NCBI GenBank assembly: GCA_028534125.1
Contig: CM052816.1
Span: 8,372,001 to 8,436,000, forward strand
Direction: 5' to 3'
DNA: 64,000 bases
Origin: Lama glama
Lineage: Eukaryota
A program made the translations under genes and the position numbers. Numbering within the stretch: position 1 is the first letter of the stretch; each line of letters opens with the position of its first letter. The notes beneath the pieces are model-generated. The model saw only the letters and a program-made list of their open reading frames with translations, was not told the DNA's origin and did no database searches. Shown here in pieces: positions 1 through 64,000 of this stretch.

Positions 1-59
1 GAATATTTTTAAAGATCAACAATAGCCAGTGTCAGCAAGAATTTCGTGAAGCTGGGTTT

Positions 60-470
60 CCCACACACTGTTGGCTGGAGCGCACATTTGCACAGCCTTT
101 TTTGGAGGGCAGTTTAACAGTACCTCCACATTTTGATGTACCTGCTCTTTGACTCAGCAATCCCTCCTCTGGGAATGGACTCCGCTCACATGAGGGCACA
201 CATGCACGATGGCTTGTGTGAGGATGTTCACCGTAGCATTGTTTACAGTGGAGAAAAATCAAGAAACTAAAGTGTCCATTAAGTAGAGGGATGGTAGGAA
301 AAAATTGTGGCACATCCCTGTCATGAAGACAGCGTAGCAATTAAAAAACAAGGAGGTAGGTCTCCATGTACACACGTGGAAAGACTTCTAAGATGTGTGG
401 TCAAGTGATAAAACTCAAGCCCCTAGTGCAATAAATAGCATATGACACTATCTTTAGGAACCATAATGTA
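60..470 (+). mobile_element. Old L1 (L1M/L1ME-like) 3' fragment
   Basis: tttgactcagcaatccct...aggatgttcaccgtagcattgtt...aagtgtccatt resembles the L1M ORF2 end and 3' UTR. Confidence 0.6.
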
Positions 471-874
471 TGGCTGAATGGACGGATGGATAGATACACG
501 AGCATGTAGGTGCGTGAGCAAACGTCGGGCAGGGTACACTGTACCCACAATTCTTCCTGGAGGTTTTTGTTGGGAAAGGGGCTGTGTGGTTGGGAGGATT
601 TTGGGGGAACTCCCACTTGGGGAAAACAGATCCTTCTTCATGTATGAATATCTTACAGTGAGCACTGCAGGAGCAAGGAGGACAAAGGAACGGTGGTGGG
701 AGGGGATTCCTGCGACTACCGCCATCTGCCTGGGTCCTGTAACTGCTGGTGGCCGACGAGAGAGCCTGTGAATTGCCTCTGCTGTTCATTTCTTTCCAAA
801 TGCCCTCTTTTCCTTCCCTGCCTCTGCCTGGCAAAATCCAACCCTCCCCAGGCCTGGCACTTGCCCCAGCTCAA

Positions 875-1125
875 TTTATTATTTAGCTTTTGCTGCATAG
901 CAAACAAACAAAACTCCCACAAAACCAAGACAATAATAAACATTTATTTCTCACGCATCTACCCCGTATGCAGCTGATCTGGTTGGACGCAGCGGGGTTC
1001 ACTCATGCATCTACAGGGCAGCGGGGGACTGCTCCAGGCTGGGTTTAGCAGACGTACCTCGGCTGGCGCAGCTGTTTCACATGCTTTTCATCCTTTTAGG
1101 ACCAACGAGCCAGCTCAGTGATGTT
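875..1125. mobile_element. MaLR (MLT1-like) LTR fragment
   Basis: ttagcttttgctgcatagcaaac...aaacatttatttctcac...ttcactcatgcatct resembles recalled MLT1 sequence. Confidence 0.55.
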
Positions 1126-1137
1126 AGAAGCATATTC

Positions 1138-1505
1138 TTGTGTCTTTCAAAGGATTTGTCCATCTTATCCAACTTGTTTAAGTTCTGTGCCTAGAGTTGT
1201 TCATGGCATTCCCTTATTATCCTTTTAATGTCCATAGGGTTGGTGGTGATGTCCACTCTTTCATTCCTGATATTTGTAACTTGCATCTTTTCTTCTGATA
1301 TTTGTAACTTGCATCTTTTCTTTTTCCCTTGGATATTTTATTTACTTTTCAATGAAACAGCTCTTAGCTTTACTAATTTTTTCTCTAACATTTTCTGGAT
1401 TTCATTCATTTCTGCTGTTGTCTTTATTTCCTTCCTCATAGTTGCTATGTGTTTAATTTGTTCTTTTTCTAGTTTCTTACGGCGGAAGTTCAGATCACGG
1501 ATTAT
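1138..1505 (-). mobile_element. L1 ORF2 fragment
   Basis: The - strand translates as RDLNFRRKKLEKEQIK...RKEIKTTAEMNEIQ, the L1 ORF2 post-endonuclease region. Contains a perfect 28-bp tandem duplication at 1267-1322. Confidence 0.85.
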
Positions 1506-1509
1506 TTTT

Positions 1510-4059
1510 TCCTGCAGTCTCTGGCAGAGTGTGGACCCTCGCCGCAGACCCTGAGTGGCCACCTAGACCTACTTGTGTGGAGGGTCAGCTGTCAGGGTCC
1601 TGCTTCCCCACCACAGCGCCCCAGGCTCCTTGGTGCTCCTTAGACACATCAGGTGTCTTTGGGGTGCATAACCTTGTTACAATGCACCTGTGTCTAAATC
1701 CTCTAATAATCTCATCAGGATTGTAGAGTCCCATCCTAAGGGAGACAGTATAAAAGGTTATAGCCACTGAGGTGCTCAAACGATTGGATTAGCATCCCAC
1801 ATCCTGGCTTAGAGCCTTATGCCTTTGGATTTTTTTCTTCGTCTATGTTTGTCTACTGTATCATTTGTTAGGATTGGCTAATACGGGTTGGTTCCTGGAT
1901 GACTGCAGCAGAGCTTTATGGAACTTGATATTAATGAGGATCCTCTGACTCAGGAGATAAAAGACGTTGCTCTCTGACTAGGAAGCTTGTCTTATAGAGG
2001 TGTCAGGAGTTTTCTTTCACCTGCGCCCAATATGATTACTTGATGGTATTGATACAGGTGTGTACTATTAATGAAACCAGCCCTGATTACTGTGTTGGGG
2101 TGAGAGGGTAAAGCAAGAAAATTCTCCACCAGAGAAGGACACCGCCTGCTTGGGTTAAAGGAATTTTATACAATTGGACACATTTTGGCTTTTCCTCATT
2201 GAGAATTTTAACTCTCTTTTGTTTGAGCCAAAGCAGCATGGAGTTAGCACTGAACTGCTTTTAAGTATGTGTGTGTGTGTGTATATATGTGTATATATTT
2301 TTTTTAAGTTTGCTGGGAGGAACAAGCATTGGTGGCGATGCTAAAGGCCATGGGCTACGTGCAGGGCTTGGGCCGAATGCATTCTGCCTGGAAACTCCCT
2401 AGACATTGAGATCAGCTTGTCTGTGATACCTGCTGGGAAGATCAAATATTTTGGTCATCGGCCAGGAAGATTAAACCCCAGCATGCTCAGAAAGGTAGTG
2501 AGGGCCGGGTGTTTCAACTCGTTTCTCCTGAATTCCTCTCTCAAGCTGAGCTCTGACTGCGTCTCAGCCTCCACACTTTGATTTCTTCAAGGTGATAGAG
2601 TTTCTTCTTCCACCTGCCTCCTCAGCAGGTAAGTTTTGCAAGATGGTGAGCGAGACAGGGCGTGGACTCCCCTAAGCCCTCTGCAATAGCAAGCCTGCCT
2701 TCAGCTCACGGGGGAAAACTACCAGGAGCCTCTGACCAAATTGGCTACAGTCTTGGCAGCTGGGCAGCATGAGTGACTTTCAGGCTACGGTTCTCGACAA
2801 CCTTCTCTAATGGGAAACTTCTTGGTGTTCCCTAACGAAACCTTTAAATCCAAGCTCGTCATCTTTGAGACTGTCTGCTCTCCTCCATGGCTCCTCCGGG
2901 GAATCCTTAAAGCCAAGTTGTGGACAGTCACTACTGCATTTGCTTGCATCCTTCCGGAAGGCAAACTTAGGAGATGGAATTGGTTCCACCATCCTAGGTT
3001 TGCTTTCTCATGCGTCTTAAGTCTGTTTGATTTCCCTCTGCTTTTGGTGGGGGGTGATGCAAGGCCGTTTTCTAGGGATCCGCACTCCACAGACTATTCT
3101 CAGCTCTTGGGTTTGAAACCTGGGATATTGACTAAGCCTTTGACTTAGGGGTTGCTTCCTTGCACTCTCTCCAGACCTCCATTCTCGGGGCGGGGGAGGG
3201 GGCAGCCAACCCCTCAGAACCAGCATTAAGGTGGAGTAGTTGAGGGGGGAGGTGGCTAGTGTGCCCAGGTGCTTCCTACAAAGGAACAAAGTGCGCTCTG
3301 AGCCGCAGATTGGCAAACCCTGGTGCTTTCCTTCATCTCGCGGGAACTCAAGTGTTTCCAGGCGCAGCCAACATCGCCACATCCCACAAACCCCGAGCTT
3401 CTGATAAGAGCGCTGGTTGACGTCGGGCCCAACCCATAAAGCCTGGGAAGAGGCAGCAGGAGCTTGCTAAAGGCAGTTGTTCCTGGCTTTTTTGTGTTTT
3501 TGCTGGCGAAGGAGTAAACTTACCTTGAGCGCTGCAGTGGGAGAAACCCAGTCAGCCAACTGCAGAGCTCAGCTTCACTAAGGGCTTGTTTTTCTTCAGG
3601 GGATGGACGCCCAGATGGAGAATTCTTCACTGTCCTACCGTCAGCTCTGTCTCACGCTGTGGTCATTGACTTTCGTCAGATCGAGTAGTCAGGTACAACG
3701 TTTGACCGTGACTTGTTTTTCTAAGTTATTTTGCAGAAGAGATGTACAATTATGGGTCAGAGGGAAGACCCTCAGGAAAAGTCAGTCTTGCCTGAGTCAG
3801 AACCTAATGATTTTGACTGACTACAGTGGGTGCCTCCCACCATTCTCCATGCGTCGTGAAGCGGGGGATCCCTGTGAGTCGCCCCGGAGTCTTCCTCCAA
3901 CAATTCCCCTGGAGCTACAGCTCTAGCCCCAGGCCTGTACCCAATTCAGCCGAGGGGGTGCCCTGCCTCAGGCAGGGCGACATCCACTGAGACGATTTCC
4001 CACAGGTCTAGATGACCGGGGTCCACCCAGGGTTTTCGTATGTGTACCCTCCCCCTTTT
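1510..4059 (+). mobile_element. Probable ERV leader/gag remnant (unresolved)
   Basis: Lies directly 5' of the pro-pol remnant. Only a weak gag-like word (LFCRR, ~3727) was seen; no clear ORF, PBS or 5' LTR. Confidence 0.4.
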
Positions 4060-5480
4060 CTCTCTCTGATTTATGTAGTTGGGGAGAAACATATTTAAAG
4101 TGGCTTTCTGTACATGCCTAAATGCCCTGTTGCTTTGTTGGGATGACATCTGCTAACAAAATTAAATGAATTTCTCACCAGAAAAGGGAGACATTCAAGT
4201 ACTCCCAGATGAAGGCTCCACCCTCCAAGCTACACTGTTACAACTGGGAGACAAGCCTCAACCAGAAGTACCTGAAGGAATTCTGCCAAAGGTAAGAGTG
4301 GACGTTTGGGCTGATGGGAGGCCAGGAAGAAGCAAGAAAGCTGACCCAATAGTGAGAGGACTCCGTTCAGGCCCCAAGGCTCCAAATTAAAAGCAATTCC
4401 CTTTAAAGAGGCGTGCAGAGGAAGGTATGAAGCCCCTTGATAACCACCTTCCTTAATGCCAATTCATCCAGCCTTGTCAATCTCCATATAACATTGCAAT
4501 CCCACCAGTATAAAAACCAGACTGGAGGTTGTTTTGTACAGGATTTGAGGCACTAGCCAAATTGTAGAAGATACACAGCTGACGGCTAGTTAAATAGCTA
4601 AAGTAAATAATTTGGCTGGCCGCAAAGCAAGTGGCCAGAACCAAAGGCCCGGATCCCAAGGCCCAAGCACTCTTTCGGAGTGTGTTCCTACTCCTTTTAA
4701 GCCTCAGTATTCAGAAACGGAGAAGGCTTCTGAGGTTAACAACGGCCTTACTGGCCTTACTAAAAGCAATCATCTCTCGTTTTGGGTCGCCTCTTTCAAT
4801 GCAGAGAGACAACAGTGGAGCTTTCACAGCCAAGGGAACTAACTCATGGGGGTGTCTGGGGTCCTCGGAACGTAATGAAAGTTACATGCTTCATGGAGAC
4901 TCGGTCTTTGGGAAAGACTGGAAAGATGAATTATACCTTGAAAAAGACAATCGCCAAAATCGGTCAAGAAACCAACTTAATCTGAGATAAGGCCCTGCCA
5001 GTTGCCCGGCTTAGGGTGAGAGTTGACCCTAGAAGCAAGCTCCAGTTGAGCCTTTGTGAAATGTTACGTGCGAGACCCTTCCTTAAGACGAAGTATTATT
5101 GCAGTCTTGAAAATGATCATATTGTAAAAGAATAAGATACTCTAAAATAGGTAGTCTCTGCTGTTACTTTATCTGCTATATGTAAAATGCTTCTAGCTGA
5201 CTAACATTTCCCACAGATGTCCCCCTGTTCTGCATAAGCATAGGGGATTGGGTCCTCCTCAAGATGGAAGAATCAGCTGCAACCTAAGTGTAACCCTTAT
5301 ATGTTTAAAAAGACCTCCCCCACTCTCATGATGATTGCCCAGGACTCAGGTGGGACTCACAAATACTTCAGTTTCATTCCTTTTATAAAATTCCATGCCC
5401 TTAATTAGCAGGGAGCAGCTACAGTGGTCACTCCCCTATTTCCATCAAGGTTGAGGAATGTACGAGAAAGGAGGGAGGAT
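4060..5480 (+). mobile_element. Degenerate class I (gamma-like) ERV internal region: protease end, RT start, integrase core
   Basis: FLYMPKCPVALLG*HLLTKLN (protease); VWADGRPGRSKKADPI...PN*KQFPL and PCQSPYN (RT N-terminus); LLKAIISRFGSPLSMQRDNSGAF and GKTGKMNYTLKKTIAK (integrase). Has stops, frameshifts and large deletions. Confidence 0.88.
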
Positions 5481-5917
5481 TGAAACAGCACCAGCTTAAA
5501 CTGGTTTTGCCTCCATAAATAGACTGTTGATTAATTAAACCTCGGGTTACTTGAGGGAGACAGCACTGCGCCTGTGCCAGATGGGAGCCCACGTCTCCAG
5601 GATGACCCTGGAACCAAGGATATTTAGTCTGAGGAAATGTGGCCGCCAGAGCCCTTTACACAGTGAGAAGTCCTTCAATAAGGAAAATCTGGCTTCCAGC
5701 AGCATAAGTAGTTTATTAGGGGCTGATTTAAGGCTAGCCAGTCGGCTTCCAAGTTGGAAATTTCCCTAACCCTTTAAATTTCTGTTTAAACCCTAGATTT
5801 GAGAGCCTCCCTCTTTTTGCTGATTGACCTCACAGTAAAGCTCTTTCTCTTCTCAAAACCACTGCCATGCTGGTGGGAGTCTATGCCTGCCTGGCAGCGA
5901 GGCCCTGCTCGGCCACA
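5481..5917 (+). mobile_element. ERV 3' LTR
   Basis: Starts with TG right after the polypurine tract AGAAAGGAGGGAGGA; TTTAAA TATA-like boxes (~5773, ~5785); AGTAAA at 5834; ends ...CA at the junction with L1 sequence. Confidence 0.75.
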
Positions 5918-8248
5918 TGGAGGAGGAGAATTACTGGGTCACGGGGTAATTCTGTGTTTAACTTTTTGAAGAACTATCAAACTGATTACCACAGCAGCGG
6001 CATCATTTTACCTTCTCACCAGCAATGTACAAGGGTTCCAATTTTTCCACATCGTTGCTGACACTTAGTATTTTCTGGGTTATTTATTATGGCTAACCTA
6101 GTTGGTGTGAGGCAGTATCTCATTGTAGTTTTGATTCGCCTTTGCCTGATGACTAATGATGTTGAGCATTTTTTCATGTGCTTGTTGATCATTTGTATGT
6201 CTCTTTTGGAGAAATACCTATTCCATTTTTTTACTCACTCTTAAATTGAGTATTTGTCTCTGTTGAATTATAGGATATGTGTATATATAGTCTAGATACT
6301 TAACTCTCGTATATATGGTTTGCAAATATTTTCTTGCATTCTGTGTGCTGTCTTTATTCTCTTGATAGTGTTCTTTGCACCAAAATGTTTAATTTTGATA
6401 AAGTCCAATTTACTTTTTTTTCCCTTTGGTTGCTCGTGCTTTCGGTGACACAGCTATGAGACCATTTCCAAGTTGTGGTCATGAATATTTACCCCTATGC
6501 TTTCTTCTATGCATCTTATAGTTTTAGCCTTGATATTTAGATCTTTGATCCATTTTGACTTAATTTTTGTATGGTGTGAAGTAAGGGTCCAACTTCATTC
6601 TTCTGTATGCGGGTATCCAGTTCTCTTAACACCAGTTGTTGAAAAGACTGCTTTTTCCCCATTGAATGGCTTTGACTCCCTTGTTGAAAGTCAATTGACC
6701 TTAGATATGAAGGTTTATTTCTGCAGTCTCAAGTTTATTCTGTTGATGTATGTATCTGTGCTTACGCCAACACCATGCTGTGGTCGATTTCTGTAGCTTT
6801 GTAGTAAGTTTTGAAATTAGGAAGTGTAACCCCGATTTTGCTCTTTTTCAGGATTGATTTGGTTATTGGGCATCTCTTGAAATTCCATATGATCTTGAGA
6901 ATCAGCTTTTCCATTTCCGCAGTGAAGGCTATTGGGGTTTTGATAGGTACTGTATTAAATCTATAGATCACTTTGGGGAGTTTTGCCTTTTTTATAATAA
7001 ATCTTCCAATCTATGAAAAGAAATGTCTTTCCACTTGTTGAGTCTTCTTAATTTCTTTCAGCGATGTGCTGTGGTTTTCAGTGTATATGTCTTGGATTCA
7101 TTTTGATGCCATTGCAAATAAAATTATTTTTTTAATTTCCTTTTTCCTTGTTTTTTTAATTTCCTTGTTCACTGCTAGTGTATAGAAATAAGCTTGAGCT
7201 TTGTGTGTTGATCTTACATCCTGTACCTTTGCTGGATACATTTATTAGCTCTAATAGATTTGGGGGTTTTAATTGGTTTTTTTGTTTTGTTTTGTTTTAT
7301 AGATTCTTTAGGATTTTTCTGTATATAGGATTATGTCATCTGTGAAGAGAGAATAGTTTGACTTTTTAATTTGGATGCTTTTTATTTCTTTTTCTTCATG
7401 ATTGCCCTGACTAGAACCTCCAGTACCATGTTGAATATAATGGGTGAGAGCAGGCATCCTTGCCTTATTACTGATCTAAGGGTGGAGGTGGGAAGAGGAA
7501 GCTTTTAGTCTTTTATCATTGAGCTAGCTGTGAGCTTTTTTATGTATGTCCTTGATCATGTTGAAGATGTCCTTTTTTTTTTAAGTAGGTTTATTTATTT
7601 AGTTATTCTTAGAAAGAGGTACTGGGGATTGAATCCAGGACCTCATGCACGCATGCTAAGCATGTGCTCTACCACTTGAGCTATAACCTCCCCCCAAGAA
7701 TGTTCCTTCTTATTCCTAGTCTTTTGCATGTTTTATCATGAAAGTATGTTAGACTTTGTCAAAGGGTTTTTTCTGCATCAATTAAGATGATCATGTGGGA
7801 TTTTTGTTGTTCTGCTGATGTGGTGTACTAGATTGATTTTTCATGTGTTGAACCATCTTTGCATTTCTGGGGTAAATCCCACTTGGTCATGGTGTATAAT
7901 CACTTTAATATACTGTTGGGTTGGGTTTGCTAATATTTTATTGAATACATTTGCGTCTATGTTCATAAAGGATACTGGTCTGTAGTTTTCTTGTGATGTT
8001 CTTGTCTGTCCATTGGTATCAAGATAATGCTGGCCTCATAGAATGAATTTAGAAATGTTCCCTCATCTTCTATTTTTTGAATGAGTTTGAGAAGGATTGG
8101 GGCTAATTCTTTAAATATCTGGGAGAATTCACCAGTGAAACTCTTTGGTCCTGGGCTTTTCTTTTTTGGGAAGCTTTTGATTATTGATTCAATCTCTTTG
8201 CTAGTTATAGGTCTAGTTAGTTTGTTTCTTGAGTCAATTTTGGTTGGT
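5918..8248 (-). mobile_element. L1 (L1MA/L1MB-like) ORF2 3' half, antisense
   Basis: The - strand gives [13 protein letters not shown]...LILKIIWN...[11 protein letters not shown] (L1 ORF2); flanks show typical antisense L1 sequence. Confidence 0.92.
7573..7695 (-). mobile_element. Vic-1-like tRNA-derived SINE inserted in the L1
   Basis: gaggtactggggattgaatccaggacc...gctaagcatgtgctctaccac; T-rich tail; approximate target-site duplication aaga(a)tgt(t)cct. Confidence 0.85.
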
Positions 8249-8559
8249 ATTTATGATTACTAAAGGTTAAAAATACTTCCTGAAAAAATGTTTATAAAAA
8301 ATATATATCTAAGCAGATGGAAAGAATGATCATTTTTCTGGATCAATGTTCTATTGGAATTTTTTTGGTTTCAAGAAGTAACTGACAACCATGTTAATAG
8401 AAATACAAAGAAAAACACTAAAAGAATAAACTGAAAGGGGTGAAAGCAATTGCCTCTAGAAAAGGAGGGGAGAGAGAAATGCCAGTTTTCTTAAGAAATA
8501 TAGTAGCACAACTAGAGTCGCTCTGAAAATAAACAAATGTAATTAATCCACAGAAAGGC

Positions 8560-8760
8560 AGTTCTACATCCAGGCCACCTGGATCCGCATTCCAGCTCAA
8601 CCATTTGGTAGCCATGTAACCGTGGGCAAGTTTACAGTATCTGAGCTCTCTGAACCTCAGTTTCCCCATCTGTGAAATGGGAATGACAATGGTACCTACC
8701 ATAAAAACTTTTTTTGTGGAAACCAAAAGAGACAGTGAATGTAAAGGGCTTGGTTTCTGA
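8560..8760. mobile_element. MIR SINE
   Basis: gggcaagttt...ctctctgaacctcagtttccccatctgtgaaatgggaatgacaat matches the MIR core. Confidence 0.75.
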
Positions 8761-9019
8761 GTGTCTTGTAAATGGAAGCGTCTTGATGCTATTATCGGGC
8801 TCTCCCAAACCAACCCAACTTCCCTTTCAGCTCAGCCAGAGCCACCTGGCCCCTCTGAAGACACCTGTTTGTGCTACTGACAGAATGTCTGACCCTGGGC
8901 AAGGGGACCCTTGGTGGAGGCTTCAGAAAGTCCCCATACTTAGCCAGTTCTGCCCCAGACTCCAGCCCTTCCCCCTGGGGGTCATGGCTTTGTGTATGTG
9001 TTGTCTTTTTTTTTTTTTA

Positions 9020-9239
9020 AGCCAAGATTTCCAAACTCTGTGGTTGCCTTGCCTAGCTAAAAGGGGAAGAGGGGGATCAGCCCAAGGAGAAGGAGGAAGA
9101 GGAAAACAAGAAAAACAGCCAGTGCAGTGGAGAGGAACGTGTGTCCAGTGGTGCTAGTCCCTGCGGAGCTGGTAGCCAGGAGTCGAGTTCCCTGCCTACC
9201 CCCAAGCCTGCATCAACCTGCCGCCTCCCTGCTGAGGCC
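9020..9239 (+). promoter_or_regulatory. CSF1R macrophage promoter (TATA-less, purine-rich)
   Basis: C/EBP-like ATTTCCAAA (9027-9035), RUNX1 TGTGGTT (9039-9045), PU.1/ETS-type AAAAGGGGAAG (9059-9069) and GAGGAAGAGGAAA, all just upstream of the ATG. Matches the known c-fms promoter layout. Confidence 0.85.
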
Positions 9240-20037
<10,798 letters not shown>

Positions 20038-20682
20038 GGAGGTGACGACGGAAGCACTGCCTCTCCCCTCCTCCAAGCTTCAACTCCTCCATGGATGGGG
20101 CACCATGTGGAGAAAAAAGACTCTGCCCTTAATCATTTCAGCCCAGTTCTGAAACTCAGGGCCACGGGATCCATGGGAGATGGGAGAGGATCCCACTTCC
20201 AGGGCCTGAGCCATCACTGCCAGTCAGGGGCTGGGGCTGAGCCCCGCCCTTTCCCCCAGTTCTCAATGCTGTGGCCTCATGTTTGCTATGACAACTGGGG
20301 TAACACCCAGCTCACTCTTAACCTGTTCCCACTTCCAGGAGTAACCTTCCCTACTTCCCTCCTGTCTCGATGGAAAAGGACTGGTTTTGTGCCTATGACG
20401 TCCCCAGGAGCAGCCTTGGAGCAGAAACCCCTCCTTTGTAAGAATCTAATTGTCCCGCTCTGCCCTCTACCCTTCTCTCCACAGCCCCACCCAGGGTCTG
20501 GTACCACTGCAATGAGCCAGGTGGCAGCTAAAAGCTTGGGGTGTTCTGCCCGGTCCCCTGTCATTCTGAGCTGGAAGGCAGGGGACCCATGTGGCTGGCC
20601 ACACCAAGCAAGCAGCACACACTCCCTCACGTTGACTTAGACTCATCATAACTAACAATCACGCTGTGGGAGGTCTGTCGGC

Positions 20683-20688
20683 ATTAAA
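20683..20688 (+). terminator. CSF1R poly(A) signal (ATTAAA)
   Basis: gcATTAAActaac about 650 nt after the stop, followed by a T/GT-rich tract near 20716. Confidence 0.7.
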
Positions 20689-20852
20689 CTAACCACATTA
20701 ACTCAGCTGGCCTCTGGTTTTTTGTGCCACCTGAGAGCCTGCGGCTTCCCTGTGACCGACCGTCCCAGGACCACAGGAGGCCCAGCACACAGCTCTACTC
20801 AGTAAGGATGGAACTGACTCTTGCTGCACCACAACCAGATAATTTAATAAAC

Positions 20853-20858
20853 TTTATT
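20853..20858 (-). terminator. HMGXB3 poly(A) signal (AATAAA on the - strand)
   Basis: TTTATT on the + strand about 840 nt beyond the HMGXB3 stop; first canonical signal seen in the 3' UTR. Confidence 0.65.
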
Positions 20859-21695
20859 CTGGTCGGGGGAAGAGGGAGGGGAAAAAAGCCACCGATTCCA
20901 CTCCTCTCAATAAATTAAATAACACGGCCAATTCCCGTGCCCTAAGCAAACCCTGGGCACTTGAGCCAGTCCCGCTGTTTCCTTACAGCCCAGTCTGCTT
21001 CCCCTTCACAGAAGGGAGTTTCTCCTACTGCCGCCAGGTTATGTCATACTCAAGGGCCACATCCCCTCTGTGGTGAGGGTCCAGGGCCCAGAGGATGTAG
21101 GCGGCAGTGGCCAGGGAGTGGAGGAGAGGATCCTCTTCCTCAAAGCTCAGGGCGGAGAGGACAGTCCTGGAAGAGAGCCCGAGCTCACGGTTTCTCCCAC
21201 CTCCACTTCCCCCAGATGTAGGTGCAGGAGGAACAGGAGGAAAATCCAATCCTCCTCTGGGAGAATCAAGAACCCAAAGGGACCCCCCTGGGCTAATAAA
21301 GCCCCCAAGTCTTGCCTTAGTCAAAGGTAAGAGACCACAGGGGCTTGAAACTGGGTGGGAAGGGAAACTTCCACAACCTTGGTGCACCCAGGACCTCCAC
21401 CCCGACCCCAACTGCACCCCAGGCAGTCAGCAGCTCCCAGCCTCCCCTCTCCTCCAATCTCCTCTGCTGAACGTATGGTGCCCCCTCAAGTGCACTCTCG
21501 GGGTAAGGAGTGTCCCGGTGCCTCTCCTGACGCCCGGAAGGTTGAGACCAAGGACCCCAGGCCCCACAGTGCTCAGGAAATGGAAGCTCTTTGGTCAGTC
21601 CCAGCGTAAGAGGCCGGTCCCCTAGACAGATCTAACTCGGGCAAGGGCCTCACTATGGCTTGAGAGATGGTGCGGTTCCTGTACGAGAGCCTGGC

Positions 21696-22163
21696 TTATT
21701 CTGTGGCTGTGGCCCCCTCCTCTTCCTCACCATCCTCTTCCGTCTCTGTCTTGATCTGAGCAACCCCAAGGCGGTAGAGGGTGTCACGGATGACCACCTC
21801 ACCAGGCTGGCAGCTCTGCACAATGTCGTGGATCTGCCGGTTGACAATCTCACGGCTGGTGAGGAAGTCCATGAGGCGGTTGTAGAGGTAATAGTGGGTC
21901 GCGTTGTCAAAGGCAATGGGCCGCCGGCGGACGCTGTTTGTTCTGCTATCTGCAATGGAGGCCAAGATGGTGGCATAGGGTGCCAACTCAGGACACAGGG
22001 CCAAGGAGTGATGCCCAGCACTGGGGTCACCAGGACTGGGCTGTGTGCCTGCATGGACAATGCGCCGTGTGGCAGTCTTGGTGACTGGGTGCTGGACAGA
22101 GTGTTCAGCCTCTGTGATGTCCACGGTATAATGCTGGTCCGAGAGTTCTGGGCAGGACATGCT
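21696..22163 (-). CDS. HMGXB3: HMGXB3 last coding exon
   Basis: tctag| [15 protein letters not shown]...[17 protein letters not shown]...ATATE TAA; 468 nt. Confidence 0.95.
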   Translation of the reverse strand, partial: SMSCPELSDQHYTVDITEAEHSVQHPVTKTATRRIVHAGTQPSPGDPSAGHHSLALCPELAPYATILASIADSRTNSVRRRPIAFDNATHYYLYNRLMDFLTSREIVNRQIHDIVQSCQPGEVVIRDTLYRLGVAQIKTETEEDGEEEEGATATE

Positions 22164-25100
22164 CTAGAAGGGAGGTAACAAGCCACTGTGACACAAGGGA
22201 ACTGCTAAGACAGGAGCTGTGTGGTAGGTGAGAGTGAAGGCTATGGGCTACGCCAGCGGTGTTTAAACCTTCCTGTCAGCATAAAGCATCAATAAAGTAT
22301 AAACTTGCTGTCACCACAGAGCATACATACATAAAGCAAATAAAATCTCATGTGCCGGAACCCTATGGACCAAGGTAAGCCTGCTGGGTTCGGGTTTCCA
22401 CTCCGGAAAGAGCTCCTCTCCTCAAAGCCCCTCAAATCTCCAATCCCTCAAATCTCTTCTCTCCTATCCTCTTTTCCTCAAATCTCCACTCACTCCTCAA
22501 ATCCCCTCTCCCCTCAAATTTCCAATCCCTCTCATCTCCTCTCCCCTCCTCCAATCCCCTCTCAATTTCCATCAAGTCTCGTCAAATCTCCTCTCCTGAA
22601 ATCTCTCCTCTCCTCCAATTCCCTCTCCTCAGTTTCAATCAAACCTCAACTCCCCTCTCCAATCTCCTCTCCTCAAAGCCCCTCAAATCTCCTATTCTAG
22701 CCTCTCTTCCTCAAATCTCCTCCTCAAATCCCCTCTCCTCCAATCTCCTCAAACTTCCTGTCCTTTTCCTCAAATCAAATCTCCACTCACTCAATTCCCT
22801 CTCCTCCTTCAATCCCCTCTCAATTTCCATCAAGTCTCCTGTCTTCAAATCTCCCCTCTCATCTCCTAATTTCCTCCAATCTCCTCTCCTCAGTTTCAAT
22901 CAAATCTCAAATCTCTTATCCTAATTTCCTCAAATCTCCACTCACTCCTCCAATCTCCTCTCTCCTCCTCCCTCTGAAATCTTCTCTCCTCAAATCCCCT
23001 CTCATCTCTCAAATTTCCTCCAATCGCCTCTCCTCGGTTTCAATCAAATCTCAAATCTCCTGTCTTCAACTCTCCTCAAATCCCCTCTCCTCTCTCCTCC
23101 AATCTCCTCAAATCTTCTGTCCTCTTTTCCGCAAATCTCCACTCACTCCTTAAGTTCCATCTCCTCCAATCCCTCTCATCTCCTCTCCCCTCCTCAAATC
23201 CCCTCAATTTCCATCAAGTCTCTTCAAATCTCCTCCAGTCTCCTCTCCTCAAATCCCGTCCTCTCCTCCAATCACCTCCAATCTCCTCTCCTCAGTTTCA
23301 ATCAAATCTCCACAAATCCCCTTCTTCTCTCCAATCTCCAATTCCTCAACTCTCTTCTCTTCTATCCTCTTTTCCTCAAATCTCCACTTACTCCTCACGT
23401 TCCCTCTTTTCCTCCAATCTCAATTTCCATCAAGTCTCTTCAAATCTCCTGTCTTCAAATCTCCAATCTCCTCAAACCCCTCAAATCTCCTTTTATCCTC
23501 TTTTCCTCAAATCTCCACTTGCTCCTCAAACCCCTCCAATCCCCTCTGCTCAGTTTCAATCATATCTCCTCAAATCCCCTCTCCTCTCTCTTCCAATCTC
23601 CTCTCCTCAAAGCCCCTGAAATACCCTCTCCTCCAATCTCAAATCTCCTGTCTCTTTTCCTGAAATCCCCTCTTTTCCTTAAATCTCTCCTCTCCTCTCT
23701 CCTCTCCTTAAATCCCCTCTAATCCCTTTTCATCTCCTCTCTCAATCTCCTCTCCTCCAATCCCCTCAAATCTCCATTCACTCCTCAAATCTCCTCTCGA
23801 AATCATGTCCTCTCCTCCAAACCCCTCCAATCTCCTCTAATATCCTCTACTCTCCTCAAATCTCCTCTCCGGAAATCTCTCCTCACCTCTAATCCCGTCC
23901 TCTCCTCCAATCCCCTCTCCTCAGTTTCAATCAAATCTCCTCTCTCATCCTATTTTCCTCAAATCTCCACTTGCTCCTCCAAATCTCCTCCCCTCTCCTG
24001 TCTCCTCTCTCCTCCTCCCTCTGAAATCTTCTCTCCTCAAATCCCCTCCAATCTCCTCTCATCTCCTCTCTCAAATTTCCTCCAATCTCCTCTTCTCGGT
24101 TTCAGTCAAATCTCAAATCTCCTGTCTTCAAATCTCCTCAAATCCCCTCTCCTCCAATCTCCTCAAATCTTCTGTCCTCTTTTCCTCAAATCTCCACTCA
24201 CTCAAGTTCTATCTCCTCCACTCCCTCTCATCTCCTCTCCCCTCCTCCAATCCCCTCAATTTCCATCAAGTCTCTTCAAATCTCCTCCAATCTCCTCTCC
24301 AATTCCCTCTCCTCAGTTTCAATCAAATTTCCTCAAATCCCTTTCTTCTCTCCAATCTCCTCAAATCTCCAATTCCTCAACTCTCTTCTCTTCTATCCTC
24401 TTTTCCTCAAATCTCCACTCACTCAATTCCCCTCCAATCTCTTCTCATCTTCTCTCCTCCAGTCCCGTCTCCTCAGTTTCAATCATATCTATCTCCTCTC
24501 CTTAAGCCCCTCAAATCCCCTCTCCTCCAACCTCCTGTCCGTTTTTCCTCAAATCTCCTCCAATCCCCTCTCAAATTTCCATCAAGTCTCCTCAAATCTC
24601 CCCTCCTCCAATCTCCTCAAATCTCTTCTATCCTCTTTTCTTCAAATCTCCACTCGCTCCTCAATTCCCCTCTCCTCTTTTCCTCAAATCTCCTCCAATC
24701 CCCTCTCAATTTCCATCAAGTCTCCTCAAATCTCTTGTCTTCAAATCTCCTCCAACCATTCAAATCTCCTCTCTGGAAATCTCTCCTCACCTCAAATCCC
24801 GTCCTCTCCTCCAAACCCCTCTAATCTCCTCTACTCTCCTCCAACCTCCTCTCCACAGTTTCAATCAAATCTCCTCACATCCCCTCTCCTCAAAGCCCCT
24901 CAAATCTCCACTCATCTCCTCTCTCCTCCTCCCTCTGAAATCTTCTCTCAAATCCCCTCTAATCTCCTATCATCTCGTCTCTCAAATTTCCTCCAATCTC
25001 CTCTCCTCAAAGCCCCTCTCCTCTAATCTCCTGAAATTTCCTGTCCTCTTTTCCTCAAATCTCCTCCAATCCCTCAAATCTCTTCTCTCCTATCCTTTTC

Positions 25101-28100
25101 ATCACATCTGCACTCACCTCAATTTCCATCAAGTCTCCTCAAATCTGCTGACTTCAAATCTTCTCCCCTCTCCTCTTATCCTCAAATCTCCTCTCCCCTC
25201 CTCCAATCCCCTCTCAATTTCAATTGTCTCCTCAAATGTCCTGTCATCTAATCTCCTCCCCTCTCCTCTTTTCCTCCAATCTCCTCAAACCCATCAAATC
25301 TCCTCTCCTGAAATCTCCAGTCTCCTCCTCAAAGCCCCTCCAATTTCCTATTCTATCCTCTTTTCCTCAAACCTCCACTCACTCTTCAATTCCCCTCTCC
25401 TCTTTTCCGCAAATCTCCTCTCCCCTCAAATCTCCTCCCCTTTCCTCTTTTCCTCCAATCTCCTCAAACCCCTCAAATCTCCTCTCCGGAAATCTCTCCT
25501 CTCCTCAAATCCCGTCCTCTCCTCCAATCGCCTCCAATCTCCTCTCCTCAAAGCCCCTGAAATCCCTTCTCCTCCAATCTCCTGTCTCTTTTCCTCAAAT
25601 CTCCACTCACTCCTGAAATCCTCTTTTCCTTAAATCTCTCATCTTCTCTCCTTAAATCCCCTCTACTCTCTTTTCACCTCCTCTCTCAATCTCCTCTCCT
25701 CCAATCCCCTCTCCTCAAAGCCCCTCAAATCTCCACTCACTCCTCAAATCTCCTCTCCTGAAATCTCTCCTCTTGAAATCCCGTCCTCTCCTCCAATCTC
25801 CTCTCCTCAAATCCCTCCAATCCCCTCTCTGTCTCCTCTCCTCCAGTCCCCTCTCCTCAGTTTCAATCATATCTCGTCTTCAAATCCCCTCTCCTCCAAT
25901 CTCCTGTCTCCTCTTATCTTCTCTCCTTAAATCCCCTCTAATCTCTTTTCATCTCCTCTCTCAATCTCCTCTCCTCCAATCCCCTCTCCTCTCTCCAAAC
26001 TCCTCTCCTCAAAGCCGCTCTAATCTCTCCTCACCTCTAATCCCGTCCTCTCCTCCAATCGCCTCCAATCCCCTCTCCTCAAATCTCTTCTCTCCTATCC
26101 TCTTTTCCTCAAATCCCCTCTCCCCTGAAATCTCCTTCAGTTCCTCTCATCTCCTCTCTCCTCCTCCAATCCCCTCTCAATTTCAATTGTCTCCTCAAAT
26201 GTCCTGTCTTCTAATCTCCTCCCCTCTCCTCTTTTCCTCCAAACTCCTGAAATCTCTCCTCTCCTCCAATCCCCTCCAATCTCATCAAATCTTCTCCCCT
26301 CCAATCAAGTCAAATCTCAAATCTCCTCTCCAGTCCTCCAATCTCCTCTCCTTTCTTTGTCTCCTCAAATTTCTCATCAAATCCCCTCCTCAAATATCTT
26401 CTCCTCCCTCTTCTCTTCCTCCAAAAGGAACTCACCACAGGTGGCTCAGTCGGGCTAGAGAAACAGCCCTGATTCCTCCCCCACATCTGGTTGGTCAGCT
26501 CTGGGTAGCAGAGGTCAGCACAGAGGGCTACTGGCGCGGCCATGTCTACCACATACACAGGCGGCCAATGACGGGAAGAGACGAGCAGATCCACGTGGTC
26601 GAGGGCACTCTCGCCCCGCACCAGATACTTGGAGCCACAGACCACCTGGCAGGGAGATGTACACACAGCACAGAGTGAGAAGCCAATCTTCAAAGTTAAG
26701 TTCACTACTTCGTTACTACGAAGATGAACAAGCAGGATTCATGACTGAAGCTGTGGCAATCCTACCTGAGCCCATGGAATTCAGCTTCCCTCCTACTTCT
26801 CTCACTAAACGAAGTCGCCAGCTCATTTCTGCACTCCAGCCAGAAGAGCTGGGAGCATCCAATCCTCAGCTGAGTCTCAAAGTCTCTGCTCCCCAACCTC
26901 TGGAATCTGCTCCAACCCCCACCCTGCACCATCTAAGCCCAATGGTTCCCAAGGTGCACAGCACCAGCAGTTAAGATCAGGTTAAAAATGGAGGTATTCC
27001 AAATCTAAGGAATGAGGCTTTGGGGGTGGAGTCCAAGCAGCTCCCCAGCAGACTCTGATGTGCTGTCCACATGGGCACCCCTGATGTAGGCTACACCTCC
27101 ACTGACAGAACGCCACTCAAATGCTGGGTAGCTGTGTGGACACTGGAAAACTGCCTCTACCTTCCTCCACATCTACCAGTCATGACTGTCGCCTCCAAGT
27201 AACACTGCCACCCCAGCACAGCCCCAAGTCCTAGAGCTCTCATGTCCCTGTGTTGTCAAGTGCTTCGCATGAGCAGGACTTCCGTCACATGAACACAATG
27301 TTCAGAGCACGCTCTGACCTGCCAGGGTAGAGGCATCAAGCATGACCCTCAGACTCAGCTTCTGGTAAAGGGGTTGACCACCTGACTCTCGACAGCCAGT
27401 CGCCTTGCCCACTCACACACCTCCATGAACTGAAGGCTCTGCGAAGCCATCTCCCCAGCTTAGTACTTGTTCAGAGGTTTTTCTACCCTGGCCTCTCCCC
27501 AGGTCAGGACGACTCTGTCCCTTTCCAGAATTATCCTGGCTCCTACACTGTGCATTCAACAGATGTAAGCAGTGATCTGCCTAAAAAACCAAAATCAGAC
27601 ACTTCCCATTCAAACCATCCAATGGGCCCCTCATCACTCTCAGAAGAAAATCCATAAGGAGCTACTCCACAGCTGCCCACTGACCTAAGTGCAACTCCCA
27701 GAACAAGCAAGATCAGATCCTCTGCGTGTGGGCAAAGCGACATGAATAAGTCCACCCCGAGCTCCTCCTCATTACCCTCTTACCTGATGGGGGCAAACCT
27801 TGTAGATTTTACCCCCTGTGAGATGAGGTGGGGGCTGTCTAGCTCTGGCTCCATTCTGTACAGATTCATAGAGAGCCAACAAGGAGAAGCAGAGCTGGTC
27901 CTAGAGCAGAAGGACAAGATTAAACACAGCAGTAAATGCTGAGGGACGAGGCCTGGTACACACCACCAAACGCTCAAAGGAAGACAATCAACTATGAAGG
28001 CCAGAGTGGGCCTTGGAGCCACACCAGCCCAATATCCTCTAGGTAGAGATAGAGGCCCTGAAAGGACCAGGTCACAGAAAGAGCCAGCCAGCCTGACCAA

Positions 28101-31100
28101 GCTGTCGGACTCTTAAGGCCTGGGTTCTCCCGACTTTTCACAAGGCAGGGAAACCTTCAAAGAGGAGCTAACGTTTGAGTCTGAACCTGAAGGAAGCATA
28201 AAGTTTTCAGAGCACAGCAGAATGAAGGGAAGTAAATAATGTATGCATAAATCACATTCTCTCTCTCTGGATGCAACTGCACTCATTTTCTAAGAGCCTG
28301 GATGTGTGCTAATCAGACACTGTATAAACAAGGAAAATGAGGCTCAGAAATATGACATAGCTTATCCAAGGTCACACACAGTAGGTGGGAGAGCCTGGAT
28401 TCTGGACCCAGAGTCTGGACTCACCACCTTCAGCAGAGGAACTGACTGGACAGGAGGGATGGCCTCACATGCAGGTCATGACCAGGCTGCTATCTCCCAG
28501 GCCGTCCTGCCCACTAGCACTCTCTGCCCAGCACAGGCACCCTTGCACAGATATTGATAGGCCTACCCAGAAAAATGGCCCACCAGCCTGCTCCCCAAGT
28601 CCCTAACTCCAGTGCCACTCTGATGCTCACCTTGGAGTCTTCTGCCCCAAAAGGGACGCCACATTGCCTCAGCAGGCACCGCAGCTCCTCCTCACTGTAG
28701 GAGCCGATCTCCTCCAGCTTGCAGGCGCCCTCCTGGAGCAGCCTCACCAGGGCACTGCCATTGCCTGCAAGAGACAACGTGCTAATGGGAAGGCGCTGCC
28801 GCCAGCCACCAGTGGCCATAAGGCGCGAGGATGGGAACAAGGGAACCAGGCCTACAGCAGAGCAGGCTCTACCCAGAGCTCTGCCCTGGGTGCTCAGGGA
28901 GGTGGACTCATGGCCAGGTCTTAGGACTTCTATAGATATCTGAAGTCTTTCTGCCACTGAATGTCTAGGAGAGATTCCAGCAGAGCACCCTTGCAAAGAA
29001 CCCCAGAAAGGGTCACTTATAACTTCTTAAGGCTTTTCAGAACCAAGACCTCAGATATTTACCACAACTGCAGCAATGAGAGAAGCAGTAGCTCTCATTT
29101 TAAACACTCTCTTTATACACTATGTTCCTGAACCTGCTAATCAACAGAACTATGTGGGGCCTTAAACAACAACAACAACAAAAAAAAAAAAACCAAAAAA
29201 ACAATTCCTGGACCTTGAAGCAGCAAATATGAGGCGGGACCCTCAGTATCTAATGTTTTTAGAAAACAGTGTTTGGGAACCAGCAGATTGCAACATATTA
29301 AAAACTTACAAAATCAATTAAGCAGGTCATACCCAGGATTTTAAAAACGAAATAACATAGAAAGTATATTGCATTTGATGAAGGGAAATACTGCCGTAAT
29401 GAAAGTTCTTTTAGTTACAGATACGCACATATGTCCCGACTTGTATGAGCACCATGCTGAGTCACGGTGTAGAATATATGTTTTACTCTGAGCTGCAGTT
29501 AGAAAAAAAAAGTAGAAAACTATTTAACTCAACCCTCACAGCCACCTAGGAAGTGAGTAGTAATATCATGTCCCCTTTGTAAACGATGAGACAGAGGTTC
29601 AGGGTAATCAAGGGATTTGGCGGAGGTCACACAGCTAAGTGGCATGGCTGGGAATCAAACCCAAATTATCAGAAACCAATGCCCTCAAGGGCTCGTCCTG
29701 GGCTTCTCAATGTATAACCATAGAGCATCTGCAAAATCATCTGAAAGACCTGTTTAGAAGGCAGACTCCCTGGCCTCCCTCTCCCTCTCTCAGTGAGAAT
29801 CTTTGGGGTTGGAGCCTTACCACCAGCATTTTTCAGAGGATTCCCACTATTCACCACTTCTGGGAACAGAAGGCTGACAGTGGGCTATGTGGGTCACTCT
29901 GATTCAGTGTGGCTGGCAGCTCTTCAAAATTCTGCACGTGACTTTTATTTCCAGGACATTTTGTCACAGGTTGTCATTATCTTTCCAAAGAGTCCCCTAG
30001 GTGGGCCTGGCCCCCTCTCAACCATGTGTGCTGTCTGGCCATAGACCGTGTTCCAGACTAGACGGAACCCTTCCCTGACCCCAGGCAGCCACCAGGTGGC
30101 CTTACCAGGTACTGGCTGCACATCCAGGTTTTTGTCTTTCTCAGTGTTGACGACCACAGCTCCTCTCATGAGTGGTGGGAAGAAGGGGGCAATAACAGAG
30201 GCATCAAACTTGGTGATAGGGATGCTGGCAGGGAAGGCCACCTGCTCAATCACTTCTGTCTCCATCGTGGCCCAGAAGTCCTCCACGTTTACCTCACTAG
30301 AGGACAGGAACTCAGGCCAGGTGAACTAAAAGGTCAGGATAAAAAAGGAGACAAAGAACTGTAGGAGACAAAGAACATCAGTAACACAACAACGTACCTT
30401 CTCAACATTCTCAGGGAACCAAAGCTGAGCAGGAGGAAGGAGTCCGACAGCCATGTACTGCCGAGACGCCTCTAATCGGGCATCTTAGAACCTAACTGCC
30501 CCTTGGCCTCACTCCTTTCTCTTGTAACACAGCACTCCCCAAGACTGAAGTCCCTTCTGCATCTATGCCTTTATTCACGTCTTCTTCCCTGCCCCACCAA
30601 GGAAAGGGGAACTACCACTGAGTACCTGTCATGTGCCGGATATTGGCTAATTAGCTACTACTATACAAGCCTGAGGGTGTCTAAGGTGAGACTAGTGGAG
30701 TGAGGGACAGGACAAGAATGTGAACAAAGATCTAGTTACAAAACCCAAGCCCTTAATCCCTATGCTTGGCTGGCAGGAATCATCACAGTAAAATTTACTG
30801 GCATTCTACCCACGTGCAAGGCCCTGTTGATCCCTTACCTCCTCCGAAGTTCCTCCCAGACCCTGCCAGCACACAGCTGCCTCCTCTACCTCATGCGGCG
30901 TTTACTCATCTACTTACTGTCAGCACCTAGCACTGCGCTATTCAATTTAAAGTTGAGGATCCTGATCCTATTACCTCATCAGTCATTTGCGTTATTTAGC
31001 AATGCTAATATGTGGACCACAACTCAATCTGTACGAATCCTAAAGCCCTTTAAAAGATCCCTTAGGTGAGTGGTTCTCAAAGTGTGGTCCCCAGACTAGC

Positions 31101-34100
31101 AGCATAAACACCGCCTGGGAACTTGTCAGAAAAGCAAATCCTCAGCCCACCCCAGACCTACTGGGTCAGAAACCCTGGGGGTGGCCCCCTAGCAAGCCCC
31201 CATGCTAAAAAAAGTTTGCAAACCATCGCCCAATGTAATTCTTATGCCCACAAAGTCTGAGAACCATTGTTCCACACACAGGCATCCCTCATCAGACCAG
31301 AGGGTCCTCCTCTATACAGTTCCCTAGGGAACAGGACAGCCCAACAGTCTTCTCATGGACAGCTGCATATTTAAGTTTTAATACCTTCCTGTTTTACTTC
31401 ACAGACTTTAGAACACCCCCACGCCCTCCTCCTCAATATGCACCACCTAACGACATTCTACACATAAAAGGGAGAAAATAAAGTAAGTCCTGGTCTCTAG
31501 AAAGAAACACACAGAAACTCAGAAGAGCTGGAAAGTGAAGGGAATGTTACTCCATTCCATGAGGAAAAACCCTTAATCAGGACAAGGCAGATGCCAGGCA
31601 GGGCTAGGAGACATGAGCTTTGCAGGGAGGTGGGCTTCTGTCAATTCTGGAGATTAAAAAGTCTGTGGCCAGGTGTGTTTCAAAAACCAGAGCTCAGGGT
31701 CCCAGGAGATGCTGGTGAGATTGGCAGTGCTCAGAAGCTCAGACTCTGGAGTCGGGAAGCTAGACCAAGATCAAGTCCCAGCTACACCTCTTTCTGGCTG
31801 AATGAGCTTGGTCAAGCCCCCAGGCTTCAGTTCCTTCATCTACAAAAATCTCACAGGGTTGGGGTGAGAAGTCAGTCAGACAGTAAAGCAGTGAGGACAG
31901 AGTACAAACTTGGCATATGTAATAAAATGCCCAATAAATTGTAGCTGCATTACTATTATCATTAGTCAAGCAGATCGGAATTAGTCTGGATGTAGCTGCT
32001 TGGTGACATAACACACAAAAGCAAAACTTTTTTACAGTTCATTTTATCTACAAGAAACACTCAGAAGGCTCCAGGAGAATTATGCTTATTTTCATGTATC
32101 TCGTTATGCACAACCACCCCTCAAATAGGAATATTTGATCAATATATGTACTTTTTTTTTCAACTGGGAGAAAAATAGGAATATGCATTAAATTCCTAAC
32201 ATGCTCAGCTGGCCACGCCAAAATGCACCAAAGCTTTTCTCTAGAGGTCCTGCACCACCCCTGGTGCTGCACAGGTGAGCTGCAGGTCCAGTGCCTGGAG
32301 AGTCACTTCATGTCCCTGTCCTCTTGGTCCCTGCGGGAGAGTTCAGAGATGGAAAGCCTGCACCCACTGTGACTACTAGCATACTCACGGGGCACTCCAC
32401 ACCTGTGTGTGCAGACCATACCTCTCAGCATGGTCGGAGAAAGAGTTCACCTATGGGATTTTTCAATAAAAATTCCCTGTACCAGGTTAAAGAAGATTCC
32501 CTATGACTTTCAATTTGCTAAAATTTTTTTTTAATCATAAACAGGTGTTGAATAAAAATGAAAGCCTTTTTTATACATCTAATGAAATACTCACATAGGT
32601 TTTCTCCTTTAAACTGTTAAGTATTGAATTACATTAGTATATTCTCTAATGTTGAAACACTCTTGCTTTGCTGAGATAAACTTAGTCATGATGCATTACT
32701 TTATTGTTAGATTTGATTTGCTATTTTCTCATTCAGGACTTCGGCATCTATATTCATGAGTACAACCAGTGTAACTTTTCAACCTTATATTAAATATTTG
32801 GTTTTGTTGTCAGTTTTATGGCCTTATACAATGACTTGGGGAAATACTCCACTTCTGTTGTTCTTCTATGACTGGAATAATATTTCTTGGATATTCGTTA
32901 GAATTACTGTATAAAGTCATCTGAGTTTGGTATTATCTTTGTGTGAACACTGCTGAGTTAAGAACTTAAGTCAGATCAGGCCACTTTTCCTCAGAATCCT
33001 TTACTGGCTCTCCACTGCACTCAGTGTAACTCCTTACAGTGGCCCAAGCCTCCCACAGTCTCTTGAACATCACATATCCTACCAGTCTCTCCACTGCTCA
33101 CAGAACCAGCCTCACTGACTTCCTTGCTGTTCCTCAATCATGCCCAGCAAGCCCACCTTAGACCCCATTCTTGCTGCTCCCTCTGCCGGGAATGTTCCTC
33201 CCCTCGAAAGCAACACGGGCTTCGGAGCTCTACTCAAATGCCACTGCATCCGAGAGGACTCCCCGGACTACCCTCTATGAAACAGGAACCCCTTCTCCCC
33301 ACCACACTGCTCTCTTCTCCTTACCCTGCCTTATTGTTACTACGTTACTTTTAATTCATACATTATTATAATGTATATTAACATACACAATTATTAATGT
33401 TTGTCTCCTGTCTCCCCAAATCACAGAGTAAGCTCCATGAGCACAGAAACTCTGGGTTTTTTTAACTGCCATTTCCCAAATAACTAAAACCCTATTTTAA
33501 TAAATTTGTTGAATAAGAACAAATGCCTCTATTTCCATCTAGGCTTCCTTAGATGAAAACTTGGGCAGTGGCAGGGAAAAGCTACTTGTCTCACCCTGGA
33601 AAGGACCAGAGCCAACTGCTCCTGGGGACATCGTATAGGAAGGTGGCTGCCAAAGTGTGAGGACAGTTCTAAAGGTCACCCCTGGCAGCTGGGAGGCACT
33701 CACCTCCACACTCTTTAGTGCCAGCACATTTTCTTCACTCCTTTGGGCCATTTCCACTTTGGGAGCCACACCACAGATGCCACAGATCATGTCGTTGTAG
33801 TCTCGGACAGTGAGGCACTCGAAAGCCCAATAGCCATTGCACAGCAGCTCCTGCAGCTGGCTCAGCTCCTCCGAGGTCAGAGTCTTCTCTGGAAGGAGAG
33901 CAAGAGCTCTGAGAAGGTCACAGGAAAACACCAAGGCCACTAGGGATGAGCCACTGGCAAGTACAGCGAAGATCGCTTCTCTCCTAAGAACACCCAAGAG
34001 TACTAACCACCCAAGGGTCAAACACCCTGGCCATTAGGTTTTCAGATGGCAACTCAAAGGGCAATTCCAATCAGAGTTAGAGCTGCCTTGCACTCAGTCC

Positions 34101-37100
34101 CCAGTAGGCACTAAACACTGTGTTAAAAACTTTCAATACATTGTATCATTTAACTTTCACATCTTTATGAACCAAGAGCTATTATTATCCTCATTGTATA
34201 ACCGGAAAAACCAAGGCACAGAGAATAACTTGCTCAAAATCACATTGCCACACTAAGTGGCAGAGCCCAAACTCAAACACAGGCCTGTCTGACCCTAGAA
34301 ACTCTGCTCTACTCCATCTGATCTCACGGCAGGGAAGGAGCGGGGGACTGGATTCTGTAGGAAGGGAATGGGAAAAGCACAAACGGAAAGAAATAAGGAA
34401 AGGAAGGGGAAACGTAACTTCTTAATAATAATAAGGGTGGTGCCCACCGTCAGGTCTCAGCGTGAGCCTTGGAAATGGGAATGCACCTCCAGAAGCTGTG
34501 TTTGATTAGCATGCAGTAAAGCCACAATTATCTATGACCAAAGGATAAGCTTCTACAGTCAGTTTAATCTTGTGCTGAGGGTCTCCAGACTCATGGAAAG
34601 ATCCGTACTTTCCAAAGTCAGTCTGTCATTTGCAAAATTCAAAAGGAGCAGTGGGTCAGGAAGTCAAGAATGTCTCCTTTCTGATACATGCACCCCAATG
34701 TTCATAGCAGCACTATTTACAATTGCCAAGACATGGAAACAACCTAAGCGTACACTGACAAATTATTAGATAAACAAGTTTTGGTATATTCATACAATGT
34801 AATACTACTCAGTTGTAAAAAAAATAAAGTAATGCCATTTGCAGCAACATGGATGGACCTGGAGATTGTATACTAAGTGAAGTAAGCCAGAAAGAAAAAG
34901 AAAAATACTTTAGGATATTACTTACATGTGGAATTAAAAAAAAAAATGACACAAATGAACTTATTCACAAAACAGAAACAGACTCACAGACGTAGAAAAC
35001 AAACTTATAGTTACCAGGGGGAAAGGAAGGGGGCGGAGGGATAAACTGAGAGTTTGGAATTTGTAGATACTGACTACCATATATAAAATAGATAAACAAC
35101 AAGGTCCTACTGTATAATACAGAGAACTATATTCAATCTCCTGTAATAGCCTATAATGAAAAGAAATATATATATAACTGAATCACTATGCTGTACACCA
35201 GAAAGTAACACAATATTGTAATCCAACTATACTTCAAAATAAGAATGTCTCCTTTTCAAAATACCAGATCTCCTCCAAGGTTATTATTCCAACCAAAGCC
35301 CATAGCTGAAAATTCCCAGGGAGTTTAGGACTAACCTTGGGAAAGGGAGGAAGGCAACCTTACCTGTCTGCTCCTGCACTGACTTCAGAAGTGTGCTGAT
35401 GGACACTCTGGGGTCCTCTCCCAGCTTGATCTGGTTTCGGATTGCAAACAGCAAGTCCAGACTCACTAGCAGCTTGTTCCCCACATTAAAGAGACCTGTA
35501 GGTTAAAAAGAGGCAACAGGGAAGTTCACTCTTAACAACATCCACAATGGCAAAAAACTGGAAACAAACTAAAATGTTTGTTTAATGTCCATCAACAGGG
35601 GAGCAGTTAAAAATAAACTGTGATACATGCATAAAATAGAAAACTAGACATCAAGAATAAGGCAAGCCTAAATGCTCTGACATGAACGTTGTTAAATGAA
35701 AAAAGTAATGAAATACGTATCATAGGACTAAAAAAAAATTTTTTAAAGAAGCATCTCCCTATCACCTAACTCAGTCCTCATAACCAAAGGCATCACTCTT
35801 CCTCTGCCTCTCATAGCTACCCCATGAGGAAAGGCCAGGAGCATCCTTTAGTCCAAGGACATGTAGAGGATGTAACACAGGCTATAAAATCAGCCCTACA
35901 CCAAATCCTGGGTTAAAGACTCAGAGGAATTTAAATTCAGTCAATTTAAAAAAAATAAAAGATGGTGATACTGTATTTGCACAAAATGCACAGATTTGCC
36001 CAAAAGCAAATTTTGGCACAGGTGTTCCCATTTAGAGAAGGGTATAGAGGAGTGGGTGAGCATGATACCAAAGGATGAAACCACAAAGGAGAAGATCAAA
36101 GCTCTGATCACATAAAAATTAAAACAACAAAACTCCTTGTGTTCCCCCCAAAAGTCACAAATTTAAAAGACAACTAATAAACTGGGTAAAAACTGTCAAC
36201 CAAAAAACCCCTAAAGAATGGAAATGTTCACAAAAGAGAAAAAAAAAACAAACAGAAAAGATACACTATCTTCCTAGTAATCAAAGAAATACAACAAATT
36301 AACAAAAGATATCCCAGTTTTTATCAAGTTGACAAACTTTAAAAATTATAATACTTAGGTATAAACCTAACAAAATATGTGCAGAACATATATGCTGAAA
36401 CTACAAAACACTGATAGAAAAAAAAAACTAATTAAAATGGAGAGACAGACCATGTTCATGGATTGGAAGATTCAATGCTGATCAGCATGTCAAACATCCC
36501 TCAAATCATCTACAGATTCAACACAGACCCAATGAAAATTCTAGCAAGATTTTATAAATACTAATAAGCTGACTCTAAAATTTACATGGGAACACAAAGG
36601 AACTAAACAGTTAACACAATTCAGGGAACAATTCAAAAAGAACAAGGCTGGAAGACTCACACTACCTGAGCTGAAGACTGACTATAAATATAAAGCTATA
36701 GTAATCAAGGCACACGTGGGTATTGGCAAAAAGATAGACAACATCAACCAATGGAACAGAACAGAGTGCAGAAATAGATCCACATATAAACGGCCAATCA
36801 ATTTTTAGTAGAGGAGCAAAGGCAAATCAATGAAGAAAGGACTACTTTTCAACAGATGGTAAAACAATGACTGACTGTCCACAATCTGGGCCTCACACTT
36901 CATACAAAAAACTGATTCAAAATGGATTGAGACATAAATATAAATCATAAATTATAAAACTTTTAGAAGAAAACATGGGAAAATATTTATGATCTTCACC
37001 TAGGTAAAGAAATCTTAGCTATAACATCAAAAATAATCTCTAAAAGAAAAAAACTGATGAATTGGTCTTTATCATAATTAAGAACTTTCGCTCTGTGAAA

Positions 37101-40100
37101 GATTCTGTGAAAAGAACAAAAAAGACAAGCCACAGACCATAAGAAAATGTGTGCAAATCACTCACTGGACAAAGGACTTGTAGCCAGAGTATATAAGGGG
37201 CTTGTGAAACTCAACAGCAAAACAAAACAACACAAAAAACTCAACAGCAAGAAAACAATCCAGCTCAATGGGCCAAAGATGAAACAGATACTTCACCAAA
37301 TACGACACACAAACGGCAAATAAACCCATGAAAAGATGCTCAACATCCTTAGTCATCGAGGAAATACAAATTGAAACCACAATGAGATACCACCACGCAT
37401 ACCTGTTAGAATGGGTAAAATACAGAAGCAAAAAAATAGACAATATCAAGTGCTGACAGGTAAAGCAAACTGGAACTTGCACCCATTGTTGGAGGGAATG
37501 CAAAACAGTACTTCGGTAAACTGGCAATTTCTTATAAAATTAAACATACATTTACCATAAGGCCCAACAATCTGACTCCTAGGATATTTCCCCAAAAGAA
37601 CTGAAAATTTATGTTCACACAAAAGCCCATACGTGAATGTTCACAGCAGCTGTATTCATAACTGCCAAAAACTGGTAACAACCCAAACAGCCATTAGGTA
37701 GTGATCAGGTATACCAGATGTGGTGCTCCACACAATGTAAAACTACTCAACAATAAAAAGGAACAAACTATTGACACAGAGCACACGGATGAATTTCAAA
37801 GGCATTATACTTCTTGAAAGAAGCCAGACTCAAAATGCTACATGCAATGGATTTATATGACATTCTGGAAAGGTAAAACCACAGGGACGGGAGAACATAT
37901 CAAATGGTTGCTAGAGGTTAGGGGTGAGAGGTGGTTTTGATTACAAAGGGACAGTATAAGAGACTGTTTTGGGGTGATGGAACTATTCTATATACTGATT
38001 GTGGTGGCAGTTACACAACTCAGTGCACTTTTCAGAGCTCATGAGACTATATATTAAAGCAAATTTTACTTATATAAATTTAAAAATAAAGTTAAAAATT
38101 TTAAAAATATATGACCCTAGGTACTACAGGCTTAGGCAGACTGCAGGGAATGGCATTCTCCTTAACAGGTGATAAGAACACAAAGTAGTATAGACTCAAC
38201 CTGGCAACACAAGACATTAAAAGCATGAATTCAAAAAGGAATAAGGTTCTGAAGACAAAAGAGAATAATCAATACTCTTTAATCTTCAGCACTCAATTCT
38301 ACTTATACAACTCAAGATTCAAATTCTCAAAATGGCTGGTACATGGTCAACATTCAATAAATGTCTGATCTTAATGAACGAATTGGGGGGAAAGCTGAAC
38401 AGGCAGCAATGCCACTTCTGAGCATTTGCTCAAAGGAAATAATTGAGGCTGTACACAAAGATTTAATTACAAAGAGGACCCAAAAATGGAACATCATACA
38501 CTCCCTAAAAATGGTCACATACTTCTCCACTTGCTGACACAGGAAGATGCTCATGGTATACTACTGAATTTTAAAAGAACATTCCAAAACAACACCCAGC
38601 ACAACCCCACTTTTGTTGAAAGAAAAACTATAAACCTGTAAGTCATCTACCTTCTCTTATTCTGCACGAATGAATAACGCATCTGTTACTACTGATTTTT
38701 AGCTTCTATTTTCTGCTCGTCAGCATTTTCTGGGTTTTCCACAACGAAGGTATAATTTTGAAATCAACTTTGTTTCAAGATCCCTGATAAGAAAGTCCTA
38801 ACACTTGGGAGGTCAGTGTAGTCTCCCGGGGCTGAGACATTCAAGAGGAAAAGTCCCCTCTTCCTCAGAAGCCCCATTGAGAAAAGATCCAGTGCTCAGT
38901 GGACCAGGGGTCTGACCCACACAAGCTGTTCTCAAACGTGCTTTGAAAATCCTGAAGGAGAAAGCTGGTACCCACCTGTGTAGATGTCCATGAAGCTATG
39001 CAGGGCCAGACAATGGGGATTCAGACACATCTTCACCTGGGCCGTCACCACCTGCAGCCAGCTGGCTGTCAGCAGCCAGCACTCCTGGGGTCCTGCCAGG
39101 GAGCTAGTACCAAAAACATCAACAAAAAACAGAAGGGAAATCAACTTCTTTAAATACAGTTCCTGGACTCAGTGATCAATGGCAAAATTCTCCAAACTTT
39201 AAATGCAGTAGGTGAACGCAGGTGTTGGAGCTTGTGTTCCAATGATTTTTCAGGTGGGTTTTCACACTTTGTTGAAATCTGATCTATAGAATCACCCCTA
39301 AAGTTAATATAGCTCTGAATTTATTACCCAATTTAACCAATCCCAATAAAACTTCCAAATACGAGCATTATGCCAGGTAGTCCAGACGTAAACAAATCCT
39401 AAGCTTGTGACAGTAACTTTCAGGCACTTTGAACAGAAATCGCGGATAATCACTGATTATTATCATTATTATTATTTTTGGCAACTGGAAAAGTAAAGGA
39501 AACCTAAGAAAAGCAGAGAAGGACATCTTCAAAGGTTATAGCTTTAACGCTGTTTGAAGAAAGGGGCAATGTGGGCCAAGTAAGATGGGGCAGCTAAGGA
39601 AGGGTAAATCTGAAGGGGGTGCTTACTTTTGTCCCCCTTTGAATAATGGGCTGCTACAGAGAAGGCACTGCGTGGACGGAGACTCATAATAATTCGACCA
39701 AGAGGTTTGCTCGATGGTGACCGTCTCCTCACTCACGTTGGACAGGACGAGTCGAGAGCTATTGAGTTCATGAATCAAGGCGAAGACCTCAGCCAGCTCT
39801 GACTCGTTCTCAGGAATCTGCAAGACTTTGCGCAGCAGCTGCAGTGTTGACTGACGCTGGATCTCCCGCTGGGCCGCGCTCAGGGGCTCTGTGGCACTCA
39901 GCACATCCGGGAGGGGTGAGCTCGCCTCCTGGAAGAGAGTGAATCCAGGGCACAAAGAGTCAGCCTCGGGCTAAAATCATGAAAGGCTACTAGGGACAGA
40001 GGGCCGGGCTCAAGACCAGGAGGTGGGAAACCTAGGTTCCTAACCAGTTCAGCTACTCACTCACTGTGTGACTCATGGTAGGTGCTTTCTCTCTCCAGCA

Positions 40101-43100
40101 CTCGGCTTCTCTACCAGTAAAATCAGAGGATTACACACACCTCTTGGTAATGGTTTCAAGAGTCAGCTCCCGCTCACCAAGTTAAGGAGTTGGAGGATAA
40201 CAGATCAGGATTTCAATACCAGATATGCCATGAAAAGCTGTACATGTGTCACCCAAAGCTATCTGCTTAATCTTTATGAGCCTCAATTTCCTCAACTATG
40301 AAATGGAGGATCAAAGTACTAGTAATCTCTTAGAGCTGTTGTAAAGTAACAAGAGATTGCAAGTGAAGCACTTACTATGCAACAAAAACTCTATAAATGG
40401 TAGTTTGGGTATATAATCAGGTACCTGTACAGCTTGAAGCTTTTATCTTTAACATTGTGTGGCTTCTGGGTACAAGGCAACTTTGTACACCAGAGGCTTC
40501 CAGGAACAAGGCTCTGAAATGCTCACTGAAACAGGTCCTTCTCAGGTGGGTCCCTTTCCAATGGAGGTTTCTCCCTGATCCCTTGTGCAAATGCGGCATC
40601 AATCACTCCCTCCCTTGTGCTCCCAGAGTCCATTCCTTTACTGTAGATTTCAATGTCTCAGTTGGTAAACCATGGTCTCCTTCCCTGCTTATTTACTGAT
40701 TCCCAACGCCAGCATGTGGGCACACAGAAGATGCTAATTCTTATTTGCAGGACACATATTATACGCTACTTTGTACAAGTTAATAGCTTAATAACAAGGA
40801 GCTTTCTATAACCGTATACCCACAACAACTCTTGCCTCACTGTCTGTAACAACTTGGTTACTTTTCTCCCATACTAGACTGTAAGAGGGAAGGGGCTATG
40901 TTCTTTTCATCTTTGTATCACCAAATGCCTGACCCACAGTAGGTATTCAATACATGCTCACTGAAAGAATGAATGAGTGGCTGCAGAAGAGATAACTGAT
41001 ATTAGAACAAGTTGCCCTGGGAGGTTGTGTGTTCCTAGTCATGACTATGATAAACCATGGGCTGGAACATAAGTTGGCAGGCACGTTATCCTTTGGCTCT
41101 GAGCTGAAGATGGAAGATGGAAAGGATGCAAGACTGTTCCAGCCTAGAGAGGTTTCAGTCATAATTACAGCCACTGACAACAAACTGCACAGGAAATGTA
41201 TGGCCATCAGGGGGCTCCAAAGAGTCAGGCAATTTCTAACCAGTATTTTGTTTTGCGGCAAATAGTAATTACATTTTATTTCTCTAAAATTTAGAAAATT
41301 GGAAAGTGAGCAAATATCTGAAGATGAAGGTCATGGGGGTAGGCAGTTAACAGTGAGCCAAAGATAGAAGAATATAAATAAGAATGGGATCTGAAATCAA
41401 TTGGCAAGAGGTCCCTAGATAATTCCTGTCTGACCTGGAAAGTTAAGTCACCTCATCACCCCAGATCTGGAGTCTAACACCCATTTGCACACTGTAAGCC
41501 ACATCAACAGCCACAATGAAACAGGAGAAAGGACTGTTCAGAGCATCTTCCTACACAGAACTCAATTTCACCTGATAATTATTGATCAACACATTGTATA
41601 CGCAAGCTCCAGGGTTAGAAGTTTGGAGGAAACAGATACACCTGCCCTACAAGGGATCACAGTTTCATGGAGAGCTAAGAGGGACTCAAGACAGGGTGTG
41701 GTCAATGCTATGCGAAGGGAAGCACATTTAAGGCGTGGAGAAAGCAGGAGGAAAGCTCGCTGCCAGCAGAGGTCACCTGGTGCAACAACAGAATCTGATG
41801 AAAGGTATGGAACCATTTCACAAGCCATTTCAGAGGTTTACAGACTCCCCTGTGCTCAACTCTGAGTCTTCTCTAGGGCTCAAGGCCATGAGAATAAAAC
41901 GCCCAGACCTAATCCACCTTGCCTGCCTTGTTTTATTGATGGGGAATCTAAAACTCAGGAGAGGGAAAGCGAGCACTTCTCTCTCCAGCAGGTCCCTCAA
42001 TTCCTAGGCTCAGGGTTTTTTCCACTAAGCCATCAGAGTCCACATACTTTGGTTCCACTTCCCTTTTCCATAAGGATGACCACCTCAGAACACCACCTCA
42101 ACCACAGAAACAGACCTGAAGACCAAAGGGTGAGATTCATCTGCCAGAAATCCCCTCTCCTCCGTATGCAAAGAAAACTTCTCTCTCCCCACCTCTCTAG
42201 ACCCGTCCACTCAAACCCTGGAAGTCTCCCTCCTGACATAACCTTCTGGGTCTCTCCCTGACTCATGGACATTCAGTGTGACCCCACTGTCTAAAAAACA
42301 GTCTAGTGTTAGCACTAAAGATCTTTCATTATGTGGCCCCAACATGCCTTTGAAGCCTTCTTTTCCATACTCCTCCGCATACACTCTCTCTTCTAACCAA
42401 ATGGAACACCGGACTCCCTAACGCTTCCCTTTTGCTCGTGAGTGTCCTTGAGTACGGCACGTCTCCCCCTTCCACCCAAATCCTGTCCATCTTGCAACAT
42501 CCAGGTTAAATCTGGATCCTGACCTGTTTCGCGTGCCATCGTCTTTCCTCCCAGGGCAGAGGAGTGGGATCTCTCTTCTCACCCTCATCCTAGTCTTTCT
42601 GTTTGTTGTCACAGGTGCTGTATCTTTCTGTTCACTTAAAAAACCTCACGTGGAAACTAAGAGGACCTCTGAAAATGCCAAGCCTTCCCAGTTCTAATAA
42701 GTAAACAAACAAACAAAAAAACGAGCCCTAAGGAGCCAAGAGGAATGTGTTTTACTATCCAGTTTGGTCTGGCTTCAGGAGCAGGTCTGCCAAGACTGCT
42801 TGAAGTAAAGCCCTGTGGTTCGCCAACGCTCTGCAAGGAACCTGAGAAGTTGCAGTCTAATCTACAAAGTCTTGAGGTTGGCACTCTCTATCAAAACAGT
42901 ACTTACAGGGACTCCACCAGCCTCAGAGCTAAAAGGATGTAACCCTTCTACCTCTCTCTTCCTCAGAACCCTCTTTAAGTCCCATCTTGTCTAGTTTGGG
43001 GGGTTTTTTTTTTGTTTGTTTGTTTTTTTTGGCACGGGGAGGGGGGTGTGTGTGAATGAACTCTTGGTCCACTGAGCTAGAAGGTTCTCAGATATCAAGG

Positions 43101-46100
43101 TATCTGGTTAACCCCCTCACCTTAGCAAAGAGGATAAGGAAGCCCAGAAAGCAGAGGGTCTATGTTCAAAACCTATAACCTGGTCCTAGTTCTGGTGCTT
43201 TAACTACCATTGTGTACTGAGAAATCCTTTTATTTCTACTACAGTAGGTCTGCTAAAAGAATGCAACCCAAGGCTGGAGGGTGTGTTTAGGGAAGGAACT
43301 CACAAGAACCTTGGTGGTTTTCTCAGTCCGGTCTTTGGCAAGGTTAAAACCACAGCTGGGACAAATCCGCGGTTTATGCCGGTTGGTGTAGACATAGCTA
43401 CAAGAGGGATTCTTGCACTTTCCCCGGCCTCTTGATGTAGCCAGGCCCAAATCCTAAAAAAGTAAGACCACGGTTCAGTTCTATAAGTCAACTTAGAACT
43501 GGGCAGAGCCAAGAATCAGGATGACCCGCTACTGGTAAAACAGAGGAGAGTGGCAACTGCAATCCCAGACTCAGACTAACCTCCAAAGAGCCTTGAAGCA
43601 AGATTCCTTTTCTGCAGCTATCCCCTTTCAGCCTTAATGCAGCCTAAATAACTTGGGCAAGTCATTCCCTATCTGTGAAACAAGTGAGTTGAATCTCAAG
43701 GGTCAGAAATTCAATACCTTCAGGGTCCAGGCAATCAGCAGAGTGAAGCAGGCTATTCTAACGGAGAGTACCAGAGACTGGTGAACTAAAGATTTCAAGC
43801 TCCGCCTAAAGACAGATTTTGACTTCTGAACTATCTAAGCTCAAAGCTCTGGCATCGAGGATCCTAGGACAAATTGCTGTTTCATCAGAGAGAGGGTCTT
43901 GGGCAGTTTCCACTAGATGCTATCCCCAGCAGTCCCCCACAGCTAAAGGGAAGAGCACTGAAGGTACGGATGGCACAGAGGAGGTAGTAAGTAGGTCTTT
44001 GGAAAAAGAAGCCTGAGCAGCTCTCCAGGATGAGAGACATTCTCCTCAAGGAGCAGGCCAGATGAGGCACGAACCCAACCATACTGTGCTCTCTTGCTCC
44101 TACTGGATCCCCAGCACACAGGGCATGGCATGGAGCAGGTGCTCAATAGTTTTTGAGTTTTAAGAAATCCAGCTGCTTTCTCAAAATCTGTGCACCTTAC
44201 TCAACTCAGCAAGGGAAGCTGCCAAAAGGTACCTGGCTGGATGGTACCTTAAGGATCAACAAAATAGACAATGTTGAGCAAGAGGAGCCCCAACATGGTA
44301 TCTAAACCAACACAGTATTTTACAGGCAGTGAAAACTGAGGACCAGGGAAGGAGAGAGCCTTGCCCAAGGTCATGTGGCATGCTAACAGCAGAGCCAGAA
44401 CCACTTTTGGACTAGGTCTTTCAACATGTAGTGTTTATTCCGCTGCTCCATGCTGCTTACACTGCAGAAGGGTGACCCCAGAGTCACACATTCATTTACT
44501 GGGATGTTAATATGTGTTATGTTAAAAATAAAAGTGGGGGAGGGAAAACCTTGATGGGAAATGCCAAGCTAAACAAAATAAGCTGCTTTACTAAAGCACT
44601 TCTCAAATCCTTTAAGACACTAGTATTGAATGTGACTCTGTTTTAGGGAGAAAAAGTACACTTCACAAACTTATTTGTGGAACACACTCTGAGGCTAAAA
44701 GGTCCAAAGACTGGTGAATGTTGAAGATGGACTGGAATCTCACCTCTGACTATTCTCAACAGAAATATCCTGGTCTCAGCTGGCACAGGCTTTACAAATC
44801 TCACCTGGGAAAAACCACCCAGCTGACTGACTCAGAAGGTAGGATAGAGTCAACGATCTAACCCTGACCCTCCTCTTGCTCCCAAATACCACTCACTCCC
44901 CATCCACCTCAAACTCCTACTCACCCTCAACCACAAAATCAAACCATTTCTACGTCAACCCAGCAGCTCGTTGCACTTACCAGTGTGACAGTACAGCTGT
45001 ACTTATATGGAGGAAACATATCAGGCTTGACCTCTACAACTTTCACCTGAGATGTCCTGTTGCCCGGGCCATTTGGTAGCTGTGGATCAGAACAAATTAT
45101 TTAGTGCTTGTGAACCTCAGTCAAACTCCTGAGGCCTTATGTCCTGAAATGGCTTGAGGATACAGTTGCCAGGCATTTGTGAGCTATGCTCCAAATGAGC
45201 GTTCTGGGATGTTAGTCAGCAGTTACCAGCCCACCAAAGGTTGAGTGTCACTTTCAAGTCCAGGGGTTGCCATACCCTTCTGCACAGCTTCTAACACTGC
45301 ACATTAGAAACAATACTAATCAGATTCACAACTGCTGTCAAGATAAAAGCATGTAATCGCTCTATACACCAATATGTGGTTGAATACTGCTGACATAAAG
45401 GGGTATTAAAGATTACTCACTGAAGTGTCACAGGGTGAGAGGGAGATCATGGTTGCTTCCCATTTTACCACACTATAAACTTTTCAAATGTTCTACATGG
45501 AATACAGATATTATTTATATAATATAAAAAGATGAAGCATTCTAAATTAAAAATAATTATTCCATAATACTGAATTTAAGTTGATTTTTAGAATATAAGA
45601 CTTCATTTAACTTACATGGTTTAAGACTAGCAAAAGGGCTTCTGGCTTTTAACATATACCCAACGTTGCCAAATCAAAAAGGAAACTATTTACAGAGAAG
45701 AACAGGAGTTTACATATGTGACGAGGGCTGGAAAATCTAGGAAGCAGTTGAAGCAGAAGAGATTACCATCCTTCTATACGTCAAGATCACACATGCACCC
45801 AGTGCTGACACCACATCTGAGTAAAAAGAGATCCACCTTCAAAATAGAAGCTGACTAATATTCTTGTTGGGGCAAATTGAGAACTAACAAATAAAAGAAG
45901 TTACCTGGCCAGAGCCCATGGCAAGGGAGAGGGCAGACCAATTTTCCTATTCTAGTTTGGTCCATCACAGGGTTTCCAATTCCAAACTGAGGGGTGGTGA
46001 AATTAATGGGCTGAAACCAGTATTTTGCAAAAAGAAATGGAAAACTGACTGCATATAATATGGGCATAGCTTCATTAAACTCTTTATGTGTAGATGTATG

Positions 46101-49100
46101 TATATGTTGACTGGGCTCTAATGTAAAAATGTGTTTCTTACTGAGGGTCATGGTCAGAAAAGTGCTGATTTAGGGAATTTTGATCGTTAACTCTTCCAGC
46201 CACATATGGCAAAAGAACTAAAAAAGAAAAAAAACACACTAATCATAAATGTGCTTGAATACATGCAACTCTGACACCTGGGAAATCTTTAATAACTCTA
46301 TCATTAAATGGAATGAACTGCACTGGTTAAAACCCGGTACATGGAATAACAGCCATGCTTTTAGGTTTAAAAAATTATATTTAAAAAATAAACACACACA
46401 AATGCAGGAAAAAGACTTGAAGGCTGAATGAGCACACACCAAACTGTCAATAATAGTTATTTCTGGGAGGCAGGATGGATCACAAGGAATTTATTTTCTT
46501 TCTGCCTTACCTAAATTTTCTATATTTTCTACAACGATACATTCACTTTTTAAAAATGACGGCTAAGGAGACAGGACAACTAAATGCAGTATCTAATCCT
46601 AGACTGGACCCTGCATTGGAGTAGAGAATGCTTTAAAGGACATAACTGAGTAAAAGATGACAAAACTGAAATACAAATGATAAAGTAGCATATCAATGTT
46701 TCAGTAACAGAATCTCTCTATTCTTTGGAAATTCACATTGAAGCATTAAAAAATAAAGTCATGTTACTTACCCTAAAATTATGTGTATTTTATACATACA
46801 CACATACACACACCCAATAGGGAAGACACACGAGCACAAATAATGCAAAACAGGCTAACATGTTAACAACAGGTGACTAAGTAAAGAGTACATGAGTGCT
46901 CTTTGTACTGTTCTTATTCTTGCAACTTTTTTTTGTTTTAAATTATTTCCAAATAAAAGTTCACAAACATGCACTCATTTTTACAACAAGGAAAGGAAAT
47001 TAATTAAAAAATAGATAACTCATTCATGCTAAACCTCCTCCCAGAGTTCTACCAGTCTAAGAATAGGCTTTTTGCCTATGGCTTTGAGACCCTCAATGGA
47101 GGCCCTGTTCTCGGAGCAGCCAGGCCCCCCGGACAGCTCCCCCTCTGTGGAATAGGTCTTACCTTCACCTCACCAGTGTTAGATGGCTGTTGGATGGGCT
47201 GGCCCAACTGCTTCAGCGTGCTTGGCTTCAGGCCACAAGTCCTCACAGAGGGAGTCTTATCTGAGACAACCAGGAGCCAAACTGGTGACTTAAGTGCATT
47301 CAGAGTCTCCCTAAGTCTCTCATCTCCATGCTCAACCCCCACTCCTGCCCCCTTCCCATTAGACAGCCCCTCCTCCCAGGTCTGTCCCAGCCCTTACCAC
47401 TCAGGGGGAAGGCCTGCCTGGCCCTGGGCAGTCCCATGCTGCTGCCTCGGCCCACATTAGCTGGAGCTGGCAGAATTGCTCTCATGGGTCTTGCTGCAGC
47501 CAGTAATGAGGGCTTGCCCCGTGCTCTGCCTTTAAGCTCTGGGGCTCTGGGCCCAGGGGTGAGCACGTCAACTCTGGAAAAAAAAAAAGGGGGGGGGACT
47601 CTCTTAGAAATTCCAGACTAAGGAGAAGAAAACCAAAGCACTATCTTCAGATAGAACTTTATTAGAGGAACAGTGTCTTGATTCAACTGTCAAGTTAACT
47701 GTCAGCTATCTAAGGCTTTAGATATACTGGGTTAAAATTAAACCATTAAGTAGCTGTGTAACCCTGAACAAGAATTTCATTCTGTTTACCTCAAGTTTCT
47801 AACATGCAAAATAGGACAGTAATTACATGTACTTCATGGGGTCATTATGAAGATAAAAAAGTGCAAAACAGTGCCTACAGTGAAGAACATCAACTGCTAT
47901 TGTAGTTATAACATCTAACCTGCCTCTAATCAGCCCGAGTATTTCAAGTGTAAAGTCTCCCACATGAGGGCAGCTAAGAGACCCTGGAGGATGAGGTCCA
48001 TGTCTTCTTCATCTTTGCACCTCCAGTGTTGAGGGTAAAGCCTGCATCACAGAAGGCCTCAAAATATATTTGTTAAAGTGATTCATGTGCCCAAAACAAA
48101 AGGTCTAAAGTGCATGGCTTCATTCTCTAAGGACACAGAATCATCTCAAAGTATATTGTTAAATTTAAAAAAGACAGGATGTTGTTACGTATGTTAACAC
48201 TTCCATTTATGTAAAGAAAGTAGGGAAATACACACACACACACAAGTATATACATACACATCTGACTCTTGAACAGCATGTATTAGGGGCACTGACCCCT
48301 GTACAAAGTCTGTAACCTCAGTTAGCCCTCCATAGCGGAGGGGCCGCACCGTGTGGATTCAACTAACAGCAGATCGTGTAGTGCTGTAGTATTTACTGGG
48401 GATAACACCCCCAAGTGTAATGGACCTCTGCAGTTCAAATTCGTGTTTGTTCAAGAGTCAACTGTGTAAGTATACACTTGTGTGTGTATATATTTCCCTA
48501 CCTTTCTTTACACAAATGGAGGAGTAACATACATAACTGAACATTCTATCTTTTTAAATTTAACATTATTTGTATACAAACACACCCATTTGTTTGAATA
48601 TGCTTAAAAATATCTCTAGAAACACAGAAAGTTGGGAATATTGCGGAAATGGGAAAGGAGCACTGAAGGATGGGATAGAAAGGACATTTTTGCGGGGGGG
48701 GGATTTCCTTACACCTTTCAAGTTTGAAACATGTGAATATATTGTCTATTTAACAACAAAAATCTTTTAAATCACCATAATGTAAATGAGAATTTTATTT
48801 TGGGCCAAATAACTGTCCACTGCAGGGGGCTGGGCTGCACACTGTGGGACGTTTAGCAGCAGCCCTGGCCTCTACCCACTTAGCGCCAGCAGCACTCCCT
48901 CCCCAAATTTTATCAACCAAAAATGTCTCTAAGCATTACCACGATGTCCCCTGGGGCAAAAGTGTTCCCCACTGAAAACCAATGATATGAACAAATAAGA
49001 GCCTTAAATCATAAGTCTTCTGGGAAGGGGCTACATGGAGAATTCAGTCAAGCATTTAAGGAGAGAAAGCCTTTAAGGCGAGGAGGAAAAATAGCCCTCT

Positions 49101-52100
49101 CTGTAAGGTGCTAGACTGCAAGCTTCACGCACTATCTTTTTCAGTCTGTATGGTCAGCCATTGAGGATAAGGTTTTTTTAATACTCAAGATTTTTCAGAG
49201 CAGAGAATGGACATGAGGTGACCATGCCCACGGTCAAACAGAAGTTTGGGACAGAGTCACAACCAGAACTAAATTCTCTGACCACCAGAACAGAAATATT
49301 TCTACAAGACACCTTAATAAGGCTTCTCTTTCCAAATCTAGTATCCAAGATTGGATACTAGGTTGGTTAACATCGCCCGCAGACTGTATCAGCAAGTCGC
49401 TATAGTAACTGCAAGACTCTATAATAAATCAGTGTCTCCAGGCCTTGGTATTTCAACAACAGGAACCATTAATTGGGCTCTGCAGCCTCTCTCAGGAACG
49501 CTCTAAGGACATGGGACAAAACAAACATAGGGCATTTTCCAAGATGCTATTCTAAACACAATCCTATAATACATAAACACATTGGTTTACCCCATAGCCT
49601 TTTTAGGAGCAGGGAGTGAACTGGAGGTGCTGGTCCCCTCGGCTGGCAGTGGCATGTCTAGTCCAGGACTGTCACTCTCAGTTGTCCCCAGAGAGACCTG
49701 AGGCTGCACACCACTCTTGATCACCGGTGTCTTAGTGACTGCTGTACCACGATTCCCAGGAGTTTCCTTGACCAAAACATGGGCATCTGAGATGATCACT
49801 TCCTCCCACTCATTCTCCTCACCCACTTCTCTTGGAGGAGCTACACTTAGGAGCTGGCTTACAGCTTCTGAGTTCTCCAGAGTCAGTTTCGAAGCATTTT
49901 CCTTAGGGGAATTCTGCTCAGTGGTGACAGGCTGCTGACTTCTTTTAACCACAGAGCCTTTGGAGGAGCTGCCAGAAGCCAATTCCACTTTGACTTTAGT
50001 TGGCTTTTCCTAGAAAAAATAAGAATACCTTTTATGCCTCTGGCATTTCACAGCTGACAACACATTCATAAATACTCTCTCATTTGATCCTCATGACGGT
50101 AACATATGGGCAACAAATAAGAAGCTGAGGCCAAGAAAGGAAGACCCTAACTTAAGGTCCCAAGTATAAAACTTTCTGAATCTAAGTCTTCTGACTCCAA
50201 GCCCCTTTCATCATAGCATTCAAGGTCTGAGTTAGGATAAAACTGTTCTCCTAACAAATTTCTTAATGTCTCTTTAGATTTCAGCAAACCAATGCTGACA
50301 TTTTGTACCTTGACCTTTGATTATTCAAAGCCTATTTCTCTATGTCTGGAAAGAGGATGACATACTGCCATACTGGACCCGGAAGTCCTAAGATGTTTAC
50401 TTTGATGGTCCCTTTATGAGATTTACTTAATCCCAATGTAGTCACAATCTCACATGAACAGACAATGCTTCCAACTCCACTAAGCAAAACTCCTATCTAT
50501 TGTTTCAGATTCTTTCAGTTGAGTCCTAAAAGTCACTGTAAAGTTGGTTTACACATATGCCACAAACTTCTCACTGGGTCAAATTAGCTCAGACATGATT
50601 ACAGTATGTAATCATACATATTAATTAAGTGCTGGAAAATATTTAAACTCACTAAAAATATCAGCTGCTATCTCAGACAGACTGGACTTTCACAAACATA
50701 TATCTACACACACACATACAATTAAAACTTTTTTTTTTAAACACTGGTTGTCTTCGGGATAGGTCTCAAAGGCTTTTTTTTGTCCATATGAATAGAAAAA
50801 AGGCACTAAAAACTAGAAGACAAAACACAAAAGCAAGGTTCTCTCTAGGCTCTGTTTCACACCTAACTACTTACGTTCCCATTATGGAATAGGAGAGCTC
50901 TGTGTCTGTCAGCAGCAAGACCTTTTGGGCAGCCCAATTCTTCAAATGAAGGGGCAGGATCCCCCTGTACTTTGCAGGAGGTTTAGCATTTGCGGCCCAT
51001 GCCATGACATTTCAGTATTAACCCTCAGTCACCGACTAACTACCAAAAAGCCCTTCCATTTTGACAGCCCCCCAGAGAACATGCTGTCTCTGGTTAAGAA
51101 CCTACAGAGACAACCTTAAGAAATCTCCAATATAGCATTCTCAGACTCTAACACACAATAACAGCCCATGAGGACAAGAAGAATTTCAAGTAAACTGCAC
51201 TGAGCTTACTTTATTGACTGCTGAAGAGGAAAGAGTCAGCAGGAAAACAAGAGACAAGTTAAACTAATCCTCCGGGACAAGATCTTTGAGCAAAAGATTA
51301 CCCACCAAATAGACTATATAGACAAAAATTCTTTGCAGGAAGACTGTATAATTTAAGCAATCAGAGTGAAAAACTCTAGCTGCTGATCTCACATTTCCTA
51401 ACTCAGCCTACCCTTTTTCAATGTCACTTTCTTTCAGGATAGAAGGCAAAATACTACCAATGGATCGCTCAGGGACCTCAATTACTGCTATCAGAGAGCC
51501 CACAGGAGTGAGGCCTTGAGCTAAAGACCCTTCTATACCACCTTTTGTTCCACCCAACTCACTGGGAATTGTGCCACATGTTTCTTGGACTAAATTTAGC
51601 CAGTATAAACTCTAGAACAATGTAAGAAAAGGTGAGTCATTTCCTGACTGGCATGGACACATTTGGAGCTTTTAGAAACTATTTATACTTGCTGCTTCAG
51701 AAATCAGAACTCAAGAAATTTTAAGATTCTGCAGCTAAATAGCACAGCAATGCCTGAGAAGTGTGGTTTAGTAGAAAAGGCGCTGGCATAATTAGCTATG
51801 TGAACGTAACAAGTCACTTCTCTTGAATCTATTTATCCTCAGCTGAAAACTTGGGAGCTGAACTAGCTAATAACCAAAGTCATTTTTATCTCTAAAATAT
51901 TAAGTGCACCAATGGTAAAATGTTACCCTTTTCCTTCTCACATCCACTTATTCTGCTCCTATGAGATTTAGAAATCACAGTATTTAACATGGTAATTCTG
52001 GGAAAAAACCTTTAGGGGAAAAAATTATGACTTAGCAAGTCAAGATGGGGGACAAGTAGCTAAGAAAAAAAAAATGTTTTCATGTCATGAATTTGACCTC

Positions 52101-55100
52101 AGAAAAAGAATGGCTCAAAAGTTATTTCAATCAAAGAGGGGAAAAAGACGTAAAATGAAAAAGAAAGGCAAAGTAAAAACAGAACCTGAAGGAGACAAGG
52201 ATTGATTCGGCTCTTTCATGCAAAAGCACAGGAAATAAGGTCATCTGACAGACCTGCTGTACATCAGCGAGCAGGGGCCAAGGAAGACCCCAACTACTAC
52301 CTAGCTCAACCTTCCCACTGCAGCTAGGGAAGTACATTCTGGGGAGAATAATCAGGGTGGGAATAAAATGAACGGCTTACTATATAGCACGGGAAAATAC
52401 ATCCAATATCTTGTAGTAGCTCACCGTGAAAAAGAATATGAAAATGAATATATGCATATTCATGTATGGCTGAAGAACTGCGCTGTACACCAGAAACTGA
52501 CACAACATTGCAAACTGACTATAACTCACTAAAAAATAAAGAAAGAAAGAAAGAAAAAAAGAAAGAGAGAGAGAGAACAAAAACAAAACAAAAAAACAAA
52601 AAAAGACAACAACAAAAAAAGAACGGCTTCACAGCGGCACACAAGAAACTCTCAACACTAGGCACTAGGTCCTTCCTGACCCTTGGAGAGTTAACTTTAA
52701 TAGAAATAATACAGACAATAATTATACTGTGGTCAACAATGGGAGCAGTGAACCCCTACTGAGGATTTAATACACAATACATCGGGAGTGTGCCATCCAC
52801 TTCGCAAGGATAATTTCATTTGACACCTCCAATAACCCTAATGAAGTAGGCACTACTAATCAAGAACAGAAACATAAAATGACTTGCCAAAGGTTACAAA
52901 GCTAAATACTCGACAAGCAGGGGTATGAACTAAGGAAGCTGACTCCTAAATTATATTCTTAATTATTAACCTATTGTGTCTCCTTGGTGCTATCCTGAAC
53001 TCCAACACTCAGCCAGGGGGCAAAAGTCTCCATCCTAGTATTTTTCAGAGATGTTCTGTGGAAACTGCCTCAGAGGAACTTACTAGGTATGCTGTTACAT
53101 AAAGTTTTCTCTACAGAAATAAAGTACAGACCATGCTGAGTTAAACATGAGACACACAATCCTAAGATACCTTCACAAAAACAACACCTTCTCTTCATTT
53201 TCTACCTACCCAAATTCCATTGATCTTTCAAGACCATCTAGACCACCTCCTCTATAAAACCATCCCTGACTATTCTAGTTCTTTGGCCCTAAGTAATTTA
53301 TAGCCTCGTATCAAAAATGTGGCAAGTATGTATGCTTTATATAGTCAGTCTATGTAACAGGTAACAAAAAAACACGTGTTGAAATGAACTTCACAGGGGC
53401 ATAGCTCTAATGCTCATTTATTGAGCACCATTTGCTTAGAGAGAGAGGTACACATTTGGAAAGTTAGAGTCAGACTATGGCAGATCCTGCATATCAGGTT
53501 AAGGACCTCCACTTTACTAATAGGAGCTATAGGAGATTAAGAGGACTTTGAGCTATGGAGTGAGAAGATGTGCACTGTGCATGTGAATAAATAAGCACTC
53601 AGAGGAAGGGTTAATTGTTAAAAATTTAACCCTAATAAATTAACTTGGTGTAGTCATTCATGGTAAGTTATGAGGCAACTGAAGATAATGTTTTTGAAGA
53701 CTATTTAATGGCATGGATATATTAAACAAACAAACAAAAAAACAAACCCAAGGTACAGAACTTGTATAGTCATAGAGAAAGACTGGAAGAAAATATACAG
53801 AAATGTTAACTAATAATGGCCTTTCTCTGGATGGTATAAGACTATGGATAACATTTTCTTCTTTTTTGAAACAGTCTACAATGAAAATGACTTACTTGTA
53901 TCATCAGAAAATGTAAAGGAATATTAATTTAAGTCATCTGTTCTAAAGCGGAACAGGAGGCCTGCTTTGTGAGACTTTCAAAGCAGTGATGGACAATGAA
54001 CTTTTACCTTTGGGATCCACTTCCCTCCTAGGAAGTTACCACAGGTAGGGCACTTAGGTGGTTTGTGCCTGGTGACATATGTAAAGGAGCAACCTGGGCT
54101 GGTGCATGTCCCATGGCCCCGTCGGGTGTATGTAGTAGTCTGTTTGAAAAAAAAAAAAAAGAGCAGGTCAGATTCAACACCAGTCTAACCTCTCTCAGAT
54201 CCTAATGACCATTATAACCACAACAATGCCAGGATGCTAGCTTGTAAAAGGTTAGCCAAGTCATGGTATTTCAAAAGGTCAGAATTGGAAAGGACCTAAG
54301 ATACAACTAGTTCACTTTTTAGAAATGGAGAAAGTGAATTCAAATGAAGACAGCTGCTTAAGGTTAGAGTTAGGTACCAGAAAAATATAGACAATAATAA
54401 TTGATATTAATTGAAGTACCGCACAGTGCTAAACACTTTATCAGTGTCTCATCTAATGCTCTCAGCAACGCTGTGAAGTAGGTATTATTACTACTGAGGT
54501 TCAGAGTGCTTAAATGCTTTTCCTCAAATTGTGTAGTGACTCAAAGGCAGAGCTTGACCTAGAACACAGATCTTTTTGATTTCTGTTTCAAGATTCCTTC
54601 CACACATCCAGCTACACCCTGTGGCTTTGAATATTCCAAAGTATTCATCATCACTCCTGTTAAAAACCAGAGAACCTAGGACTTAGGGTTCAAAGATACA
54701 AGAACAGGTCATGGTCACTAAAAAATGAGAGGTAACTTGAGTTGAGTCCTCTGACTCAAAAGAATTTGATTATTTGCATACAAATATCAGCCACTGGCTC
54801 TCACCATCTACAATGATTTTCCTTTGAAGAGAATGTATTACATTTCCGCTACAAGTAGAATTAGCCATGCTCCATTTCTTGATTAATGCTGGGAAAAAAA
54901 TATTGTCAGATTGGTTCTGTCACTTGTGAACAGTTTACTCAGCTTTTAATCCCAGCTTCCCTAGCTTGGCTAAAAAGCAAAAATCTCCCTCCGGTAAACA
55001 CTAAGCTGCCACTAGGCTTCTTCCGGCCAGAACATGTAAGGAAAAGGTGATTTTGATAGTTGTACCAGGTCAAGGATGAATGTGAAGTGGTGTGGCACCA

Positions 55101-58100
55101 AGAAAGAGACCAGGGTTCGGGTTCCAATTTTGTCACTGATACAATGAATGACCTGGGGGTAAGTCATTTTAGCTCTTGGGCCCTTTGTTTCCTGTTTTGT
55201 AAAATCACCTGTCCTTTCTGCTTAATGGATATACCTTGAGGAGCAAAGAATTTGCAAGAGACTATTATTAATGGGATAGAAAACACTGTATCTTATCTTC
55301 TCTCAGACTGTGGCCCTGCAAAGAATATTCATTATGAATACCCACCCAGAAAGCAGAGTAAAGTTACTTCTATAAATAAATTACCATGAACTTGGAAATA
55401 CTCCTTAACAGTAGCTTATAGAAATTTTAGAAAACAATGCTAGTGTTTATGGCTGATGTTGCATTCTTTAGTATTTCTAGAATAGCCTGGCTGACACGTA
55501 TTAGATCATAAGAGAATAGTAATTTCCAGAAGAGGAAAGGCTCAGGAGAAATCATTTGTTTCTCCATGAATCATGTTACAGTGGTAGTTCCTATTTAAGA
55601 TACTACAGCTTTCTTATCTAAGAATATATTATTTATCCATAGCAAGGATTTTAGTAGATAGACTGTGACAAGGTGAAGATGTGTACTACTAATCCTAAAA
55701 AATGCCACTACAATAACAAGACAAGTTAATAGCCCACAGACAATAAAAGAGATAAAAGGGATTCATAAAAAATAATTCAAAAGAAAACATAACAAAACAA
55801 TAGGACCAAAGCAACAGCAACAATAATGACAAATAGTAATATGATAGATTTAAACCAAANNNNNNNNNNNNNNNNNNNNNNNNNNNNNNNNNNNNNNNNN
55901 NNNNNNNNNNNNNNNNNNNNNNNNNNNNNNNNNNNNNNNNNNNNNNNNNNNNNNNNNNNAGGATGGAAAAAGATACACCTTGTTAATAATCAAAAAAAAG
56001 CTTGGGTTTGACACAACATTGTGGAATGATTATGAGTCAATAAAAAATGTCAAAAAAAAAACAAACATAAAATAGGGGTAGGGTAATAGCTCCGTGGTAG
56101 AATATGTGCTTAGCATGCACAAGGTCCTGGGTTCAATTCTCTGTACCTCCATTAAAAAAATTTTTTTAATTAAAAAAAGTTTATACATAAAATAGATATA
56201 TTGGCCAATAAATGCACTATATTCTTGAATTAACCAAAAAAAAAAAAAAAAAGCTTGGTATCAGACTAAGTAGATTGCACAGGCGAGAATAATGCCAGAT
56301 AAAGGTCAAGTCATACCAAAGAAGTGATGAGTTTATCAAGAGGATTTAACAACTATAAATGTTTATGTACTTAGTCAAAATATTTGACACAAAAACTAAC
56401 AGAACTACAAAAAGGAACAGATAAATCTACAATGATAGATTGTGGATGCTTTCTCTCAGTAATTGACAGAAATAGACATAAAATGAGGAGATACAAAACT
56501 ATTGAACACTATCAATCAACTTGACCTAATCTGAAACGTACAGAACATTCTACCCAGTAGTAGATATACACATTCTTTCCAACTGCACATAGAACATTTA
56601 TCAAAACAAAAACATATTCTGAGCTATAAAATAAGTCACAGTTTAAAAGGATTCATGTCTTATGAACTACAAAGTTCTGAACACAATGGGATTAAACCAG
56701 AAATCAATAAATAAAGGTATCTGGAAGTAATACACTTCTAAACAACCCATGGGTAAAAAAGGAAATTAAAAAGTATTTCAAACTAAATGAAAATAAAAAC
56801 ATACCATACCAAAACTTGTGGGACACCACTAAAGCAGTGCTTAGAGGGAAATTAATCTCTAAGCAGCTATATTAGTAAAGATCTCAAATCAATGTCCTTA
56901 CCTTCTACCTTATGAAACTAGAAAAGAGCAAATTAAACCCAAAGTAAGCAGGAGAATGATAGCGATCAAGGCAGAAAGGAGTGAAACAGTACACAGGAAA
57001 ACAAGAGAGAAGTCAAAGAAACCAAAAGCAGGTTCTTTAAGAAGATCAATAAAATCAATAACCTTTAGCCAGGTTTATCAGGAAAAGACGACCCAAATTA
57101 CCAGTATCAGTAAAAGGAGAAGTAAAATCAGTACACATTCTATAGATATTAAAAGGATAACGGTTCCTGAAAACTTTAAACATAGAACTACCAGATGATC
57201 CAGCATTTCTACTCTTAGCTATATACCCAAAAGAAATGAAAGCAGGGTCTCAAACAGATATGTGTACACCAAGTTCATAGCAGCTCTGTTCACAACAGCC
57301 AAAAGGTAAAAATAAACCAAATGGCCACCAATGTTTATAAATGGATAAACAAAATGTAGTATATACACACAATGGACTGAATACAATTCAGCCATAAAAA
57401 GGAATTCTGATACTACACAAGATATACGAACCTTGAACACATTATGCTAAGCGAAAAAGTCAGACCAAAAAGATATTATTTGCATGATTCCATTTGCTTA
57501 AGGGACCTAGAATATACAAATTCTGAGACAGAAAGTAAAACAGATGTTACCAGGGCCTGGAGGTGTAAAGGGAGTAGGAATGAGAAGTTACTGTTTAATA
57601 CGTACTGAGTTTCAGTTTGTGATGATGAAACAATTCTGAAAATGGATAATGGTAATGATGTACAGCACCATGAATGTATTTAACAGCAGTGAATTGTACA
57701 CTTAAAAATGATTAAAAAGATAAACTTTATATTATATGTATTTTACCAGTTTCTTAAAAAAATAAGGGACTGTTTTGAACAATTTTATGCCAATAAAGTT
57801 GATAACTTAGATGAAATGGACAAATTTCCTGAAAGACAAACTATCAAAGCTCACCCAAAAATACATAATCTGAATAATTCTGGAGATGCAGTTATAAAGC
57901 TTCACATGAAGAATCTCCAGACCCAAATGAGTTCACTGGTAATTCTACCAAACATTTAAGGAAGAAGGCCAATACTACACAAAGCTCATCCAGAAAACCG
58001 AAAAGCAGAAAATATTTCCCAACTCATTCTATGAGGTAAGCATTACCTTAATACTAAAATCAGACACTGTACAAGAAAATGAGACCAATATTCCTCATGA

Positions 58101-61100
58101 ATATACAAAAATTCTGAACAAAATTTTCAAGTCAAATCAAATCCAATAATATATTAGAAGGATAATACATCAATGCCAAATGGGATTTATCCCCAGAATA
58201 CAGAGTTGATTTTAAATTTGAGAAATAATATTAATCATATTAACAAGCTAAAAAAAGAAAAAAACAATCATCTCAAAAGGTACACACAAAAAATTTTAAC
58301 AAAATCCAACATCCATTCCTGATAAAAGCTGCTAGCAAAGGGAGCTTCCTAAACATAGGGTACCTATATGATGAAAGACTCAATACTTTCCCCCTAAGAT
58401 GAGGAACAAGACAAAGATGTCTGCTCTCACCACTTCTATTTAACACTGTACTGGAGGTCCTAAACAGTGTAATAAGACAAGAGAAAGAAATAAGGAATCC
58501 AAATCAGAAAGGAAAAAATAAAACTGTCTTATTCACATATAACATGATCATCTATATAGAAAATGCAGCCAAATTTACAAAAACACATGAATTTAATAAA
58601 GTTACATGATACAAATTTAATGCGCAACAAATCAACTGTATTACTATATACTAACAGCAAACAATCAAATATTGAAAATTGTTTTAAAATACCATTTATG
58701 TTATCCTAAAGAAACATGAAATATTTAGGAATAAATCTCAGTCTACATGCTGCAGTGTGTGATGGGAAAAACACTGAGCATCAAAAGACCTGGGTCCTCA
58801 TTCTGGCTTGTCTTGTAGCCCAATAGTCTTGAATCATATAAAGAACACGTTCTTTCTCTTCTCTGGGTCTTTTTCCTAATCTGCACAGTAACAGGACTGA
58901 ATTACATCAGCGGCCCCTCAATTTTTCTAAATCATGTATGCTTCTGAAAATTTGATAAAAGCCATGGAACCTATCCCAAGAAAACATTCTCAAGGAGAAA
59001 AGTCTATGTAACTTGAAGAGTTCATGGATCCTGTCGGGCTCCATTCAGACCCTCCTCCACTCCCTTATCCCGAATTAAGAATACATGGACCAGATAATCT
59101 CTGAGATCTTTGCCAGTCCCAGTGTCCTAAGGATAGGACCTTTAGAAAACTACTTGGGAGAGAATTCTTATGCCTTCATCTACACCAATTCCCCACACAC
59201 TGACCAGTTTGATGGAGGTGGGGTTCTCCACAACCGAGTAAGCAGGAAGAGGCAACATGATGAACTGTGTGGCTGGCGCAGAGGAGTTACTCTCACTGGA
59301 ATCCTGTGAGTGCATGGAGAGAAGGCAGATTTATTACGATGGAGTGAATGCATCAAGGCCACCCGCAACAATGAAAGACCAATCAAGTCCAAAAATCATG
59401 TGCTTATCCAATAGGTGCACCAAAAAAACCCCAAAAAACAAAAAACTACAATTATCTCAAAATATAAGTTTAATTAAGAACAGAGATAGAAAAAAAATTA
59501 CCACAGGGAATATGCTATCCTCATTTTACAGATGAGAAAACAGAGGTTCTTAGGAGACCTAGGACTCCTAAGATCACATAAGCAGTTAGTGGAAGGACCC
59601 AATTCTTCTGGCCCTGTCATATGTTCTTAGCAACCCACAATCTGCCTTAACCAGGCCAGTGGCATGCTTCATTACCATACCCAGCACTGAGGCAACAAAT
59701 AATAGAATAGATTTAAGCCTGACACGGAATCCTTTGCAGGGGTACTGCTCTCATCCGTCCAGACAACAGGGGCTGCAGCATGCTGGTCCACTCAGTCTGA
59801 GCAGAACAACTCCTACTTCTCTGAGAATGCCATCCTACCCAGGGTAATAGAGGGCAGGTGGCAGCTCCCACCCCCCAATTCTGGAGACCAGGCTGTAGAA
59901 TCACTAAAAATGCTCTTTTTCCTCAACTGGGCATGACACAAAAGCCACTGGGGGAAAGAGCTCCCTCTTCTTTCTCAGCTATTAGTACCATCAACCTGGC
60001 CTTAAATAGAACTTTCTTCTTCCTAATTACTCTGAGCCCAGTAAGACCATCTGAGAATTCTCCTGAACAGTTCAAGGTGCCACTGTGTTTGTTGAAACAA
60101 TCTTCAGGGAACATAAAATCCTAACTAACACTAACAGCCTGAAAGATCTTGGCTTTGACTCATGGATAGCCCAAATATGATTCCTGTCCCTCCTGCTAAT
60201 TAACATCCCTTATCTCGTGTAGAGAAAATACTGGCTATACTGGGCACAAGGAGTTGGTGAGTGTGCCTAAGAAACTGAAGAGAACTTTGGACCAAGTCCA
60301 AACGCAGAAAGCTGCAGTCCAACTAGAAGTGCCATACCAGGTTTCTTAATTACCACTGCCCCAGAATCACACTGCATGGTGCTAACTGCCTTTTTAGCAA
60401 TTCTAGATAAAGCAAAAAACATCAGTACCAGTCACTTACCCTCATGACTGTCACCACTGACATGCTCTCCCCCACCTGGGGGTGGGGCACAGCCAGGCTC
60501 CCAGTGGGGAGGTCTGGTGAGCCATTCACTAAGGTCTCTTCAATCACGAGGCTTGTCTGGTAAGGTTGATGGCTCTCCCCTACCTCCAGGGAAGCCTCGT
60601 TCAGGAGCACATCCTGGCTGAGGATCTCTGAGGTGGCGATCTCCTGTACAGCACCTGGCTGGGCAAGAGCTCCCACATCCTCCGCTAAGGCCTCCACAGC
60701 CAGGCACTGTTCTGCCACGCCTGCATGGCTGGGCACTGTCTCCAGGGCAGTGTTGGATACAAGAGATGGTCCTTTAGGGGACATCTGGTTCTGGGCCACG
60801 CACAGCTCTAGCTGAGGGCAGCTCCGATCCTCCTGCAGGCTGCTCTTGGGGATGATGATGTAATCTGAGCGGGGGAGGATCTTGCGGAAACCTGGGATGT
60901 CCGGAACCACAGCGGTCAGTGCAGAGAGCTTAGAGTTCTGAGGATGAAAAAGCCAGGTTGGGGAAACAAGCAGAGATAAATGGAGTAAGACCACATGGAT
61001 ATACACTTATAAGCTCTTTTTTTTTTTCCTGCAGGGGGACCAGAAAGACTCCATTCTCTTGACCTAAGACTTAGATAGGCTCAGCGTCTGTGAACAGCAA

Positions 61101-64000
61101 TCTCATTTTCATCTGAATCACACTTTAGCCAATGCAGCTTACTCACTTAACACATAGGAGACAGATAATGTGGATTAGACTCTGAAAGGGCACTGATCTT
61201 GGCATCTGAAACTGTGAGCTGAAATCCCATGTCTGGTGTAGTCTTAAGCAAATCCATTCCCCCTTGTAGGCCCCTGCTGCCCCATCTATAAAATGAGGAA
61301 GCTGGATCTGGCTACTAACAAGTTCCTTTCCAGCTCTGAAAGTTTAGGACTCTGAATTAGCTAAAGATTTAAATACCAGAATGTATAATACTCAATAAAA
61401 CCTTTAAAAGCATAAAACACAAATCAACAGGCCAAACTGGAAATCAAGGCAGCAAGCAAGGATTCTGACATCACTGGTTTCTCCCAGACTTACAAAGATA
61501 AGGATGAACAGATCACAAGCTAAGAAGGCTTCACAAGAGAATGTGTACAGGGAAGCAGTTATCTGATAAAGGCCTGAATATAAACATTAACACTGACCTA
61601 GGATCTTAAGGCTTAAAAAATACTTTCTTGACCTTAAAAACCAATCCTATTAAGTTAGGTACTATTACTATTCCCATTTCACAAGTGAGGAGATTGAAGC
61701 TCAGGGAGGGTAAACTTTTCCAAAACACAAAATTAGTAAAAGCAGTAAAGCTGGGACTCCAGGCCAGGTGTTCTAAGGAGCATGGAGACCAGGTACTAGA
61801 GGCACAACCCTGCATGGCTAACTGGCACCAAGAAAAAGGTACTTTTGTTTTATTTTTTCAATCCAAACTGAAAGTTACCCAAAAAGGAAGACAAAAAAGT
61901 TCAAAGAGAATAGTTAAGTGAGAACTGAAATTAAATAGAACAAAAAATAATTTCAGAAGCATCATTTCAAAGGAAGTAAGTCAATTACAAAAAGATCCTT
62001 AAATAAATCAAAAGCAAGACGTCGATGAGACTACTTAGGGTACAAAGGAAGCCCTCAGAGATGAAACTGTTAAAAACAGCACTCAGATGAAACACGGAAG
62101 CAGACTGTCCAAATCCTTTATGGAGCTTTTTTTGGAGAGATAATGAAGAAATGATATTCTCAAGTCACCCTTTGAAGCAGACAGTTCAAGACTTAATCAA
62201 CAAATCCAGGCACACAGAAACCAGGCTGGCCTGAATGGTATTCATCTTACAGTCTGTAAGGAATGACACTAGACCATGCGCCCTGCTACTTGGCAGGAGA
62301 CCTGAATGGCTGCCAAGGAGAGAGTCGGCCACAAGGTCTCTGATGGGCTCCCCAAGTCTGCAGCAGGAGGGTCTTACCTGCACACCAGGCAATGTGGGAG
62401 AGGTTAAACAGCACATAAAGCCTCACCCAGTCTCGGCACACTCCAGATGTTCATTAAATGCTACCTTTTCTTACTATATGGTCACTGGACATTTAATCTA
62501 CTCAAGATTTATTGACCAAGTCAGTATGTGCCAAGAACTCAGCAAGGTGTTTTACATCATTTATTTTAAACATTGTGAGTAGATACTATTATCCTCATTT
62601 TACAAATGTGGAAACCAGGACTCAAAGGTTAAGTGATTCTTCCAAGGTCACAGCTAGTTAACGTTAGAGGTAATCTATTCATGATCTTGGTGGTAGTGAC
62701 AGAGATGATACGAGACATAAATTTACATATGGATAAAGAAAAATCATTATAGATGATCTACTTAAATTTTTAAAAGTCTTAATAAGGACTGATATCAGTG
62801 TCTAGTTTTAAAAACCTTACCACTCCAGGATTAGGTACTTTTCCTGTATCTTGGGCAAAAAGACTGGCTTTCTAATGGGGAAACCAAAGAGAGTATGTGA
62901 ACTTTTCCTAGACTCCACCTCCTCTTCCACACAAGGATTGTTTCCCAGACTCAGAGTTTATAAATAAATCATTGAGGAGTACAGGGTGGCATCTCCAAGA
63001 CTGTAGGCAACACTGAGCTCTTCCAAGAAGACAAATGCCAAGCCAACAAGGACAGAATAGTCTAAAAGGGTGTAGCAGATGGGCTCCACTAAGGGAAATA
63101 TCACCTGCGCTGCTGCAACACAGTTGCTGCAGCCCCACAGAACCTTTGCTCTGTGTTATCAAAAAAGAAGTCAGCAACAATTGTTTCAAGGAAACAAAAG
63201 GGGAAAAAAGGAGTTAAGGCTAAAAGGTTTCAGTTTGCAATAACAAGGTTATTTTTTCCTGCAGGAATTTCAGTCACTGCTCCCCCCTTCCGAAGCTTAA
63301 TAGCTGTCAGTGCATTTTGTTACTGTGAACTACAAATAACAAAATGGTAGACAGATAAGACACAAACCTAAGTGCTTCCTTGTTTATTCTTTAAACCAAG
63401 GATTCAAAGCCGCAGTCTCCTCCATTAACTTCAGCTTTAACCTTGCACTTCTCCTAGCATACCTCAATACCACCAGTGGTAACAAAAGAATGTGGCATTA
63501 TATAAAAGCAGCTGTATCTACCGCTAAACATGCAAGCCTAATTGCTGATTATAACTGACAGTGATCAGCATGACACAAATTCATTACATATACATTTAAT
63601 TACATATACATTCAACTGACAACATGAAAACTCTTGGTACAGAAGAAATGCCTATAGAAGCTGCTCTATGAAAACACTACTACTCAGAAGGACAAGGGAT
63701 CTGACTTTTGCTAAAATTCAGAAAAGGAACGTAAGGCTCACTGCAGATAACCCAGAAAATGTCAGCTCCATTTATTGCTGCAACCAAAGAAGACAAGAGA
63801 GTGCAGGGCATCTTCAAAATAGAAACAGACAATATCAGATTCAAGACAGGTAAAAGTGACTCAACTCAGTTTTTCCAAGAAAAAGAAACAGGAGAACATG
63901 GGATTGGTCACCCCAAAGCCTTAACCACTGAAGCGGTGAAGGGATTAGTTGGGGGTAAAAAATTACTTACAGGATCCAAACCTTCTTTCTCTAGTTTGGC
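21696..64000 (-). CDS. HMGXB3: HMGXB3 (HMG-box containing 3), spliced CDS span; 5' end lies outside the window
   Basis: 18 phase-compatible GT-AG exons totalling 3597 nt (1198 aa plus stop), from [10 protein letters not shown] to ...[19 protein letters not shown]. Known tail-to-tail neighbour of CSF1R. Confidence 0.96.
22411..26422. repeat. ~4-kb C/T-rich, pentamer-based satellite-like array
   Basis: Near-continuous CTCCT/CCCCT/TTCCT/CAAAT/CCAAT units with very little G on the + strand; long internal blocks recur. Confidence 0.95.
26436..26645 (-). CDS. HMGXB3: HMGXB3 penultimate exon
   Basis: gccag| [21 protein letters not shown]...SSPTEPPV |gtgagt; 210 nt. Confidence 0.94.
27784..27900 (-). 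CDS. HMGXB3: HMGXB3 exon
   Basis: tctag| [39 protein letters not shown] |gtaaga; 117 nt. Confidence 0.92.
28631..28764 (-). CDS. HMGXB3: HMGXB3 exon
   Basis: tgcag| [21 protein letters not shown]...PFGAEDSK |gtgagc; 134 nt. Confidence 0.93.
30106..30325 (-). CDS. HMGXB3: HMGXB3 exon
   Basis: tttag| [25 protein letters not shown]...DVQPVP |gtaagg; 220 nt. Confidence 0.93.
31068..31269. mobile_element. MER5A DNA transposon
   Basis: Termini agtggttctcaaagtgtggtccc...tctgagaaccattg with a typical MER5A interior. Confidence 0.8.
33704..33888 (-). CDS. HMGXB3: HMGXB3 exon
   Basis: tccag| [25 protein letters not shown]...MICGICG...LKSVE |gtgagt; 185 nt. Confidence 0.93.
34683..35240 (+). mobile_element. 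5'-truncated, relatively young L1 with a 15-bp target-site duplication
   Basis: [22 protein letters not shown] (ORF2 C-terminus) plus 3' UTR; duplication AAGAATGTCTCCTTT at 34666-34680 and 35241-35255. Confidence 0.92.
35364..35495 (-). CDS. HMGXB3: HMGXB3 exon
   Basis: tacag| [29 protein letters not shown]...VQEQT |gtaagg; 132 nt. Confidence 0.93.
36340..38105 (+). mobile_element. Old L1M ORF2 3' part and 3' UTR
   Basis: ataaacctaacaaaatatgtg...catgttcatggattggaaga...ggcccaacaatctgactcctagg...ggggtgatggaactatt. Confidence 0.88.
38976..39103 (-). CDS. HMGXB3: HMGXB3 exon
   Basis: actag| [42 protein letters not shown] |gtgggt; 128 nt. Confidence 0.92.
39627..39928 (-). CDS. HMGXB3: HMGXB3 exon
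   Basis: tccag| [16 protein letters not shown]...[14 protein letters not shown] |gtaagc; 302 nt. Confidence 0.93.
43304..43453 (-). CDS. HMGXB3: HMGXB3 exon (Cys4 motif 2)
   Basis: tttag| [35 protein letters not shown]...TTKVL |gtgagt; 150 nt. Confidence 0.93.
44981..45079 (-). CDS. HMGXB3: HMGXB3 exon
   Basis: cacag| [33 protein letters not shown] |gtaagt; 99 nt. Confidence 0.88.
47163..47260 (-). CDS. HMGXB3: HMGXB3 exon
   Basis: ctcag| [33 protein letters not shown] |gtaaga; 98 nt. Confidence 0.9.
47398..47573 (-). CDS. HMGXB3: HMGXB3 exon
   Basis: tccag| [29 protein letters not shown]...QAFPLS |gtaagg; 176 nt. Confidence 0.92.
48259..48464. mobile_element. MER8-like (Tigger2-derived) MITE
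   Basis: Terminal inverted repeats catctGACTCTTGAACA (48259-48275) and TGTTCAAGAGTCaactg (48448-48464); interior ttaggggcactgacccc. Confidence 0.8.
48797..48985. mobile_element. MER20 DNA transposon
   Basis: gtttagcagcagccctggcctctacccact...aaccaaaaatgtctct...atgtcccctggggcaaa...tgaaaaccaatg. Confidence 0.82.
49591..50009 (-). CDS. HMGXB3: HMGXB3 exon
   Basis: tctag| [18 protein letters not shown]...PAPKKAMG |gtaaac; 419 nt. Confidence 0.92.
52379..52620 (+). mobile_element. Short L1 3'-end insertion whose poly(A) has decayed into microsatellite
   Basis: gctgtacaccagaaactgacacaacattg L1 tail, then (GAAA)n/(GA)n/(CAAA)n; target-site duplication GAACGGCTT at 52370-52378 and 52621-52629. Confidence 0.85.
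54008..54139 (-). CDS. HMGXB3: HMGXB3 exon (Cys4 motif 1)
   Basis: aacag| [44 protein letters not shown] |gtaaaa; 132 nt. Confidence 0.92.
55860..55959. other. Assembly gap (100 N)
   Basis: Run of N inside an L1. Confidence 1.
56076..56184 (+). mobile_element. Vic-1-like SINE with an 11-bp target-site duplication
   Basis: tagctccgtggtaga (A box)...gggttcaattc (B box)...A/T tail; duplication ACATAAAATAG at 56065-56075 and 56185-56195. Confidence 0.88.
59205..59303 (-). CDS. HMGXB3: HMGXB3 exon
   Basis: cacag| [33 protein letters not shown] |gtcagt; 99 nt. Confidence 0.9.
60440..60937 (-). CDS. HMGXB3: HMGXB3 exon
   Basis: ctcag| [23 protein letters not shown]...VVTVMR |gtaagt; 498 nt. Confidence 0.93.
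63971..64000 (-). CDS. HMGXB3: HMGXB3 exon, partial (end of the HMG-box region)
   Basis: [10 protein letters not shown] |gtaagt; cut by the window edge. Confidence 0.85.

What the first reader, a model, noticed from the sequence alone, without database searches (positions are those of the whole stretch)
22411..26422. 4-kb strand-asymmetric pentamer array filling the last intron of HMGXB3
Seen in sequence: about 4 kb built from a few ~5-nt words (CTCCT, CCCCT, TTCCT, CAAAT, CCAAT) with very little G on the + strand. It occupies nearly all of the 4.27-kb intron (22164-26435) and begins about 13 nt after the donor of the penultimate exon. HMGXB3 is transcribed from the - strand, so the pre-mRNA carries ~4 kb of AGGAG/AGGGG/AUUUG. 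Established: G-rich RNA over a C-rich template favours R-loops, as in the pentameric Ig switch regions; polypurine/polypyrimidine tracts can form H-DNA; GGAGA and GGG motifs bind SR proteins and hnRNP H/F. Inference: a lineage-specific expansion that could affect splicing, pausing or termination where HMGXB3 and CSF1R converge. I do not recognise it as a named repeat family.
Basis: partly seen in the sequence, partly recalled or inferred. Interest (0 to 1): 0.7.

Follow-up and report, generated by a model that had tools for sequence, protein, structure and literature searches.

The report
Camelid pentamer repeat in HMGXB3 intron
Camels and their South American relatives carry a real 4-kb patchwork repeat in the last intron of the HMGXB3 gene, apparently grown in place from a short piece of the same gene; the gene still looks intact, so it is probably a tolerated repeat rather than a regulator.

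Summary
Observation confirmed. 22411-26422 has 2.8% G on +, a 5-nt beat, and starts 13 nt after the donor of the last HMGXB3 intron. It is a mosaic of 45-100-bp modules, with no fixed higher-order period. It is not an artefact: 14 runs from 8 studies hold 76-81% of the intron's 31-mers. It looks camelid-specific. A dromedary gene model runs into the same array start. None of 17 other mammal-like read-through translations does, and their intron start is missing from this window's non-repeat remnant. New: a 22-nt run of the commonest words sits about 950 bp away in the gene's own 3' UTR. It is longer than any of 60 nulls and lies in colinear ancestral sequence, so it is a candidate seed. R-loop potential is predicted, but AID hotspots, G4 motifs and excess H-DNA mirrors are absent, so it is not a switch region. 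The last exon is conserved normally. Splicing, length polymorphism and copies elsewhere are untested. The scan had no look-alike on other DNA (26, 29, 30). Verdict: a tolerated, lineage-specific variant-repeat minisatellite.

The parts
22411..26422 (-). Variant-pentamer array (GAGGA/GATTT/GAGGG/GATTG and rarer words), a mosaic of 45-100-bp modules
22164..26435 (-). Last intron of HMGXB3, 4272 bp, GT-AG
   Evidence: open frame across the junction
26436..26645 (-). Penultimate HMGXB3 exon (70 codons)
26416..26435 (-). First ~20 nt of the intron, homologous to the intron start of other mammals and ending in a GAGGA word; the array's left junction in transcript orientation
   Evidence: first ~7 read-through codons alike in most other mammal-like translations
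22164..22410 (-). Non-repetitive 3' remnant of the intron with the acceptor; no detectable homology to intron positions ~+22 to +310 of other mammals
   Evidence: 0 of 12 above control maximum; positive control 8 of 11 above, 2 tied, 1 below
21696..22163 (-). Coding part of the last HMGXB3 exon, intact (155 aa)
21443..21464 (-). 22-nt stretch of the HMGXB3 3' UTR identical to the array (GAGGA GATTG GAGGA GAGGG GA); candidate seed or conversion tract
22729..22750 (-). Exact copy 1 of the UTR 22-mer inside the array
24143..24164 (-). Exact copy 2 of the UTR 22-mer inside the array
22872..23248 (+). Largest internal duplication, partner 23903-24300 (410 columns, 85%, offset 1031)
20853..20858 (-). 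AATAAA, probable HMGXB3 poly(A) signal (inferred)
20683..20688 (+). ATTAAA, probable CSF1R poly(A) signal (inferred from spacing like the human 162-bp gap)

Best explanation
A camelid-lineage, variant-repeat (complex) minisatellite that arose in place in the last HMGXB3 intron and is tolerated because it is spliced out. Shown: real sequence; mosaic architecture; array start shared with dromedary; no such start in other mammals; ancestral 5' intron sequence missing; last exon conserved. Inferred: (1) after camelids split from other artiodactyls and before camels split from South American camelids (11-25 Myr, PMC13751797), a repair or template-switch event at an ancestral GAGGA about 15 nt into the intron replaced at least ~290 nt of the intron with a copy of a short purine-rich segment. 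The likeliest source is the 22-nt segment in the gene's own 3' UTR (about even odds; the alternatives are that the array later overwrote the UTR, or chance). (2) Slippage in 2-, 3- and 5-nt steps, point mutation and repeated out-of-register copying of 45-400-bp blocks expanded it to 4 kb. (3) Transcription of the G/A-rich strand probably forms intermittent R-loops that help keep the array turning over, a side effect and not a selected function.
For: Real: 14 runs (13 guessed DNA, 1 of unknown kind), 8 studies, 5 organism labels hold 0.76-0.81 of 427 sampled words; without the top holder, 13 runs and 7 studies. That implies at least 74-80% of array words are shared. Mosaic: 67 internal alignments at scattered offsets, none inverted; 5.4% mismatch over 6827 aligned columns, gaps mostly 1-3 nt. 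Camelid: the dromedary model P0034 matches 17 of the first 18 read-through codons; its tail is 0.65 R/K/E/G like the window's. 17 of 17 other mammal-like cluster representatives with tails of 19 or more residues are 0.12-0.24; one with a 7-residue tail was set aside. The fish-like locus L001 has a 222-bp, 16% G intron here. Replacement. Seed: a 22-nt exact match against a maximum of 17 in 60 null sets. The UTR is colinear with two orthologous UTR translations, with no insertion at the motif. Tolerated: the last-exon peptide is 90-93% identical to whale, horse, cattle, sheep, hippo and chimpanzee, which are 89-96% identical among themselves.
Against: No RNA or read-level data were obtained, so neutrality is inferred only from exon conservation. 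The outgroup translations see at most ~310 nt of the intron, so an array deeper in other mammals' introns is not excluded; no pig- or human-like read-through was among them, and their lineage labels are guesses from exon identity. The UTR motif differs from the two orthologues at 7 and 5 of 22 positions, more than the 10-12% elsewhere. That fits conversion from the array at least as well as a seed. Persistence of a strictly strand-biased array for over 11 Myr, with at least three quarters of its words shared among the holders, is also what weak selection would give. No whole genome was held, so single-locus status is unproven.
Confidence: 0.65

Rival explanations
1. A co-opted regulatory element. 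The array forms a long co-transcriptional R-loop or binds SR/hnRNP proteins, slows splicing of the last intron or 3'-end formation, and so tunes HMGXB3 and, through the known sense-antisense overlap, CSF1R.
For: 8 of 13 minus-strand R-loop-model hits in the window lie in the array, 4 with the maximal 2-kb elongation zone. The 15 most hybrid-favourable 500-nt windows of the minus strand all overlap it, and the benefit is orientation-specific: -0.21 vs +0.06 kcal/mol/bp. AGGAG repeats form R-loops in vitro (PMC3770058). There are 10 GTGAGT donor-like motifs against 0.2-0.6 expected. Human CSF1R and HMGXB3 regulate each other by read-through (PMC8370744).
Against: At most 2 consecutive perfect AGGAG units, against 22-28 in the tested substrates, and half the hybrid advantage of the pure repeat. 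The donor-like motifs are copies of one module, and most match U1 at only 5 of 11 positions. Human CSF1R read-through was mapped only to about the HMGXB3 stop codon, ~700 bp short of where the array would begin. Other mammals run the gene pair without this intron start. The last exon is conserved normally.
Confidence: 0.12
2. One array of a dispersed camelid low-complexity or satellite-like family inserted here from elsewhere; the UTR match is later conversion or chance.
For: The edges are sharp and ancestral intron sequence is lost, as for an insertion. Camelid satellites are incompletely catalogued: 6 of 20 candidate loci had no consensus. The UTR motif is more diverged from orthologues than its flanks.
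Against: No second copy in the other 60 kb apart from the 22-mer. A diagnostic motif is absent from the viral, metagenome and prokaryote contig collections; this is weak, since host DNA is rare there. No likeness to the visible first 400 nt of 14 alpaca satellite monomers. No terminal repeats or inverted structure.
Confidence: 0.13
3. An older array, present deeper in the intron of other mammals and only shifted next to the donor in camelids by a deletion.
For: Outgroup evidence covers only the first ~310 nt; loss of the ancestral 5' intron is shown.
Against: Internal copies differ by only ~5% on average. No protein-database translation resembles a 375-codon frame of the array at E<=1e-10 among 8000 candidates (a weak test for low-complexity sequence).
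Confidence: 0.07
4. An assembly artefact or badly mis-assembled repeat.
For: The window is a gapped assembly (500 N at 16432-16931, 100 N at 55860-55959). No run holds more than 0.81 of the words.
Against: 14 runs of 8 studies hold 0.76-0.81; a dromedary model has the same start; 3795 of 3982 31-mers are distinct, so short reads can span it. Local errors or allele differences could explain the missing fifth.
Confidence: 0.03

Closest known systems
Variant-repeat (complex) minisatellites / cryptically simple intronic VNTRs (class recalled)
   Same: Interspersed variant units, internal block duplications, kilobase length, intronic, lineage-restricted.
   Different: The unit is a vocabulary of GA-led pentamers shuffled in modules with no fixed period; a candidate source lies in the same gene's 3' UTR; length polymorphism was not shown here.
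Immunoglobulin switch regions, esp. mouse S-alpha with 28 tandem AGGAG (PMC3770058 part 1; PMC5485518 passages)
   Same: 2-12-kb size range, pentamer words, G-rich non-template strand with GGGG clusters, AGGAG as the commonest word, predicted orientation-dependent R-loops.
   Different: AGCT/WGCW AID hotspots at or below chance; no G4 motif; no long perfect AGGAG run; not in an IgH locus.
Mouse ESTR loci Ms6-hm and Hm-2 (units recalled; search listing only)
   Same: Kilobase arrays built on 4-5-nt G-rich units.
   Different: Those are near-homogeneous; this array never has more than two perfect units in a row.
Alpaca satellites VpaSat01-20 (PMC13751797, parts 1-3 of 8 and supplement)
   Same: Camelid-restricted tandem DNA.
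   Different: Those have 1.8-8.5-kb monomers in arrays visible by FISH; no likeness in the first 400 nt of the 14 monomers that could be seen.
MMBIR-type templated insertions (PMC8421209, listing and abstract start only)
   Same: A short nearby sequence copied into a break at microhomology with loss of flanking DNA; the proposed birth event.
   Different: Here inferred from a 22-nt relic after more than 11 Myr and followed by large expansion; the direction of copying is unresolved.

Membership tests
Ig switch region | 2-12 kb repetitive, G-rich and G-clustered non-template strand | tested here: met
   4 kb, 44% G, 68 GGGG runs on the transcribed-sense strand; definition from PMC5485518 legend
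Ig switch region | Dense WGCW/AGCT AID hotspots | tested here: not met
   AGCT 1 (3.4-3.6 expected), WGCW 6 (7.4-11.2 expected)
Ig switch region | Upstream of an IgH constant gene, with a germline promoter | tested here: not met
   lies in an HMGXB3 intron beside CSF1R
Ig switch region | R-loops in cells | not testable with these tools
   only predicted
ESTR locus | Long near-perfect run of one 4-6-nt unit | tested here: not met
   at most 2 consecutive AGGAG; 40 or more word types
ESTR locus | Very high germline mutation rate | not testable with these tools
   no pedigree or read-level data
Catalogued alpaca satellite DNA | Kilobase monomer repeated head to tail | tested here: not met
   no fixed period; offsets scattered from 93 to 3651
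Catalogued alpaca satellite DNA | Sequence match to a VpaSat monomer | tested here: inconclusive
   0 hits for 4 motifs, but cells are cut at 400 letters and 6 of 20 loci have no consensus
Variant-repeat minisatellite | Interspersed variant units with internal duplications | tested here: met
Variant-repeat minisatellite | Single locus | tested here: inconclusive
   no other copy in the window; no genome held
Variant-repeat minisatellite | Allelic length or structure variation | tested here: inconclusive
   the dromedary model departs after 18 codons, compatible with a 7-nt indel (inferred from protein); holders lack 19-24% of words for unknown reasons
H-DNA / G-quadruplex element | Long polypurine mirror repeats, or four close G3 runs | tested here: not met
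   20 mirror rows vs 1-41 in 16 simulations; G4 motifs 0 vs 2.3-4.7

The most novel reading that the evidence does not exclude
A 22-nt piece of HMGXB3's own 3' UTR was copied into its last intron and amplified into a 4-kb, switch-like R-loop platform without AID hotspots. Camelids have kept it for over 11 Myr because it meters last-intron splicing or 3'-end formation of HMGXB3, and thereby the antisense read-through that restrains CSF1R. This would be a gene-born repeat that became a lineage-specific control on the macrophage receptor.
Probability: 0.08. Interest if true: 0.72.

Novelty: new member of a known kind. Interest (0 to 1): 0.36.

Why it matters
If the seed reading holds, the locus keeps source, junction and product of a minisatellite's birth within 5 kb, which can be dated and ordered across seven living camelid species. 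It is also a natural test of whether a 4-kb G/A-rich tract next to a splice donor costs a gene anything. Practically, both Camelus GenBank models seen here lack the last exon, so the array may mislead assembly or annotation. Without a shown function it stays a curiosity of repeat evolution.

Tried and rejected
No whole genome was held, so the genome-wide copy search could not be run. No reads were laid on the locus, so retention, internal donor use and the places where other animals differ remain open.

Six RNA or guessed-RNA runs hold 0.05-0.13 of the intron's words. Three small runs labelled 'same sample' and one other small run hold 0.00, which is also no evidence.

Motif scans found 0 in viral, metagenome and prokaryote contigs. 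blastn against plasmids found nothing. Rfam gave only two tRNA-like SINE heads.

Coding by the + strand frames (up to 375 codons) is rejected: they follow from the lack of G, and no homologue scored E<=1e-10.

True loss of the last exon in camels is not accepted. 133 of 137 long HMGXB3 proteins in hand have it. The 4 without are both Camelus GenBank models, one macaque isoform and one pig isoform. Aberrant models are favoured as cluster representatives, the wild-camel tail does not map to the window, and the exon is intact here.

Exact look-ups of the last-exon and read-through peptides were not in the collection. The first protein-level test for ancestral intron sequence had little power and was replaced. 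CSF1R's UTR has a 17-nt match to the array (20060), within the null range, so it was not pursued.

Literature searches for HMGXB3 with intron/repeat, VNTR or camel, and for camelid satellites or purine-rich intronic repeats showed no description of this array in titles or abstract starts. Subscription papers are not covered. The human 3' UTR sequence was not found in the supplements of PMC8370744 (one file was not searched).
Full report
OBSERVATION. The stretch 22411-26422 is as described. It has 112 G in 4012 bases on the + strand and a skew near -0.87 with sharp edges. Autocorrelation peaks at lags 5, 10 and 15 (0.45, 0.48, 0.44 against 0.35) and fades by about lag 40. Joining 26436-26645 to 21696-22163 on the - strand gives one open HMGXB3 frame, which fixes the intron at 22164-26435; the array begins 13 nt after the donor. 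The host is a camelid. Two tRNA-like SINE heads resemble the camelid SINE (name Vic-1, recalled), and most exons are 94-100% identical to dromedary and wild-camel proteins where the alignment stays in the exon. The window differs from both at two or more internal sites where they agree, so a South American camelid is inferred.

ANATOMY. On the transcribed strand the array parses into 627 GA-led pentamers covering 78% (controls 71-73%); GAGGA, GATTT, GAGGG and GATTG account for 356. Above the words lies a second level. There are 67 internal alignments, mostly 45-145 columns at 83-98% identity, the largest 410 columns at 85%, at scattered offsets and none inverted. Repeats of 40 bp or more at 90% or more identity cover 73% of the array, against 0-26% in 15 Markov simulations of order 3-7. 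Mismatch averages 5.4% over 6827 columns and gaps are mostly 1-3 nt. No 60-mer is repeated, and TRF finds only short local arrays. This is a shuffled mosaic that has kept turning over, not a homogeneous microsatellite and not a fixed higher-order repeat.

REAL OR ARTEFACT. Fourteen of 24 listed runs, from 8 studies and 5 organism labels, hold 0.76-0.81 of 427 sampled 31-mers of the intron; dropping the best holder leaves 13 runs and 7 studies. The non-repeat part is only 6% of the query, so at least 74-80% of the array's words are shared. The missing fifth equals 0.7-0.9% divergence, or local assembly error; I could not tell which.

AGE. Gene calls on genomic contigs read through the donor and so reveal the start of this intron. 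A dromedary GenBank model (P0034) matches 17 of the first 18 read-through codons and then departs in a way compatible with a 7-nt indel of array words (inferred from protein). The array therefore predates the camel / South American split (11-25 Myr; PMC13751797, parts 1-3 of 8 read). Of 18 other mammal-like cluster representatives, 17 have tails of 19 residues or more. Most share the first ~7 codons, and all then run into ordinary sequence, with 0.12-0.24 R/K/E/G against 0.65 in both camelids. By exon identity they include cattle-, whale/horse/deer-, carnivore-, pangolin-, bat- and rodent-like animals; none is pig- or human-like. One cluster member with a 12-residue tail scored 0.36. A fish-like locus, L001, has a 222-bp AT-rich intron at this position. 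The outgroup tails do not align to the 247-bp non-repeat remnant: 0 of 12 exceed the control maximum, while the same test on the preceding intron passes in 8 of 11, ties in 2 and fails in 1. So the array replaced at least ~290 nt of ancestral intron. These tails see at most ~310 nt, so a deeper array in other mammals is not excluded.

A CANDIDATE SEED. Outside the array, the longest exact match to it in the window is 22 nt at 21443-21464 in the HMGXB3 3' UTR, on the same strand. Sixty local Markov-3 null sets gave 13-17. The motif is four array words in a row plus GA and occurs twice exactly in the array. Two translations of the orthologous UTR from unnamed mammals align colinearly over ~400 nt, with only a 1-nt gap at the motif, so it is not an inserted piece. 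It is, however, incompatible with them at 7 and 5 of 22 positions, against 10-12% overall. Either a diverged UTR segment was copied into the intron at the ancestral GAGGA near +15, or the array later overwrote a similar UTR segment. The first is my preference, at about even odds, because it explains where the GATTG word came from. Templated insertion at microhomology is a known process (PMC8421209, listing and abstract start only); its action here is inference.

STRUCTURE POTENTIAL. A script following the published R-loop sequence model (PMC3258121, passages) puts 8 of 13 minus-strand hits in the array, 4 with the maximal 2-kb elongation zone; the longest elsewhere is 232 nt on - and 590 nt on +. 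RNA:DNA hybrid advantage is -0.21 kcal/mol/bp as transcribed, +0.06 reversed, -0.04 for the median window and -0.43 for pure AGGAG. Pure AGGAG arrays of 22-28 units form orientation-dependent R-loops in vitro (PMC3770058, part 1 of 4), but this array never has more than two perfect units in a row. AGCT occurs once and WGCW six times, at or below chance; canonical G4 motifs are absent. Purine mirror tracts are not above controls. It may work like a switch region in forming R-loops, but it is not one (features from PMC5485518, passages).

FUNCTION. Retaining the intron would add 41 codons and a stop in place of the 155-residue last exon. That exon is 90-93% identical to six other mammals that are 89-96% identical among themselves; pig (80%) and a cat (85%) are similarly distant from all. 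Splicing across the array therefore evidently works well enough. Ten GTGAGT motifs (0.2-0.6 expected) are copies of one module, most with weak exon-side matches. In human cells CSF1R and HMGXB3 lie 162 bp apart and damp each other by read-through, mapped as far as about the HMGXB3 stop codon (PMC8370744, parts 1-2 of 6; its text never mentions an intron or repeat). The window has the same arrangement. The array is 1.55 kb upstream of HMGXB3's poly(A) signal and ~700 bp beyond that mapped read-through. No RNA evidence was obtained, so a quantitative effect remains open. Both Camelus GenBank models in hand lack the last exon; I read this as annotation or assembly failure, not biology.

KNOWN OR NEW. 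No match was seen in the visible parts of 14 alpaca satellite monomers (cells cut at 400 letters, figures unreadable). No description turned up in five literature searches, and no look-alike among the scan's earlier findings. It is best filed as an undescribed member of a known kind, a variant-repeat minisatellite, notable for its size, its position next to a donor and a possible source in the same gene. Interest 0.36.

Noticed in passing
window 16432-16931: A 500-N gap inside CSF1R; the exons flanking it jump from an early immunoglobulin-domain exon to the kinase insert, so many middle exons are missing from this assembly. A second gap of 100 N lies at 55860-55959.
   Followed up: no
window 20683-20688 (+), 20846-20858: Closely spaced convergent poly(A) signals; a + strand AATAAA at 20846 sits back to back with the - strand AATAAA ending at 20858 and could end CSF1R read-through transcripts.
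   Followed up: partly
window 26310-26435 (-): Read-through of the donor gives a 41-residue basic tail rich in R/K/E/G; a dromedary GenBank model (P0034) ends this way and a wild-camel model (P0154) also lacks the last exon.
   Followed up: partly
window 22250-22365: The non-repeat intron remnant has a stretch that looks like a relic of a hAT/MER DNA transposon (recalled impression; not tested).
   Followed up: no
window 7615-7690 and 10026-10097 (-), 56080-56178: tRNA-derived SINE copies of camelid type; the first is inserted in an L1-like fragment at about 7300-8300.
   Followed up: partly
window 20060-20076 and 42148-42163: 17-nt and 16-nt matches to the array (the first in the CSF1R 3' UTR), within the null range.
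   Followed up: yes
window 48153-48275 and 48448-48569: An inverted pair of about 125 bp at 84% identity inside an HMGXB3 intron, probably the ends of a DNA transposon relic.
   Followed up: no
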